The notes under the pieces: model-generated
What the model was told of the DNA's origin: nothing
The model's database searches: none
The model's input: the letters and a program-made list of their open reading frames with translations, nothing else
Sequence record: MH675927.1
DNA from: Escherichia phage vB_vPM_PD114
Strand: one strand, 5' to 3'
DNA length: 64,000 bases
Translations under genes and position numbers: made by a program
In this document: positions 1-64,000 of the stretch, piece by piece
Layout: every line of letters begins with the position of its first letter
How positions within the stretch are numbered: position 1 is the first letter of the stretch

Positions 1-837
1 TGGATCTTAAACAATATTGGGTCTTGGATTCGCTATATGCAAGATGAATTCTTCCCAACATTGCCTACGACATATCTTCCTATAGTCGGTACTAAAATTA
101 CAATGGCAGGTGATGCTACAGGTGAAGTTACATGGAATGGTAATGCTGCTGTAACATTATCTATTCAAGTCGTAGATAACAGTCACAATCACTTATCAGC
201 TAACATTACAGACGCAACATCAAGCCAAGTTGTAGGGAATGTCCTTGTTAAGCGTGATAATGGTGGTGCTATCTATGCAGGTGATATTTACACTTGTGGT
301 ACAGGTGCTACAGATCCTGCAACATTATTTTTTAGAAACTATAATGGACAAACAGTAGGCAATATGTCTTCTGAACCAGGTGCAGGTGATCAACTCTATA
401 TTTATAGAATAAATCCATCTACTGGAGGAACATCTTGTGGAGTCCGTTTGTATGATGCAGGTTATGTTTTAATAGACAATCCTCGTTCTAATTCTGGTCA
501 AGATACTGGCAATGGTAATGCTCTTGTAAGATTAGATTATCTTAACTCAAGACTAAACTCATTGCAAAGTACACTGCAAAATAATATTAACAACGTTAAT
601 AGCAACTTGCAAGGCCAAATTAATAACATTAACAATAGAGTTTCTTCTGTTGTGTCTTCTATCCGTCTAGGAGCACGTATCCAAGCTGGTGTGTCCGAGT
701 CTCGTTTCTATGCTGGTCACGTGATCACAGGTTGGGGCTTTGGTGATAAGAAAGAACTTCGTGGTGCTTGGTATTGGTCAGCCCCGCTACAATATTATAT
801 TAATGGTAGCTGGATAACAGTAACCAACGTTTCATAA
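1..837 (+). CDS. tail fiber protein, C-terminal part (5-prime partial)
   Basis: Frame 1 is open from nt 1 to TAA at 835-837; G/S/T/N-rich fibre-like composition; directly followed by a fibre assembly chaperone gene. Confidence 0.55.
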   Translation, partial: WILNNIGSWIRYMQDEFFPTLPTTYLPIVGTKITMAGDATGEVTWNGNAAVTLSIQVVDNSHNHLSANITDATSSQVVGNVLVKRDNGGAIYAGDIYTCGTGATDPATLFFRNYNGQTVGNMSSEPGAGDQLYIYRINPSTGGTSCGVRLYDAGYVLIDNPRSNSGQDTGNGNALVRLDYLNSRLNSLQSTLQNNINNVNSNLQGQINNINNRVSSVVSSIRLGARIQAGVSESRFYAGHVITGWGFGDKKELRGAWYWSAPLQYYINGSWITVTNVS

Positions 838-846
838 GGAGAGTCT

Positions 847-1398
847 ATGAAAAAAGATGTTATTTTTACAGGTTTTGAATTGTACGAACCGGAATTAACA
901 GAGGAGAACATTCTTTATCTTTCTGTTGGCGGTGGTTTTTTGCAAGACAAGGATGGTAATGATTGGTATCAACTTCAAAAAACTTTGATGGCTGAATATC
1001 CCGACGCTTATTTCATTACCTTAGATGATAATAATATTGTACGTGGTGCTACTAAAGATGTTACTACCTATTTCCCTGCCGGACAATCTATTTTAGTTAC
1101 ATATAATGCACCAGATAAAATAGAAGATGAAAGTAATATTGGCTCTTGGCAATATGTTGAAGGTAAATTTGTTCCTCACAATAGTCTTGCTATTGAAGAT
1201 GCTACTCTTAAGTTAGAAAAGGAGTTAACTTGGGCTACGAATCAAGTGTCTGCGATTCAAGATTTAGAGGAATTACAAGGTTTATCTCAAGAACAAAAAG
1301 ATTGGTTAGGAAAAGTTAAACTATATCGTGCAACACTGATTCAAATTAACGTTGAAGATGCACCTAATATAACTTGGCCTACAAGACCTAAGAAATAG
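847..1398 (+). CDS. tail fiber assembly protein (chaperone)
   Basis: GGAG RBS before ATG 847; C-terminal QKDWLGKVKLYRATLIQINVEDAPNITWP resembles the conserved C-terminus of caudoviral tail fibre assembly proteins; sits after a fibre gene. Confidence 0.55.
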   Translation: MKKDVIFTGFELYEPELTEENILYLSVGGGFLQDKDGNDWYQLQKTLMAEYPDAYFITLDDNNIVRGATKDVTTYFPAGQSILVTYNAPDKIEDESNIGSWQYVEGKFVPHNSLAIEDATLKLEKELTWATNQVSAIQDLEELQGLSQEQKDWLGKVKLYRATLIQINVEDAPNITWPTRPKK

Positions 1399-1407
1399 GG
1401 GTAATGT

Positions 1408-1749
1408 ATGGAGCTAACAGAAGTATGGGATATCGCTAAAGAGGCGATTATCCCTCTTATTGGTGTAATCTGGGTGGTCTTCAAACAGAAGATAGATGAT
1501 ATGGCAAGTGATTTGGACAAAATGGAAGAGAAATACCGTGAACTAGAAAAGAAGTTGGTGTTTGTTGAATCCACTTATGCTACCAAAGCAGAACTTGCTC
1601 AAATGCTTAACCAGATCAACTCTACATTAATGGCAAATAATACTGCCTTAGAACAGAAGATTGAAAAAATAATGGATTTAAAAAATGCTCCTGTTCAATT
1701 AATGCTAGAGGAGATTACGAAGCGCACACAAAGTAAGGACAAAAATTAA
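1408..1749 (+). CDS. hypothetical protein, N-terminal membrane anchor plus coiled coil
   Basis: 113-aa ORF; hydrophobic AIIPLIGVIWVVF then charged heptad-like region; no recognisable catalytic motif. Confidence 0.45.
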   Translation: MELTEVWDIAKEAIIPLIGVIWVVFKQKIDDMASDLDKMEEKYRELEKKLVFVESTYATKAELAQMLNQINSTLMANNTALEQKIEKIMDLKNAPVQLMLEEITKRTQSKDKN

Positions 1750-4163
1750 TGGCGAATTTTCCAACATATCCTGCTACGACACTAGAACAAGGTGTTGATC
1801 TGGTTATATTCTCGTCTAACCAGATGCATGATGTTATTAACGGGGATGCTACAGCAACTGTAGAAACCGAAACAGGTTTAATACCTACACTGCGTAAAGC
1901 ACTTGTTGATAACTTCTTCTTTAAGAGTCCTGTTGCTTGGTCAGCAGGATCAACTGAAACTGTATTTAACCAGTTACGTTATTTTGAAAACGGCATCTTG
2001 AGTGGGTACTACTATGCCCCATCTGCCACTACTGCGAACCCTGTACCTATGCAGGGTACACCTGTAGGAGACAGTAACTGGACTCTGTACGCTCTTAAAA
2101 CTGAACAGTTAGCTTCAGATGTGTATCCTTGGTATTTTAAAGGTGCTACAGGATATGAAACAGAAATCAGTCCTCCTTATATCTTTGATAATGCTATTGT
2201 CACCATTAACGGTGTAATTCAGATTCAAGGTGAAGCATTTACTATCAAAGATAGTAAAATTATTCTGGCAGAACCATTAGGTTTAGATCCGTCTACTGGT
2301 CTACCTAACAAATTGTTTGCTTTTATTGGTAAAACAACAGCCTCTACTTCTTATGTAGAGAAAAACCTTTTGTCATCTACCACTGGTGCAGCAATGGTTG
2401 GTCTTCCATCTGGAGGCAACCTGTTACAAGCTCAATACTTTGTAACGCCTGAACAGTTTGGTGCAATTGGTGATGGAGTTACCGATGATACTCAAGCAAT
2501 TCTAAAAACCATTACTTTCGCTAACACGAATAACATTCAAGTACGTGCAGATAAGAATTATAGATTCACAAGCTCAATTGCTATGTCTGGTATTCGTTGG
2601 TATGGTGGTACATTCACTGGTAACGGTGGAACAATGATTTCTACTGTGTCCTGTTGGATTGAAAACGTTCGCTTTGAAAAATGTTATGTTAAGATGTTAG
2701 GTGGTGATTGTCGATTCTATCGTAATATCTTCTCCAACGCAACATCTACAGCAGCATTTTTAATGCAAGCAATGACAAGTGAAGGTACGTTGGACTTCAG
2801 TTACAACGAAATGTATGGTTGTAAATATGCGATCCTGCAACAAGGTACTGGAGAAGTAATGACCTATGGGCGTTACTCTAACAACTACATTCACGATATC
2901 AAAGGTGATGCTATTGAACTTAACGTAGTTCAAAGACACTACACTGAAGGTTTGATCATCGAGAATAACCACATTGCTAACGTAGATGCTTCTGGACAAG
3001 GTGCAAACTGGGGTATTGGTATTGGTGTAGCAGGTAGTGGCCCATATGGTGTTGATGCTCCTGATTCACAATATGTACGTAACTTCAGTATCGTTGGAAA
3101 TAGGGTTTACAATTGCCGTCAATGTCTACACGTTGAAATGGGTAAAAACTTCACAATACGTGATAACGAAGTTTATCCTAACACAGCAGTTTCAACAGGT
3201 ACAGGTTTAACTACTTGTGGTGTTGCATTATACGGATGCCAAGACTTTGAAGTTGATGGTTTAACTGGTTATCTGCTTAATGATCCGTCTGTTTCAACAC
3301 GCATGGTCTTTATTGACTGGGGTGTTAACGGTGGAAGATATGCGGGGCCACCAATTAACTTTACAATTAAGAATTTGGATATTCCAGAATCTTCGATTGA
3401 GATTGCAACTGCTGGATCAGACGACTGGGAAAACTCTACAATTGTTAGTAACATCAATTGTAATGATTTTAAATGGCGTGGGCTACCATCTAGCTCTACT
3501 TTTAATAATATTCGTTGCCGTAGTATTGACTTTATTGGTCAACACGGAAGCGGAGAAGGAAGTGGTGGCGGTTTCTATGCTCGCAGCCAATTCACGTATA
3601 TGAAGTGGGTAGGATGTACAGCACTTAGCGGAGATGAAACAACAGTTTCTTTTGCTAAAATCTACACGGATCGTTGCGATCAGGTTGGAAATAACTTTGG
3701 TGTTCCAACTGCTGTTGATGGTACAGGTCATCGTGGGCCAGTCTTAACCACTATTTCTGAACAATATTTTACAGATTATGATGAATTCCCAGGTGGGCGT
3801 GACTTCCCTACTGGAACAGTTATTCATTGTGCAAGCGGTAAAAAACACGTTGTTACAGCAGGTGGTGCTTTCTTTAGTGATAATGAGAAAATAAAAGCAA
3901 CTGTTACAGGTCAAACCTATCTACAGTCTAATGCTTTAAACTGGGCTAGTAATGGCTACGCTAAAGCAGCAGGTACTAAGATTGTTATTCCAGGTGCAGG
4001 AGCAAATGGTGGCGATCTTGTGACAACTATAGCACGTGCTACATATGTGACAAATAGTTTGTACACAATAGATATTGCAGATCCAATTGTAACACCTACA
4101 GCAGAGAATACACAAATTAAAGCTCTGAACCCTGTTACTTTTGTTACTGTCAATAATGCTTAA
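1749..4163 (+). CDS. tailspike / tail fiber protein with right-handed beta-helix (pectin-lyase-like) domain, possible depolymerase
   Basis: 804-aa ORF; repeated Asn/Gly-rich beta-helix rungs (NNHIANVDASGQG, VGNRVYNCRQCLHVEMGKNFTIRDNEVY); ATG overlaps upstream stop. Confidence 0.6.
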   Translation: MANFPTYPATTLEQGVDLVIFSSNQMHDVINGDATATVETETGLIPTLRKALVDNFFFKSPVAWSAGSTETVFNQLRYFENGILSGYYYAPSATTANPVPMQGTPVGDSNWTLYALKTEQLASDVYPWYFKGATGYETEISPPYIFDNAIVTINGVIQIQGEAFTIKDSKIILAEPLGLDPSTGLPNKLFAFIGKTTASTSYVEKNLLSSTTGAAMVGLPSGGNLLQAQYFVTPEQFGAIGDGVTDDTQAILKTITFANTNNIQVRADKNYRFTSSIAMSGIRWYGGTFTGNGGTMISTVSCWIENVRFEKCYVKMLGGDCRFYRNIFSNATSTAAFLMQAMTSEGTLDFSYNEMYGCKYAILQQGTGEVMTYGRYSNNYIHDIKGDAIELNVVQRHYTEGLIIENNHIANVDASGQGANWGIGIGVAGSGPYGVDAPDSQYVRNFSIVGNRVYNCRQCLHVEMGKNFTIRDNEVYPNTAVSTGTGLTTCGVALYGCQDFEVDGLTGYLLNDPSVSTRMVFIDWGVNGGRYAGPPINFTIKNLDIPESSIEIATAGSDDWENSTIVSNINCNDFKWRGLPSSSTFNNIRCRSIDFIGQHGSGEGSGGGFYARSQFTYMKWVGCTALSGDETTVSFAKIYTDRCDQVGNNFGVPTAVDGTGHRGPVLTTISEQYFTDYDEFPGGRDFPTGTVIHCASGKKHVVTAGGAFFSDNEKIKATVTGQTYLQSNALNWASNGYAKAAGTKIVIPGAGANGGDLVTTIARATYVTNSLYTIDIADPIVTPTAENTQIKALNPVTFVTVNNA

Positions 4164-4165
4164 TT

Positions 4166-4189
4166 AAAAGGGGCTTTCGCCCCTTTATA
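4166..4189 (+). terminator. rho-independent terminator (GGGGC-TTTC-GCCCC hairpin plus T-run)
   Basis: Stem GGGGC/GCCCC followed by TTTAT, just after stop of 1749-4163; same hairpin recurs at 15324-15337. Confidence 0.6.
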
Positions 4190-4203
4190 AAAGGAGTAGT
4201 AAA

Positions 4204-6165
4204 GTGATTTTAACACGTCCAAATAGTGCCATTGCAGACATGGTAGAGTCTCGCTATAGAAAGCGTAGAAGTTTTGCAAGTGGTTTTACCTTAAGAGATG
4301 CTCGTGAAGCATTGCTCTTTGAAGCTGACGGTAACTACTATCAGTGGAAAGGTTCTCTACCTAAAGTTGTACCTGCTAACTCTACTCCTACATCTACTGG
4401 AGGGATTTCAGATACAGCTTGGAAAAATGTGGGTAATGCAGATGACATTGCTCAAATAGAATCAGAATTAGATGCTATTGAAGCTGAAATTGAAGATCTT
4501 AGAGAATCCATCCCAGAAGCTGGTAAATCAGCTTACCAGATGGCCGTAGACAATGGTTTCCAAGGTACTGAGACACAGTGGTTGGCTTCTTTAAAAGGTG
4601 ATCCAGGTGCTCCATTAAAGCTATTAGGGACACTATCTAATACCAACCAATTACCTACAAGTGGAAACAATGCAGGGGATGCATGGATTGTAGGCGAGAA
4701 TATGTATGCTTGGGATGGTACTGCTTGGAGAAAAGTAAACTCACAGGGGCCAGAAGGTAAATCTGCTTATGAAGTATGGCTTGCAGCAGGAAACGAAGGT
4801 ACAGAACTAGATTATCTTGCCGCAATTAAAGGTGATAAAGGGGAGCCTGGCCCAGAGGGGCCACAAGGTGTGCCAGGTAACAATGCTAATGGTTTTGATT
4901 ACCAAGGTGCAGCTAATTCCGTTTCAGATCTTCCTTCTGCATCTCATGGAAACACATCTCAAGCATGGAGTGTTGGTACATATCTATACGTGTCAAACGG
5001 TGTAGAATGGATCAATATGGGCGCTATAGTGGGGCCAAAAGGAGATAAAGGCGACAAAGGAGATAAGGGTAACACTGGTGATTCAGCTTATCAAGTCTGG
5101 TTAAATGCTGGTAACGTTGGTACTATTGACGAATATATTGCCTCTCTGAAAGGAGAAAAAGGTGATAAGGGAGACAAGGGTGATCAAGGTGAACAGGGTA
5201 TACAAGGCTTGACGGGGCCAACTGGTGCAGGGTTGACCATTATTGACATTCTGACTAGCACTTCTGAACTGCCACAAACTGGAGAAGAGGGTGATGGTTA
5301 TCTGATCAATAATGAACTTTGGGTCTGGTTGCAAGGAGCCACAGAGTGGACAAATGTTGGTCGTTTAGCTGGTACTCCAATCACTGCAAAAGGACACGTT
5401 GCGTCTGCAAGTGCACTTCCTCCTACAGCTAATTACGGTGATGCTTATCTGACGGAAGATACAGGTCATCTTTACATTTACACCTATGATGAACAAACTC
5501 AAACTGCTGAATATGTAGATATGGGTAGTTTGAAAGGTGATAAGGGTGAAAAAGGTGACGCTGGTACTAACGGTACAGACGGTGCAACTTGGATTGTTAA
5601 AACAACAGATCCAATCTCTAGTGATGGTAAACAAGGTGATTATGCCTTTAATATCTCCACTGGCGAGGTGTTCTTAAAAACATCTGCAACTGTCTGGACT
5701 TCTCAAGGTACACTACCTAGTATCACAGATGCACCTAGTGATGGTAAGACTTATGCTCGTAAAGATGGAGCATGGGAAGAACTCACTAGTTCTGTAGATG
5801 GTCAAGATATAGTTCCAACAAAAGTAACAACTAATTTTATAGAGGTTACAGCATATACCAACAATTCTGTTACAGGGGACTGGACACCTCCAGGAACACA
5901 TAACATGAATGTGTTGAATCTTACTGGTAACTCTACTATAAAAGCATGGCCTGGTGTCGAAGATAGCACAAAACCTAAACCATTCTCTGCAATAGTTTAT
6001 CTTATCCAAGATGCCACTGGAGGTCATACTGTTACTTTAGATCCATCTTACAAAGTAATTGGTTCTAGTGATATTAATACAGATCCTAACGGAGTAACAA
6101 TACTACAACTAACATATTGTGGTGTTGGCGATTACGTGGATGCTATTGTTGCTAAACGCACATAA
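4204..6165 (+). CDS. tail fiber protein with collagen-like Gly-X-Y repeats
   Basis: GTG start with GGAG RBS; GDKGDKGDKG and GEKGDKGDKGDQGEQGIQGLTGPTGAG runs; 653 aa. Confidence 0.65.
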   Translation: MILTRPNSAIADMVESRYRKRRSFASGFTLRDAREALLFEADGNYYQWKGSLPKVVPANSTPTSTGGISDTAWKNVGNADDIAQIESELDAIEAEIEDLRESIPEAGKSAYQMAVDNGFQGTETQWLASLKGDPGAPLKLLGTLSNTNQLPTSGNNAGDAWIVGENMYAWDGTAWRKVNSQGPEGKSAYEVWLAAGNEGTELDYLAAIKGDKGEPGPEGPQGVPGNNANGFDYQGAANSVSDLPSASHGNTSQAWSVGTYLYVSNGVEWINMGAIVGPKGDKGDKGDKGNTGDSAYQVWLNAGNVGTIDEYIASLKGEKGDKGDKGDQGEQGIQGLTGPTGAGLTIIDILTSTSELPQTGEEGDGYLINNELWVWLQGATEWTNVGRLAGTPITAKGHVASASALPPTANYGDAYLTEDTGHLYIYTYDEQTQTAEYVDMGSLKGDKGEKGDAGTNGTDGATWIVKTTDPISSDGKQGDYAFNISTGEVFLKTSATVWTSQGTLPSITDAPSDGKTYARKDGAWEELTSSVDGQDIVPTKVTTNFIEVTAYTNNSVTGDWTPPGTHNMNVLNLTGNSTIKAWPGVEDSTKPKPFSAIVYLIQDATGGHTVTLDPSYKVIGSSDINTDPNGVTILQLTYCGVGDYVDAIVAKRT

Positions 6166-6167
6166 TC

Positions 6168-6193
6168 AAAGCCCCTTCGGGGGCTTATTATTT
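6168..6193 (+). terminator. rho-independent terminator
   Basis: GCCCC-TTCG-GGGGC hairpin followed by TTATTATTT, immediately after stop at 6165. Confidence 0.65.
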
Positions 6194-6204
6194 AAGGAGA
6201 TTAA

Positions 6205-8091
6205 ATGTATCCTATTCCTTTATTTATGTCAACAACATCAGCTTCAGTAGTAACAGCTACGTCTATAACCACTTCCTCTATTGGTATTGCAATAGTTGGT
6301 AGTAAAAAGCAACTGACATACACAGTTTCACCAGAAGATGGTGCGTTATTTGATATAGCTTTTTCATCTTCAGATAATACCAAAATGGTTATAGATAATA
6401 ACGGTATGATGGAGTTTGTTGCTGAAGGCGGTTTTGATGCAATAATGACAGCTAAAAATAATTTAGGTGCTGTCTTAACTGATCAATCTGGTGGCTATGC
6501 TTCAGAATTAAGTGTGTACACTGAAAGTCTGTCTGCTATGGATGCAGGAACTACTCAACAATTGGTTGCTACAATCAGTCCAGAAGGTGCTAAAGACCTT
6601 CCAGACATGGTAATTACGTACACCACAACAGATCCAGAAGTAGCTACTGTAAGCCCTACAGGATTAATAACTGCTCTTAAAGATGGCAGTTGCCGTATAG
6701 GTTGTACTGCAACTTATCAAGGAACAGTGGTGGCCTCTGATAGTTCTTATTTAGGTGTTAATGCTATTCCTGTTATTTCTAATGTAACAGCCGTGGCAAA
6801 CAGCTATGGAGACATTCGTGTTGCTTGGGATGTAGCTGATCCGCTAGATGGTGATACTTATACTGTAGAAGTATTAGATTTAAGTAATAACAGTGTCCAG
6901 TGGACTACAACAACCACGAATACTTACGCTTACTTTGATATCTCTGACTCTATTCCTCTTTATGGGTTTGCTCCAACATACCTTAAAATTAGCGTTAAGA
7001 GCACCAAAGCAGCACCCGTTATCTTTAATAACTCAATAGCTACAGATGATTCATTCATTAAAGAAGTTATTGTCTTTGCTGGACAAGATAACGTAAATGC
7101 ACACTTTACAGAATTATCTGGTGCAAATAAAGCAGCAATGAGTAGCACAACAGCCCGTAACGCATATGCTACGCAACGTGGTTTAGCAAATGCTGAAGTT
7201 CTTCCGTTAAATGCAGCTTCTGGATCATCAGCAGCAGATAAATATGCAGATGATAAAGCCGGAACAGGTACACCAGACAACTACTGGTATGATCTGGATA
7301 ACGCAGCAGATGGGCCATGCTTAACTAATTTTATCACTAAAGTCACACCTTATGCAAGTAAGGTTAAAGCAATTATTTGGGGACAAGGTGAAAACGATGC
7401 TGTATCAGCATCTTCGACTGTTGCAGGTAGGTACAGTAACACTACACGTTACCATGATGCTACGATAGCTATCTTTGATAAGATGCGTACAATAGTTCCT
7501 GCTTCTCAAGCAAAAATTGTTTGGCAGATCCTAGGACGTTCTTATCTATATGGTGTAGAAGTTAATGGTGTGGATTGGCAGAAATACAGAAATGTACAAA
7601 GAACCATCTCTACAGCACGTGACGATGTTATCATTGGTTCTTGGGTGGATGGTGCTGAACGCTACAGTGGTTATGTTTATGAAGAAGGTATTGATGGTCG
7701 TATCCATTATGTTTCTTCTGTATATCAAACAGCAGCTACAAAACTTGCTAAATCAGCAGCAGACGGTACAGACTTAACATCAACACCGCCTGTTTGGGTT
7801 GATATGTCTGTTCCAACAGGAGGAGCCGCTGTAAGACAAGCTAACCAAGATGCAATTATTTCTTGGGAACCAGCAGGATATACCAAACATTACTTCCGAA
7901 ATGTAAACGTCCTCACAGCAGCAATTCTTACAGAACAAACTCTTGATACTAACACTTACACATTTACTTATGCAGATCAGGTTGAACAATACGGGTTTGC
8001 AGCAGGTACAACAGTGTTTGATGTTGCACACTATGATGCTGATAATGACGTGTTATCACCTCTTGTCAGATTTACAGTTAATATTACATAA
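6205..8091 (+). CDS. tail fiber / receptor-binding protein with Ig-like (Big_2-type) domain and C-terminal SASA/SGNH-like esterase-like domain
   Basis: RBS AAGGAG; Big_2-like segment ATVSPTGLITALKDGSCRI; C-terminal blocks VIVFAGQDNV and KAIIWGQGENDA resemble sialate O-acetylesterase (SASA) blocks GQSN and WxQGESD. Confidence 0.55.
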   Translation: MYPIPLFMSTTSASVVTATSITTSSIGIAIVGSKKQLTYTVSPEDGALFDIAFSSSDNTKMVIDNNGMMEFVAEGGFDAIMTAKNNLGAVLTDQSGGYASELSVYTESLSAMDAGTTQQLVATISPEGAKDLPDMVITYTTTDPEVATVSPTGLITALKDGSCRIGCTATYQGTVVASDSSYLGVNAIPVISNVTAVANSYGDIRVAWDVADPLDGDTYTVEVLDLSNNSVQWTTTTTNTYAYFDISDSIPLYGFAPTYLKISVKSTKAAPVIFNNSIATDDSFIKEVIVFAGQDNVNAHFTELSGANKAAMSSTTARNAYATQRGLANAEVLPLNAASGSSAADKYADDKAGTGTPDNYWYDLDNAADGPCLTNFITKVTPYASKVKAIIWGQGENDAVSASSTVAGRYSNTTRYHDATIAIFDKMRTIVPASQAKIVWQILGRSYLYGVEVNGVDWQKYRNVQRTISTARDDVIIGSWVDGAERYSGYVYEEGIDGRIHYVSSVYQTAATKLAKSAADGTDLTSTPPVWVDMSVPTGGAAVRQANQDAIISWEPAGYTKHYFRNVNVLTAAILTEQTLDTNTYTFTYADQVEQYGFAAGTTVFDVAHYDADNDVLSPLVRFTVNIT

Positions 8092-8092
8092 A

Positions 8093-8124
8093 CAAAAAGG
8101 AGCCATTAGGCTCCTTTTCTTTTA
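8093..8124. terminator. bidirectional rho-independent terminator between converging modules
   Basis: GGAGCC-ATTA-GGCTCC hairpin flanked by an A-run upstream and a T-run downstream; lies between the plus-strand fibre genes and the minus-strand genes. Confidence 0.65.
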
Positions 8125-8126
8125 TC

Positions 8127-8558
8127 TTAATCAGTGAAAATTACGCTTACATCTTCTTTAGAGAAGAGTTTATGATCTTCACCTTTTGTCTCAAGAGTTT
8201 CATACAGGTTAAGAAGTTCTGAAACATCTTTCTCTACTAGTTTCTTCAATGTTGCAATTTTCTGTTTGCGATTTTTAATACGTTCAGCTACAACCTTACG
8301 TTGGTATCCAGCAGTACGATAACCTGAGAAAGTTACACCAGTAAGACTTGCAGTTACAGGATCGTAGTGACGTTCAATCTGAAATTTATTAAAAGGTACA
8401 GCGTCATCACGAATAATCTTACCGCCATTACTTACTTGACGAAGACCAGTAACTTGTTCCAGTCGTGCCATAGAAATCTTTGGAGACAGACCAGAGTCCA
8501 GGTTCATACCGTTGTTAATCAGTGCTTTCAGGGTGATTTTGCTGTTCAGTGTACTCAT
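8127..8558 (-). CDS. hypothetical protein
   Basis: 143-aa ORF directly downstream of the methyltransferase gene with 44-nt overlap; no recognisable motif. Confidence 0.4.
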   Translation of the reverse strand: MSTLNSKITLKALINNGMNLDSGLSPKISMARLEQVTGLRQVSNGGKIIRDDAVPFNKFQIERHYDPVTASLTGVTFSGYRTAGYQRKVVAERIKNRKQKIATLKKLVEKDVSELLNLYETLETKGEDHKLFSKEDVSVIFTD

Positions 8559-9246
8559 TTAGTCGTTCCTCCGCTTGCTTAAAAATATTTACATCGGCTT
8601 CACAGCCTAAGTATTCTCTACCTGTTAAAAGTGCCGCAACTTGTGTTGTTGCACTTCCAGAGAAGAAGTCTAAGACTACATCTCCTTCGTTGGTATGTAT
8701 ATTAATAAGGTCACAAAACAAAGTCAAGTGTTTTTGTGTTGGATGAAAACGATCTGCTCCTTGATAGATAGGATACTCAAACACACCCTTATGGTAGGAA
8801 GCATTGAAGGTTGGCTTCGAACCTTTAACACAAACAATAGCCATCTCTTTAGCGTTACTAAGGTAGTTAACACCACTGTTGATGGGTACAGGGTTTGTTT
8901 TAATCCATTCAATAGTACGGAACATACGAAAACCAAGTGGTTCAAGGATCTCACGTAGCTCCTGGATCTTCCAGATATCATACCAAACTATGCAAGTACC
9001 ACCTTTTCTAAGCACCCTATAGGCTTCTTTGAATACTTCTTTAAAGTAAGGAATATCTACAACATCCCAGTCACCAAAGTTGTAAGATACACGGAATCTA
9101 TCCGTATCTTTTCCAGTAGGCTCTCCAGATTGAAAATTTGTGTCACGAGAAATAGCATATGGTGGGTCAGTAAGAATCAAATCTACACTATTGCTTTCGA
9201 GGGTTTGCAGGTAGTTTAATGCAGTGTTGTTTACAAATTCGCTCAT
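8515..9246 (-). CDS. DNA methyltransferase (N6-adenine/N4-cytosine type, DPPY motif)
   Basis: Motif IV LILTDPPYA precedes motif I-like VVLDFFSGSATT (beta-class order); GGAG RBS; no adjacent restriction endonuclease recognised. Confidence 0.75.
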   Translation of the reverse strand: MSEFVNNTALNYLQTLESNSVDLILTDPPYAISRDTNFQSGEPTGKDTDRFRVSYNFGDWDVVDIPYFKEVFKEAYRVLRKGGTCIVWYDIWKIQELREILEPLGFRMFRTIEWIKTNPVPINSGVNYLSNAKEMAIVCVKGSKPTFNASYHKGVFEYPIYQGADRFHPTQKHLTLFCDLINIHTNEGDVVLDFFSGSATTQVAALLTGREYLGCEADVNIFKQAEERLNEYTEQQNHPESTD

Positions 9247-9253
9247 TATATCT

Positions 9254-9285
9254 CCTTCAAAGAAAAGGAGCCGTTAGGCTCCTTA
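9254..9285 (-). terminator. stem-loop, putative terminator or attenuator
   Basis: AAGGAGCC-GTTA-GGCTCCTT hairpin between stop of 9307-10254 and start of the methyltransferase; followed on the minus strand by TTCTTT. Confidence 0.4.
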
Positions 9286-9306
9286 TATTCACACAATATT
9301 TAATTA

Positions 9307-10254
9307 TTAGAAACAGTGCAGGAAGTTTCGACCATATTGCAAACCAATAGGAGCAAATGGGATATCATCATCGAAATCTTGAACAACAGGTTCTGGTTCT
9401 TTCGGTGCTGGCTCTTTCTTCTCTACTTTTTTAGTTTCTTTCTTAACTTCTTGTACTGGAATAGACATTCCACGGATAGCAGCAGCTACTTTATCAGACA
9501 AAGCAAGAACTTCACGAGCAGCTTCAATAATCTCTTCTGCCGTTACAGTTTTACCTGTATGATCACGACAAGCGTTAAGAATTGCGTGTCCAACTGAAGC
9601 ACCAAGATCATAGTCAGTCACATCAACGCCACGATCTTTAGCAATTTCAGCTTTCAGAGTAACAGTTGCAGATTGTACCACACCAGCCAAGTCGAAAGCA
9701 TCACCTTTCACACCAGCACGTAGAAGCTCCAGAGCGCCGTTTACAGCGTGTCCTGTTTCAATCCCTACGGTATCACGTTTTTTGTAGTTAGGCTTGCTAC
9801 CGTCATTATTAGATGGCTTATTTCCACCTTTTGAAGAGGATTGTGCTTGCTGAACACCTTCTGTTGAAAGAATAGTGATTTTACCTTTAGAGGAGTTGTA
9901 GTATGTTTTGCCATTCCATTCGGAAGGTTTAACATCCATAGTTAGTTCTACGCCTTTTTCGATAGTAACCCACTTATCACCATCTTTAACTTGCAGGTTT
10001 TCATGTTCTGGGTGCAGTTTAACTTCACCTAGGCTAACCCAAACACCTTTATCATCAGCACCAGCACCTTTCTCTTTAATAAGCAGAGATGCTTTGTGAG
10101 TTGATTCAATTTTCTTATCTGGTTGACCTGCAACCTTAATATAAGAGACTTTCATTTCATCAAACTTATCTAGTTTGACATATTCGACAATACCTTCAGC
10201 CCAGAATGCTTCTTTTTTAGTACGACGGTCGATTTCAGAATTAATTACTGGCAT
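9307..10254 (-). CDS. putative ssDNA-binding protein (SSB-like acidic motif DFDDDIPF near C-terminus)
   Basis: GAGGAG RBS; 315 aa; contains DFDDDIPF, identical to the E. coli SSB C-terminal tip, but followed by 15 extra residues (APIGLQYGRNFLHCF); adjacent to replication genes. Confidence 0.4.
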   Translation of the reverse strand: MPVINSEIDRRTKKEAFWAEGIVEYVKLDKFDEMKVSYIKVAGQPDKKIESTHKASLLIKEKGAGADDKGVWVSLGEVKLHPEHENLQVKDGDKWVTIEKGVELTMDVKPSEWNGKTYYNSSKGKITILSTEGVQQAQSSSKGGNKPSNNDGSKPNYKKRDTVGIETGHAVNGALELLRAGVKGDAFDLAGVVQSATVTLKAEIAKDRGVDVTDYDLGASVGHAILNACRDHTGKTVTAEEIIEAAREVLALSDKVAAAIRGMSIPVQEVKKETKKVEKKEPAPKEPEPVVQDFDDDIPFAPIGLQYGRNFLHCF

Positions 10255-10270
10255 AAATTCTCCTCTATAA

Positions 10271-10669
10271 TTACATTACTTTAACACAAAACTCTCGTAA
10301 AAGAGTAGCGTCAGTTTCTTCCAACAGGTATTTACCAAGACCAATACCAAATCCTATTTCACCACTTTCAAAATGGAGAATTTGTATCTTTTCTCCACCA
10401 AGGTTAATTACTTTTGCTTTTCCAGGATTGTCCAAAACATCTCGTATTGTGTCCTGTAGTAGCATTAGTTCACGTTTTGTGATAGTGGTTTCAGATATCT
10501 CTTTGTCTTCTACCCGCACTGTTAAACGGTTGTATCCACCAAAGAGACATAGTATTTGAATAAAAAAGGTATTATCTTGAGGTTCAACATCTTTTTTAGT
10601 TAGTTCAAGACGATTAGTTTCTCTACTGTAGAACGTCTCGACTAAGATTTTAGAACGATTGTCTGTCAT
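10271..10669 (-). CDS. hypothetical protein
   Basis: 132-aa ORF with GAGGA RBS; no recognisable motif. Confidence 0.45.
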   Translation of the reverse strand: MTDNRSKILVETFYSRETNRLELTKKDVEPQDNTFFIQILCLFGGYNRLTVRVEDKEISETTITKRELMLLQDTIRDVLDNPGKAKVINLGGEKIQILHFESGEIGFGIGLGKYLLEETDATLLREFCVKVM

Positions 10670-10712
10670 TCAAGTCCTCATAATAACACATAATTGTAAG
10701 GTTTGTCAACAC

Positions 10713-11306
10713 TTAAATCTTAAATTCTTCGTTGTTAAATGAATCCAGTGTACGTACTTCTGGTTCTTTGGGAATGAAAACGTCTTTTACAAAGCGGAAC
10801 ATAGGGAAACGTTCTGCCATTTTACGGACGTGTGCTTCTTTACCTGTGTATCGGTGATTAATAGTGCAAATATTAGTTTTCAATGCAAACTCAAAATCTG
10901 GATGATATACATAATTTTGACCATCCCAGTAACACAGGCAAATAGCTACGTCAAAGTTCCATACGATTTCACTGCGTACACCCTCTTCCATGATCATAAA
11001 GTTAAACTTAAGGTCTTTATAGTATGCTTCAAATACCCATTTCAAATGTGGTAGTTCGGCATAAGTGTGTTCTGTTTGCTTAGTAAGTTGTTTAACATTA
11101 CGTGCACCAACACCCAACATCAAAAACTTCTCTACTAGCACGAGTGTATTGTGGTTAGGCATACGCAAGTAAATGTCAATGTCTTGTGCAGGTTTCTCTA
11201 ATCGCCAATCACGTACAGCGCCGCCAGCTACAATTGCAAACGGATCTACCAGTTGGCACATACGTAATACTTCTAAAGCGCGTACTTTTTGATCTTCAAT
11301 ATTCAT
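10713..11306 (-). CDS. nucleotidyltransferase of the poly(A) polymerase / tRNA CCA-adding head-domain family
   Basis: Motif VAGGAVRDWRL...DIDIY matches the GGxVRD...DxD signature of PolyA_pol/CCA-adding enzymes; start placed at ATG 11306 (RBS AGGAGA) rather than the upstream GTG. Confidence 0.6.
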   Translation of the reverse strand: MNIEDQKVRALEVLRMCQLVDPFAIVAGGAVRDWRLEKPAQDIDIYLRMPNHNTLVLVEKFLMLGVGARNVKQLTKQTEHTYAELPHLKWVFEAYYKDLKFNFMIMEEGVRSEIVWNFDVAICLCYWDGQNYVYHPDFEFALKTNICTINHRYTGKEAHVRKMAERFPMFRFVKDVFIPKEPEVRTLDSFNNEEFKI

Positions 11307-11314
11307 ATTTTCTC

Positions 11315-11911
11315 CTATCGTTTCCACTCTTTGTGTTGTTCTACATGCTCAAGCATTTCATTATATAGTGCTTTAAGATGTGGAACAACTCTTTCATCTT
11401 CAGTTTCAAAGAATTTTGTAAGCTGCTCTGCCTTAGCTTTCAACCAGCAAAGATGCGCTTCAATTTCAGTATTAAAACGTCCCAGCGTTTTCATGCGACT
11501 GCCTACTTTTATGTTGGCTTTATACTTTTTACGATCTTTCTCGTAACTACAGCCTACCATAGTCCCATGAGATCTTTTACTTACTCTATAAGCTAAGAAC
11601 TTATTAAGATCTCCTGTTACTAAAAGACAGGTATCGGGAGAGTAAACTCTCCCTCCTATAATATCTTTATCAAGTTCTAAGTTTTCCCAGTTATCCCAAG
11701 TTTGCAACCAGGAATAGAAATTGGAGAACAACTTCCATTCTTCACAAACCGTCACCCCCTTATAACAAGGATCACGTTCTTGTTGACAAGGGGAGTAACA
11801 CCTCCCCAACATAGCCATCCATTTCATATAATGCGGCGTTAGTTTCTTACTACCAGGTAGTGTACTCTCGCCTTCCAAATCATTAATACCTTCACTATAC
11901 ACGGTAAGCAT
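11315..11911 (-). CDS. putative homing endonuclease-like protein with AP2-type DNA-binding domain
   Basis: N-terminal WMAMLGRCYSP...YKGVTVCEEW block typical of phage HNH/AP2 endonuclease families; C-terminal YEKDRKKYKANIKVGSRMKTLGRFNTEIEA is AP2-like; adjacent to the DNA polymerase gene. Confidence 0.5.
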   Translation of the reverse strand: MLTVYSEGINDLEGESTLPGSKKLTPHYMKWMAMLGRCYSPCQQERDPCYKGVTVCEEWKLFSNFYSWLQTWDNWENLELDKDIIGGRVYSPDTCLLVTGDLNKFLAYRVSKRSHGTMVGCSYEKDRKKYKANIKVGSRMKTLGRFNTEIEAHLCWLKAKAEQLTKFFETEDERVVPHLKALYNEMLEHVEQHKEWKR

Positions 11912-11938
11912 AAAAACTCCTTTAAAATCAAAGAGATG

Positions 11939-14900
11939 TCAGTGACAAGTTGACCATGAACTACCAACATCGTAACCAGCAGTTAGAGGTACATTAAGAT
12001 TGTAATACTCACCAGCTTTATTAACAGCGATAGATGCTAATTCTCCAGCACGACTGTAGGCTGTAAACCAACCACCTTTCGGAGATTCATGTACGTTAGC
12101 CCAAATCTTGCCAGTACGTTTCTCTTCCTCTTCTTTCCAGGTATTAACTTTATCCAAACATTCTTTATCAATTTTCTTTTGTTCTTCTGGATCATCAACT
12201 TGAGTCCAACCTAAAGATTCTTTAGAGAACCATTTAAAATGCACGAGATCACGAGTTACTTCAAGCTGTGCTTCATCGTGATATGCAATCATTTGTTGAA
12301 CGAATGACTTATTTTTCCAGTCATCAACAAAAAAGTCAACAGCTAATCCTTCTTCTTCGATAAGATCGTCGTAGATAACCATTGCTCTTTTTGCACAAAT
12401 AACACCACCACTCTGGAACAGAGAGTTAAGTATTGCGTGTGCAGATCGTGTAGGTACTTTCCTACCATCAATACCAAGAATGTATTTCTTACCTGTTTTA
12501 ACCCAAAAATCATGCAGACGTTCTTTAAGAAGTGCAAGAGGTTTTGCAGCTTCCCAGAAAGCATCGTATACAAGCTGTCCTGTATACATATCACTACCAA
12601 TAGTTTTTGCTACTTTTGCAGCTTGAGCACCATAAGTAATACCATACTTAACAGATTTAGCAGGGCTTCGTTCAAACTTACGACCAATAGTGTCAGAAAT
12701 ACGTCGAGCCATCATTGTATGAACATCATTAGGTTTTTCCAACAATAGAGCATTACAATATTCGTGTGGTTCCTGCTCGTACCGCCAACAATTCCCTGTA
12801 ATCGTGATGCAGTCTTTCTGACGCATAACCCATGTACCGAGTTCTGTTTGTGGACACCAAACATCTTCTACACCCCATTCTTCAATAGTCAGACTTTGAA
12901 CAGGGATGTGAGAGCGGTTAGCCAACGTTGCCACTTTTACTTTCTGGTCTTTCGTATTGAAGGCTACAGAAATATTACCCCCATGAACCAGGTATGAGGC
13001 AGTTAAGGCTGCTTCAAAAAGTTCTCCTGGGTTCTGCGCCCAGCGCCAAACAGGTTTTTGTTTATGTTTGTGCCAGTAACCATCCGCAATCAAAAAACCT
13101 TCCAAGAAAGCCACACGCTCGGCATGAGACATATTAACTACACGTTCTACCCACGGAACATCCCATTTACCTTGTTGAACAGAAGTTAAACTATTTACTT
13201 GATCTTGTTCCATGTTAAATGGAGCATTACAAATAATGTTATCTCCTGTGCAAAGCTCGGCAGTTGTTCTGACTTTAGGCACATAAGTATTCCCTGTACT
13301 ACGAGTATTAACATACCAACGGTGATCTGCTGTTGCACGATAAGTATGGGATTTTCCTTTAATCTCAAACGTCTTACTATTTTTATAGAAGACCTTACCT
13401 TTTACTTTAGTCCATTCTTTAAGTCCTGTTTCTGGGTTATATCCTAAGATTTCATCCCCTTCTTGTAGATCGTGATAACCAACCCAACCTTTACGGGTTA
13501 GTGCTTGTGCATCCATAGGTACACAGTAATGTGATTCTATTTTTGCCTCAAGAGAATCAAAGTCATAACCAATTTGGAAGTATTTTGGAACTTCTACACC
13601 AAATAAGTTACGCATTTCATATCCGTACAGAGATGTTACACGTGGGATGTTTGCTACTAACCTATGTTTCATACGAGACGTAGCTGCATCGCACGTTGCA
13701 GCAGGGGTTGGTATACGACCATCAGCCCTTACTGCCGCCAGATAACCTTTATCGTAATCCTCTTCATCCTCTTCCCAATCAGCGCCACCCCCTAGAATAG
13801 AGTTCCTACGATGTTTATACGTAAGATACTGCACAATCTGCGTAGCATAAGGAAACTTTTCACCTAGTGCTTCCAAGTTAGGACAAATATCCTTCTCTTG
13901 CCCTTTTGTAAAGGAAGGGTTAGTAAGCACTTTAACACCACGGCCTTTAGCTTTAGCAATACGATCTCTTAGTTTCCATTCCAAAGTTTCTGGTGTGCAC
14001 TCCAGATGATCACATCTATCCTGGCAGAAGTTAGATGCTAACGTTTGATCAACATAGTCACGAATAGCTTTCTCCATTTGTGCTTCATCTTTCTTAATCT
14101 TAGTGCCAGATTTAAGAGTGATATCTTTATCTTTATATTCAGATGGACTCCAACCTAAACCAACTAACCAATTTTTAATATGTGTAGTGTCGTCTAAAGT
14201 AGCAGGTACTGTAGGATCACAAATAGGTTCTTCTGCTGGAATAGGTAGTTTAAACTCCTTACCTAATGCAAATAACCACCAACCATCTTCTTTTTGTACA
14301 AGTTCACCAGAATGTTTCTCTGCAAACTTTATCATGTTACTTGAAGGTTCACCATTCTTTTTAAACTGTAGTTTAGGTGGAATGAATGATTTCAAATAAC
14401 CTTTAGTAGCAGGTTTAGGAGGTAGTACAGGTTCTGCCTCTAAACGACATGCTTCCATTCGAGCATCCAGATCACGAATATTATCTTCTGCTTGTTTCAT
14501 ATTGAAAGCAAAGCCACGGTGCTCTTGACGTGTAATAATATCAGCTACACGTTGTTCTAAGTTAAATGGTTCAGACCACTTATTATAATCACCCCACTCT
14601 TCCATCAAATAACGGAACACTGCGGTGTTAGCTTTGTTATCGTAAATACAGTAATACAGCATATCTGCTGCAAATGTTCTAAATCTTTCAGTTTCAGGGA
14701 TGTTTTTTCTAAAATCAATTTTAACATCCCCTCCAGCTTTCTTAGATAACTCTGCCAGACTATGACCACCGAAGCGATCAGGGTTTAGTGTCTTACTTAA
14801 GATCATAGTATCACAAATTTCAATGTTACTATTACCCCAAGTATTGTACTTAATACTGTAGTTGAGTTTAAAAAATAATTTAATTGCCAGTAAGTCGAAG

Positions 14901-15253
14901 TTAATGATGTTGTGTCCAACTACTTTGGTAATTTTATAGTTTGAATTACCTTTAAATTTACCTGTTCCATTTACAAAATCAGGAAAATCTTTAAGAGGGA
15001 AATGGGTATATTCTAAATGCTCATATTCCTCCAGTCGGTATTCATACTTTCCGTCAGTCTCAATATACGGACGACCATCGAAAAGATATTTATCACCATC
15101 ATGGAAAGCAATAATCTCTCCAGTATCATGACTTTCGCACACAATACAGTGCATTGCAAAACTATCTTTTAAACGATATGGACTTGCCAAGTAATCTACA
15201 CTTTCGTCATTAAGCAAGTTGTTACTTTCAATGTCGAAAGTAAAAGCTCCCAT
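11939..15253 (-). CDS. DNA polymerase, family A (T7 gp5-like), with 3-prime-5-prime exonuclease domain; contains an intein
   Basis: N-terminal exo motifs (FDIES, HCIVCESHD, GGHSLAEL) and C-terminal motifs (KSVKYGITYG, GIDGRKVPTRSAHAILNSLFQSGGVICAK, AYHDEAQLEV) colinear with T7-type polymerases; RBS AGGAGGGAGA. Confidence 0.9.
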   Translation of the reverse strand: MGAFTFDIESNNLLNDESVDYLASPYRLKDSFAMHCIVCESHDTGEIIAFHDGDKYLFDGRPYIETDGKYEYRLEEYEHLEYTHFPLKDFPDFVNGTGKFKGNSNYKITKVVGHNIINFDLLAIKLFFKLNYSIKYNTWGNSNIEICDTMILSKTLNPDRFGGHSLAELSKKAGGDVKIDFRKNIPETERFRTFAADMLYYCIYDNKANTAVFRYLMEEWGDYNKWSEPFNLEQRVADIITRQEHRGFAFNMKQAEDNIRDLDARMEACRLEAEPVLPPKPATKGYLKSFIPPKLQFKKNGEPSSNMIKFAEKHSGELVQKEDGWWLFALGKEFKLPIPAEEPICDPTVPATLDDTTHIKNWLVGLGWSPSEYKDKDITLKSGTKIKKDEAQMEKAIRDYVDQTLASNFCQDRCDHLECTPETLEWKLRDRIAKAKGRGVKVLTNPSFTKGQEKDICPNLEALGEKFPYATQIVQYLTYKHRRNSILGGGADWEEDEEDYDKGYLAAVRADGRIPTPAATCDAATSRMKHRLVANIPRVTSLYGYEMRNLFGVEVPKYFQIGYDFDSLEAKIESHYCVPMDAQALTRKGWVGYHDLQEGDEILGYNPETGLKEWTKVKGKVFYKNSKTFEIKGKSHTYRATADHRWYVNTRSTGNTYVPKVRTTAELCTGDNIICNAPFNMEQDQVNSLTSVQQGKWDVPWVERVVNMSHAERVAFLEGFLIADGYWHKHKQKPVWRWAQNPGELFEAALTASYLVHGGNISVAFNTKDQKVKVATLANRSHIPVQSLTIEEWGVEDVWCPQTELGTWVMRQKDCITITGNCWRYEQEPHEYCNALLLEKPNDVHTMMARRISDTIGRKFERSPAKSVKYGITYGAQAAKVAKTIGSDMYTGQLVYDAFWEAAKPLALLKERLHDFWVKTGKKYILGIDGRKVPTRSAHAILNSLFQSGGVICAKRAMVIYDDLIEEEGLAVDFFVDDWKNKSFVQQMIAYHDEAQLEVTRDLVHFKWFSKESLGWTQVDDPEEQKKIDKECLDKVNTWKEEEEKRTGKIWANVHESPKGGWFTAYSRAGELASIAVNKAGEYYNLNVPLTAGYDVGSSWSTCH
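12791..13525 (-). mobile_element. intein inserted after polymerase motif A (about 245 codons, LAGLIDADG-type endonuclease motif)
   Basis: In-frame block CVPMDAQALT...ITITGN followed by Cys; contains VAFLEGFLIADGYW; flanking extein ...LEAKIESHY|CWRYEQEPHEY... is contiguous relative to T7-type polymerases; terminal dipeptide is GN rather than HN. Confidence 0.7.
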
Positions 15254-15320
15254 TCTCCCTCCTTAAAATATTTCTAAAGTCTTAATTTGTTAATACTGTA
15301 CCATAAATTAATTGTTTTGT

Positions 15321-15340
15321 AAAGGGGCTTTCGCCCCTTC
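15321..15340 (-). terminator. stem-loop, putative terminator (GGGGC-TTTC-GCCCC)
   Basis: Same hairpin as at 4170-4183; 7 nt downstream of stop of 15344-15739 on the minus strand; weak U-tract. Confidence 0.35.
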
Positions 15341-15343
15341 TTG

Positions 15344-15739
15344 TTATTTATTGTCAGCACTTAATTGTACTTTAATAAGGCAATTAGGGACACCATTGGT
15401 ATTTCTCAAGCCTACACGTTCAATTTTAACTGTTCCTGTTAAGCCACTAAAAGTGGAAACAATGTTATTAATGTTTTCATCCTTACTGGCGATATCAAGA
15501 ACAACTTTATCACTAACATTTTTCAGCATACGATCTACAAGCTCTCCCACAAAACCACTGGTAGTTTGAATGAGAAGGTATAGGCAACCATCCTCAAACC
15601 ACAAATGTTCGCCATAAGCATAACCGTATGGTTCTAACTCCGATCCATCTTGAAATTTAAACTTGGCAATAGTTTTCGTATAATCATACCCTAACGCAGA
15701 AGGGGATACCCCATAAAGGATATTTTCGTTGTCTTTCAT
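15344..15739 (-). CDS. hypothetical protein
   Basis: Start trimmed to ATG 15739 (RBS AAGGAGAGAAAT), just downstream of the primase-helicase stop; the longer track ORF would overlap the primase. Confidence 0.45.
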   Translation of the reverse strand: MKDNENILYGVSPSALGYDYTKTIAKFKFQDGSELEPYGYAYGEHLWFEDGCLYLLIQTTSGFVGELVDRMLKNVSDKVVLDIASKDENINNIVSTFSGLTGTVKIERVGLRNTNGVPNCLIKVQLSADNK

Positions 15740-15749
15740 ATTTCTCTCC

Positions 15750-17522
15750 TTAATAAGAACCATCAGGAATATTCTCTGGGTTACTTGTGTATTGATCGTA
15801 ATCGTGAAGTGTAGCTGTTTTAATCTCATAGAAGAAACTACCTGCTGCACCAGTCTCTGAGAACTCACGGTTCTTTAGGATGTAGCAATATGTGCGGTTA
15901 CGTTCCATAGGATCTTCAGCTTGTTTATCACGCTCCAGCGCAATTGTGATACCAGCACCTTTAGCAAGGAAGCTACTACCCATTGCATCATCTTCTACAA
16001 TATGTTCATTACTATTGTTAGAAGACTTTTTAACGTGTGAAATTACAACAATGGTAATTGCGTACTCTTTCATAATGCGTTTGAGCCACGTCGCAAGTTC
16101 CTCTTGTTGTGACACGTCCATACCAGAAAGCAAGTCAGAATAAGGGTCGATAACAAGAATGGTTACTCCGAAATAAATAATCATTTCCAGAACCTTCTCT
16201 TTAATCACATCTACGTTAGCTCCACGATCATCACAAACATAGAAACGTGGTGTTCCATCTTCTCGTTCGTAAAAATCCCGAATCTTTTCTTCATTATCTT
16301 TTAAAATCTTTTCCTTCTCTTCTTTTGTTTTACGGTGAAGAGGGATGTGTAAGAATGAAGACAGTAAGTTACGAGAATACTTCTTATACGTTGCCTCCAA
16401 AGATAAAATACCAAGAGTATGTTCTGGGTGTGCAAGAATAATGTGCTTCGTAATCTCGTTAACCAACAGTGTTTTACCGATACTTGTTTTTGCAAGTATA
16501 ACAGTAATTTCTTCTTCTACCAAACCTCCACCTAACATATTAGAAGCAACACGCATGAATGGAGGAAGGGTGATCATTTTAGCTTCCAGGCATTCCAAGG
16601 CTGCTTCATACAGTACGTTAGAAGCATAAACACCAGCAGGTGTGTACAGTTTAGCTTTGAAAAAGCGATCAAGAAAATGATCAATTTTTCCTTCTACTAG
16701 TGCCTGGTTAGGATCTTTAACATCTGTTAGTTCCATCACGTAAACTTTATTACGTGGTAAGATTTTAACACATTTCTCAACTGCTGCACGTCCAGCTTCA
16801 TCATTATCCATACACAGAACAATCTTTTTAAATTGATCTAAGAATTTATAACGATGTTGAAGCTGCTTATGCAGAGATGTTTCGCCACAAGTACCAGACA
16901 CTACAGCAGGAACAGGATATTTACCGCCCTTGTTATAATCTTTTAGCATCTGTGTTGCAGCCAGCATATCGTGTTCACCACCAACGATTAGAATAGTACC
17001 ACTGTGGTTACGATATTTAAACTCCCCAAAAAGATCACAATCCTTTCCTGTTTCACCGATAGGATGCGAAAAATCTTTTGGATCGATACGTTGTTTATAC
17101 CCAGCAATATTGTAATCTTTAGTTGTAGGGTATAATGTTGAAATTACTTCGCCAGTAGCTTCATCGTACATATAGCGTACACCGAAAGGTTTAGAGATAT
17201 CTTCACGAATACCGCGATAACCTTTTGGATTAGTTCCAGTGCTGGCTTTTAGTTTATCATGTACTTCTGGATTAAACTCACTACCCAAGATATCCTCCTC
17301 TTCAATTTCTTCGCCGTGTGCATTTAACCATTTTTGATCAGGGATAGTAAAGCCACAAGAAAAACAATGTGCGCCTCGATGGTCTTCATCGGCATCTAAG
17401 CCATATACCATCAAATTGTTTTGTGATCGATCACGCCCTCCTTTCATACAACGAGGACACCCAGTATGTCCTTCTTGACTTAGATCAATGTTATACCCAT
17501 ATTTATTTACAACATAAGACAC
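15750..17522 (-). CDS. DNA primase-helicase (T7 gp4-like: Zn-ribbon, TOPRIM, DnaB-type helicase)
   Basis: N-terminal CPRC...CFSCG zinc ribbon, central TOPRIM-like region, Walker A ILAKTSIGKT and Walker B-like ILVIDPYSD; GTG start with AGGAGA RBS. Confidence 0.85.
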   Translation of the reverse strand: MSYVVNKYGYNIDLSQEGHTGCPRCMKGGRDRSQNNLMVYGLDADEDHRGAHCFSCGFTIPDQKWLNAHGEEIEEEDILGSEFNPEVHDKLKASTGTNPKGYRGIREDISKPFGVRYMYDEATGEVISTLYPTTKDYNIAGYKQRIDPKDFSHPIGETGKDCDLFGEFKYRNHSGTILIVGGEHDMLAATQMLKDYNKGGKYPVPAVVSGTCGETSLHKQLQHRYKFLDQFKKIVLCMDNDEAGRAAVEKCVKILPRNKVYVMELTDVKDPNQALVEGKIDHFLDRFFKAKLYTPAGVYASNVLYEAALECLEAKMITLPPFMRVASNMLGGGLVEEEITVILAKTSIGKTLLVNEITKHIILAHPEHTLGILSLEATYKKYSRNLLSSFLHIPLHRKTKEEKEKILKDNEEKIRDFYEREDGTPRFYVCDDRGANVDVIKEKVLEMIIYFGVTILVIDPYSDLLSGMDVSQQEELATWLKRIMKEYAITIVVISHVKKSSNNSNEHIVEDDAMGSSFLAKGAGITIALERDKQAEDPMERNRTYCYILKNREFSETGAAGSFFYEIKTATLHDYDQYTSNPENIPDGSY

Positions 17523-17534
17523 ATGATTCTCCTA

Positions 17535-17804
17535 CTAAAATGATTCGTTTGTCTCCATAATATATTGCATTTCCAAATCTTCCATATGTTTCTTAAATTG
17601 GTAAACAATTTCCGATGGGGAAATATCTATATCAAAAAGTTCTTTTGTACCAGAATAAAACCTAATACCATCAACAATAAGACCACCATAATAATCCCAA
17701 TCACTTTCTCGTGAGAAAGGATTAGGTTCTTCATAATAGTAATCTACTTCAACAATAATAGGTTCTTTATTATCTTGTTTATACTCAAAATCAAAAGTGT
17801 TCAT
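17535..17804 (-). CDS. hypothetical acidic protein
   Basis: 89-aa ORF abutting the next gene; no motif. Confidence 0.4.
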   Translation of the reverse strand: MNTFDFEYKQDNKEPIIVEVDYYYEEPNPFSRESDWDYYGGLIVDGIRFYSGTKELFDIDISPSEIVYQFKKHMEDLEMQYIMETNESF

Positions 17805-18748
17805 TATAAATCCTCGATAAGCAGTCTGCGGGTTTCATTTAAATCATCAATATTGTAGTTATCTCTTACATACTTAGCAAGAGCCAATCCTTTCTCAATA
17901 CAAACATCAGGAGATTCGATTAAGTATTCTACAATATCTTTCCACTCTTTAACTGAATCAGCAAAGAAGATTAGATCTTTAAACTCTTCAGTATAATAGT
18001 TCTCTCTTGGTGAACAAACGAGTGGCAAACCTTTAGCACCAGCTTCAAGAATTTTTAAATTACTTTTGGCATTATTAAAATGATTATTTACTAATGGAGC
18101 TATGGAGATTTGATGACCATCGTATGCTTCCATATAACACTCATAAGGACGAATACCTTCATAAACACAATCTGGTTGAATATCTTCTTTAATTTGCAAC
18201 CATTGAGCACTACTTAACTCTTCATGATCTCTACGAAATCCACATAAAGTTAAATCTTTACCAAAACTAGGAAGAATAGCTAAATCATGTTTATGTGTTT
18301 CACTTCCCGCCCAAACCAGTGGACTTTTAGAATAACGATCTTTCGTAAGAACAAACTGTCCTTCATCAAAAGGTAGTCCGTTAGGCACAATATGTACATT
18401 ATCATTGTATTGGCTTAATTCAACCTTTAATGCTGGAGTTGTTGTAGTTACAAGATCGCTTCTTTCAAGGAACCATTTTAGGTCATCTCGGATTTGATTT
18501 TCAAATAATCCTTCAAGCATATGCCCTTCAGGAATAATTAAAGAATCATCCAGATCCATTACCAATTTAAACCCAAGTTGTTTAAGAGCCAGGAAACCTG
18601 GCTTTCCACGGGTTGGTACTCCATTGAACACAAAAATATTATGCTTAGGATTAATGGTCAGTTTGCGTTTATATGGCAAAATGATTCTATGAAAATCACA
18701 TACACTATACTTTTCATTTCCGCGTGTGTCAAGAATAATATTAGGCAT
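17804..18748 (-). CDS. glycosyltransferase (GT-B-like), paralog 1
   Basis: C-terminal SNLKILEAGAKGLPLVCSP resembles the GT1/GT4 nucleotide-sugar binding motif; clear paralog of 18760-19734 (shared LPxDEGQFxLTKDRYS, YDGHxIxIAPLVxNxFNNxKSNLKILEAGAKGLP). Confidence 0.5.
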   Translation of the reverse strand: MPNIILDTRGNEKYSVCDFHRIILPYKRKLTINPKHNIFVFNGVPTRGKPGFLALKQLGFKLVMDLDDSLIIPEGHMLEGLFENQIRDDLKWFLERSDLVTTTTPALKVELSQYNDNVHIVPNGLPFDEGQFVLTKDRYSKSPLVWAGSETHKHDLAILPSFGKDLTLCGFRRDHEELSSAQWLQIKEDIQPDCVYEGIRPYECYMEAYDGHQISIAPLVNNHFNNAKSNLKILEAGAKGLPLVCSPRENYYTEEFKDLIFFADSVKEWKDIVEYLIESPDVCIEKGLALAKYVRDNYNIDDLNETRRLLIEDL

Positions 18749-18759
18749 ATGGCTCCTTG

Positions 18760-19734
18760 TTAAAGACTTTCAATAACTTGACGACGCAGTTCATTGGCAT
18801 CTGCAAGATTATAATTAAGACGAACGTGTTCTGCAAGCATCATACCACGATCTTCTGTGTATCTAGGGTTCCTCATTAGCTTGACAACTTCATAATGCCA
18901 AGATGCTTTAGAATCTGCATAGATAACAGCCTTTGCATCTACCGGATTGAAGTACGGCAGCACAGGAGAACAGATAATAGGAAGACCCTTTGCACCTGCT
19001 TCCAAAATCTTCAAATTGCTTTTACAGTTGTTGAAGTCATTGTCTACCAGAGGAGCAATTGCAATACTATGACCGTCATACACAGACATATACTCACCTA
19101 AATTTTTAATAGCTGGTTTATACTGTGCATTTGGAATTTTACGTTTTACTTTAACCCACTCCGCAGTAGTTAGATACTGACTATTATTTCCAACAGGTGC
19201 AGAAGGATACACTTCATAACCTGCAATTGTCAATAGCGTATCATCAAATGTATTAGCTACAAGAGATAAATCAGGTTCATGGCTTGCTCCTCCAGCCCAG
19301 ATAATAGGCGTGTCAGAATAACGGTCTTTTGTCAAAGTAAATTGACCTTCATCGTAAGGCAGTGCGTTTCTAATAACGACAACATTACGATTTAAATGAC
19401 GAATTTTGTAAGCCAGGTATTCTGTTGTTACTGTAACAACATCTGCTAACTTAACCATCTCTACAATAGTCTTTGAATGATTAGTAAATACGCCAGCCAT
19501 ATAATGTTCAGGATTAAGTGAATAAAAGTCATCTAAATCAACAATAATCTTAACACCTTGTGCCTTCAGGCGTTTAACTTCGTCTGCTCCATGAGAATAC
19601 ACTCTATTAAAAACTAAAACGTCTTTCTTAGGTTTAAACGTATTTCCAGCAAATGGCATTACAATACGATGGTAATCACAACCACTGCCTAACTTATTAT
19701 CACACTTAAGTACAGGAGTATTAGGATTTACCAT
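18760..19734 (-). CDS. glycosyltransferase (GT-B-like), paralog 2
   Basis: Same motifs as paralog 1; start placed at ATG 19734 (RBS AGGAGG) by alignment with paralog 1. Confidence 0.5.
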   Translation of the reverse strand: MVNPNTPVLKCDNKLGSGCDYHRIVMPFAGNTFKPKKDVLVFNRVYSHGADEVKRLKAQGVKIIVDLDDFYSLNPEHYMAGVFTNHSKTIVEMVKLADVVTVTTEYLAYKIRHLNRNVVVIRNALPYDEGQFTLTKDRYSDTPIIWAGGASHEPDLSLVANTFDDTLLTIAGYEVYPSAPVGNNSQYLTTAEWVKVKRKIPNAQYKPAIKNLGEYMSVYDGHSIAIAPLVDNDFNNCKSNLKILEAGAKGLPIICSPVLPYFNPVDAKAVIYADSKASWHYEVVKLMRNPRYTEDRGMMLAEHVRLNYNLADANELRRQVIESL

Positions 19735-20407
19735 ATTTTTGAGCCTCCTCATAAGAGATAAAAGTTTTACCATTGCGAAGATCCTCCAGTGATTGTTTAT
19801 ATTGTTCCCAGTTTACACCAATCCCCTGTTCTTTCTCTTCTTTTGACAGATTCGCAAAAGGTAAAGGATTGTCTCCAAACACATCGTCAGGATGGATAAA
19901 CGCCATAATTCGAATAGGACATGGTACGCCTGGAATACCTCGGTTCAAACCTGCCAGCGGAACGCGCTGAATCCACTCTGCATCTTCATATCCATAACCG
20001 TGGGTGTATGAGCGGAAATAGCCAGCTTTCTCAATAACTGCACGGGAATACATACCAAACTGGCACATCCCTAGTTCCCAAATAACCACTTCCCCTTCAA
20101 TACCTTTTACTTTATCTTTAAAGTATTCAGGCATACCAAAGAAATCCCAACCATTTTCCTTCGCCTGTTTTACAAAATATGTTTCCCAACCTTGAACAAC
20201 AGGATAACAATCATCATCAAAAATAAACCAGTAATCATACCCTTCATCATAAAACTTTTTCATCAATTCATTACGAGCATATGCAACACCTTTTCGTTCC
20301 CGATCATACTGTACAACAAAAGTAGCATTAGGATCAGTCACAAGATAGTCTTTAAGAGGACGCTTACCTACAGTAATAACACCAACACCAATTTTTGTAT
20401 TTTCCAA
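19721..20407 (-). CDS. glycosyltransferase, family 2-like (GT-A fold)
   Basis: GVAYARNE...YDYWFIFDDDCYP (DxD-type) and GYGYEDAEW motifs typical of GT2 enzymes. Confidence 0.55.
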   Translation of the reverse strand: MENTKIGVGVITVGKRPLKDYLVTDPNATFVVQYDRERKGVAYARNELMKKFYDEGYDYWFIFDDDCYPVVQGWETYFVKQAKENGWDFFGMPEYFKDKVKGIEGEVVIWELGMCQFGMYSRAVIEKAGYFRSYTHGYGYEDAEWIQRVPLAGLNRGIPGVPCPIRIMAFIHPDDVFGDNPLPFANLSKEEKEQGIGVNWEQYKQSLEDLRNGKTFISYEEAQKYGKS

Positions 20408-20416
20408 AATAACTCC

Positions 20417-20980
20417 TTAAATAATTTTATTCATGTCTTGACAATGTAAAAGGTGTGAAACAGCTTTTCTAGGATCATCGTTACCTAAACGATACGTGTG
20501 AAATAAATATAACCCACGTAGTAAACCTAGCCTTTTATTATTAGCATGTAATGCTTTAGAGAAAATTATATCAAACTGTATTGATCTTTCCTCAAAAGGG
20601 ATTTCATTCCACAGACTCTTACGAAAGAGAAGAAAGAATCCTGCTAAGATAGCATCTGTAGGTACTTCCTCTATTGAGTTTCCCCATTCTAGATGTGCTC
20701 TTTTTGCAATCTCAATGTGGTGTAATATATTTGGATCTTCACTTCTTTCATTATTAAATAATTGATATGTTGATCCTAATCTATTACAAGATGCACCAAG
20801 AACATCAAAATCAGGATTTGAACGGACTATTGATTCCAACCAAGCAGGTTGTTCTGGAAGAAGAAACATTGTATCAATGTCTCTTAGGCAAATCCAACTA
20901 TCTTCTGGTAAGACACTTATTGTGTCATTGATACCTTTTCCAATATCTCCAGAAAGATAGGGAGTTATGTGAAATATCAT
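20417..20980 (-). CDS. putative nucleotide-sugar transferase-like protein (tentative)
   Basis: ICLRDIDTMF DxD-like motif; fourth member of a contiguous glycosyltransferase cluster. Confidence 0.35.
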   Translation of the reverse strand: MIFHITPYLSGDIGKGINDTISVLPEDSWICLRDIDTMFLLPEQPAWLESIVRSNPDFDVLGASCNRLGSTYQLFNNERSEDPNILHHIEIAKRAHLEWGNSIEEVPTDAILAGFFLLFRKSLWNEIPFEERSIQFDIIFSKALHANNKRLGLLRGLYLFHTYRLGNDDPRKAVSHLLHCQDMNKII

Positions 20981-21037
20981 ACTCCCTCCGTATTATTACT
21001 TTAGCATTTTTAGACTAAAAAGTCCAAATGGTTTTAC

Positions 21038-21232
21038 CTATTGATTACGTTTTGCGAGTTCCATTTGGATAGCTAAACTGTGATCTCGTGCTTCCATATA
21101 CTCTTTATATGTTTCATTAAGATGATCACGACAAACATCACGCAGTTTAATCAGTTTATCTGTAGGGATACCACTAAGATCATCCCAAGATTTTACAACT
21201 TCACCAGTATCATTGATCCCAATGGTTTTCAT
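21038..21232 (-). CDS. hypothetical protein
   Basis: 64-aa ORF with AAGGAGG RBS. Confidence 0.4.
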   Translation of the reverse strand: MKTIGINDTGEVVKSWDDLSGIPTDKLIKLRDVCRDHLNETYKEYMEARDHSLAIQMELAKRNQ

Positions 21233-21440
21233 CTACAACCTCCTTAATTGCTACAGCACAGTTTTTGCAGATACACTGCCCTTTACCTTTAGAAATCTGG
21301 ATGTAAGGTTCATTTTCATCTTCGCCCTTACGTGAGTCATATATTACAGAATTGAAGCACACAACGCAAATATTTTTTAAGATTGTATACTTATCAACTT
21401 TCTTTTTTGTTTTAAAGTTAACTTCAATAACATCAGCCAT
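21210..21440 (-). CDS. hypothetical zinc-ribbon protein
   Basis: Start trimmed to ATG 21440, coupled to the upstream stop (TGATG); two CxxC pairs (CVVC, CKNC). Confidence 0.4.
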   Translation of the reverse strand: MADVIEVNFKTKKKVDKYTILKNICVVCFNSVIYDSRKGEDENEPYIQISKGKGQCICKNCAVAIKEVVDENHWDQ

Positions 21441-21718
21441 CAGTGTAACACTCCCAGTATGTTGTTTTGTGACATAACCATAGAACATTCAACAGTATCG
21501 TGACTACGTGAAAAACGTTCCCAAACATCTTCATCGACTCGTAAAGCTATACAAGGATAGACGTTATCATTGATCATTTCAATTGAATAAACATCCATAT
21601 TGTCTTCGTCTTCGATGAACATCATTGCAAACTGTTCTAAATGTTTCCTAATGTAATGTACATCCTCTTCTGTAAGACCAATAACAAGATAACTTGCAAC
21701 GATAACGCCATCTTTCAT
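21440..21718 (-). CDS. hypothetical protein
   Basis: 92-aa ORF. Confidence 0.4.
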   Translation of the reverse strand: MKDGVIVASYLVIGLTEEDVHYIRKHLEQFAMMFIEDEDNMDVYSIEMINDNVYPCIALRVDEDVWERFSRSHDTVECSMVMSQNNILGVLH

Positions 21719-21728
21719 CTATATCTCC

Positions 21729-22238
21729 TTAGCGATAGAATTGATGTTCTTTGTAGCGGTACACTAGAACCATATCTTTTTCCCAGTGTGCTCTTATTGT
21801 AGATTTTTTAAAGTATAATGCTCCTTTAGTAATATCTAGTGCAATTCGTAGTTCTGGAAAATGGTCATCGAGATAAAGCAGACGTTCTGCTATAGCCTTA
21901 GCTTCCTTCCACTTATCGTGTTCCATAACGTTGAATGTCTTTGTGTAAGAGAATTGTCCTTTTTGAAACAAAACTTCTTTTATAGTATCAGGGAAATATG
22001 AATCTCTCGCCCTATTCAATACTACATTACCAACAGCAGACATACCGCGCTTTCCTTGATTACGACTTTCTGCATAGATTGCACAAGCTAATAGATTTTC
22101 TTTACTATCACGCTTTGTACACTTGTGAACTACTTTAGCAGTTTTTACGTTTGCAGCTTCGGCTTGCGCCACAACAGGTGTAAATGTAAAAGCAGTTAAG
22201 GATAGTAACGCAATTGCGACAAAGGTTTTTATTGACAA
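21729..22238 (-). CDS. secreted cell-wall hydrolase, SleB/Hydrolase_2-like
   Basis: N-terminal signal peptide (IALLSLTAFTFTPVVAQA); CAIYAESRNQG...GMSAVGNVVLNRAR matches the SleB-type cell wall hydrolase signature. Confidence 0.6.
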   Translation of the reverse strand: MSIKTFVAIALLSLTAFTFTPVVAQAEAANVKTAKVVHKCTKRDSKENLLACAIYAESRNQGKRGMSAVGNVVLNRARDSYFPDTIKEVLFQKGQFSYTKTFNVMEHDKWKEAKAIAERLLYLDDHFPELRIALDITKGALYFKKSTIRAHWEKDMVLVYRYKEHQFYR

Positions 22239-22301
22239 ACTTGCCTCCTATTTTGTTAAACGAACTTTTATTGTAACACAGAAGAGGCTGTTTTGCAAGT
22301 G

Positions 22302-22320
22302 GAGGGGGATAATCCCCCTC
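22302..22320 (-). other. intergenic stem-loop (GAGGGGGAT-A-ATCCCCCTC)
   Basis: Perfect 9-bp inverted repeat downstream of 22331-22936; no clear U-tract. Confidence 0.3.
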
Positions 22321-22330
22321 TTAGACTCTG

Positions 22331-22936
22331 TTAGATATTGTAAACCTTTGTATGAGTTACTACACCATCTTCTACAAAATCAATACGTTCTTGATCCGTA
22401 ACCAGTGCAGACAACACTTTAAATTTAATTTTTACACGTTCAAAAGCTGGTTGACCATCTTTAAGATAATTATGTTCGGTTGTCACTGTCTTGTTTACAA
22501 AATCAACTTTCGCTTTACCGTTTTCGCGTAGGTGGAATGTTTTTCCTGCTTTGTACACAATTTCAACATTACCTTCGAGAATAATTCCTTCAAAAAGTTC
22601 ACCATCTTCTTCTTCATTTTCTTCACTTTTGAACAGACGACGAAACTCTTCCATATCAAGATAAACAACATCTTCAGAATGACTATCAGTAAGGTATGTC
22701 CTACCATCCATTAACCCGAAATATTGCCAGATTGCAGAATAAACATCACAAGTTGATCCTGCGGTTTCCTCTAGTTTAGTTCCACGGATTACTTCATAAA
22801 CTTCAAAATTAAAACCAGACTGCAAAGCATTAAACAGTACATCACTAACTTCTAAAGCATAATCTTCATTGTTGTCAATATCTACAAGAAAATTGCCGCT
22901 ACGAATAAGTTTTTGACCTTCTAAAGTAATACTCAT
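22331..22936 (-). CDS. hypothetical acidic protein
   Basis: 201-aa ORF with RBS. Confidence 0.45.
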   Translation of the reverse strand: MSITLEGQKLIRSGNFLVDIDNNEDYALEVSDVLFNALQSGFNFEVYEVIRGTKLEETAGSTCDVYSAIWQYFGLMDGRTYLTDSHSEDVVYLDMEEFRRLFKSEENEEEDGELFEGIILEGNVEIVYKAGKTFHLRENGKAKVDFVNKTVTTEHNYLKDGQPAFERVKIKFKVLSALVTDQERIDFVEDGVVTHTKVYNI

Positions 22937-22961
22937 TGTTTTCTCCTCTTTTATTTTAAAT

Positions 22962-22981
22962 ATGCGCCCCGAAGGGCGCTA
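22962..22981 (-). other. intergenic stem-loop (GCGCCC-CGAA-GGGCGC)
   Basis: GC hairpin between TerD stop and the next gene start. Confidence 0.3.
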
Positions 22982-23000
22982 TGATTTATTACCTGACTTA

Positions 23001-23597
23001 TTACTCGAACCAATCGTCGCCAGCGCCAAACGCTTTAACTACATCGTAAATATCAAGCCCAGCTTTACCTACACCATATGCTTTCAGTTTCCATTCACTA
23101 TCTTCCCGTACCAGGGAGGCAACGTGGCAAATGGTGTTACCTGCAAGTTCTGGAGCCAAGAAATCAAAGTCCAGCAGTTCAACATTACGTTCATCATCGA
23201 AGATTTTAAGGAAACCTTCGGTAGCATGACCAAGGCGTTTCTTACCCGTTTCGTCATCAATAGTAATTACGAATGCAATTTCCTGTGCTTCAGCAGAGAT
23301 ATTATCCAGTGTAACATCAATCTGCTCCATTTGTCCTACACCGTCACGAACATCTTCACCTGCAAAAGTAGAACGTTCAGGATCAAATTTCTGTGCGTAG
23401 CATACCAGGTGGCGAGGAGACAACAGTTCCGGCAGACCAGATGCATTGTGTCGGCAAATCAGAGCACTAACATCCAGATCCAGTTTTTCGTTAGATTTCC
23501 AAGAGAATTCCAGACGAATACGTTTCAGTGCTGGTGCGATCTTTTTCAGAGAAACTTTTTCGCTAGAACCTTTTTTCAGGGAAATTTTCTGAGTCAT
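23001..23597 (-). CDS. TerD-domain protein (tellurium-resistance TerD/TerZ family)
   Basis: N-terminal ISLKKGSSEKVSLKK and C-terminal ...WKLKAYGVGKAGLDIYDVVKAFGAGDDWFE follow the TerD pattern (acidic core, C-terminal W-K-F-x-A-x-G-x-G); RBS AAGGAGA. Confidence 0.75.
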   Translation of the reverse strand: MTQKISLKKGSSEKVSLKKIAPALKRIRLEFSWKSNEKLDLDVSALICRHNASGLPELLSPRHLVCYAQKFDPERSTFAGEDVRDGVGQMEQIDVTLDNISAEAQEIAFVITIDDETGKKRLGHATEGFLKIFDDERNVELLDFDFLAPELAGNTICHVASLVREDSEWKLKAYGVGKAGLDIYDVVKAFGAGDDWFE

Positions 23598-23670
23598 AAT
23601 TTATTATCTCCTTTGTTGTTAATTTACGTTGTCTATTTTACTAATCTTTTCTACAAAGTCAAGCGTTTTT

Positions 23671-24465
23671 TTACGCTTTTGCTCCGAATTTTTTAACCCA
23701 CTCGCCAAACTCTTCGGATAACAGTTTATCGTAGAGTTCTTCATCAGACAAGGACAAATCTGCAATACCGATAAAATCAACATTATCGTATTCTTTTGCC
23801 AAGTCTTTCAGGAATTTAAAGTTTGCATTACCTACACCAACCATAAACCAGTAAACAGGCGTATTGCGGTGTTTGTTCAGTAAGCTACGTACTGCTGAAG
23901 TATCCATGTTCTCCCCGTCAGTTTGGAAGAAAATCATTGCAGGAGTACGATCAACTTGTGCATCAGTATCTACAACCTGTTCTACAACAGTACGTGTTAC
24001 TTCTACAAGTTCTTTTTTACCAGTTAATTTAGCAAGGAAACCCTTAGCCGGAACTTCTTCATACTCAACGACTTCGCGTGTAATATTTTTCATAGGTACA
24101 CTACCGAAGTATGTATCATAGATCTCTTGCATTACTGGAGCATAAGCAGTACCACCGTTGATGCAAACATTAGACATGCAAGAGCCGACATAATCATCAT
24201 ACACATCAGCCGTTGCAGGAGGCAGTTCAAAAGAAGAACTATTGAAAGCCCACATGTCAATCTGTGCATTGTCATCAAACTTCATACCAAACGGCAGCAG
24301 TTTACCTACAAAATCACTAACAGTGCCATCACGATACAGCTCACACATACTACCCGAAATATCTAAGGCGCTACCGACACGAAGAACAACATCGTTAATC
24401 TTTTTCTTACGCAGAGATACAGTAAGAGTTTCTTGACGTTTTTTAAGACTGATTTTATTGGACAT
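23671..24465 (-). CDS. von Willebrand factor A (vWA) domain protein, TerF/TerY-like
   Basis: MIDAS motif LDISGSM, downstream GGTAYAPV and IFFQTDGEN; short TerD-like N-terminal ISLKK segment; adjacent to TerD. Confidence 0.65.
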   Translation of the reverse strand: MSNKISLKKRQETLTVSLRKKKINDVVLRVGSALDISGSMCELYRDGTVSDFVGKLLPFGMKFDDNAQIDMWAFNSSSFELPPATADVYDDYVGSCMSNVCINGGTAYAPVMQEIYDTYFGSVPMKNITREVVEYEEVPAKGFLAKLTGKKELVEVTRTVVEQVVDTDAQVDRTPAMIFFQTDGENMDTSAVRSLLNKHRNTPVYWFMVGVGNANFKFLKDLAKEYDNVDFIGIADLSLSDEELYDKLLSEEFGEWVKKFGAKA

Positions 24466-24466
24466 A

Positions 24467-24736
24467 TTATTTCTCCTTTCTGAGTGTAATGTTAGTAACT
24501 TCTAAATCCACTTCTACCATTTCTGTATCATATGAAATACAGCTAAGTTGACCTCTTTGTGAACCGTTCAGACACATTGCTTGGTTTGTATTAACTTTAA
24601 TAAACACTAAGTTTCTGAACGTATCTAAACCAGAATCTTGATACGCAACATAATATACGAATGTATCACCTGCGTCAAGTTCTCCAAAACATTTAGGTTC
24701 ATCTGATTTATCGTCTTTGATATTAAATTTAAGCAC
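24467..24736 (-). CDS. hypothetical protein
   Basis: 89-aa ORF tightly packed in operon. Confidence 0.4.
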   Translation of the reverse strand: MLKFNIKDDKSDEPKCFGELDAGDTFVYYVAYQDSGLDTFRNLVFIKVNTNQAMCLNGSQRGQLSCISYDTEMVEVDLEVTNITLRKEK

Positions 24737-25292
24737 TGTCTTCTCCTTTACCTGCTCTCAAACCTAAATAGAAAGCCTCTCTGGTGATCTTTTGCAACTC
24801 GTTTAAAGAGATAGTTACAACTAAATCATCTTCAATTTCTAGCTTTGAGTCTTCTTCTGTCTCAATGCAAGTATTATGCACTTTGTGGTAAGGATTGTCA
24901 ACACGTTTAAATTTATTATTTTCAGTGCTGAAGAAGCAATCTGGATCTTCTTCTCCATCACCCCAGCCCTGGTTAGGGTCTTCTTCAGATCTTTCTGTTG
25001 GGATCTCACCTGTAAAGTGCTCTTCTAATACCATAGCGATACCATCTCCAAGATCGGAAGAGAACATCAAATTACAAACTTCTTCCCAAGGCGTAGACCA
25101 CTTAAAACTTTTACGATTGCCATGTTTATCTTCTTCGTTAGAGAAAACACTACCATAGCTATCATAATTGCCATACATCTCTTCAACAACTTTACCACCT
25201 TTCAAAAGAAATAGGTAGCAAGGAGAGCCATCGAAAGAGGTAGAAAGAGCAGCATTACCAGACTCTTTGCACAAGAAACTAAAACACCCCAT
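24729..25292 (-). CDS. hypothetical acidic protein
   Basis: 187-aa ORF. Confidence 0.4.
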   Translation of the reverse strand: MGCFSFLCKESGNAALSTSFDGSPCYLFLLKGGKVVEEMYGNYDSYGSVFSNEEDKHGNRKSFKWSTPWEEVCNLMFSSDLGDGIAMVLEEHFTGEIPTERSEEDPNQGWGDGEEDPDCFFSTENNKFKRVDNPYHKVHNTCIETEEDSKLEIEDDLVVTISLNELQKITREAFYLGLRAGKGEDSA

Positions 25293-25492
25293 TATACACC
25301 AGCCTTAAGATCAATTAAAGCCAAAGTTGTTTCAGAATGTGTTTGCTCGTCTACAGGTGCAGTCATATGATAGTACAAAAAGTCTTCGGCATCATACCAA
25401 TCTGACTCTTGACCTTGTTTCCAACCATCAATGAAAGCATCTTCCATAATGGTTTGTAATTCTTCACGAGTTAAGTGAATATCTTTATTCAT
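25292..25492 (-). CDS. hypothetical protein
   Basis: 66-aa ORF, abutting neighbours. Confidence 0.35.
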   Translation of the reverse strand: MNKDIHLTREELQTIMEDAFIDGWKQGQESDWYDAEDFLYYHMTAPVDEQTHSETTLALIDLKAGV

Positions 25493-25725
25493 TACACATT
25501 CTCCTCTTTTACCAATCCCATCGTTGAACTATCAAAACCATCTTTAGAAGAATAGGTATAGACAGAACGTAGTTCTCGCAGGACAGTAAACACATTAGGA
25601 TCATCTAACCAAGCATCCTGGAGGAGAACATAACGATCTTCATTGTCGTACTGGACAGCGATCATAGAACCAGACAGTTTGTAAATTTTAATATTCATAA
25701 TATATTTCTCCTTAAAGTAGACCAC
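25492..25725 (-). CDS. hypothetical protein
   Basis: 77-aa ORF. Confidence 0.35.
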   Translation of the reverse strand: MVYFKEKYIMNIKIYKLSGSMIAVQYDNEDRYVLLQDAWLDDPNVFTVLRELRSVYTYSSKDGFDSSTMGLVKEENV

Positions 25726-26815
25726 GTTTAACAGTTTGAATCATACCATCTTCAAGAGATTGTACTTCTTGAATGTAATCAATACGAGCAGCACGGGCTT
25801 CAGTGTTGATTCGGTTAGTTTCTTCCAACATTTTAACTAAGTTTTCTTGATCGCGACGTAATGTTTCAATATCCAATACTTGACGATTAGCAAGTTGCGT
25901 AGCTTCAATTTGGTTTTGTGCAGCCAGATCACTACCCATTGCAATAGCCGCATTAAATTCATTCAGTACATTGTTCTGTGTATCGGCTGCTTTCTTCTGG
26001 CGTAGACTTTCAATATACATAGAAAAGTTTGCAGAGTAAGCAGGAATAACATTATTCACAATATTACGGGCTGATCGCATCAAACTTGCAGATACTTTCT
26101 GCATACTTTGTACACGTGGCCCCATCTGAACACACAGTAAACGCAAGGCTTTCAGGTCTGCAATACGAATTTCAAGCAGATCCATAGTATCACGAGTACG
26201 TTGACGCTCTTCTACTTCATTTTCAGGTAGTGTATTAAGGCGAACTTCTTCTTTTTCATAAGTAGCTGTTAGAAGCTCTATATCCCTGTTTAAGCTAAGA
26301 GCATATTTTGCAATAGCCTCTTCTAAACGTTGCAGATATCGTAAAGAATCTTCTTCTTTTTTCAAGTCTGTTTGGAGTGTCTTTACCAAACCTTCAATAC
26401 GATTATTGATGGTGTCAAATTCACCAAACAAATCTTCTTTCATACCTAATACTTTCTTAACTAGTTTACCTAAGCCTTTAGATTGTTTAATAGAGTTAGG
26501 ATCAAGTTGCTTTGCTTGCTTAATAAGTGCAGTTAAACGTTCACTCATTTCATCTCCCTGGGATGAACGCTGGTGTTTAAGCACTTCAGCATTAAGGTTA
26601 CGAAGAGTAAGTCCTGCATCAGCACCAACCTGTTCAATCTCTTCACGAGACATTGGAGGCAGCATTTGTACAGGTCGTGCAACAGCAGGGGCATATACAG
26701 GGCTTGCATCCATAGCACTTGGAGCAAACAAAGACTTACTTTTTTCTGTTGTTGCCGTGAATACACTCATTTCAGACGGTTTGCTTTTTACGGCACTAAT
26801 AAAAGGACTGGACAT
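25712..26815 (-). CDS. TelA-like (toxic anion resistance / KlaB family) protein, tentative
   Basis: 367-aa, strongly coiled-coil protein of TelA-like size and composition; GGAGG RBS; sits among TerD/vWA/TerC genes. Confidence 0.5.
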   Translation of the reverse strand: MSSPFISAVKSKPSEMSVFTATTEKSKSLFAPSAMDASPVYAPAVARPVQMLPPMSREEIEQVGADAGLTLRNLNAEVLKHQRSSQGDEMSERLTALIKQAKQLDPNSIKQSKGLGKLVKKVLGMKEDLFGEFDTINNRIEGLVKTLQTDLKKEEDSLRYLQRLEEAIAKYALSLNRDIELLTATYEKEEVRLNTLPENEVEERQRTRDTMDLLEIRIADLKALRLLCVQMGPRVQSMQKVSASLMRSARNIVNNVIPAYSANFSMYIESLRQKKAADTQNNVLNEFNAAIAMGSDLAAQNQIEATQLANRQVLDIETLRRDQENLVKMLEETNRINTEARAARIDYIQEVQSLEDGMIQTVKRGLL

Positions 26816-26883
26816 TCAATTTCCTCCATATTCTTTAGTAGATGGTGATACCTCTGTACCACCATCATAACACAAATTAAGTA

Positions 26884-27735
26884 TTAAACAAACATATCTA
26901 AATAATTTGTAGTAATAAATGCTCCATCTGCTTCCAGATTAACATAACCAGTAGCATTAGTGGTTAAGAAATCCAGATCGAAGGACTCTTTAACACCCCG
27001 TACCTCAACACGAGAGATATCGAATACAGGTAGTGTAACAGCCTCTTCGTGCAATACCGTACCTTTGTAGGTTGCCTTAATGATAAACTTGATATTACCC
27101 GTTCCCGCATCATACAAAACACTTTCAAAGCCTTTGAGAGTATACTTATCACCAGAGGTGAAGTGCAAAGTTGCTTTGTTTACAGTACGTTTTTTACGAG
27201 GAGTTCCTTTCACACGTTTATGATCACTACGTTTTTTGTATTTAGGAATGAATACAAACGATACACTCTCAAGAAAAGTATCAACATCAAGGATTTTAAT
27301 ATCCTCTGTTTCAGCAAATTTTGAAGTCGTTGCATCAAAATGCTTTGCCCTGCGATCATACATAAAGATATCAAACCGATCTTCTAAATCAAACAAATTG
27401 TGTATCTTAATTTCAGAATGCTTGCACATTGCAGCAACCTTAAACTCTTCAAAACGTGGGTGTTCTACAAGCTCTTCAAGTTTTACACCAAAGACAGTAT
27501 ATTGTTTCGAAGTTTTTTCTGGCGTTGGCATTACAGAAGCATAATCACCGATTGCGCTTTTAAAGCAAAATTGTTCTTGACCTGTATTTTTACCAACGAA
27601 TTTACAGTATTCGTCATCGTGCATACTTTCTTTGGTAGTACCAACAAACTCAAAACCATCTTTATTCTTCTCAAGAATTTCTTGATTAAAGATCAAACCT
27701 TCCAGGCGATACACTTTACCAACTTCTAGTTTCAT
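26884..27735 (-). CDS. hypothetical protein
   Basis: 283-aa ORF; no motif recognised. Confidence 0.45.
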   Translation of the reverse strand: MKLEVGKVYRLEGLIFNQEILEKNKDGFEFVGTTKESMHDDEYCKFVGKNTGQEQFCFKSAIGDYASVMPTPEKTSKQYTVFGVKLEELVEHPRFEEFKVAAMCKHSEIKIHNLFDLEDRFDIFMYDRRAKHFDATTSKFAETEDIKILDVDTFLESVSFVFIPKYKKRSDHKRVKGTPRKKRTVNKATLHFTSGDKYTLKGFESVLYDAGTGNIKFIIKATYKGTVLHEEAVTLPVFDISRVEVRGVKESFDLDFLTTNATGYVNLEADGAFITTNYLDMFV

Positions 27736-27770
27736 CTGTTTCTCCTTCTTATTTAATCTGTATTAAATTA

Positions 27771-28361
27771 TTAACGACGACGTGAGCTACTAAAACTACG
27801 TTTCGACGAAGAATAACTTTTCGAAGACTTACTATAAGAGCTAATAGGGCTTGAGTAAGACTTACGAGCAGAGTAATCACTATTCACTTTTGTTGTTGAT
27901 GGGCGTGAATACGTTTGTACACTTTGCTGCTTAATTGTGTTTTGTTTAGTGGTTGTATATGTATTCCCTTGTTTATCATAAAAACTATGCTTTTGTGTTG
28001 TATATGCTTTACTATTAGTTGTAGGAGCAGCGTTGTTATTGATAATTGTTGTATTGCTACCGCCATCTCTATAACCACCACCGCCACTATTACCACTCAA
28101 CATATGACCAAGAAGCATACCTGTAGCAAACTCACCTACGCCAGAAGAACCACTGCCGCCTCCTTGCACAACAACTGTTGAAGGTTGTGCAGGTGCTGCT
28201 TGAACAACTTGAGGTGCAGGTTGATTTACATATTGTTCATCTACCATCTGATTTGGTGTTTGTTGGTAACGTTGGTTTTGTACACTTTCAGAATCATCAC
28301 AACCTACCAGCAATGCACTGCCTAAAACAACTGCAACAATAAAAGATTTAATGTTTTTCAT
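27771..28361 (-). CDS. lipoprotein with Gly/Ser-rich low-complexity region
   Basis: Start at ATG 28361 (RBS GAGGG); signal peptide ending in lipobox LLVGC; GGGSGSSG and S/Y/K-rich tail. Confidence 0.5.
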   Translation of the reverse strand: MKNIKSFIVAVVLGSALLVGCDDSESVQNQRYQQTPNQMVDEQYVNQPAPQVVQAAPAQPSTVVVQGGGSGSSGVGEFATGMLLGHMLSGNSGGGGYRDGGSNTTIINNNAAPTTNSKAYTTQKHSFYDKQGNTYTTTKQNTIKQQSVQTYSRPSTTKVNSDYSARKSYSSPISSYSKSSKSYSSSKRSFSSSRRR

Positions 28362-28554
28362 CTGTAACCCTCTCATTTAAAGTCTCGACACAATTTTTAA
28401 AATCTCTAGAGAAACAATACATCTGTTCTCCGTTCCTGTTGATAGTAATTGTATGGTTATCAACATATGTTGTCAAGATAAAAATCAAACAAAATAACCC
28501 TAAAGCAAAACAAATATTTTCAAACAGAATCCAAAGAACACGTAAAACCACCAT
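28348..28554 (-). CDS. small membrane protein
   Basis: 68 aa with one hydrophobic helix. Confidence 0.3.
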   Translation of the reverse strand: MVVLRVLWILFENICFALGLFCLIFILTTYVDNHTITINRNGEQMYCFSRDFKNCVETLNERVTDEKH

Positions 28555-28565
28555 CAGATCACCTC

Positions 28566-28590
28566 AATAAAGCCCCCGAAGGGGCTTAAT
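28566..28590 (-). terminator. rho-independent terminator after the TerC gene
   Basis: AGCCCC-CGAA-GGGGCT hairpin followed on the minus strand by TTATTGAGG. Confidence 0.5.
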
Positions 28591-28593
28591 GAA

Positions 28594-29571
28594 TTAAGCA
28601 ACAGCCTGGTCTTCTTTTTCAGGGAAGATTAAACTTGCAATAACACCCAGCCCCAGAGTACCTAACACAATATACATACTGATCGTCGGATCAATGTGTG
28701 CTGGCAGGAAACTCACTTTTGCGTGCAGAGTTTCTGCAAACGGGTGATACATCAGTTTTACACCCACAAATACCAGGACTACGATAACTGCTTTCTCCAG
28801 ATGAACCAAATATTTCAGTGCAACACTAAGGACAAAGAACAGAGCACGTAGACCTAAAATTGCACACAGCATTGAAGAAAATACAAGCAGAGGTTCTTGT
28901 GTCACTGCAATTACTGCTGGAACAGAGTCTACTGCAAAGATTACGTCAACCATTTCCATTACAAACACACAAACCAATGCAGGAGTTGCTACACGAACAC
29001 CATTTTTGATTGTGAAGAACTTCTCACCATCCATCTGATCAGATACAGGGAACAGCTTACGAACAATGCGAGTAGCCCAATGTTTAGAGTAATCAACTTC
29101 TGCGTCATTATCTCCAGCAAATACCATTTTAGCTGCACAGAAAAGGATGACCGCACCGAAGAAGATATTAACATACCAGCCCAAACTCAACAAGTAAGTA
29201 CCTACTGCTACAAACACACCTCGGAAGACAATCGCACCTGCAATACCCCAAAGTAGAATCTTATGCTGCAAGTGTGTGCTTTTAATACCAAAACTTGCGA
29301 ATACTGCCACAAATACTACTAAGTTATCTACAGAAAGAGATTTCTCCAACACATACCCACTCAAGAACAAGCTCGCAAAATCAGCACCGTGTTGGAAGTA
29401 TACAAAACCATAGTAGGCTAACGATACCCCAATCCAGAAGATTGACCAGCCAATTGCAGATTTAAATGAAATTTCTTTGTTTTCTCTGTGTCCAAAGAAA
29501 TCAATACAAATCGACAAGACTAAAATACCCACTAAAACAACCACATCAATAATTGGGAAACCCAGTTGCAT
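28594..29571 (-). CDS. TerC-family integral membrane protein
   Basis: Multiple TM helices; hallmark EKSLSVDNLVVFVAVF and second repeat DVIFAVDSVPAVIAV (TerC/Alx signature). Confidence 0.8.
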   Translation of the reverse strand: MQLGFPIIDVVVLVGILVLSICIDFFGHRENKEISFKSAIGWSIFWIGVSLAYYGFVYFQHGADFASLFLSGYVLEKSLSVDNLVVFVAVFASFGIKSTHLQHKILLWGIAGAIVFRGVFVAVGTYLLSLGWYVNIFFGAVILFCAAKMVFAGDNDAEVDYSKHWATRIVRKLFPVSDQMDGEKFFTIKNGVRVATPALVCVFVMEMVDVIFAVDSVPAVIAVTQEPLLVFSSMLCAILGLRALFFVLSVALKYLVHLEKAVIVVLVFVGVKLMYHPFAETLHAKVSFLPAHIDPTISMYIVLGTLGLGVIASLIFPEKEDQAVA

Positions 29572-29589
29572 TCTTTTCTCCTCTTTAAT

Positions 29590-29608
29590 GCGGAGGACAA
29601 TCCTCCGC
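29590..29608 (-). other. intergenic stem-loop (GCGGAGGA-CAA-TCCTCCGC)
   Basis: 8-bp GC stem immediately upstream of the TerC RBS. Confidence 0.3.
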
Positions 29609-29648
29609 TCTATGTCGTATACTATAAACTGTTTTTAAAGAAAGTCAA

Positions 29649-29897
29649 CTAGTTCAGTTCTGTAATTTTAAGTTTATCTTCTTTGTTAATGATAGGGAAA
29701 GCTACAGCATCACCTACATCATCAATAAAGCAAATAGCAAGACCACCTTCCACTTTGCTAACCTGACCATTAAAGGCGTGATACGGGGTAGGAACAATAT
29801 CTCCATCTTCAAGGAGAATAGCCTCATAAACCTTACCAACAGTACAATCACGAGTGTTTATAAATTTTTCAAGCACTTCAACATTTACTTTACGCAT
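29649..29897 (-). CDS. hypothetical protein
   Basis: 82-aa ORF. Confidence 0.4.
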   Translation of the reverse strand: MRKVNVEVLEKFINTRDCTVGKVYEAILLEDGDIVPTPYHAFNGQVSKVEGGLAICFIDDVGDAVAFPIINKEDKLKITELN

Positions 29898-29911
29898 ATA
29901 AAGATCCTCTC

Positions 29912-30118
29912 TTATTTGTTAGATTGAAAGATACCACGAAGTACCGCAAGAATGAACGTCACACAGACTACACTCCAAAACGTTACAGGAACATGATGCC
30001 AGTCTAAGCCGATAATGTCAATCATATAGTTGTATGCTAAAAGCAGTAGCCAACTAGGGATTAACACAATCAAGAACACAACAATAAAACAACCTAATAC
30101 TGCTAAAACACCTGCCAT
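29912..30118 (-). CDS. small membrane protein (two TM helices)
   Basis: 68 aa, hydrophobic. Confidence 0.4.
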   Translation of the reverse strand: MAGVLAVLGCFIVVFLIVLIPSWLLLLAYNYMIDIIGLDWHHVPVTFWSVVCVTFILAVLRGIFQSNK

Positions 30119-30127
30119 ACTTTCTCC

Positions 30128-30844
30128 TTATTTCAGTTTGTAAACAATTACATTTAAACCTTTGTTCACTAGAGTTTCTTCGATCATAAGTTTTACAATA
30201 TTCCAAGAACCTCCAGCCAAACCACAACCAAGCATTGGTAAACCTACAATTTTACCGCCTGAAGATACAACATCGTCTCCCATACTATCTAACGCATTGT
30301 AGATAGCTTCATAATTCAGGTCACGCTTACCTTCCTCACGACGACTATAACCATATTGTCCATATAAATTATAAATTGTCAAATTGTTTTCTGTATACTT
30401 AGTAAACGTACCTAATTTTTTATAATCACCACGTTTAGTGGCACAATCTGCTTTAAACGCACCAGGCCACTTGCTTTTAATTTTTGGTGCAATACCACTA
30501 CCCATAGTGCAAAAACAGTTACAGCAGTGTGCTATAGCGTCTATATCGCCTCTCTCGGCTGCTGCTAAAAGATCACCGTATACCTCAATGATACCTGCTG
30601 GATAACTTGTTACAATTTCATCTTCCCAGTACATTTGCTCTACACCACCGATTAGTGCAAAGTTTTGTGTAATGCGATCATCAATATAATTAAGACCTGA
30701 AACATACACAGCATATTCATCCTGTGCTGTAATGCCTTGTACACGAATTCTTAAGACACCATCTTTATCTGTTGCTACACGCCCAAAATCTTTTTCTGTA
30801 ATACTGGTGATAGGATCTCCGAAAGTCGTCACTTTATTAGACAT
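30128..30844 (-). CDS. Macro-domain protein (ADP-ribose binding/processing) with N-terminal extension
   Basis: Start at ATG 30844 (RBS AAAGGGGA); C-terminal half GDIDAIAHCCNCFCTMGSGIAPKIK ... GLPMLGCGLAGGSW matches macro-domain blocks. Confidence 0.6.
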   Translation of the reverse strand: MSNKVTTFGDPITSITEKDFGRVATDKDGVLRIRVQGITAQDEYAVYVSGLNYIDDRITQNFALIGGVEQMYWEDEIVTSYPAGIIEVYGDLLAAAERGDIDAIAHCCNCFCTMGSGIAPKIKSKWPGAFKADCATKRGDYKKLGTFTKYTENNLTIYNLYGQYGYSRREEGKRDLNYEAIYNALDSMGDDVVSSGGKIVGLPMLGCGLAGGSWNIVKLMIEETLVNKGLNVIVYKLK

Positions 30845-31694
30845 AATAATCCCCTTTAACATTAGATTTGTTGATAATGTTGCTTTCAAAAAATTGATGC
30901 AGGAAATCAAAGTTCTCTTTGTATTTTTCAATATTATTGTAACCTTCTGCAAGGCAACCAAAGAACAGTTGTTCTACATAATACAAAGGAAGTTGTGAAA
31001 GTGCAATTTTAAAATCAACTTCGCTTTGACTCATTAGATACTTAATAGGACGAACCAAACATTTAGCATCAGTTTCTTGCTTAATCATTTTAATAAAAGC
31101 TGCCAGGTTATTGATATAGTTGAAGTTAAGTGCAGCTTCGGTGTTGGCTTCTGTACCTTCATACTTTGCAAAGTACAGGAAAAACGTATCGTTTTCAACA
31201 CCTTCTTTGTCTAAAATTTCAATAAGTTTTTCTTCGTGTGTTCCTGTAATATTAACATCATCAATGAAAATCAGAGTTTTATTACCCCAGAAATCACGAT
31301 TGATAGAGAAAGTGTCACCATCGATCAAAGCCTTACGATCTTCTTTGCTAAGAAATCCATAATCATTGATATAACTCACTTTACGATGAACGATATCCCA
31401 CTCTACTGCTTTACCTCCTTTGATAGAGATTAGGTAGTTGAGGTGATCTACAAAATGTTCAGATAACACTGTAGCTGCATTTTTCACATAGTTATATGGA
31501 GATGGAATAACAACAAAACTTTCATTTACTAGTCGTTCTTCATATTTAAAAAAGAAACTTTCAGCCAGAATGCGTCCCATTCTTTTTGCTGCCTGGTTAC
31601 TACCAAACTTTAGTTTGGAATAATCTGCAATGTTAAATTTTGCTTCCTTCAGGTTAGTAAAAGTATTAGCAAAATGTTGAATTTGATTACGCAT
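30837..31694 (-). CDS. phosphoribosyltransferase (type I PRTase) domain protein
   Basis: PRPP-binding motif TLIFIDDVNITGTHEEK (hydrophobic-DD-hydrophobic-x-TG-T); RBS GAGG; overlaps the HAD stop by 8 nt. Confidence 0.6.
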   Translation of the reverse strand: MRNQIQHFANTFTNLKEAKFNIADYSKLKFGSNQAAKRMGRILAESFFFKYEERLVNESFVVIPSPYNYVKNAATVLSEHFVDHLNYLISIKGGKAVEWDIVHRKVSYINDYGFLSKEDRKALIDGDTFSINRDFWGNKTLIFIDDVNITGTHEEKLIEILDKEGVENDTFFLYFAKYEGTEANTEAALNFNYINNLAAFIKMIKQETDAKCLVRPIKYLMSQSEVDFKIALSQLPLYYVEQLFFGCLAEGYNNIEKYKENFDFLHQFFESNIINKSNVKGDYYV

Positions 31695-32343
31695 TAATAA
31701 GTTCCTCTTTTTTAAGTTTAGCCAACAAGTCTTCTGGATTAATAATATGACAGAACTTCATCCCTATGTCAACAGCTTTTCCATCATAAATCAAACTATC
31801 CCCAACGTGTAAAATCTCCTCTGGTGCGAGATCAAACGTTACCATTTCATCAAAAGAGAGTTTAAAAAACCTAGGATCTGGTTTACACAAGCAAAACTCA
31901 TCAGAAAAATGCATAAAGTCAAATGGTAATTTTGTTAAGCCAGAATATACAGCTAAGAAACTACCTGGTACAAAATTAGTATTGCTCTTAATACTCAAAG
32001 AATAGGTTGAACTTAGCTCTTCCAACTTCTTGCAAAGCTCAGGGTTCAATATTGGAGGATGTTTTATAAACATTGCTAAACAGTCTCTTTTTAACCCATC
32101 CACTTTATCAAGATCAATGTTGAAACGAGTAGAAAGTGTTTCCCAAGCGTTCCTAGACGTTCCACAAATGCCTTTTTCTGCTTTTAAATCCAGGAGAGTT
32201 TTTACCTCTTTATATACGGTAGCTGCTTCTGCCTCAGAACAAGAGGCATACTCGGCAATAACCTTGTTGCGTTCTTCTGCATACAAAGGATTAGCAGTAA
32301 TAAGAGTATTCCATACATCAAAAGAAATATGCTTAACAGTCAT
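31687..32343 (-). CDS. HAD-superfamily hydrolase (phosphatase-like)
   Basis: Start at ATG 32343 (RBS GGAGG); motif I ISFDVWNTL and motif IV HVGDSLIYD (GDxxxD). Confidence 0.55.
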   Translation of the reverse strand: MTVKHISFDVWNTLITANPLYAEERNKVIAEYASCSEAEAATVYKEVKTLLDLKAEKGICGTSRNAWETLSTRFNIDLDKVDGLKRDCLAMFIKHPPILNPELCKKLEELSSTYSLSIKSNTNFVPGSFLAVYSGLTKLPFDFMHFSDEFCLCKPDPRFFKLSFDEMVTFDLAPEEILHVGDSLIYDGKAVDIGMKFCHIINPEDLLAKLKKEELINA

Positions 32344-32345
32344 TT

Positions 32346-32501
32346 TTAATCCTCCGTCCAAAAGAATATCATCTGCTTAATTTTATTGATCTCTTGATGT
32401 AGTAACTTTCCAGCATGTGATTGATCTTTAATATTGACAGCAAGAATTTCAAGCTCCGTTAGTTTTTCCTGGATAGCTTTATATTCATCATCTGTAAGCA
32501 T
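32346..32501 (-). CDS. small hypothetical coiled-coil protein (not in supplied ORF track)
   Basis: ATG 32501 with RBS AAGGGG; 51 codons; fills the gap before the HAD gene. Confidence 0.3.
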   Translation of the reverse strand: MLTDDEYKAIQEKLTELEILAVNIKDQSHAGKLLHQEINKIKQMIFFWTED

Positions 32502-32512
32502 TTTCTTCCCCT

Positions 32513-32704
32513 TTAGAATGGTAATCTTTGTATGTCACTTAGCCCCACACCCAGAAGTCTAGCAATATCCTTATCTAAAAGCAACTCTTTTTGTTCTAAA
32601 ATGTTAATCAAATCTCCTAATACTTCTTTAATGTCACGATCATTTTTAGCAACGTGACCACCTGCGGTATCAACTTTATCTTTAAAAACAAAATAATGAT
32701 CCAT
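32513..32704 (-). CDS. hypothetical protein
   Basis: Start trimmed to ATG 32704 (RBS GGAGG). Confidence 0.35.
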   Translation of the reverse strand: MDHYFVFKDKVDTAGGHVAKNDRDIKEVLGDLINILEQKELLLDKDIARLLGVGLSDIQRLPF

Positions 32705-32721
32705 AATACCCTCCATATAAA

Positions 32722-32747
32722 TAAAGGAGGCTTTCGCCTCCTTTTAT
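32722..32747. terminator. rho-independent terminator (GGAGGC-TTTC-GCCTCC)
   Basis: Hairpin with T-tracts on both strands; downstream of the AAA ATPase gene on the minus strand. Confidence 0.5.
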
Positions 32748-32750
32748 CAC

Positions 32751-33911
32751 TTAGTAAGAACGACCACCAAACACATACTCTGTGTAGTTTTTACGTTCTT
32801 TGTTTTTAATAACAACTTCAATGTTGTTACCTTTATCATCGGTGAACATAAAGTGATAGCCGTCACCACCCATTGTACGAATGTGTTTTTCATCATACGT
32901 TAGCAAGATACGGTCTACACCCCAGTAGTAGTCACCTTCTTCATCTTTATCTTCTACGGTAACAATCCCTTCCATTTCAGGAAGATGCTCTTCTCCTGAC
33001 TTATGATCTACAGCTACAACATAACGATTACCGCTAAACAAACCTTGTGCTGTCATACCGTCAATATCGGTATCTGACGAAACATCTCCTGTACGATCTA
33101 CACCGTTAACTTTCAGAAGTTTAACTTCTTTTGCAGCATAGCCGTGTTCAGTAATACTGATACCCATTAATGCAAGTGCATCAGAGAATTTGTCATTAGG
33201 ATAACGGTTAAGTTCTTCTACTAATGACTGAACAATATCAAAGTTCAAATCCACGGAGAGATTATAAAGCGTTTCAAAATCTGGTAAGAAGGCTTTGTTC
33301 TCCAGATTTTTAGCCAGATAATCATCCATAGTAGCTTTAGGTAGTTTCTTATAGCTAAAACTGTAGAAAATACGGCTAGGACGATTACGCAAAAATTCTG
33401 ATACATAACCATCATTTTTAGTCAATACAAACAGCTTGTCATAACCACCAACACCATCCAGCAGGGTAAGCAAACCATCTTGTGCATCTTTTTCAGCATA
33501 CAGTTTATCAAATTCATCGATCATAATCATCACAGGTTGTGTGATTTTAGACATAAAATTGATAAAGCCTTCACCATTAAAAGCACTACCGATAGAAATA
33601 GTAGGAATACCCATTTCACGAAGAGCAGAAGACAGCATTTTAGCTTGCAAAGTTTTACCGCTACCTTTCGTACCCTCAAGGAGAACACCTGTGTTTTTAC
33701 CTTTGCGGCTAAGGAACGTCTTGATAATACGTTCTGATTTATCATCAGTATCACCGTATGTTACTGAAGGGACTTCCATATCATTTTTAGGATACAGGAA
33801 GAACTCGCCACTTTGAGTAACACCTACACCAAAAGTTCCTGCTGGAATTTCTTCAATATCTGTACCAGACTTCTGACGCAGGAAGATTTGATTGCCGAAT
33901 ACTGTAAACAT
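32751..33911 (-). CDS. AAA-type ATPase, paralog A
   Basis: Walker A GTKGSGKT, Walker B IMIDEFDK, sensor-like RPSRIFY; paralog of 49472-50599 with a divergent C-terminal half. Confidence 0.65.
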   Translation of the reverse strand: MFTVFGNQIFLRQKSGTDIEEIPAGTFGVGVTQSGEFFLYPKNDMEVPSVTYGDTDDKSERIIKTFLSRKGKNTGVLLEGTKGSGKTLQAKMLSSALREMGIPTISIGSAFNGEGFINFMSKITQPVMIMIDEFDKLYAEKDAQDGLLTLLDGVGGYDKLFVLTKNDGYVSEFLRNRPSRIFYSFSYKKLPKATMDDYLAKNLENKAFLPDFETLYNLSVDLNFDIVQSLVEELNRYPNDKFSDALALMGISITEHGYAAKEVKLLKVNGVDRTGDVSSDTDIDGMTAQGLFSGNRYVVAVDHKSGEEHLPEMEGIVTVEDKDEEGDYYWGVDRILLTYDEKHIRTMGGDGYHFMFTDDKGNNIEVVIKNKERKNYTEYVFGGRSY

Positions 33912-33931
33912 AGTTTTCTCCTCTATTTAAT

Positions 33932-34402
33932 TTAGTCAGATTCCCAAATGTTGTCTTTCTTAACCCACATTCGTTGATTATCTGAACCTCTATAACGTTT
34001 CGTTGTTGGTTGATTCATATCATACTTACCATCTATCACTATGTCAACCAGTTTTTTAATTTTCTCTGGAATTTCTTCAAAAAGATATCCTGTATATAAG
34101 ACAATATCTTTTTTGTTTCCAAAACAATCTCTTACCTTCTCAAGAACATACTCTACAGTGTCAATGTTCTCTTTGTCAAGAGGTTCACCACCTAAAACTG
34201 TTAATCCTTTAATGAAAGGTCGAGATAAATCTTCCAAGATAAGATCTAATGTTTCAGCAGTGAACTCTTGTCCGTAATTATACGACCAGGCTTTCTGGTT
34301 AAAGCAGCCACGGCAACCGTGGCTACAACCGCTCACCCACAAAGAGCATCTTACACCGTCACCGTTGAGCATGTCAACAGGTTCATATCCGGCGTAATTC
34401 AA
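33932..34402 (-). CDS. nrdG: anaerobic ribonucleotide reductase activating protein NrdG (radical SAM)
   Basis: MNYAGYEPVDMLNGDGVRCSLWVSGCSHGCRGCFNQ follows the NrdG N-terminus including the CxxxCxxC radical-SAM cluster; TTG start; 4-nt overlap with nrdD stop. Confidence 0.85.
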   Translation of the reverse strand: MNYAGYEPVDMLNGDGVRCSLWVSGCSHGCRGCFNQKAWSYNYGQEFTAETLDLILEDLSRPFIKGLTVLGGEPLDKENIDTVEYVLEKVRDCFGNKKDIVLYTGYLFEEIPEKIKKLVDIVIDGKYDMNQPTTKRYRGSDNQRMWVKKDNIWESD

Positions 34403-35340
34403 AAATGTTTCTCCCTTTCTAGTACCTCTTGCATTTTACCTTTATTATAAGGGCGAGAGTTAGGAGCAGAAAGGTATCCTGACACTCTTCTGATCACAGA
34501 TATGGATTCTTCTTCATGATTACCGCAACTTGGACACTCGAAGCCTTTAGCCGTTGCTTTAAACTCACCATGAAAACCACATTTGAAACACTGATCTACA
34601 GGTTGGTTCACGCCAAAATAAGGAATTTTGTTGTAGGCATAATCTACAAGAGTTTCCAGTGCTTGCAAGTTATTTTTAAGGTTTGGTGTTTCTACATAAC
34701 CTATGTTCCCACCGTTACTAATTTGTGCAAAACCTTCCTCATAATCCCACTTTTGGAACGGGGTAGTGTGCATCCATACAGGTTGATGGAAAGAGTTTGT
34801 CAAGTAGTCACGATCAATAGAACCAGGATAGCGATCATTTAATGCTTTGGCAAATTTATAGCACAAGGATTCTGCTGGTGTTCCATACAAACTAAAAGCT
34901 AAACCAGAACGTTCTTTAAATGTGCCACAGATATCCTTCATATATTGAAGGATGTTTTTACCCATTGCTTTTGGATTGGTGTTACCTGGGTATAAAATCT
35001 CCATAGCTTCTGCTAAACCTACATAACCGATACTAATAGAGGCATAACCACCTTCGAATAGTTTACCAATCTCTTCATTAGCTTCTAGTCGAGCTAAAGC
35101 CCCTTCCATAAACAATGTAGGGTTTTGAGATGCTTTGGTATGTCTAATACGGTTAACACGTAGCATATGTGCCTTATACGCCATCTCCATATGTTGTTCC
35201 AACAGTTCAGTAAATAAGATGCCCTTTTCACGGGACTCTGCTGCAATGATAGGTAAGTTTAAAGAAACTACGCCTAAGTTGAAACGACCATCATATTTTT
35301 CACCTTGCTCTGTTGCATAGTATGACAAGAAACTTCTACA
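34399..35340 (-). CDS. nrdD: anaerobic ribonucleotide reductase NrdD, exon 2
   Basis: C-terminal zinc ribbon CFKCGFHG...CPSCG and glycyl-radical motif RRVSGYL; exon starts TGT AGA (CRSFLSYY) right after the predicted 3-prime splice site. Confidence 0.8.
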   Translation of the reverse strand, partial: CRSFLSYYATEQGEKYDGRFNLGVVSLNLPIIAAESREKGILFTELLEQHMEMAYKAHMLRVNRIRHTKASQNPTLFMEGALARLEANEEIGKLFEGGYASISIGYVGLAEAMEILYPGNTNPKAMGKNILQYMKDICGTFKERSGLAFSLYGTPAESLCYKFAKALNDRYPGSIDRDYLTNSFHQPVWMHTTPFQKWDYEEGFAQISNGGNIGYVETPNLKNNLQALETLVDYAYNKIPYFGVNQPVDQCFKCGFHGEFKATAKGFECPSCGNHEEESISVIRRVSGYLSAPNSRPYNKGKMQEVLEREKHF

Positions 35341-35619
35341 CATTATGTTCAAAGTGGCTCGCAAGGCCACTCCCGCACCATTACGTGCTGCTGCATGTCA
35401 CCATGCAGATCAGACTATATCTTCATGCTTAAAGCATGTCTACCATTTGGGGTGTCATAGGCTTACACCCTACGCTGCTACATTCATCACAGCTAGTCGT
35501 TAGGCATTTCGTAATAGTACCCCCTTCTTCTGTGTTGGGAGTTCTGTTACGTTTAGCACGGGATTGTCTCGTTGAGAGTTCCCCCGTTTAGGCAGATTTT
35601 ACATGAGCAGTTATAGTTT
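35341..35619 (-). ncRNA. group I self-splicing intron (td-like, no internal ORF) interrupting nrdD
   Basis: 279 nt between the two nrdD reading frames; core-like TAAACGGGGGAACTCTCAACGAGACAATCCCGTGCTAAAC and P7 3-prime element AAGATATAGTC; CTGCATG-GTGA-CATGCAG hairpin near the 3-prime end; ends GAACATAATG; exon 1 ends ...ATGGGT. Confidence 0.75.
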
Positions 35620-36477
35620 ACCCATGCTTGTGACGCGACCATCTGAAGATCCTGTAACTTCTTTGTTTAAAGGTACAGAGATAAAATCAGGATAAATGCG
35701 TTCAGCACAACACTCCATTGCCAGTTGCTTCAAATCATAGTTTGGATCGCCAGCTTTCATGTTAACACCATCTTCCAAGAAGAAGATAACTTTAGGAAAC
35801 ACAGGAGTTACCCTATCTTTTCCTAATCCTTGTTTGTGCACCATTAGGTAGTTTTTAGTGATCATTCTACCAAAAGCAGAGGTATCCAAACCTAAACTAA
35901 TTGTTATAAAAGGTGACTGACCATTTACACTCATTAGAGTGTTCACCTGGTAGATTAAAGTTTGCATTGCATCATAGACCTGTTTATCTACCATACGCAT
36001 AGCAATATCATAATCGCCAACATCGGCATATATTTTATTAAAACTTGCTTTAACGTATTGACTAAGCCCAGTATCAACATGTGCACAAGTTTGTCCACCA
36101 TATTGGCTAGAGGCTACTGCTTGAATAATTTGAGTTAGGACAGTAGTTGCTACACCGATAGATTTTGGTTTTTCAATATGTGCATTACCAATACGGAAAC
36201 CGTTCTCAAGCATATCTTGGTAATTTACCAGGCAACAATTAGTTAGAGGTGAGAGTAAATAATCTAAATCGTGAATGTGACCATACCCGCTTTTATGCCA
36301 TTCTGCCAGATCTTCCGGTAAAATATGGGTCATTGCCATGTGCTTGCTCAGAATACCTGCTAGTAAGTCTCGGTGAGTATTAACAATCATTGCAGGTTTG
36401 TTTGCATTTTCACGAGTAAATTCTTCGGATGTTTGTTCGAGGAATCCGATTACATCCTCATATAGTTTTTGGGTCAT
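35620..36477 (-). CDS. nrdD: anaerobic ribonucleotide reductase NrdD, exon 1
   Basis: Start ATG 36477 (RBS GGAGG); reading frame stops 9 nt into the intron; splicing predicted to join ...RVTSMG to CRSFLSYY..., giving a 599-aa product. Confidence 0.8.
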
Positions 36478-36494
36478 TAATCCTCCGTGGAAAA

Positions 36495-36520
36495 TAAAAG
36501 CCAGCATTAAGCTGGCTTTA
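36495..36520 (-). terminator. rho-independent terminator
   Basis: AAAGCCAGC-TTAATG-CTGGCTTT hairpin followed on the minus strand by TATTTTCC; between 36567-37517 and nrdD. Confidence 0.5.
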
Positions 36521-36566
36521 GGGTGGATCTTTATTTTAAATCTTTTTCGTAAGATTGTCCTTGATC

Positions 36567-37517
36567 TTAGTCAAGGTTTTTGGTAATACGTGTACAACCG
36601 TCAGAAGTCAAACCGTCAACTTGAGTTTCCCAAGTACCATGAATATTTCGGAACAATGTTGTTACACCTTTTGGTTCATTAATAATGATTGCCATAACAA
36701 GTTTAGGATCGATAACAGACATAATCTTTTCCTCAATACCCTCTGTAATAACATTATTGCGCACAATATTAATTGCATCTTCTTGTACAGTAAGAACACT
36801 TACGTTCTTAAGAGTATATACCTGCTGTGTAGTGTAAATGATACGAACATAACTTACAGAACGAGTAGGCACAGGTTTACGCGGTCGGCGAAAACGTGGT
36901 TTTGGTGAAGATTCAGTTTTACTTTCATCTTTTGAATAATACTCCTCAAACAGTTTAGTAAATGTTTTTACATCAACTACAAACCGATCTTTCCGATATG
37001 GAGAATTCTTATGTGCACCATTAATACCACTGTTTTCATCGAAGAAAGTAATGTTTTCTTCATTTGAATACATTAGATAATGATCTGCATTTTTCCAATG
37101 TGGTTGTGGACAACGAGGATTACAAACGGAAAGCAGATAACTAATATCTTCTTCCGTGGCATCAGTATCCACGAAACACGTATTATGCACAGTCAGTTGT
37201 ACTTTTTCAGCCATATCTTTTTCTTTATCCTCTTTAGCAAGATATTCAGTACGAATAATCTCCAGAAAATTTTCAGGTGTTACTTCCATAAATGTATATT
37301 CAGGATGAAGTTCCATATATTCAAATCCACAACCATCTAACTGCTGTAGAAAGTTAGGGTAGAAGAACAAATCATTAACACTGTGAATCAGATCATTGAT
37401 TTCTGCTTCAGTTGTGTAACCAAAACTCTTGTGAATTGCTTCGTTAAGAATATGCAGGATACCCATCTCTTCTGCTGCTTTTTTAACTTCCAGTTTATTA
37501 GCGTAAAATGCAATCAT
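36567..37517 (-). CDS. hypothetical protein
   Basis: 316-aa ORF with AAGGAG RBS. Confidence 0.45.
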   Translation of the reverse strand: MIAFYANKLEVKKAAEEMGILHILNEAIHKSFGYTTEAEINDLIHSVNDLFFYPNFLQQLDGCGFEYMELHPEYTFMEVTPENFLEIIRTEYLAKEDKEKDMAEKVQLTVHNTCFVDTDATEEDISYLLSVCNPRCPQPHWKNADHYLMYSNEENITFFDENSGINGAHKNSPYRKDRFVVDVKTFTKLFEEYYSKDESKTESSPKPRFRRPRKPVPTRSVSYVRIIYTTQQVYTLKNVSVLTVQEDAINIVRNNVITEGIEEKIMSVIDPKLVMAIIINEPKGVTTLFRNIHGTWETQVDGLTSDGCTRITKNLD

Positions 37518-37534
37518 TATGTTCTCCTTCTAAA

Positions 37535-37969
37535 TTAGTTTAAAATTTCTTTTGCAATGGTAGAAGCAAGTTTTCCATCATATTGATTCGGATACTCTGC
37601 TTTAAGGTGTTTCATCATATCTGGCATTTTCTTGCCTGTCAAGGCAAATTCTTCAGCAATAGCTCGAAGATCATCTTCAGATAGCATTTCTGGCAAATAT
37701 TTTTCCAGAGTGGTGATATCACGCATAGCTCGCTCACATTTGCTAATGGAGGCATTAACTTTCTTAAGTGAGTCTAGTTCCTCTTTAGCGTGTGCAATAC
37801 CAATCTTAACAATGTTAATCATAATATCGTCTTCTGATTTGTTTAGATTTGCCTTTTGAGTACGAGCAAGGTCAAACTCACCAATAATATTAGTTAACAA
37901 AGCAAAAGCACCCTTATCGGTTGTACGTGCTAAGATACGATCTGCTTTCATTTGTGTCACAATAGACAT
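37535..37969 (-). CDS. GatB/YqeY-domain protein
   Basis: Pattern ...LEKYLPEMLSEDDLRAIAEEFALTGKKMPDMMKHLKAEYPNQYDGKLASTIAKEIL matches the YqeY/GatB C-terminal domain (YLPxxLSEEEL...MGxVMKxLK...GRADGKxVS). Confidence 0.55.
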   Translation of the reverse strand: MSIVTQMKADRILARTTDKGAFALLTNIIGEFDLARTQKANLNKSEDDIMINIVKIGIAHAKEELDSLKKVNASISKCERAMRDITTLEKYLPEMLSEDDLRAIAEEFALTGKKMPDMMKHLKAEYPNQYDGKLASTIAKEILN

Positions 37970-37981
37970 TCTATTCTCCTC

Positions 37982-38554
37982 TTATTTGCTAATGCTTTGA
38001 ATGTTATTTACAACACGGTTTATTGCCAGTGAAGCCCTAGGCTCCGCAATACCTGTTGCATAGATATAAGGATGACCTTTTGGAGACTCCCTCATACCGA
38101 ATGAACCTAATTCTAAACCATATTCATCCTCTACGTCAACCCCAATATTAGTGGGTACTAAATATGTTTTAACTCCATAATAAGTAGAGAAGAAACAGCG
38201 CATAGCGTTAGCATACTCTTCAATTGTAGCATCAGGGTAGAACTCAATCAACTCCAATTTCAAGAAAATATTAAAATGGGTATCATCTAAATTTTCTTCT
38301 GTACGGTAACATGGCGTTAGTGCCATATACGGATTACCTGCTGCAAATTCAAAACCATCCTTCTCCATTTGCAGGAAAGATTGTTCTGCACTAGCTACAT
38401 AGTATTTACCGTTAGGATGCCCTAATGGGCGATCCTCTTTATTTTCTGGTAGTGTGTACGCCAGTATATCAGCATCCACGAGATATGGAACTTCTAACAT
38501 TTGTGCAAATCGACCATAGTAATCAATAGCTTGAGCTATTACTGCAACATTCAT
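37982..38554 (-). CDS. hypothetical protein; weak class II aminoacyl-tRNA-synthetase-like core resemblance (tentative)
   Basis: Possible motif-2-like TPCYRTEEN...FNIFLKLELIEF and motif-3-like ATGIAEPRASLAI; too short for a full synthetase; start ATG coupled to upstream stop (ATGA). Confidence 0.3.
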   Translation of the reverse strand: MNVAVIAQAIDYYGRFAQMLEVPYLVDADILAYTLPENKEDRPLGHPNGKYYVASAEQSFLQMEKDGFEFAAGNPYMALTPCYRTEENLDDTHFNIFLKLELIEFYPDATIEEYANAMRCFFSTYYGVKTYLVPTNIGVDVEDEYGLELGSFGMRESPKGHPYIYATGIAEPRASLAINRVVNNIQSISK

Positions 38555-38802
38555 GATCGACCTCCGCTACGGAATGCACGTTTAGTAATGTTTGACATAG
38601 TGATCAAATCTTGAAGCGTCATCTCAGGAAAATGCTGTTCAAGAACACCTTCAACAGCGCCTACAATATCTGATAACTCAATAAGTTGCATCAGCTTGCA
38701 ATCTTGATCAATAGCATCTTGAAGTTCATAAAGCTCTTCTTGAATCTTAGCAACAGAACCATATTCCTCTTTGCTAATCTCCTTCAAATGATACCCTGCC
38801 AC
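38551..38802 (-). CDS. MazG-like all-alpha NTP pyrophosphohydrolase (tentative)
   Basis: EExxExxD-type motif (IQEELYELQDAI) and downstream acidic helix typical of short phage MazG proteins; GTG start with AAGGGGGG RBS. Confidence 0.4.
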   Translation of the reverse strand: MAGYHLKEISKEEYGSVAKIQEELYELQDAIDQDCKLMQLIELSDIVGAVEGVLEQHFPEMTLQDLITMSNITKRAFRSGGRS

Positions 38803-38813
38803 TTTAACCCCCC

Positions 38814-41588
38814 TTAGTTTACCAGTTTATTTATGTCTGGTAAAAGATTTATTTCACCTAAGAAATCACCTTCACCTTCCTCTAGCCAACTCTCATATGC
38901 TTGTGCATGATTATAGTTACCATCAAAAGAATCTGCAACAAATTTTTCTACAGTTTTTCGAGATGTGCCAGCGCCAAATACACCAAGTTTAATACCATTG
39001 ATCGGTAAAGTGGTGCTTGTGGGTACTTTCTCTGTTGCAACACGGTTGATATCTATAATCTCCTGTACGGTTGTGTTCCATTGTAAGCATTTAACACAAC
39101 GGGTATGCGCTACATACAGTAGGTTTCGCTCTGCCTCTTCTAGTCCTACCCACTCACCAGTCTTTTTATCATAGTTGGAAGGAAAATCATTAGCAACAAT
39201 AACCTGATCCCACTCCAAACCTTTAGACTTGTGTGCTGTAGTCAATGTGACTTTTGCTGTAGGAGAATTTCTATGCGTTCTAAGTGTATGTGCTATAGTG
39301 TTTGCCTTACCAGAAACTACAATGTTTAACAAGCGTTTAGCATCTGGATCAGCCTCTGCACACTCAACAAATTCATTCCAGTCTGCGTAAGGTAATACAG
39401 TTTCATGTTTTACTTTCTCAATATCTCCTCTCCGAAGAGCATTAACACTATCTACCATAGAGATAAAATCCCTGGTATCTACGTTAATAATAATTTCTTC
39501 CCCATCTGCAATACGATCCATTGCCTCCATAAGCAAGGTTAAATTCTTGCGAAAGATGATAGTGTAAGGTTTTGTATAGTCTACAACATCTGATTTGTAG
39601 CTACCTACTACAGTATCAAAGCCTTTACCAACCAAAGGATGACGCAAAGGTTCTTTATCACTTAAAATCATATTTGCAATGTTTGCCACTTTGGGGCCAA
39701 AACGGAAGCAAGCAGTTAATGGAAGCTCTGCCCCATACTTAGCTGTTTCAATCATCATATTAGAGCTACCTCTAAATTGATAAATGCAGTTGTGGCTAAG
39801 AATTTCATTGCCAAAAAAGTTAGCAGTATCTTCTACTTCAATATCATAATAGATACCCTCACTATCTACAATGTCCACTATCTCTTCTGCCGTTACAGTA
39901 TCACCATCTTTTACTAACACAGACATGCCTTTAAACAAACCCGCTGCCGGAATTAAATTATATTTGGCAGTGTTCACAGAGGACATGCATTCTTTTAAAG
40001 ATGCAAACGGAACTATTTCAAGGATCTTTTGTGCAAAACTCAATGCTTCACGATAAGAATTGAAATATTTACGTACACGGTAACGACCTTCCAATTTAGC
40101 AACACTTACGCTTACACCTGCTTCAATGAGTGAGGCATAGATTGGCATTTCACTTTCTGTCCACTCAAAGCTAACTTGTGTTCCTTTACAACCTTGTGCT
40201 CGCAAAGTCACTGTTAACATTTTTCTTGCATCTACTGCACAATTGATGCTGTGCCAATGTGGATAAGCAAAATGATAGTCTTTATCCTCTAAAAGTTTAA
40301 AACCATTTTGTCCGAATTGTTCAAAGATATTGTTGATCCTTTCTTGATTAATACCGCGTGAACTTGCTTCAAATACACAAGTAGGAATGCCATATTGTAA
40401 ACTGTATGCCATTTCTTTTTCCATAGCAGCTTCACGGTTTTCAACAATATCCAACACCCACAACTTCTGTGCTTTTTCAGAACGTGTACGTTGCCCCAGT
40501 TTAGAAAAACCTTCTTTATCATCGAATTTGTTAGTGATCCCTACTCGGAAACCTAAATCTTTTCTCCACATTAGGTATACCACCATCTGATCATCTTTCA
40601 GAACATAAGGTGAAGCCCAAATACGATGGTTATGTGTCATATCTAAAGTCTTACCTTTAGCAGTAATAATATTCCTACCTTTTGTACGTGTAGATAAAGT
40701 CTTATTTGTTACTTTTCTAAATGTAACTTTACCGTTAGAATAAGACTCTACCTTATCACCGATTTGCAGGTCTTTCATTGTAACCTGACCATTTTCGGTA
40801 TTAAGTACCGTGTTTTCTGACACACATTGGAATTCATCACCAACTACCACAATTTGTTTGGCAGATTTAGCATTCCGCAGAATAGACAAGAATGCAGGGT
40901 TAACATCCTGGAATTCATCCCCAAAAATAATGTCATAACCAAGATCAGCACCAGACAATTCAAACAATTTTACATAGGTGTCATGCGTCATCAAAGTATC
41001 TGTGTTAGGGTCAATGCGCTCTCGCCACAATTGTTTTGCATACTTAACTACTTCTGTAATTAGTTTGTGTTCGTTAATACCTTTTCTTTTAATATCTGCA
41101 AGATGTACACTAGGAAAATGTTTACGGCTGATAAAAGGATCATCCGAAAATTCAAACTTACCTACGGTTTGCTTGATCATTAAACCAATCATAGCACGAG
41201 TTAAAAGTGTTTTCCCTCGTTTATCAATAAGATTATTAATCTTAAATTTCTTTGCTATCTCACTACCTGTACCTGCAACGTTAACATACTGTCCTTCTGG
41301 TCGTGACAGTTTTGCACGTAAACGATGATCCAGGAATTGATAGCAAATGGAATGCAATGTACGGCATTCTACATTTGGTGGCATCTTACGCCGTGCTTCT
41401 TCTGCCATGCTTTTATTGAAAGCTAAGTAAAGAATGCGATCTTCTGTACTGTTAGCCAGCAAATAAAGTGTTGACGTTTTTCCTGATCCAGATTTAGCTT
41501 GGATAGTTAAAAACCGATGATCTGGAAAAGCCTCCTTAATAGCTGTTTGCTCTTCTGTTGGAGTAAAACTCAACTCTTTCTTAGCCAT
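38814..41588 (-). CDS. UvrD/PcrA-like superfamily 1 DNA helicase; contains an intein
   Basis: Walker A AKSGSGKTS, motif II IIFGDEFQD, motif III VVVGDEFQ|...|CIYQFRGSS split by the intein; start at ATG 41588 (RBS AGAGAGG). Confidence 0.85.
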   Translation of the reverse strand: MAKKELSFTPTEEQTAIKEAFPDHRFLTIQAKSGSGKTSTLYLLANSTEDRILYLAFNKSMAEEARRKMPPNVECRTLHSICYQFLDHRLRAKLSRPEGQYVNVAGTGSEIAKKFKINNLIDKRGKTLLTRAMIGLMIKQTVGKFEFSDDPFISRKHFPSVHLADIKRKGINEHKLITEVVKYAKQLWRERIDPNTDTLMTHDTYVKLFELSGADLGYDIIFGDEFQDVNPAFLSILRNAKSAKQIVVVGDEFQCVSENTVLNTENGQVTMKDLQIGDKVESYSNGKVTFRKVTNKTLSTRTKGRNIITAKGKTLDMTHNHRIWASPYVLKDDQMVVYLMWRKDLGFRVGITNKFDDKEGFSKLGQRTRSEKAQKLWVLDIVENREAAMEKEMAYSLQYGIPTCVFEASSRGINQERINNIFEQFGQNGFKLLEDKDYHFAYPHWHSINCAVDARKMLTVTLRAQGCKGTQVSFEWTESEMPIYASLIEAGVSVSVAKLEGRYRVRKYFNSYREALSFAQKILEIVPFASLKECMSSVNTAKYNLIPAAGLFKGMSVLVKDGDTVTAEEIVDIVDSEGIYYDIEVEDTANFFGNEILSHNCIYQFRGSSNMMIETAKYGAELPLTACFRFGPKVANIANMILSDKEPLRHPLVGKGFDTVVGSYKSDVVDYTKPYTIIFRKNLTLLMEAMDRIADGEEIIINVDTRDFISMVDSVNALRRGDIEKVKHETVLPYADWNEFVECAEADPDAKRLLNIVVSGKANTIAHTLRTHRNSPTAKVTLTTAHKSKGLEWDQVIVANDFPSNYDKKTGEWVGLEEAERNLLYVAHTRCVKCLQWNTTVQEIIDINRVATEKVPTSTTLPINGIKLGVFGAGTSRKTVEKFVADSFDGNYNHAQAYESWLEEGEGDFLGEINLLPDINKLVN
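39789..40826 (-). mobile_element. intein in helicase motif III (346 codons)
   Basis: Starts CVSENTVLNTENGQVTMKDLQIGDKV (canonical intein N-terminal block), ends FFGNEILSHN followed by Cys; removal restores VVVGDEFQ-CIYQFRGSS. Confidence 0.75.
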
Positions 41589-41589
41589 T

Positions 41590-42066
41590 TCAACCTCTCT
41601 TAATTTGTTTAACAAGCATAGGAACAAAATCTCGTTTTAAAATTTGTTCAATAATATGATCAGGTAGCTGTTGGAAATTATAATTAAACGCTACTGTCTC
41701 ACCTTTAGGTGTTTCTACCCGCACATATAGCATGTTACGAAGTTTATCCACTTGTGCTGTATATTCTAAACCACGTAATTGATGCATTGCAAACATCAAA
41801 TCCTCAGTTTCAGTTTGGAATCTATCCCTTGTTTGCATCAAGGATAAGGCAAAAGGTAGATTTTCCCTAAGAGCCACCTTCTTAGGCACTAATGAAGGGA
41901 AATACTCCCCAATAACTTCCTGTGTAAGCTGAATACACTCTTTTTCAAGCTGGTTTTGTTCCTTGAGTTCACAAACACTTTTTTGTAAAGTGTTAACCTC
42001 TTTTTGCAAAGCTGCTAGTTGAGCACTTAACTTTCTTTTTTGATTACGACCAAAACGTTTAGACAT
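41590..42066 (-). CDS. hypothetical coiled-coil protein
   Basis: 158-aa ORF. Confidence 0.4.
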   Translation of the reverse strand: MSKRFGRNQKRKLSAQLAALQKEVNTLQKSVCELKEQNQLEKECIQLTQEVIGEYFPSLVPKKVALRENLPFALSLMQTRDRFQTETEDLMFAMHQLRGLEYTAQVDKLRNMLYVRVETPKGETVAFNYNFQQLPDHIIEQILKRDFVPMLVKQIKRG

Positions 42067-42074
42067 ATTTCCCC

Positions 42075-42590
42075 CTAGTAAAACCCCTTAACAATTTGTA
42101 TTAACTCGGCACAACGGTTGACCAACTTTTCATCGTACAATACACGTTGTGGCATATGTTGTATAATATACTCCATTTGCTCATGCCATGTCCACTTTTC
42201 TTTTTTGTCTGGGATAACATCACTAGCACGAGAATTATCTTTTAATGTTTGTATAATCCAATTGCTTGGAAAGTGCTCTCCACCTTTCTTAAATGGTTTA
42301 TAGTGGCCTAGAGTGAATTGAGAATCCCCTGTTAGAGCACCCAATTTATTTAGATGGATAATCAAACTACGAAACACATAATATTCATAGATGTTATCCA
42401 CCGTATAGCAAGCATAATATTTCAAGATGCCCTTATCTCGCGGATACTTACCAACATCCAGATTACACCAGTTGACATTTTCTGGATCATAGTGGTGTTC
42501 CTTAAGCCATATTTCTCTTTCATCAAAGTCTGGATATATTACCGCCCTGCTTACAGAGTCAACAAGTGGAGATTGAGCATCAAAAAACAT
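42075..42590 (-). CDS. hypothetical protein
   Basis: 171-aa ORF. Confidence 0.45.
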   Translation of the reverse strand: MFFDAQSPLVDSVSRAVIYPDFDEREIWLKEHHYDPENVNWCNLDVGKYPRDKGILKYYACYTVDNIYEYYVFRSLIIHLNKLGALTGDSQFTLGHYKPFKKGGEHFPSNWIIQTLKDNSRASDVIPDKKEKWTWHEQMEYIIQHMPQRVLYDEKLVNRCAELIQIVKGFY

Positions 42591-42612
42591 TATATTTTTC
42601 CTTATTGGTTTA

Positions 42613-42978
42613 TTAAACGTTTTCTAAATCTTTTAAGGCATTACCCAACGTTAGAACAATAACATCGTTTGCTGCCTCTTCCCCATTGATATTGGTGAAA
42701 TTTGGTGTGACAAAAGTAACCATATAAAACTCGTCCACCTGGAAGACAGCAATAACACCGTCCATCTTAACATCTTGACGAAAGGAAAAACCAAGCATCT
42801 TCTCTTGCAAAGGCATATCCCCTTCCTTCATTACTGCCAGGGAGTTTTCAGGAATGTTATATTTATCTGCTCCGATGTAGATGTACGTAATGTTATCTTT
42901 ATCGTGATGATACAGGGTTGCTTTTTCCATATCTAAACCTGACAGATCAAATACGTTAATTTCTTGTGTAGTCTTCAT
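42613..42978 (-). CDS. hypothetical protein
   Basis: Start trimmed to ATG 42978 (RBS GGGAGG). Confidence 0.4.
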   Translation of the reverse strand: MKTTQEINVFDLSGLDMEKATLYHHDKDNITYIYIGADKYNIPENSLAVMKEGDMPLQEKMLGFSFRQDVKMDGVIAVFQVDEFYMVTFVTPNFTNINGEEAANDVIVLTLGNALKDLENV

Positions 42979-43342
42979 AAATATCCTCCCAAATCCAATA
43001 ATCATCTGTGTAAGTAGGATGCCTTTTATCCCACTCTGTTCTAGCCCAAGCAACCGCTGCTACCAACACATCACCATGACAAGGTTGAGGTGCGCAGAAG
43101 CAAACTAAGTCTTTCCCTTCTAATTCTAACAAATCCTCAAGAGTGATTTTACCACAACGAATTTGTTCCCACAACCACTCTTTATATCTTTGTATAGTTG
43201 ACCCTCGTGGTTCATCATCCTTTAACTTAAAAGGATTTGCAAACTTTGAGGCTTTTAACCCCATATGAGGCATAGCTCTGCCAATGTACACTGCACCTTC
43301 AGGTATTACTTTACCTAAGTGGTAAAAATTTAATACTTTCAT
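42956..43342 (-). CDS. DUF4326-family protein (predicted ADP-ribose-processing domain)
   Basis: AVYIGR...GSKFANPF...YKEWLWEQI...LEGKDLVCFCAPQPCHGDVL matches the DUF4326 signature; start ATG 43342 coupled to upstream stop. Confidence 0.6.
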   Translation of the reverse strand: MKVLNFYHLGKVIPEGAVYIGRAMPHMGLKASKFANPFKLKDDEPRGSTIQRYKEWLWEQIRCGKITLEDLLELEGKDLVCFCAPQPCHGDVLVAAVAWARTEWDKRHPTYTDDYWIWEDIYEDYTRN

Positions 43343-43343
43343 A

Positions 43344-43694
43344 TTAACCCAAACACATCTGTGCAATCAAGCCCTGTATAAATTTATTAGCTTCTTTACT
43401 GTCGTAATCAGTTTCTTCTGGATATCCATCTTCATCGTACACAACTGTACCTTCAATATACCCTGCCTCAATTAAGGCGCGGATCATATCAAATTGCCAG
43501 CATGAATTACCAAATGGACGTTTACCATTAAAACACTCTTCTTCTCTCCATAACGTAGAGAGTAGTTGTCGGAAATATTCCCGTACAGTGACAGTACCAA
43601 GATCTGAATCCTCAAACATAACATCCAGGGCATCAGGATTGCTTTTCTCTACATAAGGAATATATTTAACACCATTAATAGTTACATCAAGCAT
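43344..43694 (-). CDS. hypothetical protein
   Basis: 116-aa ORF. Confidence 0.4.
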   Translation of the reverse strand: MLDVTINGVKYIPYVEKSNPDALDVMFEDSDLGTVTVREYFRQLLSTLWREEECFNGKRPFGNSCWQFDMIRALIEAGYIEGTVVYDEDGYPEETDYDSKEANKFIQGLIAQMCLG

Positions 43695-44057
43695 TTATTT
43701 CTCCTTATCATCATATTCTAGGAACATATCTGCACGATATGCTTTACGCTCTTCAAACTTAGCAGGATCTACAACAATAAGCAATACAAGGTTAACATCT
43801 AAATACTTCTTAACAAATAGAAATAAATCTTTTCCACAGTTAAAACCTACACCAGTATAGGCATCCCCATATTGATCTACTGATTTAATCTTCTTACTAA
43901 CCGTACATTCTATGCTATTCTTTTCTTCTTGGTATAAGGCTTTCCCACCCCAATATGTAAAGAATTTAGTACCGTCAGCACCAAGTTTAAAACCCTCTGT
44001 TGCATGTCCCGCAAATGAAAGTAAACATAACCAAGTGATCATCAGGTACTTTAGCAT
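43695..44057 (-). CDS. hypothetical secreted protein
   Basis: Start at ATG 44057 (RBS GGGTGG); signal peptide MLKYLMITWLCLLSFAGHA. Confidence 0.4.
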   Translation of the reverse strand: MLKYLMITWLCLLSFAGHATEGFKLGADGTKFFTYWGGKALYQEEKNSIECTVSKKIKSVDQYGDAYTGVGFNCGKDLFLFVKKYLDVNLVLLIVVDPAKFEERKAYRADMFLEYDDKEK

Positions 44058-44058
44058 T

Positions 44059-44541
44059 TTAACCACCCAATTGCAAATGTTTAGAAAGAACAATATCCCA
44101 CTGATCACCACAACCGTTATCTATGCGGAACATAATGTACGTATCATCTTCTTCTACGACATACCGTACCTCATAGGAGTTACAACAGCCTTCCCAATTT
44201 TTAACGGCTTCTGGTGTATGATGTGTAAGAATTTCATTACCATCATATGACCAAAACAAAGGGGTAAGGTTTTCGAAGGTCAGTGAAGTAGGGTTTACTT
44301 CATCTTTAACTGCTTCCTCATATTCTTTATGTGTTTGTACTGCTTTAGTTAGTGTACTCATGTCTATCTCCTTTTCTCCTTCTTGACTATGAAGGATAGC
44401 GAACTCTCTAAACTCCACCTCACGCCATGTTTTCAGGTAGTGCTTTATAATTTGATCAACATCTGCCTGTTCAACGTTACTTTTCAAGCAATAGTAGTCA
44501 TGGTCTTCACCCATTCTACCCCATATGCTATACATTGTCAT
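44059..44541 (-). CDS. hypothetical protein
   Basis: 160-aa ORF. Confidence 0.4.
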   Translation of the reverse strand: MTMYSIWGRMGEDHDYYCLKSNVEQADVDQIIKHYLKTWREVEFREFAILHSQEGEKEIDMSTLTKAVQTHKEYEEAVKDEVNPTSLTFENLTPLFWSYDGNEILTHHTPEAVKNWEGCCNSYEVRYVVEEDDTYIMFRIDNGCGDQWDIVLSKHLQLGG

Positions 44542-44809
44542 CTGATTGATCCTTCACATTGTTCTTGGCATACACAGGAATAACATCATGGTGATCTTTA
44601 TTACTTTCGTCTGTTAAAGCCCAAAACAACTTACCTGCCGGATGTTTAAAGATGTAAGCAATAGGTTCCTCTTCCTGTGCTTCTTTGCTACGGATGCCAT
44701 CCCGCCAGGCAAGCCAAGTGTAAATCATCACTTCTTGACGTTCTTCTTCATTAGGCCACAGATGGGGTAGAAAGTTTTTATCAAACCATTGCTTAAATTC
44801 TTCAGTCAT
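44528..44809 (-). CDS. hypothetical protein
   Basis: 93-aa ORF. Confidence 0.4.
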   Translation of the reverse strand: MTEEFKQWFDKNFLPHLWPNEEERQEVMIYTWLAWRDGIRSKEAQEEEPIAYIFKHPAGKLFWALTDESNKDHHDVIPVYAKNNVKDQSDDNV

Positions 44810-44819
44810 AGTCTACTCC

Positions 44820-44984
44820 TTAGCGTACAAAGTTAACTTCTGCTTCTTTCAGCTTTGACACTTCTACATAACCACCATGATCATCTTTAATCCATTCTTT
44901 TCCTTTACGGATGATAACAGGATACGTAGAGTGAGTAAGTTTAGGTACAGATCTTTTTGTTTTAGTGATAGAAATGTTTTGCAT
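44820..44984 (-). CDS. small hypothetical protein (not in supplied ORF track)
   Basis: ATG 44984 with RBS AAGGAA; 54 aa. Confidence 0.3.
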   Translation of the reverse strand: MQNISITKTKRSVPKLTHSTYPVIIRKGKEWIKDDHGGYVEVSKLKEAEVNFVR

Positions 44985-45044
44985 AGTAGTTTCCTTAGTA
45001 AATTTTACATAGAGTTTAGATTATTTAGTAGGTAGAGTCAATAA

Positions 45045-45311
45045 TTAATTACTGTTAGATCTGTACTCTGTCTTCCATTCGCAATGGTAAACTTCAACAG
45101 GTTCTAACTTCCAGTGTTCAGGAACTAGTTCAGGACAATATCTACAAAAGAGAAATAGATAGATAACTAAGACAGGTATTAAATAGTAAAATGGTATACG
45201 ATCATAACCATACTTACGAGATAACATGTAGACATATAGATAGGGTATAACAATTAAACCTATAACTATAAGTAAGAAGAGAAGTATAAACCTCAGTGTA
45301 GTAACATCCAT
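45045..45311 (-). CDS. small membrane protein
   Basis: 88 aa, two hydrophobic helices. Confidence 0.4.
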   Translation of the reverse strand: MDVTTLRFILLFLLIVIGLIVIPYLYVYMLSRKYGYDRIPFYYLIPVLVIYLFLFCRYCPELVPEHWKLEPVEVYHCEWKTEYRSNSN

Positions 45312-45475
45312 AGTATTCTCCTATACAGTAATATACTCTGTTCCTGCCCCTCCATGAGTGACAGGAACAATATCTATAGAGAATACTAACTCGCTTCGCT
45401 CGTCACCTTTCAGGTTTAGGGTAGCATGTTTTTCTGAAAAAGTCAATACTCTCCACAAAACTTTACAAAATGTTT

Positions 45476-45748
45476 TTACATAGGTACAACAGAGTCTGTT
45501 TTGAAGTCGTACATATGATTTACACCTGTGATTTTTGACATAGAGATTGCACGTTTAGCACCTGCAATTACCTGGTCTGTCTTCTTAATCTCTTCACGGA
45601 ACTTACGTACAGTTAGAGAGAAGAAACGATGATCCATCCATTGACGATTCACACGATCACGCTTGAAGTGACGGAAATCTTCAATCTGTTTATTGCGCAA
45701 TCGGCGCAGTACATGCAATAATTTATAGTAAGGGTGTTTACTTTTCAT
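45476..45748 (-). CDS. hypothetical basic protein
   Basis: 90-aa ORF rich in K/R. Confidence 0.4.
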   Translation of the reverse strand: MKSKHPYYKLLHVLRRLRNKQIEDFRHFKRDRVNRQWMDHRFFSLTVRKFREEIKKTDQVIAGAKRAISMSKITGVNHMYDFKTDSVVPM

Positions 45749-45751
45749 AAT

Positions 45752-46180
45752 TTATTCTCCAAATCGAAAATCGTCAATATCATCAAACCATACACAATGG
45801 CGAGTCCTTTCTTTTTCTGTTGCAGACATTGTTTCAACAGCTTTAGGACTAAGCACAACAGGAATGTAACGAACAGGTCGTTCATAATAGTAGCCATACT
45901 TTTCTGTATTAGCTGCCTCAAAGACTTTACGGCGTTCTTCAAGATCTTCTATGGTGAATCCTACCATATAACCATCATGTTTGCTACCCCATCCTTCCTC
46001 ACTTTCAACAATCGGGATATAAAAGCCGTTACGCGTTCCTGACGCTGGTTCTTCTTGAGCCTGAAGGCAAGCCTCCCATCCTGCTTTAAAGACGTTATAG
46101 AGCGATTTACGCACGTTATGAGTGCCGCTTTCGCTTGCTGGATAGAGTTCATTAAATTTGTCTTGGATTTGTTGTGTCAT
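45752..46180 (-). CDS. hypothetical protein
   Basis: 142-aa ORF; RBS AAGGGG. Confidence 0.45.
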   Translation of the reverse strand: MTQQIQDKFNELYPASESGTHNVRKSLYNVFKAGWEACLQAQEEPASGTRNGFYIPIVESEEGWGSKHDGYMVGFTIEDLEERRKVFEAANTEKYGYYYERPVRYIPVVLSPKAVETMSATEKERTRHCVWFDDIDDFRFGE

Positions 46181-46323
46181 ACTCGCCCCTTAGTGATTAT
46201 TTGACCAGCTAAACAAATAGCTTGTAGTACAATAAAGAAGTAGCCTAATTTTACACTACCCAATACCCAGAATGCAATGTTTGCAAACAAACAAAAAGCA
46301 ATATTAAGTCTAAAGAATAACAT
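46177..46323 (-). CDS. small membrane protein (not in supplied ORF track)
   Basis: 48 aa (MLFFRLNIAFCLFANIAFWVLGSVKLGYFFIVLQAICLAGQIITKGRV); translationally coupled on both sides (TAAATG upstream, ATGA downstream). Confidence 0.4.
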   Translation of the reverse strand: MLFFRLNIAFCLFANIAFWVLGSVKLGYFFIVLQAICLAGQIITKGRV

Positions 46324-46590
46324 TTAATCCCCTTCATATTTAGGTAAAGGCATATATGCCACAATAGGAGGGTAATCAAAGTGAAAATGATGGTTCACCA
46401 CAATAATCTTACCAGACATACTTTTATGCACTTCACAATACCCTTTTCCACCATCTTCCATTACCACCACATACTCACCTAGTGGGATATCGTATGGATC
46501 TTCTACTTTTACCCATCCTGTCATTTTGTAAACTCCTCGTAGTAAGGTAAAGCCTTGATCAGTTGTTCTGAAGTGCCATTTTGCACCCAC
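46324..46590 (-). CDS. hypothetical protein
   Basis: 88-aa ORF. Confidence 0.4.
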   Translation of the reverse strand: MGAKWHFRTTDQGFTLLRGVYKMTGWVKVEDPYDIPLGEYVVVMEDGGKGYCEVHKSMSGKIIVVNHHFHFDYPPIVAYMPLPKYEGD

Positions 46591-46656
46591 GTAACACCAT
46601 TGTCAACAGAAACATACCCTTTTTTGTCAATAAATTTACGCAGACAGCCAGTGAAC

Positions 46657-46836
46657 TTATTTTTGTAGATCATTTCTTCTTTCCTTTTTGATTACAGCCC
46701 CATCACTCCCTTGCCAAACTTCCGATCTGAATTCCATCTCAAACCACTCACCACCGCAAAAACGGCTATGTTCAACACGTCTATCTTCCTTCATTGCTTC
46801 TTTAGCTTCGATAGAAGTTAGTTCGATGTTTTGCAT
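46657..46836 (-). CDS. hypothetical protein (first gene of the minus-strand block)
   Basis: Start trimmed to ATG 46836 with strong RBS GAAAGGAGA; the longer track ORF lacks an RBS. Confidence 0.4.
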   Translation of the reverse strand: MQNIELTSIEAKEAMKEDRRVEHSRFCGGEWFEMEFRSEVWQGSDGAVIKKERRNDLQK

Positions 46837-46954
46837 TTGTTTTTCTCCTTTCATTTGGTATGCGCTAATCTTAACAAAATAAAAATGTATGTCAATACTT
46901 GATTTGAAATTAGTTTCTGGTACTCTGTGTGTATCGTAACAAAAGAGGTTAGAT

Positions 46955-47245
46955 ATGAACATCACACTAGCAACTAAGAATATTACAGAAACTTTTGATG
47001 GTTTTGGCATTATTATTGCTGTTCATGGGCATAACGAAAAATGGTTAGCCTCTTTTGAAGAGGACAAAGAACGCAATGTACGTTTGAATGCACCAATCAA
47101 AGTTTTACACCAGGTAGGTGAGAATAAGAAACAATGGAGATCATACAAAGAGTGGAACATTACGAACGAGTTAATACACAAACTTGACAAAGTGATAAAC
47201 ATGTTCGACAATGCACCAAGCAGTGCAAAACGTGTCTTAATGTGA
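46955..47245 (+). CDS. hypothetical protein
   Basis: 96-aa ORF; RBS AAAGAGG; first gene of the divergent plus-strand block. Confidence 0.45.
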   Translation: MNITLATKNITETFDGFGIIIAVHGHNEKWLASFEEDKERNVRLNAPIKVLHQVGENKKQWRSYKEWNITNELIHKLDKVINMFDNAPSSAKRVLM

Positions 47246-47257
47246 GAGGAGAACCAA

Positions 47258-47545
47258 ATGTATTATTCACAAAATGAAGTAGCAAACATTAAACTGGCAG
47301 TGGGCGATCTTATTGTGTCACCTAACTACTATTGGGATAACACAGATTTGGTTGAAGTAGTAACCTATGTTGGAGTTGAAGGTATTGTGCTCTACACACT
47401 AGGTGGAGGTGTTGTTGGGGAAATGGAACGTTATACGACAACGAAGAAACTGGTAAGCTCTTATCGCATGTTTTTACACCAAGGTTCGGAAGAGTATACA
47501 GCTTTCTTGTTGAAATTAGATGCAGATCGGGAGAAGGCACGATGA
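47258..47545 (+). CDS. hypothetical protein
   Basis: 95-aa ORF with RBS GAGAGGAG. Confidence 0.45.
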   Translation: MYYSQNEVANIKLAVGDLIVSPNYYWDNTDLVEVVTYVGVEGIVLYTLGGGVVGEMERYTTTKKLVSSYRMFLHQGSEEYTAFLLKLDADREKAR

Positions 47546-47895
47546 AAATTGTACACGATGAAATTCAATTTGAAGAGAGTGATCTTCTTGATCTGGATGT
47601 GACACTAAGTAAACTGATCTACAACGCACTTTCTGCATATCGTGCAAAAGTGATAGCCACAAACAATGTTGAAATTCCTAGCGGGTTACTTCGTCGGATG
47701 TACCCACACGCTAAAGGTGACTATCTACCTTATATGGAAGAACGAGCAGCAGAACACTGGTTAGAAATTCTTGAAAAAATGGAGTCCTCTTTTAAAGATT
47801 CAACTCCACCGGAAGAAGTTAATGAAAAACAACGGCAAGAGCGTTTAGAAGGTCGTATTTTGTTTGCTAAGTATTTCCATAATTTGTGGAGCTAA
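47542..47895 (+). CDS. hypothetical protein
   Basis: 117-aa ORF, ATGA overlap with upstream gene. Confidence 0.45.
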   Translation: MKIVHDEIQFEESDLLDLDVTLSKLIYNALSAYRAKVIATNNVEIPSGLLRRMYPHAKGDYLPYMEERAAEHWLEILEKMESSFKDSTPPEEVNEKQRQERLEGRILFAKYFHNLWS

Positions 47896-47971
47896 ACATA
47901 TCTGGTAAAATCACTTATATGTTCTTAGTATACTTGTGTAAAGAAGTTATCGGTCTAATTAAGGGGAAGAT

Positions 47972-48223
47972 ATGATTCAGTTTCAAAAAGGTCAAAAGAT
48001 GACGGTATACGACGCAAAAGATATGGAATTTGCACTTGAACTTCTCGAAGATGCAGGTTTTGTGTGGATCAACGGCGGAGAGAAGCCTACGGCTTGGCTT
48101 CCACATGAAAAAATAGCCAACCACACCTTTCCTGATAGTATCAATTGGCATTCTGATGGTAAGATTTGCCGTGGAAGTTACCCAACAGGTGTTGAGTGGA
48201 CTATTAAATTAGGAGGACTTTAA
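47972..48223 (+). CDS. hypothetical protein
   Basis: 83-aa ORF with RBS AAGGGGAAG. Confidence 0.45.
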   Translation: MIQFQKGQKMTVYDAKDMEFALELLEDAGFVWINGGEKPTAWLPHEKIANHTFPDSINWHSDGKICRGSYPTGVEWTIKLGGL

Positions 48224-48224
48224 T

Positions 48225-48563
48225 ATGTTTAGTAAAGAAATGAGAGAAGTAATTGCCACTTTGGTAGTTGATCATGGTGTTGAAGTTGAGCGTCACGTTT
48301 GGAACGATGAACCTCCTTTCTTCGATTTGGCATCACGAGCTAAAAGTCATATGTACCTGCTGGAAGACGGTAATGAGTTTGTTCTCCGTATGCGTTATGA
48401 TCGAGAGTTTCGAATTCCGCTTGACACTGAACCAGATGGTGTAGTAATGTGGTTGGCAGAACATTTCGCATACGATGCACTACATGGAAGAAGTTTTGGT
48501 AATGAGCGTTGGGATGCCATTTGTCGTAAGCATAATATTGAACCAGAGTACGGGAGTATGTAA
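48225..48563 (+). CDS. hypothetical protein
   Basis: 112-aa ORF with RBS AGGAGG. Confidence 0.45.
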   Translation: MFSKEMREVIATLVVDHGVEVERHVWNDEPPFFDLASRAKSHMYLLEDGNEFVLRMRYDREFRIPLDTEPDGVVMWLAEHFAYDALHGRSFGNERWDAICRKHNIEPEYGSM

Positions 48564-48814
48564 TGTTAAGTATCAAACCTAAAATGATAACGGAAGATGA
48601 AGCAGACTTTATTTTCAAATGTGGACGTGTATGGAGAGAATTCACAAAAGGAAATGAAGTGGTTGTTGTTGTCGAACACAAGATATCTATCCAGGATCTG
48701 TTTGGACAATATGTTGATGTTATTAAATTAGGTATTGACAAGGGTTTAGTTGAGGTGTTAACATTAGATCAAGTTGAAGCAGAGCACCTCGATAAAGTAG
48801 TGGTTGAATTTTAA
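48563..48814 (+). CDS. hypothetical protein
   Basis: 83-aa ORF overlapping upstream stop. Confidence 0.45.
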   Translation: MLSIKPKMITEDEADFIFKCGRVWREFTKGNEVVVVVEHKISIQDLFGQYVDVIKLGIDKGLVEVLTLDQVEAEHLDKVVVEF

Positions 48815-48834
48815 AATACAGACGGGAGAAAGGT

Positions 48835-49008
48835 ATGAGTTTCTTTGTTACAGTATTTATGGCTATCTGGATTGTAGTCTCACTCGTTCTTTTCCTGGTG
48901 GGTTGTCTGGAAGAGATTAAGAAAGCGGTTATTTGCGGTTTCTTTGGCTTTATTATCTCTCCTGCCTGGATGTGGTTCTTCATTATGATTGGTTTCCTTA
49001 AAAGGTAA
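48835..49008 (+). CDS. small membrane protein (not in supplied ORF track)
   Basis: 57 aa, two hydrophobic helices; RBS GGGAGAAAGG. Confidence 0.35.
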   Translation: MSFFVTVFMAIWIVVSLVLFLVGCLEEIKKAVICGFFGFIISPAWMWFFIMIGFLKR

Positions 49009-49022
49009 GTGAGGAATAAAGA

Positions 49023-49460
49023 ATGAGTAAAACAAACGCAATTGCAGATAAAGCAACGGATGTACTTCTGAATATGGTTAACGTCACTATTCAAACAATG
49101 AGTGATGTTGTAGAGTTTGGAAAACAACAAATTCCAGAAGTAATCCATCAATTACTAGTGTGGAAAGCAGTATCCGCAGGTTTATGGCAACTTTTTAGTA
49201 TTTGCTTTATGTTTATTACTTTTATTGCTGTGCGGAACCTCGTAAAAGCAATTAAAGATAAAGAATGCCTGTGGTCACGAGATCGCTATGGTGAAGTATC
49301 TGCTTTACCTATTGTTGGTCTTGTTGTCTGTGCTTTCTTTTTCTTTTTAGGATTTGTTATTTTCTTTTCGAATTTTGATTGGCTAAAAATCATTATTGCA
49401 CCAAAAGTGTATCTGATTGAATTTGCTGCTGATTTAATTCGTTCATCTCAACAAAAATAA
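49023..49460 (+). CDS. membrane protein
   Basis: 145 aa with hydrophobic helices; RBS GAGGAA. Confidence 0.45.
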   Translation: MSKTNAIADKATDVLLNMVNVTIQTMSDVVEFGKQQIPEVIHQLLVWKAVSAGLWQLFSICFMFITFIAVRNLVKAIKDKECLWSRDRYGEVSALPIVGLVVCAFFFFLGFVIFFSNFDWLKIIIAPKVYLIEFAADLIRSSQQK

Positions 49461-49471
49461 AAGGGGTTAAA

Positions 49472-50599
49472 ATGAAATACACGATTTATGGTGATATTGT
49501 AAGTGTAAATAAAGATATGGGTGTGGAATCTAATTATCTTCCACCTGGATTCTATACTGTTAGTCGTGATCCCCTTGGCAATTATTTTTTAAGCCGTGGT
49601 AATCTAACAGGTGTACCGGATGTTCTGTATGGTGAAACAGAAAAACGAGCAAATCACGTTATCCGTACATTCCATCGCCGGAGTGCACAAGGTAAAAATA
49701 CAGGTTTGCTTCTGACAGGAACTAAGGGCAGTGGTAAAACTATGTTAGCCAAGCTCATTAGTCGTGACCTTGTAGAAGAAGGTATTCCAACTATTATGGT
49801 TACTCAAGCCTACAGTGATGCTAATTTCATTGAACTTATTAGCAAGATCACCGACAAAGCAGTGATTATTTTTGACGAGTTTGATAAAGTATATGAGAAG
49901 AAACAAGATCAAGAAGCACTTCTCACTTTGTTAGATGGTACTGGCAGTGGTAATAAACTGTTTATTCTAACTAAAAACAGTGGCTTTATCTCTGAATTCT
50001 TTCTAAATCGTCCTAGTCGTGTGTTTTATAATTTTAATTATGATAAAATCTCACTAGAAACTATGATTGACTATTTAGATAAAAACCTGGATAACAAAGC
50101 ACACTTTGATAATTTCCAAAGACTTTGGGATGTAAGTTTAGAGTTGTCCTTTGATGTGATCCAAGGTATAGTAGAAGAACTTAATTTCTACCCTGATTTA
50201 TCCTTTAAAGAATGCATCTCTATGATGGGCGTTTCTTTGGGTGGTGGTAATAAATGGGATATCAGCAGCGTTGTTATTAATGGAAAACTTCAGAAAGTTA
50301 GCTGGGTATCTAGTTGGCATAACTTTACACCTGCAATCTTTTTAGGTGGCTCGTGCACACTAGACGTGTACTTGTCATCTCCAAGTGATGCAGACTCTAA
50401 AGAAGCCCTTGCTAATAGCTCTTACGTGGTTTTTGATGATGAAGGCGATGCTCGAATTCCATTGAATGCGACAAAAATGAAAGCAGATCTTATTACAGGC
50501 GGTAAAATCGTTGTGTTTAGTGATGATCCAGAAGATTCTTTCCGTATTGTTCTGGAACCAACTATCACCAATGGTGCAACTTTGGCAAGTGTGTTTTAA
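49472..50599 (+). CDS. AAA-type ATPase, paralog B
   Basis: Walker A GTKGSGKT, Walker B IIFDEFDK, RPSRVFY; N-terminal 230 aa colinear with 32751-33911, C-terminal half unrelated. Confidence 0.65.
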   Translation: MKYTIYGDIVSVNKDMGVESNYLPPGFYTVSRDPLGNYFLSRGNLTGVPDVLYGETEKRANHVIRTFHRRSAQGKNTGLLLTGTKGSGKTMLAKLISRDLVEEGIPTIMVTQAYSDANFIELISKITDKAVIIFDEFDKVYEKKQDQEALLTLLDGTGSGNKLFILTKNSGFISEFFLNRPSRVFYNFNYDKISLETMIDYLDKNLDNKAHFDNFQRLWDVSLELSFDVIQGIVEELNFYPDLSFKECISMMGVSLGGGNKWDISSVVINGKLQKVSWVSSWHNFTPAIFLGGSCTLDVYLSSPSDADSKEALANSSYVVFDDEGDARIPLNATKMKADLITGGKIVVFSDDPEDSFRIVLEPTITNGATLASVF

Positions 50600-50612
50600 G
50601 TAAGCCAGCAAA

Positions 50613-50640
50613 TAAAAACCCGCTTCGGCGGGTTTTCTTG
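50613..50640 (+). terminator. rho-independent terminator
   Basis: AAAACCCGC-TTCG-GCGGGTTTT followed by CTTG. Confidence 0.7.
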
Positions 50641-50673
50641 TATTGATGCCAGATTTAATAAAAGGAGCAGTAG

Positions 50674-51864
50674 ATGCCAGCACCAAAATCATGGGAACAA
50701 TATAAAGAAGAGTGTCAACTTCTTGCGAATAAGAAGGGGATTGAGATCCTAGGGTATGTTGAACCGTTTATAGGGGGTAGTACAAAAATGATCCTACGCT
50801 GTAGACAGAAACATGAATGGAATACTTGTAGTATTAAGAATTTCAAGCGCGGTAGAAGTTGTCCTATCTGTGCTGGTAAAAGCAAGACGTTAGAAGATTA
50901 CCTTGCAGAATGCCAGCCATTAGCTGTTGAAAGAGGGATAGAGATTTTAGGTATCAATGGTGAGTTTATAGGTTGTGATACGAAAATGATGCTACGTTGT
51001 AGGCATGGTCACGAATGGAACACATGTAGCTTTGATAATTTTAAACGTGGCAATGGTTGTCTTGTATGTAGGTATGAGAATACAAGGAAGTTACAAACAA
51101 TATCCGACGATCAACACGTTGCAGACTTCTTTTCTACTGGTGTCTTCCCTGAAGGCACTATCTTCACTAACACAGGAAGAAGTAACAAATTTGGAAAAAG
51201 TATTTGGATGATTGAGTGTCCTGTTTGTTCTCACGATGAATATGTGAAAGCTGGTGTATGTAATGGTAAATTTTATTCTAGAGGGTGTCACCTAAAACAA
51301 GGGAGTATCCCTTGCCGTTGTTCTACAAACTACCGTTATACAAAAGATCAGATCACCTACAGGGTAAAAAAGACAGTAGAAAGGAAAGGGTATGTTTGGG
51401 TAGGTTGGATCGGTAAACCGTCTATAAGACCAGGTAAGTTTAAATATCTTTGTCTTATGCATGGGGAACAGATAGGGCGTGCTGATTCCTTATTAAATCA
51501 GGATAGTGGTTGTCCACAATGTGCTGGTCATAGTCAACAGCAATTATATATTAATATTGTTAAAGATAATGATATTATAGTTGCTCTTAAGTTTGGCATA
51601 GCTAAAGATAGCGATAGACGATTAAACAGTCAAAATAGCCGTAATCTGTTTTTTATGGAGCGTATTTGTTTATATGATTTTAGCACAGTGAAACAGTGTA
51701 AGGCTGCTGAAAGAGCTATAAAGAAAAAATTAAAAACTGGTATTTTAACAGCAAGAGAGTTGAAAGACGGTCATACAGAAACAGTAAGTGTTTCTGATTT
51801 GGAAAATCTTCAAAAAATTATTACACAATGTGGTGGCAAATTAGTATACAATAAGGAGGTGTAA
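50674..51864 (+). CDS. zinc-ribbon repeat protein with C-terminal T5orf172/GIY-YIG-like domain (putative DNA-binding or nuclease)
   Basis: Repeated units ...HEWNTCS..NFKRG..CP.C...; C-terminal LYINIVKDNDIIVALKFGIAKDSDRRLNSQNS resembles the T5orf172 motif. Confidence 0.4.
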   Translation: MPAPKSWEQYKEECQLLANKKGIEILGYVEPFIGGSTKMILRCRQKHEWNTCSIKNFKRGRSCPICAGKSKTLEDYLAECQPLAVERGIEILGINGEFIGCDTKMMLRCRHGHEWNTCSFDNFKRGNGCLVCRYENTRKLQTISDDQHVADFFSTGVFPEGTIFTNTGRSNKFGKSIWMIECPVCSHDEYVKAGVCNGKFYSRGCHLKQGSIPCRCSTNYRYTKDQITYRVKKTVERKGYVWVGWIGKPSIRPGKFKYLCLMHGEQIGRADSLLNQDSGCPQCAGHSQQQLYINIVKDNDIIVALKFGIAKDSDRRLNSQNSRNLFFMERICLYDFSTVKQCKAAERAIKKKLKTGILTARELKDGHTETVSVSDLENLQKIITQCGGKLVYNKEV

Positions 51865-52416
51865 ATGCGGATTACTGACAAGTATGTGTTCTTCTTCTCG
51901 GCAAAAGATGAATTTAGCAACTGGTATCTATCATCTTTTATTGAACCTTTAGCTCCCAAGTATAATAATTCTATTACAAGTTCTGTCGAATTTACTTGTG
52001 TGGAACAATATATGATGTGGAGAAAAGCATGTTTGTTTTATGATTACAATATTGCATCTTCTATTTTAACCGGAGATCTAAGATATACAGGAGAAAAAGA
52101 ACAAGCATATTATAAACGACTAGGCAGATCAGTTAAAGATTATGATGAAGATACTTGGACTTCTTTACGGGAGAAGATTGTCAAGCGTGGTTTGTATCTT
52201 AAATACACACAAAATGAAGATCTCAAAAATAAACTTATCGCTTACGCAGATAAGGAGTTCGTAGAGGCAAGCCCCTATGATTCTATTTATGGTATCAAAA
52301 TGGGGATGTGGGATCGTGATGTTGAAAACAAGGATTGTTGGAAAGGACAAAATCTTTTAGGAAAATGGCATACAGACCTTGCTGTTTATCTAAAAACACA
52401 ATCTGATATTTCCTGA
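51865..52416 (+). CDS. NADAR (YbiA/DUF1768) family protein, predicted ADP-ribosyl N-glycosidase
   Basis: VFFFSAKDEFSNW...FTCVEQYMMWRKA...RLGRSV...ASPYDSIYGIKMG...GQNLLGK colinear with the YbiA/NADAR signature; RBS AAGGAGG. Confidence 0.75.
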   Translation: MRITDKYVFFFSAKDEFSNWYLSSFIEPLAPKYNNSITSSVEFTCVEQYMMWRKACLFYDYNIASSILTGDLRYTGEKEQAYYKRLGRSVKDYDEDTWTSLREKIVKRGLYLKYTQNEDLKNKLIAYADKEFVEASPYDSIYGIKMGMWDRDVENKDCWKGQNLLGKWHTDLAVYLKTQSDIS

Positions 52417-52634
52417 TATTTTGAAAATTTTTATTTTTATAAAAAGGGGTGTGGGTTTCATGTACGGAAATCCACCCTCTGAATAATATATCCAGAGTAA
52501 GTAGTATTCTGTACTCTGTTAATAAAGTATTTAATTTGTTTGTTGGACTATGATATCTGATCTTTAAAAGGCATACTATCTCTTAACTACTACTTATAAC
52601 AAAACAGTAAAATCCTTTTTATAAAAAGTACAAA

Positions 52635-52840
52635 ATTATTTAAAGTTTTTACAGATTTTCGGGTACAAATTTTGAAAATGAAAAGTTCAAGTTTGGTCAA
52701 AATTATTTAAAGTTTTTGTACGTATTTCTATCCAGATTTTGAAAATGAAAACTTCAATTTTTTAAAAATTCCCCAGTTTATTTAAAGTTTTTTTGCCTTT
52801 TTCCGTAGAAAAATCAAAAATGAAAAGTTCAATTTCGTGT
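52635..52840. repeat. three tandem direct repeats of about 66-76 bp
   Basis: Each unit has TTATTTAAAGTTTTT (52635, 52701, 52777) and TTTTGAAAATGAAAAGTTCAA (52671, 52737, 52811). Confidence 0.7.
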
Positions 52841-52855
52841 TTTTATAGGTGTGTT

Positions 52856-52967
52856 AATGAGAATCATTTTCGTTTGTAAATGAGAATCATTATCATTTAA
52901 CTATGTAAGTGATAATCATTCTCAGTAAGAGAATGAGAATCATTAGCAAATGAGAATTTTTCTCATT
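52856..52967. promoter_or_regulatory. cluster of Fur-box-like palindromic sites (AATGAGAATCATT family)
   Basis: At least five copies; AATGAGAATCATTATC (52879-52894) matches 15/16 positions of the E. coli Fur consensus; perfect palindrome AATGAGAA-TTT-TTCTCATT at 52948-52966. Confidence 0.45.
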
Positions 52968-53229
52968 TACAGAATAACGCGCAGGGGCGGTGTTTGTCTC
53001 GCGCTCCCGTGTCCCCTCGCCATACAATAAGAATAGCATAACCAACAACAAAAGCAAGCGATTATTTTTATCTTTACATTTCTTTACAAATTTATTTTAG
53101 ACGAGCTACCGGCGATCAACCTTCCAACCAGTGCCCCCTGGTATGTTAGCCCCGCCTTTACGCCGTGGGGGTGGCGTTTCCTCTTCTGTATGTAAAACAG
53201 TATAAGCCCGATCCCTGGGCTTGTCAAGA

Positions 53230-53496
53230 TTATTTTTTGTTTTCTTGCCAGGATAGGACACCTAACCAAAAATACATGTCGCCCCGCGCCCCTGGTGGGA
53301 TCTTGCTTTCCCCGCCGCCACTGCAAGCCCATAGATAACCATTTACGAACGTATCAAAGTGATCTATCTCTTCCACCTTATGATCGCCCAGGTTGAGAAC
53401 GGTTTCAACCTTTAAGCCCGTTGCGCTTGCTACCTGGTGCACCGTGCCGCCTTGCCAGCCCAGTGAGTGCATGAGATGTAAAGGAGTATTTGTCAT
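53230..53496 (-). CDS. hypothetical protein in a G+C-rich island
   Basis: 88-aa ORF with RBS AAAGGG; region is visibly more G+C-rich than its surroundings; no motif recognised. Confidence 0.35.
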   Translation of the reverse strand: MTNTPLHLMHSLGWQGGTVHQVASATGLKVETVLNLGDHKVEEIDHFDTFVNGYLWACSGGGESKIPPGARGDMYFWLGVLSWQENKK

Positions 53497-53607
53497 GGTA
53501 TCGCCCTTTCTTTGTTGTGCGCCCTGGTTGGCGCGGTAGAAAGATGATAGCCGTTTCCTTTATAGATAGCAAGCAAAAAAGAAATGAAAAAAGATTAAAA
53601 AAAATGG

Positions 53608-53636
53608 TTGACGTTCCTCACCTGGTAGCGTAGTAT
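53608..53636 (+). promoter_or_regulatory. sigma70-like promoter (TTGACG-17-TAGTAT), first of the rightward early-gene array
   Basis: Near-consensus hexamers with 17-bp spacer about 130 nt upstream of 53765. Confidence 0.5.
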
Positions 53637-53764
53637 TCATCTTGTCGAGGGGCGGCAAGGCACAACGACAATAAACAATAGGCGGGTGCAATGCAAGACG
53701 GGCAAAGGTGAGGATCTCCACAATCCACCGTCACAATAACATTACTTATAAAAGGTTGATAACA

Positions 53765-53869
53765 ATGATCAAGAAAGAAAATAGCTTGACGGTTGGAACG
53801 ATTAACGCTATCATTCTTGCCGTTCCCTTTTGGATTGTAGTGTCAGTTATTATTTCAATCATTCTATAA
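53765..53869 (+). CDS. small membrane peptide (34 aa; not in ORF track)
   Basis: ATG with AAAGG RBS; hydrophobic. Confidence 0.3.
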   Translation: MIKKENSLTVGTINAIILAVPFWIVVSVIISIIL

Positions 53870-53879
53870 GGCGCACACT

Positions 53880-54161
53880 ATGAGCAAGGTAATTAGTCAT
53901 AAAGAGTTAAGCCCTACTCTTTCAATGAGTGAGTGCACCGATGGCTTTTGGCTGTATGATGATACGCGCGGCATGAATTTAGCTATGCGTGAAAAAACAG
54001 AAGAGGCGGCGTATATTGAAGCCCTGGAATACTACCAGGAACGACTAAAGGAAGTAGAAAACAATTATAATAACCTAAAAACAAAGGTAGATCATTTTAT
54101 CAGCCAGGTGGCAGATGACGACGATGATCACTATTGCGAGCGGTGCGGATCATACAGCTAA
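53880..54161 (+). CDS. hypothetical protein
   Basis: 93 aa; acidic DDDDD tract and C-terminal CERCG. Confidence 0.45.
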   Translation: MSKVISHKELSPTLSMSECTDGFWLYDDTRGMNLAMREKTEEAAYIEALEYYQERLKEVENNYNNLKTKVDHFISQVADDDDDHYCERCGSYS

Positions 54162-54181
54162 AATTATTTTTAAAAATATTC

Positions 54182-54242
54182 TTGACAACGTTTTTTAAAC
54201 TGATAAGATGTATCACATAGGGCGGCGGAATACTTCCCCGCC
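54182..54242 (+). promoter_or_regulatory. sigma70 promoter (TTGACA-16-TAAGAT, extended TG) plus GC-rich leader hairpin
   Basis: TTGACA 54182-54187, TAAGAT 54204-54209, hairpin GGGCGGCGGAATACTTCCCCGCC 54220-54242, then RBS and ATG 54265; 40-nt promoter sequence repeated at 56520. Confidence 0.6.
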
Positions 54243-54264
54243 AAAACAAAAAAAGGGTAATGCA

Positions 54265-54627
54265 ATGAGCAAGCAAATCAATACTATCATGTTTAATCTG
54301 GTATCTTTCCGCGACGATATGAAAAATTTACCACGTGAAACGGTTGATATTCATGTTTCAGCTTATCGCGCCCTTATTGATATGTTACCGCTAAAACGTG
54401 ATCAACATGCCGCTAATATGATGCTTAATGCTATGCTTAAAAAGATGATTCAAACGGATCTCACCCTGGCGTATGAGTATCAAGGGCGCTTATATGCAAC
54501 TTACAACAAGGCGGTACCTGGTCTGGGAAGTACCGAAGAGTTGCACGGCTTAAACCTGGATCAAAACACTTGGGATAGTATGCGCCGCGTTATGGTATGG
54601 GCCGAAAGCGGTAAAATTTACGAATAA
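54265..54627 (+). CDS. hypothetical protein
   Basis: Start at ATG 54265 (RBS AAGGG) downstream of promoter and hairpin; the longer track ORF begins inside the promoter. Confidence 0.5.
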   Translation: MSKQINTIMFNLVSFRDDMKNLPRETVDIHVSAYRALIDMLPLKRDQHAANMMLNAMLKKMIQTDLTLAYEYQGRLYATYNKAVPGLGSTEELHGLNLDQNTWDSMRRVMVWAESGKIYE

Positions 54628-54633
54628 AAACGG

Positions 54634-54686
54634 TTGACATTGCACTAAAACCTGATAAGCTATCTTAAAGCGGGAACTATTCCCGC
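54634..54686 (+). promoter_or_regulatory. sigma70 promoter (TTGACA-16-TAAGCT) plus leader hairpin GCGGGAA-CTA-TTCCCGC
   Basis: TTGACA 54634-54639; hairpin 54670-54686. Confidence 0.55.
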
Positions 54687-54705
54687 TTACATAGGATAAA
54701 ACTTT

Positions 54706-54852
54706 ATGAAACAATATGTAATGAGTATTCATACCAAAAACGGCGCTACTGTTACGACTCCGGCACGGTTTGCACTTGTAAACCGTTGCAACAGACTAAA
54801 ACGAGAGCTAAAAAATAACCGTGCAACGGGCTTTAAACGCTGGGGAGGATAA
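54706..54852 (+). CDS. small hypothetical basic protein (48 aa; not in ORF track)
   Basis: ATG 54706 after promoter and hairpin; stop 2 nt before the next gene start. Confidence 0.35.
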   Translation: MKQYVMSIHTKNGATVTTPARFALVNRCNRLKRELKNNRATGFKRWGG

Positions 54853-54854
54853 TC

Positions 54855-55115
54855 TTGTTTTTTCTAAAAGTTTTTGATAATGTGATCGCTTTTGAACATG
54901 CTACAACGTTCGACCTGGCGAGATATGCTATCAGGTTTAAAGATAATGTTTATCCCCGTGCTGGCGGCGGTTACACTATTTTTAATCATCGCAACGCGCA
55001 ACTGACTGATGTAACTAATCCAGATCCTGGAGTGTATCGGATAGGCTGGCTACCGTCAAAAGACGCTGCAAGCATGTTTAAGGTATGTAAACTACTAACA
55101 GAAGAGGCGAACTAG
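54855..55115 (+). CDS. hypothetical protein
   Basis: TTG start with RBS GGAGGAT; 86 aa. Confidence 0.45.
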   Translation: MFFLKVFDNVIAFEHATTFDLARYAIRFKDNVYPRAGGGYTIFNHRNAQLTDVTNPDPGVYRIGWLPSKDAASMFKVCKLLTEEAN

Positions 55116-55116
55116 C

Positions 55117-55671
55117 ATGGGGCGTGAATATGTGATCCAGTCCTGGGTAAAGCATGACGCAAATGATCCGCGCATAATACCAGATGACATGATCGATCAC
55201 ATGGTAGGGTATAGCGGGGAGCAGATAGGAAATCGAGCGGCAAAGAGCAACGGCAATACCAGGACGAGATCCGTTCGCCCTGGATGGCTGGCGAATGGTA
55301 ACGCTGACATTGCAAGCGCCGCAGATCCAAGCGATGACGCTAAAAATAATCCCTTGTACAGCATTGATCCGGCTTTTAAGGTGTTGGAAGAGTATCCCGC
55401 TAAATTAGCCGCACTAGATAAGGCATACGCAGAAAAGCGCATGGCATGGACTGTATACAACACCGCTAAAATGGTGCTAGATGCAAAACTAATTAAAGCC
55501 CAGGAGAAGATCAATAAACTTGTTACCATAGCGCAAAAGGAAGACCAGGGCGACCAGGAGGAAGAGGAAGAAATCATGCCTATCCTGGAAGAGGAAGAGA
55601 TCCAGCCATACATGCCGACGGAAGAGGAAAAAAGACAAGCCTTAAAAAATTATGAAAATTGTGTTGTGTAA
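55117..55671 (+). CDS. hypothetical protein with acidic C-terminal tail
   Basis: 184 aa; EEEEE-rich C-terminus. Confidence 0.45.
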   Translation: MGREYVIQSWVKHDANDPRIIPDDMIDHMVGYSGEQIGNRAAKSNGNTRTRSVRPGWLANGNADIASAADPSDDAKNNPLYSIDPAFKVLEEYPAKLAALDKAYAEKRMAWTVYNTAKMVLDAKLIKAQEKINKLVTIAQKEDQGDQEEEEEIMPILEEEEIQPYMPTEEEKRQALKNYENCVV

Positions 55672-55674
55672 GGC

Positions 55675-55729
55675 TTGACATATGCAAACAAGCCCCGTAA
55701 TATATACCACATAGAGCGGGGCAACGCCT
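55675..55729 (+). promoter_or_regulatory. sigma70 promoter (TTGACA-17-TAATAT) with degenerate GC leader element
   Basis: TTGACA 55675-55680, TAATAT 55698-55703, CATAGAGCGGGGCAACGCC downstream. Confidence 0.45.
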
Positions 55730-55751
55730 CAAAGGTGAAATAAAAAATCAC

Positions 55752-55779
55752 TTGACACCTGAAATCAGTAAGCTATAAT
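55752..55779 (+). promoter_or_regulatory. consensus sigma70 promoter (TTGACA-16-TATAAT)
   Basis: Perfect -35 and -10 hexamers at 55752-55757 and 55774-55779, upstream of ATG 55817. Confidence 0.65.
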
Positions 55780-55816
55780 GCTTATATAAATTAAAGCGTT
55801 ACTAAGGAATAAAATC

Positions 55817-56182
55817 ATGGCTAAAAATATCAATGTTTCTGCTTATGCTACCCTGGCTAACACTGCTAAAATTGAACTATCCAGCATTGAAGCGGTACAT
55901 ATTAGCGCCCGTCGCTGGTTTCAAAAGTCTTATGGTAATACTTATTTCTCTTTGATGGTTGACGTTGAGATCGGCGGTAAACTGATTGAAGTCGTTAACG
56001 TTCCGTTTCAATATGGTTATGGTGATCATTTTGATACCGTTGCCCTAGAAGAGTTTAGCAAGGTTATCAACCTGGAAGGTAAAGACTTTTCAAATTATGC
56101 TTACCTTTCCCGTTTTTGCCGTGACAATGGGATCGCTGTATACAGTCATGCAAGCGATGTTAAACGTAAAAAAGATTTATAA
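55817..56182 (+). CDS. hypothetical protein
   Basis: 121 aa. Confidence 0.5.
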   Translation: MAKNINVSAYATLANTAKIELSSIEAVHISARRWFQKSYGNTYFSLMVDVEIGGKLIEVVNVPFQYGYGDHFDTVALEEFSKVINLEGKDFSNYAYLSRFCRDNGIAVYSHASDVKRKKDL

Positions 56183-56188
56183 AAAGCA

Positions 56189-56246
56189 TTGACAGCACGA
56201 ATAAAAAGCATATAATACTTATATCGAGAGCGGGAATAGTTCCCGC
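56189..56246 (+). promoter_or_regulatory. consensus sigma70 promoter (TTGACA-16-TATAAT) plus leader hairpin GCGGGAA-TAG-TTCCCGC
   Basis: TTGACA 56189-56194, TATAAT 56211-56216, hairpin 56230-56246. Confidence 0.65.
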
Positions 56247-56270
56247 CTCACTGAAAAAGAGATTAACATC

Positions 56271-56510
56271 ATGGCTAAATCTAAAATGTACAACGGTCAC
56301 AAAAATAAAACTCATTGGAATGTAAGCCTTTGGATTAATAACGATCCAGGTTTTTATAATATGGCAAAAGAATTTATAGCCGTGAACAACAATAAAGATA
56401 ACGCCGCGCGTGAAATGATGTCACTACTTAACGAAATGGGCCAAACTACTACGCCAGATGGCTATAAATTCAGTAAAACCAGTATCCGCGCCGCTATGGT
56501 AGGAATGTAA
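56271..56510 (+). CDS. hypothetical protein
   Basis: 79 aa. Confidence 0.5.
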   Translation: MAKSKMYNGHKNKTHWNVSLWINNDPGFYNMAKEFIAVNNNKDNAAREMMSLLNEMGQTTTPDGYKFSKTSIRAAMVGM

Positions 56511-56519
56511 TAAAAACAG

Positions 56520-56579
56520 TTGACAACGTTTTTTAAACTGATAAGATGTATCACATAGGGCGGGAAATGGTTTCCCGCC
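56520..56579 (+). promoter_or_regulatory. sigma70 promoter (TTGACA-16-TAAGAT) plus 21-bp palindrome GGCGGGAAATGGTTTCCCGCC
   Basis: Promoter nearly identical over 40 nt to the one at 54182; palindrome 56559-56579. Confidence 0.6.
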
Positions 56580-56601
56580 AAATCAAAGAAAGGTTAACAT
56601 T

Positions 56602-56829
56602 ATGGCTATCGTTATTGTTCGCGTATCCGGTACGGTTGGGATCTCCCAGGTAGTAGCAGTTATCACCGAGAAGAAAGGGGATGATCTTCACTCCTCTTTG
56701 AATAGCTGGGCGGTCGCTAACTTTGGGCAATGGTCGAGCGTTGAGTACATCGAAGCATACCAGGTGCCAACGATTAGCCTAACCGATCTAAATGTTGATC
56801 GCTTGTTGTGCCTGGATCAATTAAACTAA
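56602..56829 (+). CDS. hypothetical protein
   Basis: 75 aa. Confidence 0.5.
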   Translation: MAIVIVRVSGTVGISQVVAVITEKKGDDLHSSLNSWAVANFGQWSSVEYIEAYQVPTISLTDLNVDRLLCLDQLN

Positions 56830-56837
56830 AAATAATA

Positions 56838-56895
56838 TTGACAAGATAACTAAAATCAGTAAAATGTAATGCATAGGGCGGCACTATTGCCGCCC
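56838..56895 (+). promoter_or_regulatory. sigma70 promoter (TTGACA-16-TAAAAT) plus leader hairpin GGGCGGCA-CTAT-TGCCGCCC
   Basis: TTGACA 56838-56843; hairpin 56876-56895. Confidence 0.55.
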
Positions 56896-56916
56896 CTAGT
56901 GAGAGAGATTATCAAA

Positions 56917-57132
56917 ATGGCTAATATCCGCACACTGTTAAAAAATGCAAGTCAAGTTTTATTTTCAGATGACGAGTATTTCAACAAAGACATTACAGGC
57001 GTGAAAAATTTAAAAGACGTGAAGGATGTTATCGGTATCCGTGGATCTTTACGTAAAGATGACATATACGGTAACAAGGTGCAATATAAATTGTCAAAAG
57101 ATTATGATTTTACTTTGACAATTATTTCATAA
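56917..57132 (+). CDS. hypothetical protein
   Basis: Start at ATG 56917 after the leader hairpin; the longer track ORF would start inside the hairpin. Confidence 0.5.
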   Translation: MANIRTLLKNASQVLFSDDEYFNKDITGVKNLKDVKDVIGIRGSLRKDDIYGNKVQYKLSKDYDFTLTIIS

Positions 57133-57138
57133 AACTAC

Positions 57139-57199
57139 TTGCAAACCTGGTAAAATAAAGTAAACTATATTCATTAAGGCGGTAGAATAGCCCACCGCC
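57139..57199 (+). promoter_or_regulatory. sigma70-like promoter (TTGCAA-16-TAAACT) plus leader hairpin GGCGGT...ACCGCC
   Basis: TTGCAA 57139-57144; hairpin 57178-57199. Confidence 0.45.
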
Positions 57200-57222
57200 T
57201 AACAAAGAGAAGAGGAAACATC

Positions 57223-57393
57223 ATGATTACTTTCGCCACCCGTGAAGCCGCTCGCAACGTTGCACGTAAAGTTAACGCCGCCAACCTGGGCGCTACGCTT
57301 AAAGCACCGGTTAAAGATGAATCAGGAAAATGGATCTTTCCTGGTCTGCGTCACGCTGATAAGCTGGGAACATTAACGTTAAAAAATAAATAA
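57223..57393 (+). CDS. small hypothetical basic protein (56 aa; not in ORF track)
   Basis: ATG 57223 with RBS AGAGGAAA after promoter and hairpin. Confidence 0.4.
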   Translation: MITFATREAARNVARKVNAANLGATLKAPVKDESGKWIFPGLRHADKLGTLTLKNK

Positions 57394-57400
57394 TATTCGC

Positions 57401-57459
57401 TTGACAGTAGCATCATTTATAAGTAAAGTAACAACAACGGCGGGAAATGGTTTCCCGCC
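57401..57459 (+). promoter_or_regulatory. sigma70 promoter (TTGACA-17-TAAAGT) plus palindrome GGCGGGAAATGGTTTCCCGCC
   Basis: TTGACA 57401-57406; palindrome 57439-57459. Confidence 0.55.
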
Positions 57460-57479
57460 ATCAATAAAGAGATAAGATT

Positions 57480-57839
57480 ATGAAATCAGCAAAAGCAATT
57501 AAAACTTACATTTTATCGGCTATTTCTTTTGATGGTACTACAACCGAAAAAGAAAAGATCACCGAACTGATGCGCCGTTTTAACTCTGAATACTGGTATC
57601 CCGATAATCAAAAACGTTACAATCATAACATGACCAAGGCGATAGCCTCATGGTTACAAGGTTTACCGTCAGAAGTCAATATTGCTTTTGATTATAATGA
57701 GATCGATCACTTGTTAATTGAATGGAAGTGCATAAAAGAAACAAGCAAAGAAACAACCGTTACCCGTGAGCGGGAAAATTATTGGTTATATATTGCAAGC
57801 ATGATCGTAATCCTGGCAAAACAGCATAACGTGGCGTAA
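57480..57839 (+). CDS. hypothetical protein
   Basis: 119 aa. Confidence 0.5.
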   Translation: MKSAKAIKTYILSAISFDGTTTEKEKITELMRRFNSEYWYPDNQKRYNHNMTKAIASWLQGLPSEVNIAFDYNEIDHLLIEWKCIKETSKETTVTRERENYWLYIASMIVILAKQHNVA

Positions 57840-57854
57840 TTAAGAGGAAGAAAC

Positions 57855-57992
57855 ATGAACGCATCACAGCAGATCGAAAAATTCAACCGCAGCAAGGCGC
57901 GTAAAGATTGGAACGAAGAGATCACCAAAAAAGGCGATAAGCGGAACAAAACAAAAAGAGATCGCAGCACAAAAAGACACTGGAACGAATAA
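57855..57992 (+). CDS. small hypothetical basic protein (45 aa; not in ORF track)
   Basis: ATG 57855 with RBS GAGGAAG; K/R-rich; followed by a terminator. Confidence 0.35.
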   Translation: MNASQQIEKFNRSKARKDWNEEITKKGDKRNKTKRDRSTKRHWNE

Positions 57993-57994
57993 CA

Positions 57995-58021
57995 AAAAGG
58001 GCGCAATAAGCGCCCTTTTAG
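57995..58021 (+). terminator. rho-independent terminator (GGGCGC-AATA-GCGCCC)
   Basis: Hairpin with A-run before and T-run after; same hairpin at 62880. Confidence 0.7.
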
Positions 58022-58110
58022 CTTATATAGAGGCTTGTTACCCATAGGCAATGGTAACGCCAGGGCAAGCCTATAAATCAACGTTAGACGGCTTTACAGG
58101 AGCTTTAAAA

Positions 58111-58293
58111 ATGAGATTAGAAGAAATAAGCAAGGCACTAGCCCAGGGGCAAAGGTTATGCGCCCGATATCGTGATCAATATGGCTTCATAACTAGCGGC
58201 GTGATCCTGGGGATTGAAGGCAATAAAATTTTTATTGACACGTTGAAAAACGTTGTATATAGTGACAATATAATCTCAATAAAACATATATGA
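58111..58293 (+). CDS. hypothetical protein
   Basis: Start at ATG 58111 (RBS CAGGAG); 60 aa. Confidence 0.4.
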   Translation: MRLEEISKALAQGQRLCARYRDQYGFITSGVILGIEGNKIFIDTLKNVVYSDNIISIKHI

Positions 58294-58301
58294 GGCAAGA
58301 A

Positions 58302-58703
58302 ATGAAAAAATTATTGATCGCTGGTTTAATCTCTTTTGGCATGGTTGGAACATCTAGCGCGGCGATATCCTCCACAATAGCAGAATTAAGCGCCGTTGAT
58401 GCAATGGAAAACGTCATGATCATTAATAACGCGATCCCCGATGAAATCATGGAGGATTCTCACATGATCGCTTATGGTGCTGTTACACAATTAACGGCAA
58501 AAATAGATAAATCTATTGTTAATGGCTTAAATGAAGATGTACCATGTGAAATTATTACCAGTGTGCTAACGACTCAAAATTTTACGCCGTGGCTAAAAAG
58601 TATTCAAAAGGTACACAGCACCGCCGCAGATCGTAGCAATGAAAAACTAGTGTCAGCACTTGCAACGTATACCCTAGCAAAATGTACCGAAATAAAAGAT
58701 TGA
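58302..58703 (+). CDS. hypothetical secreted protein
   Basis: Signal peptide MKKLLIAGLISFGMVGTSSAA; start ATG 58302 (RBS GAGG). Confidence 0.5.
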   Translation: MKKLLIAGLISFGMVGTSSAAISSTIAELSAVDAMENVMIINNAIPDEIMEDSHMIAYGAVTQLTAKIDKSIVNGLNEDVPCEIITSVLTTQNFTPWLKSIQKVHSTAADRSNEKLVSALATYTLAKCTEIKD

Positions 58704-58728
58704 CAACATAGAAAGCACGTTATAAGAT
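58700..58728 (+). promoter_or_regulatory. sigma70 promoter (TTGACA-17-TAAGAT)
   Basis: TTGACA 58700-58705, TAAGAT 58723-58728, followed by RBS AAAGGAGA and ATG 58751. Confidence 0.55.
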
Positions 58729-58750
58729 ACACACAACAAAGGAGAACTAC

Positions 58751-59053
58751 ATGAACGGCATAGCTAAAACGTTTTTTCTTTTTTCTGGTGTAAATGATCC
58801 ATCAATAAAAGTCGATAGTGTAAAAGAAAACAACACTATCACCGCTAAATTGTTTCAAGATGAAACAAATAACGTGCTAATCATTAATCTTAAAGAAATA
58901 ACGAAAGGTTATTATACTATTGCTTACCATGCGATCTATCATGCGGGTACTAGTGAGGAAGTGCAAACAAGCAACAACGAAAGCGCGGCGCTACCTGGTG
59001 ATCTGGTGCTGGGCGTTATCAGTTTAATTGTCAATGATTTTTTTAAGGAGTAA
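58751..59053 (+). CDS. hypothetical protein
   Basis: 100 aa. Confidence 0.5.
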   Translation: MNGIAKTFFLFSGVNDPSIKVDSVKENNTITAKLFQDETNNVLIINLKEITKGYYTIAYHAIYHAGTSEEVQTSNNESAALPGDLVLGVISLIVNDFFKE

Positions 59054-59057
59054 AACC

Positions 59058-59153
59058 ATGCCCTATTTACATTTATTTTTCGGTATCTTATTGACAGGAT
59101 CTTTTTTCTTCTGTATGCTTGTTTCTATTGTAAACCACGTTTTAAGACATTAA
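59058..59153 (+). CDS. small hydrophobic peptide (31 aa; not in ORF track)
   Basis: ATG with RBS AAGGAG; single TM helix. Confidence 0.25.
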   Translation: MPYLHLFFGILLTGSFFFCMLVSIVNHVLRH

Positions 59154-59162
59154 GGAAACAGC

Positions 59163-59282
59163 ATGAAAATTATTCCCGTACAGTATAGCGTAATAAATCC
59201 AGCATATGAGGAAGGAAGGAAAACAAGCATGGTTTTATGTTGTATTGCTACTATAGCCATGTTATTATACATTGTGTTTTAA
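59163..59282 (+). CDS. small hydrophobic peptide (39 aa; not in ORF track)
   Basis: ATG with RBS AAGGAAA; C-terminal TM helix. Confidence 0.25.
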   Translation: MKIIPVQYSVINPAYEEGRKTSMVLCCIATIAMLLYIVF

Positions 59283-59311
59283 TAGGTTTTATAGTTGTAC
59301 GCTTTAAAGGC

Positions 59312-59363
59312 TTGACAATTTTTTGTTATGCTTTAAACTATATCTTGAAAACGGCAAAGGCCG
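59312..59363 (+). promoter_or_regulatory. sigma70-like promoter (TTGACA-16-TAAACT) plus short leader hairpin CGGC-AAAG-GCCG
   Basis: TTGACA 59312-59317; hairpin 59352-59363. Confidence 0.45.
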
Positions 59364-59382
59364 CAAACAAAAGGGTAAAATT

Positions 59383-59706
59383 ATGAAATCTGTGATCGGT
59401 GTTTATTTGGATAACTCTGATTTTTTCTATCATCGTGCGCGTTTCCTTGATGCGATTGAAATGATAGAATCAGGCTTTAAAGAATACCGCCTTGCACATG
59501 ATGACCTGGAAGCATTACAGGGCAATAGTGTTTTTACATTGCAAGCGAAAGCACTATGCAAAAGCCGGATCGACATTGCGAGCAAAAAGATAGAACGCGG
59601 CATGTCCTGGTTGCGCACCGCAGAAATCAACATGGGGCAATGGTACGGCGAAAACTTAGAAAATAAACGCCCTTTTGTAAATGTAGAAAATCTTAAAGAT
59701 TATTGA
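59383..59706 (+). CDS. hypothetical protein
   Basis: Start at ATG 59383 (RBS AAAAGGG); 107 aa. Confidence 0.5.
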   Translation: MKSVIGVYLDNSDFFYHRARFLDAIEMIESGFKEYRLAHDDLEALQGNSVFTLQAKALCKSRIDIASKKIERGMSWLRTAEINMGQWYGENLENKRPFVNVENLKDY

Positions 59707-59768
59707 TTGACAGCACACCTGATAAGTAATATATTGTATCTCATAGAGCGGGGAAATGGTTTCCCCGC
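59706..59768 (+). promoter_or_regulatory. sigma70 promoter (TTGACA-17-TATATT) plus leader hairpin GCGGGGAAA-TGGT-TTTCCCCGC
   Basis: TTGACA 59706-59711, TATATT 59729-59734, hairpin 59747-59768. Confidence 0.55.
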
Positions 59769-59789
59769 CTAACAGAAGAGAGAAAAATC

Positions 59790-60074
59790 ATGAAAATCAC
59801 AAAAAGCCTAACTAATTATGCAGCACGTCGCGGATTATGTTTAACCGTTGAAAACTTAGGGAAAGAAGACTTTTTGTGTTTTTGGGAGCTTGAAAATGAT
59901 TGCGAGTGGATGTTTTCTTATTCTATCTGCGAAGATCAAAACGGTTGTTTGTTAACCTGGCGCGGTAATATCTATTTACCGGAAGAAATTAAAGAAGAGT
60001 TACCAGGTACGATCATGACAGAGAGACAGCTTAAGGAAGTGATCAATTTTGTAGGGCAAAACATTAAAAAATAA
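59790..60074 (+). CDS. hypothetical protein
   Basis: 94 aa. Confidence 0.5.
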   Translation: MKITKSLTNYAARRGLCLTVENLGKEDFLCFWELENDCEWMFSYSICEDQNGCLLTWRGNIYLPEEIKEELPGTIMTERQLKEVINFVGQNIKK

Positions 60075-60075
60075 T

Positions 60076-60136
60076 TTGACAGCACGCAAACAACGTAGTA
60101 AAGTTTATTACATAGAGCGGTGGACCATTCCGCCGC
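60076..60136 (+). promoter_or_regulatory. sigma70 promoter (TTGACA-17-TAAAGT) plus leader hairpin GCGGTGGA-CCAT-TCCGCCGC
   Basis: TTGACA 60076-60081, TAAAGT 60099-60104, hairpin 60117-60136 (one mismatch in stem). Confidence 0.5.
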
Positions 60137-60159
60137 TCACAACAGAAGAGAAACAAATC

Positions 60160-60330
60160 ATGATCCCGACTATGTTTTATGTATCGCGCAAAGGTCACAA
60201 TATTTTTTGGTCTGAAGATTTAAATGAAGCCATGACGTTTGCCCGTAATCGTGTTGCTATCGGTGGCGTTAACATCACCGTAACCGATGAAAACGGCATT
60301 GAATACTATAACGGCGACGATGAAGAATAA
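60160..60330 (+). CDS. hypothetical protein
   Basis: Start at ATG 60160 after the hairpin; 56 aa. Confidence 0.45.
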   Translation: MIPTMFYVSRKGHNIFWSEDLNEAMTFARNRVAIGGVNITVTDENGIEYYNGDDEE

Positions 60331-60337
60331 TTAATGA

Positions 60338-60357
60338 GGCGGGGGAGTATTCCCGCC
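60338..60357 (+). promoter_or_regulatory. intergenic GC hairpin without an obvious promoter (GGCGGG-GGAGTATT-CCCGCC)
   Basis: Same hairpin family as the leader elements, but directly between two genes of one transcription unit. Confidence 0.4.
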
Positions 60358-60376
60358 ATTAATAAAGAGGTAAATC

Positions 60377-60652
60377 ATGAAAATATCATTGGACGTTGCA
60401 ATCAAGGCCATCGAATCCGGTTACACCCTGGTAAAAGATGATAAGGCTAAAATAGTGCATCATGTTAACAAGGAAACAGGCGAAAGCATGATCACATATA
60501 AAGCCGCCTACTTTCTCCAATCAGTAGCAGATCCGCGCGTACAACGCCAGGTTACGGCGGCTATTGCTAAAAAATTATGTGCTTTACAGGGTACAAGTTT
60601 TAACGAGATCGCCCCGTGTTTTGACTGGTCGAGCTTGAAAAAATTAGTTTGA
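60377..60652 (+). CDS. hypothetical protein
   Basis: 91 aa; RBS AAAGAGG. Confidence 0.5.
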   Translation: MKISLDVAIKAIESGYTLVKDDKAKIVHHVNKETGESMITYKAAYFLQSVADPRVQRQVTAAIAKKLCALQGTSFNEIAPCFDWSSLKKLV

Positions 60653-60710
60653 CAACAGTCAACAATCTGGTAAAGTGTACTACATAGGGCGGGGCAATAA
60701 GGCAACGCCC
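60649..60710 (+). promoter_or_regulatory. sigma70 promoter (TTGACA-16-TAAAGT) plus GC-rich leader element
   Basis: TTGACA 60649-60654, TAAAGT 60671-60676, GGGCGGGGCAATAAGGCAACGCCC 60687-60710. Confidence 0.5.
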
Positions 60711-60728
60711 ATTAATGATGGTAGAATC

Positions 60729-60833
60729 ATGTTAGAGAAAATTTTCACGGTTGTAATAGTGGGCCTGGCGTTATCGGTTGGAGTGGTTGCAACTATGGCT
60801 AATATGATCCTATCTTCCCACGGTATCGGTTAA
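60729..60833 (+). CDS. small hydrophobic peptide (34 aa; not in ORF track)
   Basis: ATG 60729; single TM helix. Confidence 0.3.
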   Translation: MLEKIFTVVIVGLALSVGVVATMANMILSSHGIG

Positions 60834-60847
60834 AAGAGAGACACAGC

Positions 60848-61234
60848 ATGAAAACAGAAATCATTATTGAAATCATCAACGGTTATAAAGAAGCCTTTAT
60901 TTTTGCTGAATCAGCAAGGGATCATGAAGGTAATTTTATTGAAAACTTAGACGATTATGATTTTTCTCCTAGCGCGGATCAACGGATCGCCCAGGATGTA
61001 ACAGCCTTTATTAATGCTAATCTTGCCGCTATCTCTGAGGCAATGAGCGACGGCGCAACAGCCAACCAGATCGGGAATGATTTACATTTTACTCGTAACG
61101 ATCATGGCGTTGGTTTTTGGGATCGCCCTGAAATATACACTACTAACACAGCAAACCGTTTAACTAATGCAGCTAAATTAATGCCATCGGTGCATGCTTA
61201 CATTGGTGAAGATAATTTGATTTATATTGAATAA
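60848..61234 (+). CDS. hypothetical protein
   Basis: 128 aa; RBS AAAGAGAGA. Confidence 0.5.
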   Translation: MKTEIIIEIINGYKEAFIFAESARDHEGNFIENLDDYDFSPSADQRIAQDVTAFINANLAAISEAMSDGATANQIGNDLHFTRNDHGVGFWDRPEIYTTNTANRLTNAAKLMPSVHAYIGEDNLIYIE

Positions 61235-61240
61235 AAAGTG

Positions 61241-61299
61241 TTGACACCGATCCCCAATATGGTATTATTTACCACGTAGGCGGGAAATGGTTTCCCGCC
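61241..61299 (+). promoter_or_regulatory. sigma70 promoter (TTGACA-16-TATTAT) plus palindrome GGCGGGAAATGGTTTCCCGCC
   Basis: TTGACA 61241-61246; palindrome 61279-61299 (third identical copy). Confidence 0.55.
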
Positions 61300-61322
61300 A
61301 GGTAATCAAAAAGGTAAATACT

Positions 61323-61712
61323 ATGCGCAACCTGGTTTCTGTTTCTAACGTTGAAAAATTCCAATCCTTGCAGGGTATCGTTAACAACGTAGCGCCTTTT
61401 TTAGTCAATGGCTTGATTGCAAAGATGAAAAATAAACATCATGCGGCATGGTCTGCTTACTGCTTTGATAATGATGAAAAAGCGGCTGAAATGATGTTAA
61501 ATATGCTGCTAGACAGTGTAGAATCATCTTTACCGGAAAACATCGCAGAAGAGATCACCTATCGTTATAATATGGCGATCACTTACCAGGAAGTAGCACA
61601 GTTTAACATGATGGATGAAGATGACCAACAGGATCAGGAAATGTTTTGGGAGTATGCTGATCGTCAATCGGCTTTTGATGAAAAATTAGCGATGTATTAT
61701 AACGAATATTAA
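61323..61712 (+). CDS. hypothetical protein
   Basis: Start at ATG 61323 (RBS AAAAAGG) after the palindrome; 129 aa. Confidence 0.5.
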   Translation: MRNLVSVSNVEKFQSLQGIVNNVAPFLVNGLIAKMKNKHHAAWSAYCFDNDEKAAEMMLNMLLDSVESSLPENIAEEITYRYNMAITYQEVAQFNMMDEDDQQDQEMFWEYADRQSAFDEKLAMYYNEY

Positions 61713-61724
61713 TACACGGTAAAA

Positions 61725-61754
61725 GAAAGGGGCGCACTAAGCGCCCTTTTTTGT
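61725..61754 (+). terminator. rho-independent terminator (GGGGCGC-ACTA-AGCGCCC)
   Basis: Hairpin followed by TTTTTTG. Confidence 0.7.
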
Positions 61755-62097
61755 ATTCTTTTTTCACGATAGAAACAACACGTAAAGAATAGGCGTAAAG
61801 GTGGCGTAAAACCATCTAAAACCGATTGTAACCGCTTAAACAAGGTAGGGATGATTAATCACCTTACCAGGACGAAAAAGCCGTTATAAAGCTATCTAGA
61901 GCGTTTAAAGCACATAGGAAATAATTTGCTTTTTATCTTGCCTTTTATTCTGCTTTTGATTATTATTATGGAACGGGCGGCACCTGGGGACAGGGGAAGA
62001 TAATCACCGGAAGATCCCGCTATATATTGATAGCTAACATCTATCAAACAACAAAACATCAAAGGAATAAACTATCAAATCTTTACAATCTCACCTA

Positions 62098-62156
62098 TTG
62101 ACACCGGATCGCCCTTATACTAAGATGTATCACGTAGGCGGGAAGTGGTTTCCCGC
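62098..62156 (+). promoter_or_regulatory. sigma70 promoter (TTGACA-17-TAAGAT) plus leader hairpin GCGGGAA-GTGG-TTCCCGC
   Basis: TTGACA 62098-62103, TAAGAT 62121-62126, hairpin 62138-62156. Confidence 0.6.
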
Positions 62157-62175
62157 TCAATATAGGAATCATATC

Positions 62176-62406
62176 ATGATCGAACAAATTAAACGCGCTG
62201 AGGCTATTAACGGCAATGTGATCTATTCTGTCAGCAATAACGAAAAAGGCGTACCTTATGCAGCGGTGATAGTACAGCCTGACGGTGATTATTGGTTTAC
62301 TGTATACGGATCTTATTCTTTTGGGCGTCCAGTACATGATAAAATTTTGAAAGTAGCTAATCCCACCGGCAAGAATATCACAGTAGAAAAATTCTATGAA
62401 AAATAA
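62176..62406 (+). CDS. hypothetical protein
   Basis: Start at ATG 62176 after the hairpin; 76 aa. Confidence 0.5.
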   Translation: MIEQIKRAEAINGNVIYSVSNNEKGVPYAAVIVQPDGDYWFTVYGSYSFGRPVHDKILKVANPTGKNITVEKFYEK

Positions 62407-62407
62407 C

Positions 62408-62436
62408 TTGCTTTATAGCCTCTGTTAATTTATAGT
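62408..62436 (+). promoter_or_regulatory. sigma70-like promoter (TTGCTT-17-TATAGT)
   Basis: Hexamers at 62408-62413 and 62431-62436 upstream of ATG 62482. Confidence 0.45.
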
Positions 62437-62481
62437 TATCGTGTAGGGCAAGCAATTTTAAACGGTAAACGAGGAATCTCC

Positions 62482-62865
62482 ATGAGCAATATCATCAACC
62501 TGGCGGCTACTGTAAACGGTAAAGATTTTAATGGCGCTGTAGATCGTGATCCTATGTGGTGCTTATCCGTATTCAAAGGTGACTTGGTTGAAGTTAGAAC
62601 AACCGAAGGTTATAGCGACGATTATAAATGTGAGATTCATTTGCACAACTGGTACACGGGTAAAACTTATGCGCTGAATCATGCGTTTATCGGGAAAATT
62701 GAATATCGCGAGATGATCGACGAGGAAACCGGGCAAGATTTTAGCGATTATGTTTATATTCGTTCAGAAACATTAGCCGAACGTTTGATCGAGAAAATGA
62801 AAGCAAAAAATAAAATTAATTTAGCTCATTGGCTTGATATAACAAACGATCCGGCTTATAAGTAA
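62482..62865 (+). CDS. hypothetical protein
   Basis: 127 aa; RBS GAGGAA; last gene before the terminator and AT-rich region. Confidence 0.5.
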   Translation: MSNIINLAATVNGKDFNGAVDRDPMWCLSVFKGDLVEVRTTEGYSDDYKCEIHLHNWYTGKTYALNHAFIGKIEYREMIDEETGQDFSDYVYIRSETLAERLIEKMKAKNKINLAHWLDITNDPAYK

Positions 62866-62877
62866 ATAACATTTCAC

Positions 62878-62907
62878 ACAAGGGCGCAATAAGCGCCCTT
62901 TCTTTTT
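62878..62907 (+). terminator. rho-independent terminator (GGGCGC-AATA-GCGCCC)
   Basis: Same hairpin as at 57997; followed by TTTCTTTTT. Confidence 0.7.
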
Positions 62908-63111
62908 ACCTCAATAAAGATGATATCTTTTACCTATCAAAAACGTTCACCGAAAAAGTGAATAGATCGCGGTATCGAGCTAATCAAGGAGCAGATGAAC
63001 AACCATACCATGAAGATCATAAGGCGCTTACAACGTGTTTTAGACCGCTTATTTTTAATTTCTTCATGCAACTATCTGGCAAAAACAGCCTTTTTCTTGT
63101 CTTTCCTCTTA

Positions 63112-63184
63112 AATGATAATCATTCTTATTTATAGCTGATTATTTATGCAATAAACTGAATAATGTAATAATGATAATCATTCT
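63112..63184. promoter_or_regulatory. two Fur-box-like sites (AATGATAATCATTCTTA)
   Basis: ATAATGATAATCATTCT (63168-63184) matches 16/17 positions of the E. coli Fur consensus; second copy at 63112-63128. Confidence 0.45.
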
Positions 63185-63911
63185 TAACTTAAGACCATCT
63201 AACCTATAAAATAATAAGTTATCTAACTAAATTAAAACTAATTATCTCACCTTTATTTATAACTTACTGTTACTATGTCATTGATAACCTTATATTAAAC
63301 AACAATAACTAATATAAATCATTACTAAGCTAAATATAATATATCTAACCTTTAAAACTATAACTATAATCTATTGAATTATTGCACAAAGTAACTATTA
63401 AATCGTTAGTAACATTACTAAATAATTCATATCCTATCTATTTATAATCTAACCTTTATCTTCCTATCTATTACCTAAGTAATCATTTCATACAATAATT
63501 ATAACAAGAAATATAATTAGCAAGCGTATCATTAGCAGCCTATGCCGGACACATAGGCGGCTAATAATAACGCAACTACACACCTCACATAATAACCATC
63601 ACCGATAGTTATTATCTGTGCTTATGTAGCTTGCAACAACTGCAAGCGCAACAATATACATGGTATATTGTATTCCCTTACATTGTTGCGGTGCGTTATT
63701 ATTAGCTAATGTTTGGAACATTGGCTATAATATAAGCTATCCAATAATAAACATAGTGAATAATGACCCTGATGATCATAATGCGCCACCTTCCAGGGGG
63801 CGCTATGTGAACACAAAGAAATCTTTCTTGTCAAGAAAAATATTACCATTATTGCGCAAAATTATTTACATCTGAATAGATGGTTTTTCATACTATTGCC
63901 CCCAATACTAT

Positions 63912-64000
63912 CCCTATTTGTTGTTATTTGTTGGATAAAATTATCCCTATTTGTTGCAGTATAAACTATTATTTGTTGCCCTAACTATTGCTATTTGTTG
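63912..64000. repeat. iteron-like direct repeats (C)TATTTGTTG, at least five copies, running to the window edge
   Basis: CCCTATTTGTTG at 63912 and 63945; TTATTTGTTG at 63924 and 63969; CTATTTGTTG at 63991. Confidence 0.6.

Follow-up and report, generated by a model that had tools for sequence, protein, structure and literature searches.

What does a short, G+C-rich island do in a phage genome that is otherwise rich in A+T, and why does it differ so much in composition from the DNA beside it? We addressed this question in Escherichia phage vB_vPM_PD114, a phi92-like Justusliebigvirus, using a window that comprises the whole 64,000-nt stretch analysed here from record MH675927.1. A preliminary description had singled out the island by eye against its A+T-rich flanks, and sliding-window analysis bore this out: positions 52970-53560 contain 49.4% G+C compared with a window mean of 37.9%, which among 591-nt windows (sd 3.0) corresponds to z = 3.9, a value reached by only 0.03% of windows. 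The top-ranked 591-nt G+C window of the entire stretch is 53099-53689, and the island directly adjoins the lowest one, 52386-52976, with 25.2% G+C.

The island is a small minus-strand unit within a plus-strand gene block, and the neighbours of the region include an AAA ATPase, the endonuclease-like gp222 and a NADAR protein. Read along the minus strand, the order of its parts is very probably P0, gp224, a hairpin lying within promoter P1, RNA1, P2, RNA2, five Fur-box-like sites and three iterons. The features, from the right edge of the island to the left, are as follows.

53608-53636, plus strand: divergent promoter of the downstream early genes, TTGACG-17-TAGTAT, 9/12 in a consensus scan; right edge of the island.
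53544-53572, minus strand: P0, promoter-like site TTGCTA-17-TATCAT upstream of gp224, 9/12 in a consensus scan.
53230-53496, minus strand: ORF of the gp224 homologue, 88 aa, five-helix and helix-turn-helix-like; annotated as Phi92_gp224 in phage phi92.
53204-53222, minus strand: G+C hairpin AAGCCC-GATCCCT-GGGCTT directly after the gp224 stop codon, filling the 17-nt spacer of P1.
53199-53227, minus strand: P1, predicted sigma70-type promoter TTGACA-17-TATACT, 11/12.
53100-53189, minus strand: RNA1, about 90 nt, with a purine-rich leader, a putative H-type pseudoknot, a bulged hairpin with a variable loop, and the invariant AAGGUnRAUCGCCGGNAG.
53071-53090, no strand assigned: tandem 10-nt motif TCTTTACAnnTCTTTACAAA (on the minus strand, TGTAAAGA twice), just upstream of P2 and nearly invariant in the family.
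53030-53057, minus strand: P2, predicted second promoter TTGCTT-16-TATTCT, at a fixed position and scoring 7-10 of 12 in 38/38 distinct versions.
52970-53025, minus strand: RNA2, G+C-rich imperfect hairpin starting at the predicted P2 transcript start; a conserved block.
52856-52967, no strand assigned: five Fur-box-like palindromes of the AATGAGAATCATTCTCATT type, recognised by motif counts against chance; position conserved in relatives.
52616-52835, no strand assigned: three direct repeats (iterons) of about 70 bp, spaced by 67 and 75 bp, in DNA of 22-25% G+C.

G+C stems and hairpin spacers in the RNA and promoter modules, together with the atypical codon composition of gp224, account for the raised G+C content. 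Taken as one explanation, this anatomy and the origin-like or control-region mechanism discussed below make up our best account of the locus, to which we give somewhat less than an even chance of being right in full.

In 239 phage records the whole segment occupies the same syntenic position, and its architecture and non-coding part recur in two subfamilies, Stephanstirmvirinae and Vequintavirinae. Conservation is deepest to the left of the gp224 ORF, on the minus strand, where the non-coding core is 75-85% identical between the subfamilies even though the flanks cease to align, and of the non-coding DNA found around the island this locus is the best conserved. Deposited entries either leave the locus blank or place spurious small ORFs over it. 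Relatives carry 1-nt indels in the core and have lost its ATG, which excludes a coding role, and the ORFs listed at 53084-53338 are spurious. We also found no tRNA with ARAGORN in the window or in eight related loci, and a tRNA-cluster context, suggested by the annotation of OY978796 near the element, was set aside as ARAGORN did not reproduce those tRNAs. A search of Rfam 15 with window positions 51500-55000 and E values up to 1 returned only sub-threshold, miRNA-type chance matches, and Rfam gave nothing at the element in six divergent loci. The RNA1/RNA2 unit is absent from Rfam and has no annotation. A pattern scan of metagenomes yielded at least nine further true copies after filtering, and a degenerate-pattern scan of bacterial genomes gave no true copy among the matches listed.

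The preliminary description had offered a structured non-coding RNA locus as one explanation of the composition break. The analysis supports such a locus, on the minus strand and mostly to the left of the ORF (52970-53227), in two modules that are predicted to be promoter-driven; the plus-strand hairpin and T-run that had been pointed to are not its site. In distant genera RNA1 is still 84% identical where the flanking DNA has diverged beyond alignment, and covariance model R1 gave a single match of 100.6 bits. Its putative pseudoknot joins CGCC/GGCG and CCCC/GGGG stems and has an A-rich third loop; there is little variation in stem 1 (CGCC/GGCG), and stem 2 occurs as CCCC/GGGG, CCAA/UUGG, CCAG/CUGG and CUCC/GGGG. 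Pairing is kept in 293 of 310 alignment cells, with two or more canonical pair types in 7 of the 13 pairs. In alignment A4, changes on both sides were seen in six pairs, amounting to 23 such cells, a number matched by none of 500 shuffles, and the covariation score of the whole structure was 0.183 compared with 0.065 for shuffled and 0.018-0.056 for slid versions. Helix H, in which five of six pairs show changes on both sides while loop length varies, has the properties of a structured hairpin, as predicted from the alignment. Independent covariation events are few, because much of the covariation separates a few lineages. The closing helix of RNA2 (AUrGCG/CGYYAU) shows A-U, G-C and G.U states, and both the RNA1 helices and this closing helix carry compensatory changes.

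P1 and P2 are predicted sigma70-type promoters, a class defined here by -35 and -10 hexamers, a spacing of 16-18 bp and a position kept despite divergence of the spacer. At the P1 position, every one of the 38 distinct versions has a promoter scoring 9-12 of 12, with diverging spacers, and P2 appears in relatives as TTGCAA-17-TATATT and similar forms, again with differing spacer sequences. A third promoter is predicted in Vequintavirinae, and Certrevirus relatives have TTGACT-17-CATAAT upstream of the gp224-homologous gene. The tandem motif next to P2 has one exact copy in the window and one further site, found only at three mismatches; it may serve P2 as an UP element or activator site.

The hairpin within the P1 spacer was part of the preliminary description, where it was given as AAGCCC/GGCTT followed by a T-run. 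The hairpin itself exists at 53204-53222, but the T-run (53231-53243) corresponds to the end of the gp224 reading frame, ..GAA AAC AAA AAA TAA, seen as its reverse complement. Since it begins 9 nt past the stem and consists of gp224 codons, it does not give the hairpin the tail of an intrinsic terminator on the plus strand; in a terminator scan the hairpin was terminator-like on the minus strand only. Relatives keep a P1-spacer hairpin of differing sequence, with GNRA loops and with G.U pairs that are possible only on the minus strand.

The 88-aa minus-strand ORF, proposed earlier along with a plausible ribosome-binding site, is a real gene. Its ATG is preceded, at a distance of 6 nt, by a Shine-Dalgarno-like GAAAGGG motif, its dN/dS of 0.09-0.27 indicates purifying selection, and AlphaFold2 gave a confident five-helix model (pLDDT 93.4) that includes a helix-turn-helix-like segment (helices 19-26 and 30-38). 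A homology search found homologues in 21 clusters, none of which bears a functional name and most of which are unnamed; the family corresponds to phrog_19316, listed as function unknown. No match was obtained against Pfam or in a PDB sequence search, the best Foldseek hit was Cro (3bd1) at a non-significant E = 4.7, and matches in BFVD were confined to the protein's own family. A Cro/XRE-type regulator was considered for gp224 and rejected, there being no significant sequence or fold match. Codon usage is atypical, with a GC3 of 0.53 compared with a background of 0.29 +/- 0.07, and phage lineages that differ in G+C content may therefore have exchanged it long ago. In other genera the gp224 ORF is absent or swapped for unrelated small ORFs, while the non-coding core persists.

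All promoters of the unit point at the iterons, with the Fur-like sites in between. The AATGAGAATCATTCTCATT motif, which was derived from the array locus itself, has 9 matches in the window compared with 0.07 expected, and 7 of the 9 fall in the array. The 7-1-7 Fur unit TGATAATnATTATCA has 7 matches (0.74 expected), and the 19-bp Fur consensus GATAATGATAATCATTATC has 4 matches at three or fewer mismatches (0.03 expected). Five adjacent array sites match the 7-1-7 unit with 1-3 mismatches, and at 3-4 mismatches the 19-mer fits three of the array sites as well as one more, overlapping register at 52905. At the level of sequence, the array therefore resembles Fur operators well above chance. The sites are arrayed as in the strongly Fur-controlled promoters of Enterobacterales; unlike operators of that kind, they are predicted sites in a virulent phage and lie downstream of the promoters instead of over the -35 and -10 elements. 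Fur-like boxes are absent in one related lineage (L107-L109). The 19-bp consensus string GATAATGATAATCATTATC was also found in papers on Fur. A conserved plus-strand promoter over a Fur-like box (TTGAAT-18-CAGAAT) was considered and dropped as too weak and variable.

Three repeats spaced by 63-84 bp were present in all six of the other phages examined, and the region thus has the direct repeats in A+T-rich DNA by which a candidate iteron origin would be recognised. Against an origin, the cumulative G+C-skew minimum, at about 46.8 kb, coincides with a strand switch and not with this locus, no initiator gene was recognised among the neighbours of the iteron region, and a second A+T-rich non-coding zone with Fur-like sites lies at 62.9-64 kb. 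The minus-strand ORF annotated as A73_40 spans the iterons and probably does not represent a gene. The authors of the rV5 study could not place the origin of that phage by skew, and in the literature searched on phi92-, phAPEC8- and rV5-like phages and their relatives we found no replication origin, transcription map or non-coding RNA.

How, then, might the parts work together? We favour, tentatively, a reading in which non-coding transcripts drive an origin-like control region and the folded elements serve as their cis-acting leader RNAs; this reading is possible, though it falls well below an even chance. Host RNA polymerase would fire from P1 and P2 early in infection, and from the additional promoter in Vequintavirinae; the folded leaders would act in cis on transcripts running into the operator and iteron region; transcription would activate or prime that origin-like region; and the Fur-like operators would gate it. 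Comparable arrangements are known. The primary origin of T7 has the tandem promoters phi1.1A and phi1.1B before an A+T-rich stretch, T4 oriF and oriG involve promoter transcripts, and in ColE1 the RNA II primer has a conserved fold. Like these transcription-activated origins, the PD114 locus has tandem promoters with no ORF behind them that face the most A+T-rich, repeat-bearing DNA of the region; its transcripts would be G-rich on the transcribed side, as in such origins, and folded like ColE1 RNA II. It differs from them in having no sequence similarity, a skew minimum elsewhere, and Fur-like operators. The put sites of phage HK022 provide a second parallel, as they encode a promoter-proximal, cis-acting leader RNA of two stem-loops, without a pseudoknot, that modifies the transcribing polymerase. 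In both cases a folded non-coding RNA module begins a few nucleotides from an early sigma70 promoter, predicted as such in PD114, where there are two modules behind two promoters and no terminator directly behind. Unlike put, RNA1 has a putative pseudoknot, no similarity to put was found, and no downstream terminators or genes were identified on the minus strand.

RNA1 also recalls preQ1-I-type aptamers, with which its putative pseudoknot shares the P1a-L1-P2a-L2-P1b-A-rich L3-P2b topology in about 33 nt. In contrast to these, its L1 and L2 are only 1-2 nt long and there is no downstream ORF or Shine-Dalgarno sequence to be regulated. A preQ1-I riboswitch was rejected, with no Rfam match up to E = 1 and no ORF downstream on the minus strand.

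The main alternative is that RNA1, alone or together with RNA2, acts in trans as an early non-coding RNA cut from the P1 transcript, serving as a decoy, sponge or antitoxin mimic of a host or defence factor, with the invariant AAGGUnRAUCGCCGGNAG and the pseudoknot as its recognition surface. We regard this as doubtful, although a good deal speaks for it. The primary sequence is conserved far past the needs of a primer or activating transcript, the module is compact, folded and covarying, the predicted promoter is strong and constitutive, and the small ORFs in the neighbouring slot are interchangeable, like those of counter-defence islands. A precedent comes from the same subfamily: a pseudoknot RNA of Pectobacterium phage phiTE acts as a mimic of the ToxI antitoxin (PMC3475682). 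However, ToxI consists of tandem 36-nt units processed by ToxN, whereas RNA1 is a single copy of unrelated sequence, and a type III antitoxin of the ToxI kind was rejected, as RNA1 forms no tandem array and no ToxI-like sequence (pseudo-ToxI) was found at the phiTE locus. Other evidence against a released RNA is that no intrinsic terminator or recognisable 3' end follows RNA1. Moreover, phages cardinal and L078 have an HNH endonuclease gene fused directly behind RNA1 on the minus strand, with no promoter of its own visible on inspection by eye, which suggests read-through. The two neighbouring proteins submitted to PADLOC gave no match, and mimicry of the 16S rRNA 3' end, noticed by eye, was rejected because local alignment was no better than with shuffled sequences in the window (p = 0.35; best relative, p = 0.02).

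A reading in terms of DNA alone, in which the locus is a cluster of promoters and protein sites (a homing-endonuclease target, regulator operators, or Dam/SeqA sites) and the helices are by-products of palindromes, is unlikely. It would account for the long invariant stretches GATCGCCGGTAG and the doubled TGTAAAGA, and for the homing endonuclease that inserts exactly in conserved sequence in two genera. It is also in keeping with pair statistics that do not tell the strands apart (RNA1 pair counts are equal for either strand) and with a weak RNAalifold signal, which in the wider alignment was just -7.3 kcal/mol without a covariation term. But the pseudoknot order a-b-a'-b' is no palindrome and still keeps three Watson-Crick states, hairpin pairing is kept while stem sequence, stem length and loop change, and GNRA-type loops (GAAA, GGCA, GAAG) exist on the minus strand only. 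In addition, RNA1 and RNA2 each start at a fixed distance from conserved promoters.

It is very unlikely that the plus strand is the functional one. Under this proposal, transcripts reading through from the upstream operon (47.5-52.4 kb) would form the helices described above, with pyrimidine-rich tails behind them, and act as terminators or an insulator before the early genes, or as an anti-Shine-Dalgarno-like regulatory RNA. Terminator-like calls at 53152-53183 and the CCUCUUC and ACCUUCC tracts agree with it, as does the fold z-score, which is better there (-1.87) than on the minus strand (-0.76) although single-sequence folding is unexceptional; the L102 variant likewise pairs better there, as G.U in place of A.C. 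Yet the tails are not U-runs and vary among relatives, and no conserved plus-strand promoter was found, the best candidate -10, TACAAA, lacking the final T. There the loops would read UUUC, UGCC or CUUC, and the third loop of the pseudoknot would be 1 nt, which is sterically unfavourable; only on the minus strand does the pseudoknot have standard H-type geometry, with a first loop of 1-2 nt and an A-rich third loop of 6-7 nt. The RNA2 and spacer hairpins, which contain G.U pairs on the minus strand, would have A.C mismatches on the plus strand, and RNAalifold gave -5.1 for RNA2 on the minus strand compared with -1.5 on the plus strand. Finally, a recent foreign insert, for example of host-derived DNA, as had been suggested from the composition break, is highly improbable: the break is sharp and the GC3 of gp224 stands out, but the island is conserved at the same position in all relatives, blastn against 5,426 complete E. 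coli genomes gave no match, no flanking repeats of a mobile element surround it, the only mobile element seen is the endonuclease gene of other phages, absent from the PD114 window, and the neighbouring early genes are also raised in GC3 (0.34-0.50).

Together with their Klebsiella, Salmonella, Cronobacter and Pectobacterium relatives, the phi92-, phAPEC8- and rV5-like phages are isolated in many places and serve as candidates for therapy and biocontrol. For their annotation, the present analysis carries a warning, as ORF calls across 52970-53229 and the equivalent positions are artefacts. If the predicted structure is correct, RNA1 would be a new pseudoknot RNA family for Rfam. If the RNAs and operators are real, they would offer an entry point to the start of replication or the timing of early expression in these phages. 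A further step, unlikely on present evidence, is that the host iron sensor Fur gates the development of this virulent phage family through the operators between the tandem early promoters and the iteron region, and this would make the start of replication, or the early-to-middle switch, a function of the iron status of the infected cell. Were this true, it would possibly be the first case of control by Fur, and so by iron, in a virulent phage.

We identified, in and to the left of the G+C-rich island at 52970-53560, a compact minus-strand unit in which the data show predicted promoters, folded RNAs, Fur-like boxes and repeats lying behind gp224, the homologue of a phage phi92 gene. The island reaches 49.4% G+C vs 37.9% window-wide (z = 3.9; 591-nt windows, sd 3.0), a value attained by just 0.03% of such windows, the highest of which is 53099-53689, and this bears out the composition break noted in the preliminary description. 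It adjoins the window's lowest-G+C stretch (52386-52976, 25.2%). The nearest relatives of the region are Escherichia phage vB_vPM_PD06 (98% identity) and phi92 (94%), matches that indicate the genus Justusliebigvirus, subfamily Stephanstirmvirinae. Genes of the window run on the minus strand at 8-47 kb and on the plus strand from 47.5 kb on, so that the island is a small opposite-strand unit within the plus-strand block. A 1.4-kb gene-free region (52417-53707/53880) has the island at its right end. Its features are as follows.

Predicted features of the unit
53230-53496, minus strand: gp224, 88-aa ORF
53227-53199, minus strand: P1, sigma70-type promoter, TTGACA-17-TATACT, 11/12
53189-53100, minus strand: RNA1, with purine-rich leader, pseudoknot, CUAR linker, hairpin and invariant AAGGUnRAUCGCCGGNAG
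53071-53090: tandem motif, TGTAAAGA-nn-TGTAAAGA, hardly varying within the family and without another copy in the window
53057-53030, minus strand: P2, sigma70-type promoter, TTGCTT-16-TATTCT
53025-52970, minus strand: RNA2, imperfect G+C-rich hairpin
52856-52967: five Fur-box-like palindromes (motif matches)
52616-52835: three direct repeats with 67- and 75-bp spacing in 22-25% G+C DNA

Both predicted promoters recur in every version compared. All 38 distinct versions carry a promoter scoring 9-12/12 at the P1 position, and its 17-18 nt spacer varies in sequence and always forms a G+C hairpin, in some versions with a GNRA loop and with G.U pairs possible on the minus strand only. P2 scores 7-10/12 in 38/38 versions, appearing in relatives as TTGCAA-17-TATATT, TTGATC-16-TATTAT or TTGACC-17-GATAAT; in Vequintavirinae a third promoter (for example TTGACT-17-GATACT) was seen by eye after the Fur-like boxes. 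All promoters of the unit are directed at the direct repeats.

The predicted RNA1 fold combines an H-type pseudoknot (stem 1 CGCC/GGCG, loop 1 of 1-2 nt, stem 2 CCCC/GGGG, A-rich loop 3 of 6-7 nt) with a hairpin built of a 3-bp outer stem, a single bulged base, 2-7 bp of inner stem and a loop that varies. Among the versions, stem 2 takes the forms CCCC/GGGG, CCAA/UUGG, CCAG/CUGG and CUCC/GGGG, and the outer hairpin stem the forms CAU/AUG, CAG/CUG and GGU/ACC, with a U.U mismatch at the third pair in the CAU..UUG and CGU..UCG versions. By a segment-wise parse, 293 of 310 cells were paired and at least two canonical pair types were present in 7 of the 13 pairs. In the MAFFT alignment A4, two-sided changes affected six pairs (equalled in 12/500 shuffles) and 23 cells (equalled in 0/500), and the covariation score was 0.183, compared with 0.065 for shuffled alignments (0/500) and 0.018-0.056 for slid partners. 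A covariance model hit the window once (100.6 bits, E = 2.6e-32), a match that arises by construction because the window sequence itself belongs to the model, and no second RNA1 copy in the window. Single-sequence folding energies were unremarkable on both strands, RNAalifold gave little signal on the broad alignment A2, and the variant L102 favours the plus strand; we therefore confine the claim to pseudoknot stem 2 and the RNA1 hairpin, whose fold is supported, whereas that of any larger architecture is not.

Pair counts are identical for the two strands of RNA1 and so cannot settle which is used. The minus strand is nevertheless favoured as the functional one by the conserved P1 and P2, by GNRA-type loops (GAAA, GGCA and GAAG, which on the plus strand would be UUUC, UGCC or CUUC), by pseudoknot loop lengths that are standard in the minus reading only, and by G.U pairs possible on the minus strand only, which occur in RNA2, the spacer hairpins and the variant L048. 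The closing helix of RNA2, AUrGCG/CGYYAU, shows A-U, G-C and G.U states, and its RNAalifold energy is -5.1 on the minus strand vs -1.5 on the plus strand. A plus-strand role is less likely. The hairpin at 53204-53222, noted with a T-run in the preliminary description, is present, directly after the gp224 stop codon on the minus strand; a plus-strand terminator reading fails, because the T-run starts 9 nt past the stem and corresponds, in reverse complement, to the final codons of gp224 (..ENKK*).

The deepest conservation of the locus, judged from sequence comparison, is non-coding. A sensitive blastn search matched the region in 239 phage records. In Mydovirus, Certrevirus, Seunavirus and Henunavirus, all genera of Vequintavirinae, the gp224 slot holds an unrelated 61-aa DUF7170 ORF, a third small ORF or nothing, and in Vequintavirinae genera whose flanks fail to align, 53071-53196 retains about 84% identity and 52960-53190 about 76%. 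A coding role for this core is ruled out by single-nucleotide indels and the loss of its sole ATG in relatives. The preliminary interpretation was thus partly right: the data support a structured RNA locus and not a foreign insert, given the breadth of matching records and the core kept in Vequintavirinae. Deposited records mostly leave the element blank or place it under short spurious ORFs. One record (OY978796, 1362-2057 of the locus compared) annotates tRNA-Met, tRNA-Ile and tRNA-Lys around it; ARAGORN finds none of them, so these features look like annotation errors.

In two different genera, represented by phage cardinal (L003, 2217-2942) and contig L078 (6313-7040), an insert of about 730 bp lies at GATCGC|CGG inside the invariant GATCGCCGG of RNA1. 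It carries, on the minus strand, an HNH homing endonuclease gene (phrog_953, E = 8e-79) and, after it, another P1 and RNA1 of a divergent type; Klebsiella phage P8734 has this divergent type as its only copy. Because the endonuclease ORF begins immediately behind RNA1 and no promoter of its own was seen by eye in either, this arrangement suggests read-through of P1 transcripts, with RNA1 as a leader, not a terminated small RNA.

Beyond RNA2, the motif derived from the Fur-like boxes has nine matches in the window vs 0.07 expected, and the 7-1-7 unit TGATAATnATTATCA seven vs 0.74; the 19-bp enterobacterial consensus standard in Fur papers is matched in the array at no more than three mismatches. 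Most relatives, in most related genera, have 1-3 such boxes at the equivalent place, and the lineage of L107-L109 has other repeats instead. The sole other cluster in the window (63112-63186) lies in a second long A+T-rich non-coding zone, so that the arrays are confined to these two zones. That second zone (62870-64000, 25% G+C) contains many short repeats, such as CTATTTGTTG five times near 63915-64000, and several hairpins; judged by the coordinate offset of the region match, it would lie close to where the phi92 GenBank record ends. Three direct repeats were also present in 6/6 other phages examined, likewise in very A+T-rich DNA, at 63-84 bp spacing and with a different repeat sequence (for example L004 1094-1296, L005 1086-1267, L093 1223-1431, L095 1222-1407 and L097 1110-1305). 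The sequence differs by genus, as would be expected of iterons co-evolving with a binding protein.

Transcription-activated origins include the T7 primary origin, T4 oriF/G and ColE1 RNA II. Like these, the present unit aims tandem promoters at the most A+T-rich, repeat-bearing DNA, and we tentatively favour reading it as a possible origin of this kind. Early in infection, host polymerase would initiate at P1 and P2; the leaders would fold as they are made, and the ORF-less transcripts would continue across the Fur-like operators as far as the iterons. Against this, the cumulative skew minimum at 46.8 kb coincides with the strand switch, no initiator gene is recognisable nearby, and skew did not let the rV5 authors place an origin either. 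The main rival, a trans-acting early RNA serving as decoy or mimic, is a somewhat doubtful alternative: it is backed by how extremely the primary sequence is conserved and by the precedent of pseudo-ToxI in phage phiTE (PMC3475682), but similarity to ToxI is absent and pseudo-ToxI lies elsewhere than this locus in phiTE. A DNA-only role is less likely.

The 88-aa ORF of the preliminary description is present as Phi92_gp224, annotated 'hypothetical'. With dN/dS of 0.09-0.27 against close relatives, it is by sequence a real gene, and an ordinary one. None of 21 homologue clusters has a functional name, most being wholly unnamed. An AlphaFold2 model from an 18-sequence alignment has five helices (pLDDT 93.4), in which residues 19-38 resemble a helix-turn-helix; no family was assigned by Pfam, PADLOC, PDB sequence search or Foldseek, the top PDB match being a Cro protein at E = 4.7. 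Its GC3 is 0.53, where long ORFs of the window have 0.29 +/- 0.07; neighbouring early genes likewise have raised values (0.34-0.50). In two Certrevirus loci (L075, L096) the promoter before the gp224-like gene also has a G+C spacer hairpin, TTGACT-CCCGGCGGGCCTGGGTC-CATAAT, and promoters with such hairpin spacers may form a distinct class among these phages.

Around the unit, the non-coding region has a copy of a 21-mer (AATCCACC..) at either edge (52469-52489 and 53722-53742), and at the left end of that region the arms of a perfect 14-bp inverted repeat (52434-52447/52614-52627) lie 166 nt apart. To the right, a fairly G+C-rich leader of about 120 nt (53643-53765) precedes the first plus-strand early gene, a 34-aa hydrophobic ORF (ATG at 53766) unannotated in several records. 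The last gene before the region (51865-52416) has a NADAR domain (Pfam E = 1e-36), is named YbiA-like N-glycosidase or GTP cyclohydrolase II in some records, and could be a counter-defence enzyme. Before it, gp222 (50674-51864), a 396-aa protein rich in CxxC pairs, has matches to phrog_681 'endonuclease' (E = 2e-78) and to an HNH endonuclease family, and may be another homing-type nuclease. An early-promoter module, TTGACA-16-TAAGAT with conserved downstream sequence, recurs at 54182-54230, about 56460-56580 and about 62095-62340, and gives rise in several spots to spurious minus-strand ORFs that look alike (..PPYVIHLISLKNVV..).

No Rfam family matches the element, our literature search found no description of it, and the rV5 genome paper marks just a 'non-coding' box. 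Its pseudoknot topology is similar to that of preQ1-I-type aptamers; despite this likeness, it does not qualify as a member of that class. We file it as a candidate new family within phage promoter-proximal structured non-coding RNA, in a non-coding region that is origin-like or regulatory. Fur control, if true, would be unusual for a virulent phage. The point of interest is a predicted, unannotated module of RNA, promoters, Fur boxes and iterons beside gp224.

Follow-up and report, generated by a model that had tools for sequence, protein, structure and literature searches.

Organisation of the early-gene array

The window analysed here is a 64-kb stretch of DNA (64,000 nucleotides) from Escherichia phage vB_vPM_PD114 (MH675927.1). 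Its source is a Justusliebigvirus or phi92-like myophage, and the segment from 53.6 to 62.9 kb is a hyperplastic early-gene region. On the + strand between 53608 and 62907, 27 small ORFs are accompanied by about 18 intergenic sigma70-type promoters. Sigma70-like sites with at least 10 of 12 consensus matches number 17, and those with at least 11 of 12 number 6, against 2.35±1.48 (maximum 9) and 0.21, respectively, in 300 dinucleotide-preserving shuffles of the region; the - strand of the same segment holds a single sigma70-like site. Two of the 17 (53786 and 59091) fall inside ORFs, and weaker intergenic promoters at 53608, 54634 and 57140 bring the total to about 18. An array of near-consensus promoters driving small genes had been proposed in the original prediction, and the 17 sites against 2.35 expected bear this out. 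The encoded proteins (31-184 aa across all ORFs) are likewise small and without assigned function, as had been claimed. The claim of several perfect TTGACA-16-TATAAT promoters was overstated, as this sequence occurs only at 55752 and 56189, and the region is not host-like in G+C (39.7% versus 37.6% in the remaining window; GC3 39.4%). In OP177727, the complete genome of a relative, nearly all cassettes also lie within one ~10-kb region.

Twelve + strand cassettes join a promoter to a hairpin and a start codon. The cassette at 54182-54242 (TTGACA-16-TAAGAT, CATAG, hairpin 54221-54242, ATG 54265) has a 44-nt promoter part identical to 56520-56563, which belongs to the cassette at 56520-56579 (TTGACA-16-TAAGAT, CATAG, hairpin 56559-56579, ATG 56602). 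At 54634-54688, a 9/12 promoter (TTGACA-16-TAAGCT) precedes a 9-bp hairpin with the loop CTA (54668-54688) and ATG 54706. The cassette at 56189-56249 carries a perfect promoter, the hairpin GAGaGCGGGAA-TAG-TTCCCGCCTC (56226-56249) and, at ATG 56271, a DUF7249 gene. Further cassettes lie at 56838-56895 (TTGACA-16-TAAAAT, CATAG, hairpin 56876-56895 with loop CTAT, ATG 56917), 57140-57200 (weak TTGCAA-16-TAAACT, hairpin 57177-57200, ATG 57223), 57401-57459 (TTGACA-17-TAAAGT, hairpin 57439-57459, ATG 57480), 59707-59771 (TTGACA-17-TATATT, CATAG, hairpin 59744-59771, ATG 59790), 60076-60138 (TTGACA-17-TAAAGT, CATAG, hairpin 60115-60138 with one U.G pair, ATG 60160), 60649-60710 (TTGACA-16-TAAAGT, CATAG, hairpin 60687-60710, ATG 60729), 61241-61299 (TTGACA-16-TATTAT with TG, CGTAG, hairpin 61279-61299, ATG 61323) and 62098-62157 (TTGACA-17-TAAGAT, CGTAG, hairpin 62137-62157 with an outer G.U, ATG 62176).

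Other + strand elements are incomplete. The promoters at 55752-55779 (perfect consensus, ATG 55817), 58235-58263 (TTGACA-17-TATAGT) and 58700-58728 (TTGACA-17-TAAGAT, ATG 58751) have no hairpin, and that at 59312-59363 (TTGACA-16-TAAACT, ATG 59383) has only a 4-bp mini-hairpin (59352-59363). A promoter at 55675-55730 (TTGACA-17-TAATAT, CATAG) is followed by a weak, bulged hairpin (55714-55730) with no gene behind it, and the promoter at 53608-53658 (TTGACG-17-TAGTAT, 9/12) by the 5’ half-hairpin GGGCGGCA. Conversely, a promoter-less hairpin at 60338-60357, with a stop codon 8 nt upstream of it and the ATG (60377) 19 nt downstream, is conserved across relatives in the genus. Three canonical intrinsic terminators that are near-identical to one another lie at 57995-58019 (bidirectional, with an A-tract, GGGCGC stem and T-tract), at 61724-61752 and, on the + strand at the array end, at 62880-62900. 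A lone cassette outside the array occupies 29590-29648 on the - strand (TTGACT-16-TATAGT, CATAGA, GCGGAGGA-TTG-TCCTCCGC); its OP177727 counterpart lies upstream of a gene annotated ‘integral membrane protein’.

Hairpin position and structure

All 12 hairpins located in the original prediction are real. With filters off, a covariance-model scan of the entire 64-kb window matched 13 + strand loci, all between 54.2 and 62.2 kb and one of them the promoter-less copy at 60338. The top match, at 49.4 bits, is hairpin 56559-56579 (GGCGGGAAA-TGG-TTTCCCGCC), and the single match elsewhere in the window is at 29582-29616 on the - strand. In a search of 52500-64000 with the Rfam 15 covariance models at E≤1, no relevant match was found. 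The stems of the 12 promoter-linked hairpins start 9-13 nt past the end of the -10 element (6 nt in one case), which agrees with the proposal that the hairpin stands at the predicted 5’ end of the transcript or very close to it. A C(A/G)TAG motif is conserved between the -10 and the stem, and the ATG follows 17-23 nt downstream of the stem end. Predicted minimum free energies lie between -12 and -19 kcal/mol, and their z-scores between -1.5 and -6.8.

Pairing holds in 96.2% of stem cells among 64 distinct hairpin copies, compared to 87.2% in shuffles, and six of the nine stem pairs have changed on both sides. None of 500 shuffles reached the observed values, and controls slid along the sequence were far lower. 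Judging from this covariation, the stem is under structural selection. G.U and A.C mismatches occupy 25 and 17 cells, without clear sense-strand bias. The outer half-sites GCGG and CCGC are nearly invariant and lie 8-13 nt apart depending on the copy. Loops are variable (TGG, TAG, CTA, ATAG, CTAT, ACCATT and others) and are inverted between some orthologues.

Exchange of hairpins and genes among relatives

The site orthologous to the 60076 cassette carries four different hairpins among eight phages, while promoter, leader and gene stay the same. The window hairpin at this site (60115-60138) is the exact reverse complement of that in ESCO13 and ZCKP1. Hairpin 56876-56895 is similarly the exact reverse complement of its relatives’ GGGCGGCAATAGTGCCGCCC, and the loop of hairpin 54668-54688 is the reverse complement of that in phage Paula. 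In the compared genomes, replacement of the hairpin is seen but loss is not, and neither its sequence nor its loop is constrained.

Genes are gained and lost at the same places. At the position of the half-hairpin at 53608, OP177727 has the complete GGGCGGCAATAGTGCCGCTC and a gene, and its similarity to the window stops in the loop; at the 55675 position, Paula, AV123 and PaulScherrer have an additional 180-bp gene. The 56189 cassette is chimeric, combining the two cassettes that lie on either side of an additional gene in ALITA, and the 60649 cassette is a chimera at a point where relatives carry two additional cassette and gene modules. Exchange between cassettes in indels and replacements among close relatives is thus seen as two chimeras and one half-hairpin. 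Similarity to ESCO13 and ZCKP1 begins at the exact first hairpin base of the 57401 cassette and stops at 61291, adjoining the loop of the 61241 cassette; another breakpoint, at 62138, lies in the 62098 cassette. Together, junctions at a stem base or loop are found at 53658, 57439, 60358, 61291 and 62138. Overall, 14 of 34 breakpoints lie inside cassettes, an enrichment relative to the whole region (p=5e-6) that is not significant relative to intergenic DNA (14 of 23, with 45% expected; p=0.09).

The same promoter-hairpin cassette is present in the jumbo phage UB (Asteriusvirus, 353 kb), which has homologues of three window genes in a different order, and the hairpin and DUF7249 gene of the 56189 cassette are both found there. 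The comparison adds to the original prediction a set of repeated, recombining cassettes, gain and loss junctions within them, and the occurrence of the cassette in an unrelated jumbo phage.

Discussion

We consider it somewhat more probable than not that these units are modular expression cassettes of the PeSL type (promoter-early stem-loop, initially reported from T4-like phages; PMC2839356, PMC4122927), in which the hairpin caps mRNA ends and repetition of the cassette drives gene shuffling. Each unit spans about 110 bp and contains, in order, a tract rich in A, a sigma70 promoter close to consensus, C(A/G)TAG where transcription is predicted to begin, the GC-rich stem-loop, an unstructured leader of 17-23 nt that is rich in purines and holds the RBS, and a small gene. 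Host RNA polymerase would fire all promoters of the array directly on infection, and each primary transcript would begin with a hairpin. Because the initiating ribosome would cover the short leader, little single-stranded 5’ RNA would be open to RppH or RNase E; because no more than three genuine terminators occur in the array, read-through RNAs would contain the next hairpin, which would act there as a barrier against 3’ exonucleases. Every gene would then come with a promoter, mRNA end-caps and an RBS of its own, making its expression independent of context. The comparison with relatives supports a role of the repeated cassettes as patches of homology, between which recombination or template switching deletes, inserts or swaps cassette and gene modules, swaps or inverts hairpins and carries modules between unrelated phages. 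Four promoters without a hairpin and one hairpin without a promoter count against this account.

A role for the hairpin as a 5’ mRNA stabiliser is plausible. Structure appears to matter over sequence, with compensatory changes in the stem and four interchangeable hairpins at one site, a flip among them. If transcription starts at the usual 7-8 nt past the -10, most transcripts are predicted to have 3-4 unpaired nt at the 5’ end (AUAG or GUAG); with the start taken as the purine 8 nt past the -10, 0-4 nt, mostly 3, are unpaired. RppH and RNase E accept at least 2 and prefer at least 3 unpaired 5’ nt (PMC8833179). Protection may thus be weak, as 3-4 nt fall within the range of these enzymes.

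Alternatively, the hairpins could be terminators or attenuators that damp read-through from upstream, with each gene driven mainly by its own promoter. Termination by a T4-like PeSL stem-loop has been demonstrated, the RB49 element having lowered expression of lacZ as a strong terminator would (PMC2839356), and the GenBank submitters of Paula and ASO2A annotated these hairpins as terminators. We nevertheless find this role unlikely. The 10 nt past the stem are A-rich with 0-4 T, whereas the terminators at 57995, 61724 and 62880 have 6-8, and the hairpins thus lack the U-tract that directly follows the stem of a Rho-independent terminator; a scan for the terminator consensus flagged only one hairpin, on the wrong strand. 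A terminating hairpin would also stop the transcripts of its own promoter, since it lies downstream of it. As DNA, the inverted repeat sits where operators classically do, from about +4 to +25, past the -10 and ahead of the start codon, and its outer GCGG and CCGC are almost invariant; a dimeric phage or host repressor could bind there for early shut-off. The original prediction had offered this option, which now seems very unlikely: GCGG and CCGC are separated by 8 to 13 nt depending on the copy, positions further inside the stem covary instead of staying conserved, loops differ and flip, one site accepts four unrelated hairpins, and one copy has no promoter. A nut- or boxB-like antitermination hairpin was rejected for want of a conserved loop, as loops vary and invert between orthologues. 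Missing U-tracts, variable half-site spacing and unconserved loops therefore argue against terminators, operators and nut-like sites, respectively.

The exact inversion of whole hairpins and loops between orthologues, together with the five junctions at stem bases and loops, raises the question of whether the palindromes act chiefly as DNA. With penalty-free flips and wobble pairs that lack a clear strand bias, selection could act on DNA rather than RNA. The palindromes would then be sites of recombination or template switching, as a cruciform or single-strand hairpin, an idea already raised by Arbiol et al. (PMC2839356); a structure-specific enzyme encoded by the phage may recognise them, and any effect on RNA would be secondary. 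We regard this as unlikely, given that ordinary replication slippage flips and deletes short palindromes and repeats without a dedicated enzyme, that no recombinase was linked to the hairpin elements here, that the constant distance to the -10 and ATG points to a role in expression, and that breakpoints are not significantly enriched over other intergenic DNA. A more elaborate version, in which the hairpins are structure-specific sites of attC-like exchange and modules excise as circles to re-insert at other hairpins, is quite improbable, even though it is compatible with the junctions, the inversions and the shuffled homologous genes of the jumbo phage. If it were true, phi92-like, Asteriusvirus jumbo and some rV5-like phages and siphoviruses co-infecting one host would share an early-gene pool, which might include anti-defence genes. 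At the other extreme, the hairpin could be a functionless passenger in a cassette whose spread is due to duplication and gene conversion. Paralogy among the cassettes is clear, so common ancestry alone could account for their shared spacing. This, however, is very unlikely when pairing is held at 96% by compensatory changes, when at orthologous sites the hairpin gives way to a different one rather than decaying, and when the promoter-less copy at 60338 is kept genus-wide.

Several known systems resemble these modular cassettes in part. The leader of phage T7 gene 10 forms a 5’-terminal stabilising stem-loop. Others are those of ompA and papA and synthetic 5’ hairpins (references listed in PMC3997798). 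Like them, the cassettes have a sequence-independent hairpin near the 5’ end and then a short, ribosome-covered leader; here, however, the start site is predicted, and 3-4 unpaired nt are marginal for blocking RppH or RNase E. Integron cassettes are small mobile ORF units bounded by attC sites, imperfect palindromes that fold into hairpins, and circular intermediates have been proposed for them. Small ORF units between hairpin-forming palindromes are common to both, by analogy only; the cassettes described here carry promoters, have much shorter palindromes and come with no identified integrase. Lambdoid morons are also extra genes that form self-contained units, each with a promoter of its own, but they usually carry a real terminator and are not known to lie between copies of a conserved, repeated cassette. 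They too are discussed in PMC2839356.

The closest likeness is to PeSLs, which are known from RB49/phi1, PST/T4 and nt-1/KVP40 as a sigma70 promoter with a stem-loop in hyperplastic ORFan regions, where indels arise through them and a crossover has been mapped to the loop (Arbiol et al., 2010, PMC2839356; Comeau et al., 2014, PMC4122927). They share with the present cassettes a sigma70 promoter close to consensus, a G/C stem-loop and an SD in a conserved intergenic cassette of ~100 bp, repeated many times within a hyperplastic region of small ORFans. Both show cassette-bounded indels and replacements between close relatives, degraded ‘half’ elements and crossover in the loop. A terminating stem-loop and excised mini-circles further characterise PeSLs; the present cassettes have no U-tract. 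Their lineage is Stephanstirmvirinae rather than T4-like, and they have no sequence homology to T4-type PeSLs. In most T4-type PeSLs the stem-loop precedes the promoter, lies within it or overlaps it; here its uniform place 9-13 nt past the -10 puts it in the transcript. The hairpin swapping and flipping and the sharing with a jumbo phage seen here are not described in the PeSL papers (PMC2839356, PMC4122927). With an early promoter, a stable stem-loop in a cassette, many copies in an ORFan region and exchange between cassettes, the elements described here are best read as PeSL-type cassettes in another phage lineage, with the stem-loop placed just past the start site.

Results

The small-gene array at 53608-62907 (+ strand) matches 270 phage records, and the best matches (93-96% identity over 93-98% of the region length) all come from Stephanstirmvirinae of ~147 kb, that is, Justusliebigvirus/phi92-like phages such as AV123, inny, PD06, Paula and PaulScherrer. 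A 1.35-kb piece of the region is 97.6% identical to phage pEC-M2929-1AR.1. About ten GenBank records labelled 'Campylobacter phage' share ~94% identity with this region (e.g. MG065645, host C. jejuni), and their host attribution looks doubtful. The array holds 27 + strand ORFs of 31-184 aa, every one preceded by an RBS, and a canonical terminator (62880-62900) closes it, with AT-rich non-coding DNA beyond. The original prediction described the encoded proteins as unassigned, which holds: Pfam returns only DUF1033, DUF7249 and Phage_30_8, and PHROGs only 'unknown function'. It also described a host-like G+C content, which we do not find (39.7% in the array, with a GC3 of 39.4%, vs 37.6% elsewhere in the window). 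The last array gene (62482-62865) encodes Phage_30_8 (T4 gp30.8), and the DUF7249 gene (56271-56510) is also present in rV5-like phages, Asteriusvirus jumbo phages and the T7-like phage PGT2. Small early genes such as these two are widely exchanged among phages.

Several neighboring features differ in character. To the left, a locally GC-rich patch at 53100-53340 (45% G+C in 53-54 kb) contains several GC hairpins, and both strands carry short overlapping ORFs; the patch sits at the divergent junction and adjoins a leftward TTGACA-17-TATACT promoter at 53227. A sub-block at 58.0-59.3 kb, after the first terminator, has promoters without hairpins, unlike the cassette style elsewhere in the array, and its proteins (58302, 58751, 59058, 59163) have signal-peptide-like or hydrophobic N-termini. 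One stretch of ~350 bp (61753-62097), lying after a terminator and ahead of the following cassette, has no convincing ORF and no Rfam match; its part from about 61940 is conserved in relatives. Beyond the array, ~1.1 kb of apparently non-coding, AT-rich DNA (62900-64000; 29% G+C) carries the direct repeats AATGATAATCATTCTTA (twice), ATCCCTATTTGTTG-type (three times) and ATCTAACCT-type (three times), and could be an origin, packaging region or terminal region.

The predicted promoter array is clearly present. There are 17 sigma70-like sites with at least 10/12 matches on the + strand, vs 2.35±1.48 (maximum 9) in 300 dinucleotide-preserving shuffles; six reach at least 11/12, where 0.21 are expected from the shuffles. 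The - strand has one such site. Two of the 17 fall inside ORFs, and with weaker intergenic sites at 53608, 54634 and 57140 the intergenic promoters total about 18. Two promoters, 55752 and 56189, are perfect TTGACA-16-TATAAT. Those at 55752, 58235, 58700 and 59312 have no hairpin or a 4-bp one only, the hairpin of 55675 is weak and bulged, and 53608 is followed by half a hairpin only. Clusters of sigma70 promoters have been reported in the rV5 and CB7 papers; hairpins are absent from those reports.

All 12 hairpins that had been predicted were recovered. A covariance model (R1), built from ten copies in an ungapped seed and run on the whole window with filters off, matched 13 + strand loci, confined to 54.2-62.2 kb and including one promoter-less hairpin (60338-60357). 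Hairpin energies range from -12 to -19 kcal/mol, with z-scores of -1.5 to -6.8 vs shuffles. The layout is very regular: the -10 element is followed by 6 AT-rich nt, C(A/G)TAG (hereafter CRTAG) and the stem, whose first base lies 9-13 nt beyond the -10 (in one copy, 6 nt), and an unstructured purine-rich leader then places the ATG 17-23 nt from the stem, for a predicted 5' UTR of 41-52 nt. Direct-repeat analysis sorts promoters, CATAG-stem junctions, hairpins plus leaders and even first codons into families; 44 nt at 54182-54225 are 100% identical to 56520-56563. The homologous region in each of eight relatives has 10-14 cassettes. In the complete genome of the close relative OP177727, cassettes of the same design occupy one ~10-kb region, with a single further copy that matches an outlying cassette of the window at 29582-29648 on the - strand (model match 29582-29616; TTGACT-16-TATAGT, CATAGA, GCGGAGGA-TTG-TCCTCCGC, RBS). 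This outlier lies far from the array within a leftward-transcribed block, and its OP177727 counterpart precedes a gene for a 325-aa 'integral membrane protein'.

The stem is under selection as a structure. Model searches collected 124 hairpin copies, 64 of them distinct, from 32 sources. MAFFT alignments (A1, A2) misregister the types with 3-nt and 4-nt loops, so pairs were counted in a model-fitted alignment (A4). Standard pairs fill 96.2% of stem cells vs 87.2% in shuffles and both sides have changed at 6/9 stem pairs, values that none of 500 shuffles reaches, although these numbers lean towards structure because the alignment is model-fitted and the copies are related. The covariation score collapses when the 3' partner is slid by 1-3 columns. 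The site before ATG 60160 illustrates this independently of the alignment: eight phages share a nearly identical promoter and an identical leader, yet carry four different hairpins, namely GAGCGGTGGACCATTCCGCCGCTC in the window (60115-60138), its exact reverse complement in ESCO13 and ZCKP1, GGGCGGGAAATGGTTTCCCGCTC in Paula, AV123 and PD06, and GGGCGGCAATAGTGCCGCTC in ALITA and PaulScherrer. The same exact reverse-complement relation to orthologues in relatives holds for hairpins 56876-56895 and 54668-54688. Small palindrome inversions, or flips, are a recurrent mutation type in these hairpins. Given the four hairpins at one orthologous site and the reverse-complement orthologues, the hairpin is replaced or inverted, not lost, and neither its sequence nor its loop is constrained.

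Cassettes also coincide with the ends of similarity between genomes. We took as breakpoints the ends of blastn similarity between 53.0-63.2 kb and the eight relatives. Recurrent ends at 53613-53658, 54201-54216, 54642, 56210, 56549, 57439, 59726-59735, 60358, 60665-60699, 61291 and 62138 all lie within cassettes, several of them at the base of the stem or within the loop. Hairpin cassettes make up 10.9% of the region and contain 14 of 34 breakpoint clusters (p=5e-6). Against intergenic DNA alone the enrichment is not significant (14/23 in cassettes, 45% expected, p=0.09), so cassettes do not stand out by this statistic alone, and we rely on the anatomy of the junctions. Where the window has the single cassette 60649, three cassettes with two additional small genes are present in OP177727, Paula, AV123 and PD06; the -10 region of 60649 resembles that of their second cassette, and its hairpin is that of their third. 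Similarly, ALITA carries an extra 183-bp gene between two cassettes, and window cassette 56189 is the promoter of the first joined to the hairpin of the second. Promoter 53608 is followed by GGGCGGCA, with divergence starting in the loop; OP177727 has a complete hairpin and gene there. The junction at 60833-60843 is not at a cassette: here a ~216-bp gene (annotated as similar to ESCO5_00006) is inserted in 8/8 relatives and absent from the window. Repetition of the cassette supports the shuffling of modules, both inside phage families and across them.

Related cassettes occur outside this phage family. In the Asteriusvirus jumbo phage UB (353 kb), TTGACA-N17-TATAAT, ACTTTACATC and GAGAGCGGGAA-CTA-TTCCCGCCTC precede a 71%-identical homologue of gene 56271, and the hairpin is the window's with its loop flipped. 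A second copy of this cassette in UB precedes a homologue of gene 54265, a promoter-less hairpin precedes an 82%-identical homologue of gene 53880, and the order of the homologous genes differs from that in the window. In PGT2, the DUF7249 gene is present without a cassette. An exact-pattern scan of IMG/VR found arrays confined to ~150-kb phi92-like contigs and single cassettes of matching design in unrelated contigs, among them a 348-kb jumbo phage and siphovirus-like contigs of ~48 kb; the pattern forced the spacing, for which these singletons are not independent evidence. Each singleton does have a complementary stem, which the pattern did not force, and one pair shows a compensatory change (GAGCGGC...GCTGCTC vs GAGGGGC...GCTCCTC).

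Discussion

What might the hairpin do? Two GenBank records (Paula and ASO2A) label these hairpins as terminators. The 10 nt after the stems contain 0-4 T (3-9 A), vs 6-8 T at 57995, 61724 and 62880, which argues against intrinsic termination; since the U-tract is absent, the annotations are most likely software calls. The three canonical terminators (57995-58019, 61726-61750 and 62878-62902) are near-identical copies of the 25-nt AAAAGGGCGCAATAAGCGCCCTTTT (92-100% identity), and terminators are therefore also a repeated module. A classical operator would fit the nearly invariant outer GCGG/CCGC, but these elements lie 8-13 nt apart between copies and the inner pairs covary, so we disfavor this reading. 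Loops that vary and flip argue against a nut/boxB-like site, and the hairpin matches no family in Rfam.

The element may act as RNA or as DNA. The flips show palindrome inversion at the DNA level, and they are part of why a strand test of G.U against A.C mismatches (11 vs 7 and 25 vs 17 cells) shows no clear bias that would separate an RNA role from a DNA one. That the position is fixed relative to the -10 and the ATG points to a function in expression, though common descent of the copies is another possible explanation. With the start taken at the CRTAG purine, 8 nt after the -10, transcripts would mostly have 3 unpaired 5' nt (range 0-4). RppH and RNase E need at least 2 unpaired 5' nt and prefer at least 3, and RppH disfavors a pyrimidine as the second nucleotide (PMC8833179); RNase E is able to scan past an orthogonal stem-loop (PMC9943677). 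Protection of the 5' end is thus plausible, if marginal, and hinges on where transcription really starts; our literature search returned no start-site or transcriptome data for Stephanstirmvirinae. The ~20-nt leader would lie beneath an initiating ribosome, and in read-through transcripts the hairpin of the next cassette could act as a 3' barrier. We consider mRNA end capping together with RBS insulation the most likely roles, and give less weight to a dedicated role at the DNA level.

The feature is real, clearly exceeding chance expectation, and the description that suits it best is an array of modular promoter-hairpin-leader-gene cassettes in a hyperplastic early region of a phi92-like phage, resembling the promoter-early stem-loop elements (PeSLs) of T4-like phages. 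Our literature search found no description of such elements for phi92-like phages; the phi92 genome paper lay outside that search and may mention them. If this is confirmed, mobile regulatory cassettes of the PeSL type would not be peculiar to T4-like phages, and large virulent phages would more generally use them to arrange and exchange early accessory genes. The fixed promoter-start-hairpin-~20-nt leader-ATG layout would then be a natural, portable, context-independent expression unit, of use to synthetic biology and to the engineering of phages. In addition, the boundaries of cassettes would offer a practical handle to delimit and mine exchangeable early genes, a class expected to include host-takeover and anti-defence functions, in jumbo phages and in hundreds of phi92/phAPEC8-like genomes.

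PeSLs are cassettes of a sigma70 promoter and a stem-loop in hyperplastic regions of T4-like phages; ORFans are lost or gained when these cassettes exchange, 'half' PeSLs are known, and a crossover has been mapped in the loop (PMC2839356; PMC4122927). The chimeric cassettes, half hairpin and loop junction of the window are the same signatures. The two systems differ in the placement of the stem-loop. In T4-like phages it mostly precedes the promoter, lies within it or overlaps it, and it behaved as a terminator in a reporter assay, whereas the hairpin described here sits inside the predicted transcript.

Follow-up and report, generated by a model that had tools for sequence, protein, structure and literature searches.

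A 21-bp palindrome repeated in an early-gene array of Escherichia phage vB_vPM_PD114 belongs to a family of promoter-linked hairpins

The leader of phage T7 gene 10 contains a 5' stem-loop. In E. coli, 5'-terminal stem-loops that stabilize the mRNA occur in the 5' untranslated regions of ompA and papA (Emory, Bouvet & Belasco 1992). PeSL (promoter-early stem-loop) cassettes have been described for the T4-type phages RB49/phi1, PST/T4 and nt-1/KVP40 (Arbiol et al. 2010, PMC2839356; Comeau et al. 2014, PMC4122927), and this promoter/stem-loop cassette is the closest known element to the one analyzed here.

We studied a window of 64,000 nucleotides from Escherichia phage vB_vPM_PD114 (MH675927.1), a phi92/phAPEC8-like myovirus (Stephanstirmvirinae). 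A preliminary description had reported three identical copies of a 21-bp palindrome, each located between a promoter -10 box and a start codon. Both statements were confirmed: GGCGGGAAATGGTTTCCCGCC is present in three exact copies on the plus strand, and in all three cases a sigma70-type -10 box lies upstream and an ATG downstream:

56520..56547, plus strand: sigma70-like promoter of cassette 1 (TTGACA, 16-nt spacer, TAAGAT; -10 box at 56542-56547)
56559..56579, plus strand: first exact copy of hairpin version A; -10 box 11 nt upstream, ATG (56602) 22 nt downstream
57401..57429, plus strand: sigma70-like promoter of cassette 2 (TTGACA, 17-nt spacer, TAAAGT; -10 box at 57424-57429)
57439..57459, plus strand: second exact copy of hairpin version A; -10 box 9 nt upstream, ATG at 57480
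61241..61268, plus strand: sigma70-like promoter of cassette 3 (TTGACA, 16-nt spacer, TATTAT preceded by TG; -10 box at 61263-61268)
61279..61299, plus strand: third exact copy of hairpin version A; -10 box 10 nt upstream, ATG at 61323

The gap between -10 box and 21-mer is thus 9-11 nt and that between 21-mer and ATG 20-23 nt. Except for the consensus boxes, the flanks of the three copies differ; over the 39 nt from the hairpin start, the copy at 56559 shares only 67% and 79% identity with the other two. The palindrome is indeed hairpin-forming, located in an early-gene 5' untranslated region and conserved far above its flanks. No match was obtained in 100 dinucleotide-preserving shuffles, giving a chance expectation of no copies.

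The exact copies are members of a larger family, which comprises at least 13 related hairpins on the plus strand of an array of small early genes (54.2-62.2 kb) and a 14th on the minus strand. Two near-copies had been listed before, and both exist, but their letters had been misread: the one given at 59747 is GCGGGGAAATGGTTTCCCCGC at 59748-59768, an additional T having been inserted and the start set one base early, while the one at 62138 is GCGGGAAGTGGTTTCCCGC at 62138-62156, from which one T had been left out. A motif scan of the window returned the latter site (62137-62157) as a copy of GGCGGGAAATGGTTTCCCGCC with two mismatches. At least eight further plus-strand members had gone unlisted (54221, 54668, 56228, 56876, 57177, 60115, 60338 and 60687), as had the one on the minus strand:

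54221..54242, plus strand: hairpin version D, GGCGGCGGAATACTTCCCCGCC; promoter 54182-54209 upstream
54668..54688, plus strand: hairpin AAGCGGGAACTATTCCCGCTT, its core the reverse complement of the hairpin core at 56230-56246; promoter 54634-54661 upstream
56228..56251, plus strand: hairpin version C, GAGCGGGAATAGTTCCCGCCTC; promoter 56189-56216 upstream; ATG at 56271 of a DUF7249 protein
56876..56895, plus strand: hairpin GGGCGGCACTATTGCCGCCC, interior inverted relative to phages Paula and AV123; promoter 56838-56865 upstream
57177..57200, plus strand: hairpin AGGCGGTAGAATAGCCCACCGCCT; TTGCAA promoter 57139-57166 upstream
59746..59771, plus strand: hairpin version A3 with the 59748-59768 core; promoter 59707-59735 upstream; ATG at 59790
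60115..60138, plus strand: hairpin GAGCGGTGGACCATTCCGCCGCTC; promoter 60076-60104 upstream
60338..60357, plus strand: hairpin GGCGGGGGAGTATTCCCGCC without promoter, between a stop codon and a Shine-Dalgarno sequence with ATG at 60377
60687..60710, plus strand: hairpin GGGCGGGGCAATAAGGCAACGCCC; promoter 60649-60676 upstream
62137..62157, plus strand: hairpin version A2, GGCGGGAAGTGGTTTCCCGCT; promoter 62098-62126 upstream; ATG at 62176
29590..29608, minus strand: hairpin GCGGAGGATTGTCCTCCGC, the sole cassette hairpin outside the array; TTGACT/TATAGT promoter from 29648, followed by a TerC-family gene at 29571-28594

A GCGG...CCGC clamp, its halves 6-13 nt apart, is common to all family hairpins of the window, and 12 of the 13 plus-strand hairpins lie downstream of a TTGACA-type promoter. 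Stems unlike the clamp type, e.g. GGGGCG/CGCCCC or GGGGAGAA/TTCTCCC, fill the same slot of the cassette. Promoterless hairpins 5' of a Shine-Dalgarno sequence and ATG were found at 60338 and at several sites in relatives.

The complete cassette spans ~90 bp and consists, in this order, of near-consensus sigma70 -35 and -10 boxes, a C-R-T-A-G start region, the hairpin, an A-rich Shine-Dalgarno leader and the ATG. Among 77 cassettes from ten phage sequences, the leader between hairpin and ATG measures 17-24 nt, and 55 have a -10-to-hairpin gap of exactly 11 nt with CATAG or CGTAG before the hairpin. A fold of -9 kcal/mol or below occurs just 3' of 10 of the 16 exact-TTGACA promoters of the array, compared to 8% in shuffled sequence and 7% in the region at large. 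About one third of the strong array promoters, including those at 55752, 58235 and 58700, have no hairpin, which is therefore not obligatory. In the predicted 5' untranslated regions, a hairpin of -13 to -17 kcal/mol (z about -3 to -4) is followed by a wholly unpaired leader including Shine-Dalgarno sequence and ATG; for the copy at 56559, the prediction is -15.4 kcal/mol (z -3.2), with the leader downstream unpaired.

Within the cassette hairpins, structure is kept more than sequence. The first inner stem pair is G-C in 24, C-G in 8 and U-A in 2 cases, the second A-U in 27 and G-C in 10. Overall, 91% of the cells pair, compared to 40-66% with the partner column slid, and the covariation score of 0.258 (0.144 in shuffles) was reached by none of 500 shuffles, where the hairpins were picked by the clamp pattern with N-padded loops and the counts represent whole-version swaps, not independent mutations. 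On the gene-sense strand, G.T wobbles outnumber A.C mismatches by about two to one.

Comparison to relatives showed that hairpins are exchanged. At orthologous sites, other versions such as GGCGGCAATGGTGCCGC or GAGCGGCGGAATGGTCCACCGCTC stand between identical flanks; at some of these sites the window version is instead reverse-complemented, flipped in place, again with identical flanks. Site 60115 occurs in three states between near-identical flanks (E, inverted E and A): the window hairpin is the exact reverse complement of that in phAPEC8, ZCKP1 and tuntematon, and Paula and AV123 have version A. A recombination breakpoint lies within the 61279 hairpin, inside which the similarity of phAPEC8 and tuntematon to the window stops. 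The product of the gene at 59790 is 100% identical to its phAPEC8 counterpart, with promoter and hairpin swapped. In the window itself, 56520-56563 and 54182-54225 share 44 nt exactly; this promoter duplication stops within the 5' arm of the hairpin. The unrelated jumbo phage UB possesses the same cassette and gene as the 56228 hairpin with the DUF7249 gene at 56271. One version predominates per genus, with version A occurring 3-5 times per Justusliebigvirus genome and version B 3-8 times per Phapecoctavirus genome.

The exact identity of the three copies had been read as a sign of sequence-specific constraint. This conclusion fails in view of the other or flipped versions at orthologous sites and the at least ten versions found together in this single array. 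Nor is an exact repeat a special sign here: the true terminator AAGGGCGCAATAAGCGCCCTT, another 21-nt palindrome, likewise has two exact copies, so that unaltered repetition of regulatory modules is a general trait of the array. The exact hairpin sequence itself appears dispensable, and the 21-mer is most likely a rather unremarkable regulatory module, not a dedicated site for protein binding.

Our preferred explanation, to which we assign a probability of roughly 0.55, is that the 21-mer is the most frequent form in a family of G/C-clamp hairpins, which are built into a reusable cassette for early-gene expression, act as a structural stem-loop at the mRNA 5' end and are alike through copying between cassettes. 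With host RNA polymerase probably starting at the R of C-R, transcription would reach the hairpin at about +4 or +5, which would place a stem-loop, probably folded in vivo, at the extreme 5' end of the mRNA. There, it may hinder 5'-end-dependent decay (pyrophosphate removal by RppH, then 5' entry of RNase E) and probably stabilizes the transcript; by sequestering G/C-rich sequence, it may also keep the ribosome-binding region open. Stem-loops at the 5' terminus reportedly shield E. coli mRNAs from RNase E (Bouvet & Belasco 1992; Emory et al. 1992; both cited in PMC3997798). The 3-4 unpaired 5' nucleotides predicted ahead of the cassette hairpin lie at the reported upper limit for protection (Emory et al. 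1992). Promoterless internal copies would provide no 5'-terminal protection unless the transcript is processed, and RNase E easily scans past orthogonal stem-loops (PMC9943677). A transcriptome study of this phage group was not found in the searchable literature. Copying between cassettes may proceed by recombination and by replacement of short patches, with breakpoints that fall at the hairpin or within it, and would let one version spread per lineage; the hairpin copies would be identical because the cassettes copy from one another.

The exchange pattern also fits a module acting at the DNA level, similar to PeSL, in which promoter and palindrome provide homology and a hairpin-prone structure that drive insertion, deletion and exchange of small orphan genes, any role of the RNA being secondary. 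This is compatible with the explanation above, and we regard it as possible, though unlikely, as the main function. Breakpoints in or at the hairpin, swapped cassettes ahead of identical genes, interiors replaced or inverted between identical flanks and the cassette and gene shared with an unrelated jumbo phage all agree with it. Recombination at PeSL motifs has been documented (PMC2839356), and the predominance of one version per lineage parallels what the PeSL papers report for their phages (PMC4122927). However, such a module explains the spread of the element but not its constant placement with respect to the -10 box and Shine-Dalgarno sequence, and it leaves the compensatory pairing and the greater sense-strand tolerance of G.U than of A.C unexplained. 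In addition, selection acting only through a long-term gain in evolvability is weak.

The near-invariance of the GCGG/CCGC clamp exceeds what folding needs and could be explained by common descent and copying or by a bound factor. The clamp is found in 61 of 87 unique hairpins from three phage groups despite the variable interior, CATAG or CGTAG is conserved immediately 5' of the hairpin, and one version is homogenized per genus. A phage or host RNA-binding protein might accordingly read the GGCGG/CCGCC helix base, perhaps with the RUAG 5' end, and co-regulate early mRNAs, e.g. by shut-off or stabilization. We consider this doubtful: stems of the GGGGCG.., GGGGGC.. and GGGCC.. types occupy the same slot in the same genomes, one genome alone holds at least ten versions, the loops vary and can be inverted, a candidate protein is lacking, no Rfam family matched, and common descent with copying accounts for the clamp equally well.

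GenBank labels for the element are inconsistent, ranging from "promoter" in phAPEC8 to "terminator" in Paula and ASO2A (LR865361, MZ726793). The latter annotation, like the interpretation given to PeSL stem-loops, implies termination or attenuation of upstream read-through, which we hold to be improbable. The hairpins are stable, GC-rich and intergenic, they share GC-rich 7-10 bp stems and small loops with canonical intrinsic terminators, and a PeSL stem-loop lowered the expression of a downstream lacZ to an extent similar to rrnB T1 (PMC2839356). Yet they lack the U-tract and stand at the 5' rather than the 3' end of the gene; no T-run follows them on the gene strand, where the tails are A-rich. 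PeSL stem-loops, moreover, mostly lie between the -35 and -10 boxes or over the -10 box (PMC2839356), whereas here the hairpin is inside the transcript of its own promoter, and efficient termination would stop its own gene. A terminator scan called none of the cassette hairpins on the plus strand but did call the real terminators of the array, GGGCGC...GCGCCC-TTTT, at 61724 and 62880 (plus strand) and at 58019-57995 and 61746-61730 (minus strand). These form a repeat family distinct from the cassette hairpins:

57995..58019, listed on the plus strand, called by the scan on the minus strand (58019-57995): intrinsic terminator with T-run, bounding transcription units of the array; repeats at 61724-61752 and 62880-62900

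A double-stranded DNA operator for a dimeric phage regulator, as had been proposed, by which early promoters would be blocked, would match a perfect palindrome in several identical copies that covers roughly positions +4 to +25 downstream of strong promoters, where RNA polymerase could be blocked, but is most unlikely, since the conserved half-sites GCGG and CCGC, 6-13 nt apart, span too wide a range for a rigid dimer on B-form DNA, the interior varies and covaries, promoterless copies exist and asymmetric G.T versions are common; the 21-mer is absent from enterobacterial genomes and hence not a host regulator site.

As a 5'-terminal mRNA stem-loop, the cassette hairpin resembles those of ompA, papA and T7 gene 10 in being a simple, stable hairpin few nucleotides from the (here predicted) 5' end, followed by a single-stranded leader with the ribosome site, and in that the presence of the stem outweighs its sequence. 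It differs from them as a near-identical module repeated for more than 12 genes, with 5' ends that are predicted. BLAST of the cassette revealed zero sequence homology outside the Stephanstirmvirinae/Vequintavirinae group. With PeSL, it shares a repeated composite motif of ~70-100 bp, a near-consensus sigma70 early promoter with a G-run/C-run stem-loop and a 3' Shine-Dalgarno sequence and start codon, the concentration in a variable region of small orphan genes, and a lineage-specific stem-loop consensus with recombination junctions at the motif. Unlike in PeSL, where the stem-loop's position at the promoter boxes is read as termination of incoming transcription, the hairpin here is always 3' of the -10 box and the predicted start, and it is carried by Stephanstirmvirinae and Vequintavirinae rather than by Straboviridae. 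In phAPEC8 (JX561091), this element is represented at orthologous positions by 20-mers annotated as "putative promoter determined with PHIRE": GTAGGGCGGCAATGGTGCCG corresponds to the version B hairpin plus its GTAG leader. The sigma70 promoter, however, sits immediately 5' of it, and the 20-mer itself would be the transcribed hairpin rather than the promoter.

The 21-nt palindrome GGCGGGAAATGGTTTCCCGCC, hereafter called version A, occurs in three exact copies on the + strand of the window. As the preliminary description had stated, each copy lies between a promoter, which is of the sigma70 type, and a start codon. The distance from the -10 box to the start of the hairpin is 11, 9 and 10 nt, and that from the end of the hairpin to the ATG is 22, 20 and 23 nt, for the copies at 56559, 57439 and 61279, respectively. 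The contrast between a conserved palindrome and divergent surroundings is real as well, because the sequences around the three copies resemble one another only in the consensus boxes. Both of the near-copies described earlier exist, but each had been written with a one-base error; they are listed here in corrected form.

56559-56579, + strand: exact copy of the 21-mer
57439-57459, + strand: exact copy of the 21-mer
61279-61299, + strand: exact copy of the 21-mer
59748-59768: near-copy, GCGGGGAAATGGTTTCCCCGC, corrected from the sequence
62138-62156: near-copy, GCGGGAAGTGGTTTCCCGC, corrected from the sequence
62137-62157: copy of the 21-mer with two mismatches, obtained by sequence search

The repeated occurrence of the 21-mer is real and non-random, and shuffled sequence gave no match to it. 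Among 596 Gb of bacterial genomes, the exact 21-mer was found seven times, in each case in unrelated high-GC taxa; the absence of any enterobacterial copy in this collection rules out a host motif. A scan of IMG/VR returned only three loci, which stem from two related contigs.

When the window was scanned for the palindrome motif in the form GCGG...CCGC, 13 hairpins were recovered in the array, the cluster of small early genes on the + strand, together with one further hairpin on the minus strand. Twelve of the 13 array hairpins are preceded by a TTGACA-type promoter with a 16- or 17-nt spacer and a TAnnnT -10 box, the one at 60338 being the sole promoterless case, and all hairpins are followed by an A-rich leader that carries a Shine-Dalgarno site, and then by an ATG. 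We refer to this unit of about 90 nt as the cassette. The hairpin starts 6-11 nt past the -10 box in all cassettes of the window, and the distance is exactly 11 nt, with CATAG or CGTAG directly before the hairpin, in 55 of 77 promoter-linked cases from ten phage sequences. The stems are of the type GGCGG..CCGCC and fold with -11 to -18 kcal/mol. Just downstream of 10 of the 16 array promoters, the folding energy reaches -9 kcal/mol or lower, compared to 8% of shuffles and 7% of the region at large; about one third of the array promoters have no hairpin. The hairpin outside the array (29590-29608, - strand) shows the same layout upstream of a TerC-family gene, cassette and gene together spanning window 28594-29648. 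The gene product is a 325-aa integral membrane protein (PF03741, E 1e-38); such a protein is an unusual accessory gene product for a lytic phage. The other intergenic hairpins of the window belong to a different class, i.e., bidirectional tetraloop terminators between A-runs and T-runs.

The phage is a myovirus of about 147 kb from the phi92/phAPEC8 group (Stephanstirmvirinae, comprising Justusliebigvirus and Phapecoctavirus), and about 270 records of the phage collection match the window, the best with about 94% identity. Its array (53.6-62.9 kb) consists of small + strand genes for products of 34-129 aa and contains 16 exact TTGACA promoters versus no more than three real intrinsic terminators. 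Of the nine array proteins that were scanned, seven lack a Pfam match above the curated threshold; matches were obtained for a DUF7249 protein and a homolog of T4 gp30.8. The latter is encoded by the ORF at 62482-62865 (PF06019, E 2e-29), a small gene common to distant T4-type phages. Three records named "Campylobacter phage A145/A110a/A150" (MG065645, MG065689, MG065639) are about 94% identical to this group of E. coli phages across the whole array, and their Campylobacter host label looks doubtful. Upstream of the array, the segment 53100-53660 is GC-rich and holds several unrelated hairpins (e.g. 53149-53177 and 53283-53317) as well as small minus-strand ORFs; a repeat_region is annotated at the equivalent position in the tuntematon record. 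Directly after the array follows an AT-rich, gene-free block (62900-64000) with short repeats: AATGATAATCATTCTTA occurs twice (63112 and 63170), as does TCCTATCTATT (63432 and 63462), about five TATTTGTTG-type units lie within 63904-64000, and a perfect 15-nt inverted repeat has its arms at 63560 and 63692. This AT-rich block is the counterpart of a gene-free stretch of phAPEC8 (5.5-7.0 kb) and corresponds to the "non-coding" box on the rV5 map (PMC3606486); it may serve as an origin or in regulation.

We then compared 87 unique hairpins of the cassette kind from the ten related phage sequences. The clamp, i.e., the GCGG and CCGC halves at the base of the stem, was near-constant, but its two halves were 6, 8, 9, 10, 11, 12 or 13 nt apart in 61 unique hairpins. 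As plain MAFFT alignment shifted the 3' arms against each other, loops were N-padded before pairs were counted. The first pair inside the clamp was G-C in 24, C-G in 8 and U-A in 2 cases, and the second was A-U in 27 and G-C in 10, counts that do not represent independent events because shared descent and copying connect the hairpin versions. Overall, 91% of the cells were paired, compared to 40-66% when the partner column was slid, and the covariation score was 0.258 versus 0.144 for shuffled data, a value reached by none of 500 shuffles; here only the non-clamp pairs (inner and outer) are informative, since rows were picked by the clamp pattern and padding held the arms in register. On the gene-sense strand, G.T positions outnumber A.C positions about two to one, and this ratio tends to favor an RNA of that sense; the fold energies of the two strands gave a mixed picture, so that sense-strand RNA is favored only by the excess of G.T over A.C. 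In some cassettes, the same slot is occupied by quite different stems (GGGGCG/CGCCCC, GGGGGC/GCCCC and GGGGAGAA/TTCTCCC). The predicted fold of the 5' UTR is a single hairpin followed by a wholly unpaired leader with the Shine-Dalgarno site and the ATG. A search with the Rfam 15 covariance models across 53000-64000 gave no match at the hairpins at E <= 1. The many stems per slot, the compensatory pairs and the interchangeable versions at orthologous sites suggest, in an evolutionary sense only, that the element depends on pairing and not on the sequence of its stem.

The exact identity of the three copies had initially been taken as a sign of sequence-specific constraint. This idea is not borne out in the related phages, where the hairpin sequence is not kept and orthologous sites carry other or flipped versions. 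At site 60115 (sites are named by the hairpin start), the flanks are nearly identical in four phages over about 75 nt upstream and about 50 nt downstream. The hairpin at this position is GAGCGGCGGAATGGTCCACCGCTC in phAPEC8 and ZCKP1, a version that tuntematon carries too, its exact reverse complement in the window (60115-60138), and version A in Paula and AV123. Similarly, the interior of the hairpin at 56876-56895 is inverted compared to Paula and AV123. The paralogous window hairpins at 54670-54686 and 56230-56246 are reverse complements of each other as well. Such flips suggest either template switching or recombination of one palindrome arm with the other.

Whole cassette parts are exchanged in a similar manner. 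At site 61279, collinearity of the window, ASO2A, tuntematon and phAPEC8 extends to ...CACGTAGG; from there on, the phages fall into two classes that differ in hairpin and in downstream genes, which places the breakpoint inside the hairpin. The product of gene 59790 is 100% identical to that of phAPEC8, and the preceding promoter and hairpin differ. Within the window, the 44 bp of the promoter at 54182-54225 recur without change at 56520-56563, from TTGACA to GGGCGG; the match breaks off within the 5' hairpin arm, beyond which the former continues into another version, D, and the latter into version A. Each genus is further dominated by its own version: version A is present in 3-5 copies per Justusliebigvirus genome (window, Paula, AV123) and in 0-1 copies per Phapecoctavirus genome, and version B (GCGGCAATGGTGCCGC) in 3-8 copies per Phapecoctavirus genome. 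The true terminator of the array, AAGGGCGCAATAAGCGCCCTT, likewise occurs in two exact 21-nt copies (57997-58017 and 62880-62900) and one 90% copy (61728-61748), and is thus a second repeated regulatory palindrome within the array. Swaps, flips, breakpoints, the distribution of versions among genera and the repeated terminator together indicate that the identity results from copy-and-paste among modules, i.e., concerted evolution, and selection on pairing would then guard the copied hairpins against decay. The hairpin flips and short-patch replacements make this a clean natural case in which concerted evolution and palindrome-mediated rearrangement act within a very short stretch.

Most likely, the element is a 5' mRNA stem-loop that is kept uniform by copying between cassettes. 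Transcription is predicted to start at a conserved C-R pair 7-8 nt past the -10 box, a position that fits a start site because it offers a pyrimidine at -1 and a purine at +1. Such a start would leave 3-4 unpaired nucleotides ahead of the stem. Pairing at the 5' terminus is the classic shield of E. coli mRNAs from 5'-end-dependent RNase E, as reported by Bouvet and Belasco and by Emory and colleagues in 1992 (both listed in PMC3997798). In stabilizing stem-loops of the ompA type, about four or fewer unpaired nucleotides separate the hairpin from the 5' end of the transcript, and mRNA half-life is extended in an RNase E/RppH-dependent manner. The hairpin may additionally lock away a G/C-rich segment and so keep the ribosome-binding leader open. 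Its location inside the transcript points to protection of the mRNA 5' end and not to termination. Weak points of the model are the roughly one third of array promoters that have no hairpin, the promoterless internal copies, which could shield a 5' end only after processing of the transcript, and the ease with which scanning RNase E passes orthogonal stem-loops (PMC9943677). In T4, Srd stimulates RNase E against host mRNA (PMC4980113), and gp11 of rV5 was reported to be a probable Srd homolog (PMC3606486). A homolog in the present phage would provide a motive for protecting its own mRNAs; tblastn returned none within the window (64 of about 147 kb).

Among the alternatives, the conserved RUAG 5' end and the GGCGG/CCGCC helix base could form a shared tag of all early mRNAs, by which a phage or host RNA-binding factor shuts off or protects these transcripts jointly. 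We consider this improbable; if true, the dominance of version A in Justusliebigvirus and of version B in Phapecoctavirus would reflect co-evolution with the factor, beyond mere copying. The sequence-specific dimeric regulator put forward in the preliminary description is not favored either: the distance from GCGG to CCGC ranges from 6 to 13 nt instead of being fixed, and an operator in duplex DNA is unlikely because spacing and interior vary and promoterless copies exist. A role as terminator was rejected, as the hairpins are followed by A-rich tails without a T-run, lie within the transcript of their own cassette, and were called in no case by a + strand scan that does find the true terminators. 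RNase III sites are ruled out by a stem length of only 7-10 bp, given what this enzyme requires of its substrates.

The 5' stem-loop offers one consistent reading for an element whose public labels contradict each other. The phAPEC8 record lists GTAGGGCGGCAATGGTGCCG as "putative promoter determined with PHIRE", the ASO2A and Paula records label the hairpins as terminators (in Paula mostly on the strand opposite to the genes), and the phi92 record leaves them unannotated. The papers found on phi92, phAPEC8 and rV5-like phages go no further than sigma70-like early promoters and ARNold terminators; they contain neither a transcriptome nor a description of the hairpin, and none describes the transcript position or function of the element.

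By BLAST, the 90-nt cassette matched 132 records, nearly all from Stephanstirmvirinae and a few from Vequintavirinae. Single cassettes are also present in the Vequintavirus phage Mangalyan and the jumbo Asteriusvirus phage UB. In UB (MH383160, 353 kb), positions 2518-2700 match window 56189-56510, covering a cassette and the DUF7249 gene with about 81% identity and a flipped hairpin loop, and several further cassettes of the same design are found in this genome. The shared sequence points to horizontal transfer of cassette and DUF7249 gene between unrelated phage groups. Stephanstirmvirinae and Vequintavirinae are widely used therapeutic coliphages. The cassettes, being compact, strong and apparently position-independent modules for early expression, could serve phage engineering.

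The closest concept is the PeSL, the promoter/stem-loop cassette of T4-type phages (PMC2839356, PMC4122927). Both combine a strong sigma70-like early promoter inside a repeated motif with an adjoining stable stem-loop, in which a C-run often follows a G-run, and a Shine-Dalgarno site. Both are concentrated in a variable region with orphan genes (in the window, 13 of the 14 hairpins fall into the array at 54-62 kb), both mark recombination junctions between related phages, and in both the stem-loop consensus is specific to the lineage. T4-like phages are absent from the 132 records matched by BLAST, and the resemblance is therefore one of analogy and not of homology. The PeSL stem-loop mostly lies between the -35 and -10 boxes or over the -10 box, where it stops incoming transcripts and remains outside its own, and it has been read as a terminator (PMC2839356). 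In contrast, the hairpins of the window are always located downstream of the predicted start site. Terminator activity and the formation of mini-circles were shown experimentally for PeSL. The idea of a mobile promoter/stem-loop cassette is extended here past the T4-type phages to Stephanstirmvirinae, Vequintavirinae and one jumbo phage, and the element is a variant of a known modular early-gene cassette that differs in its arrangement, with the hairpin inside the transcript.
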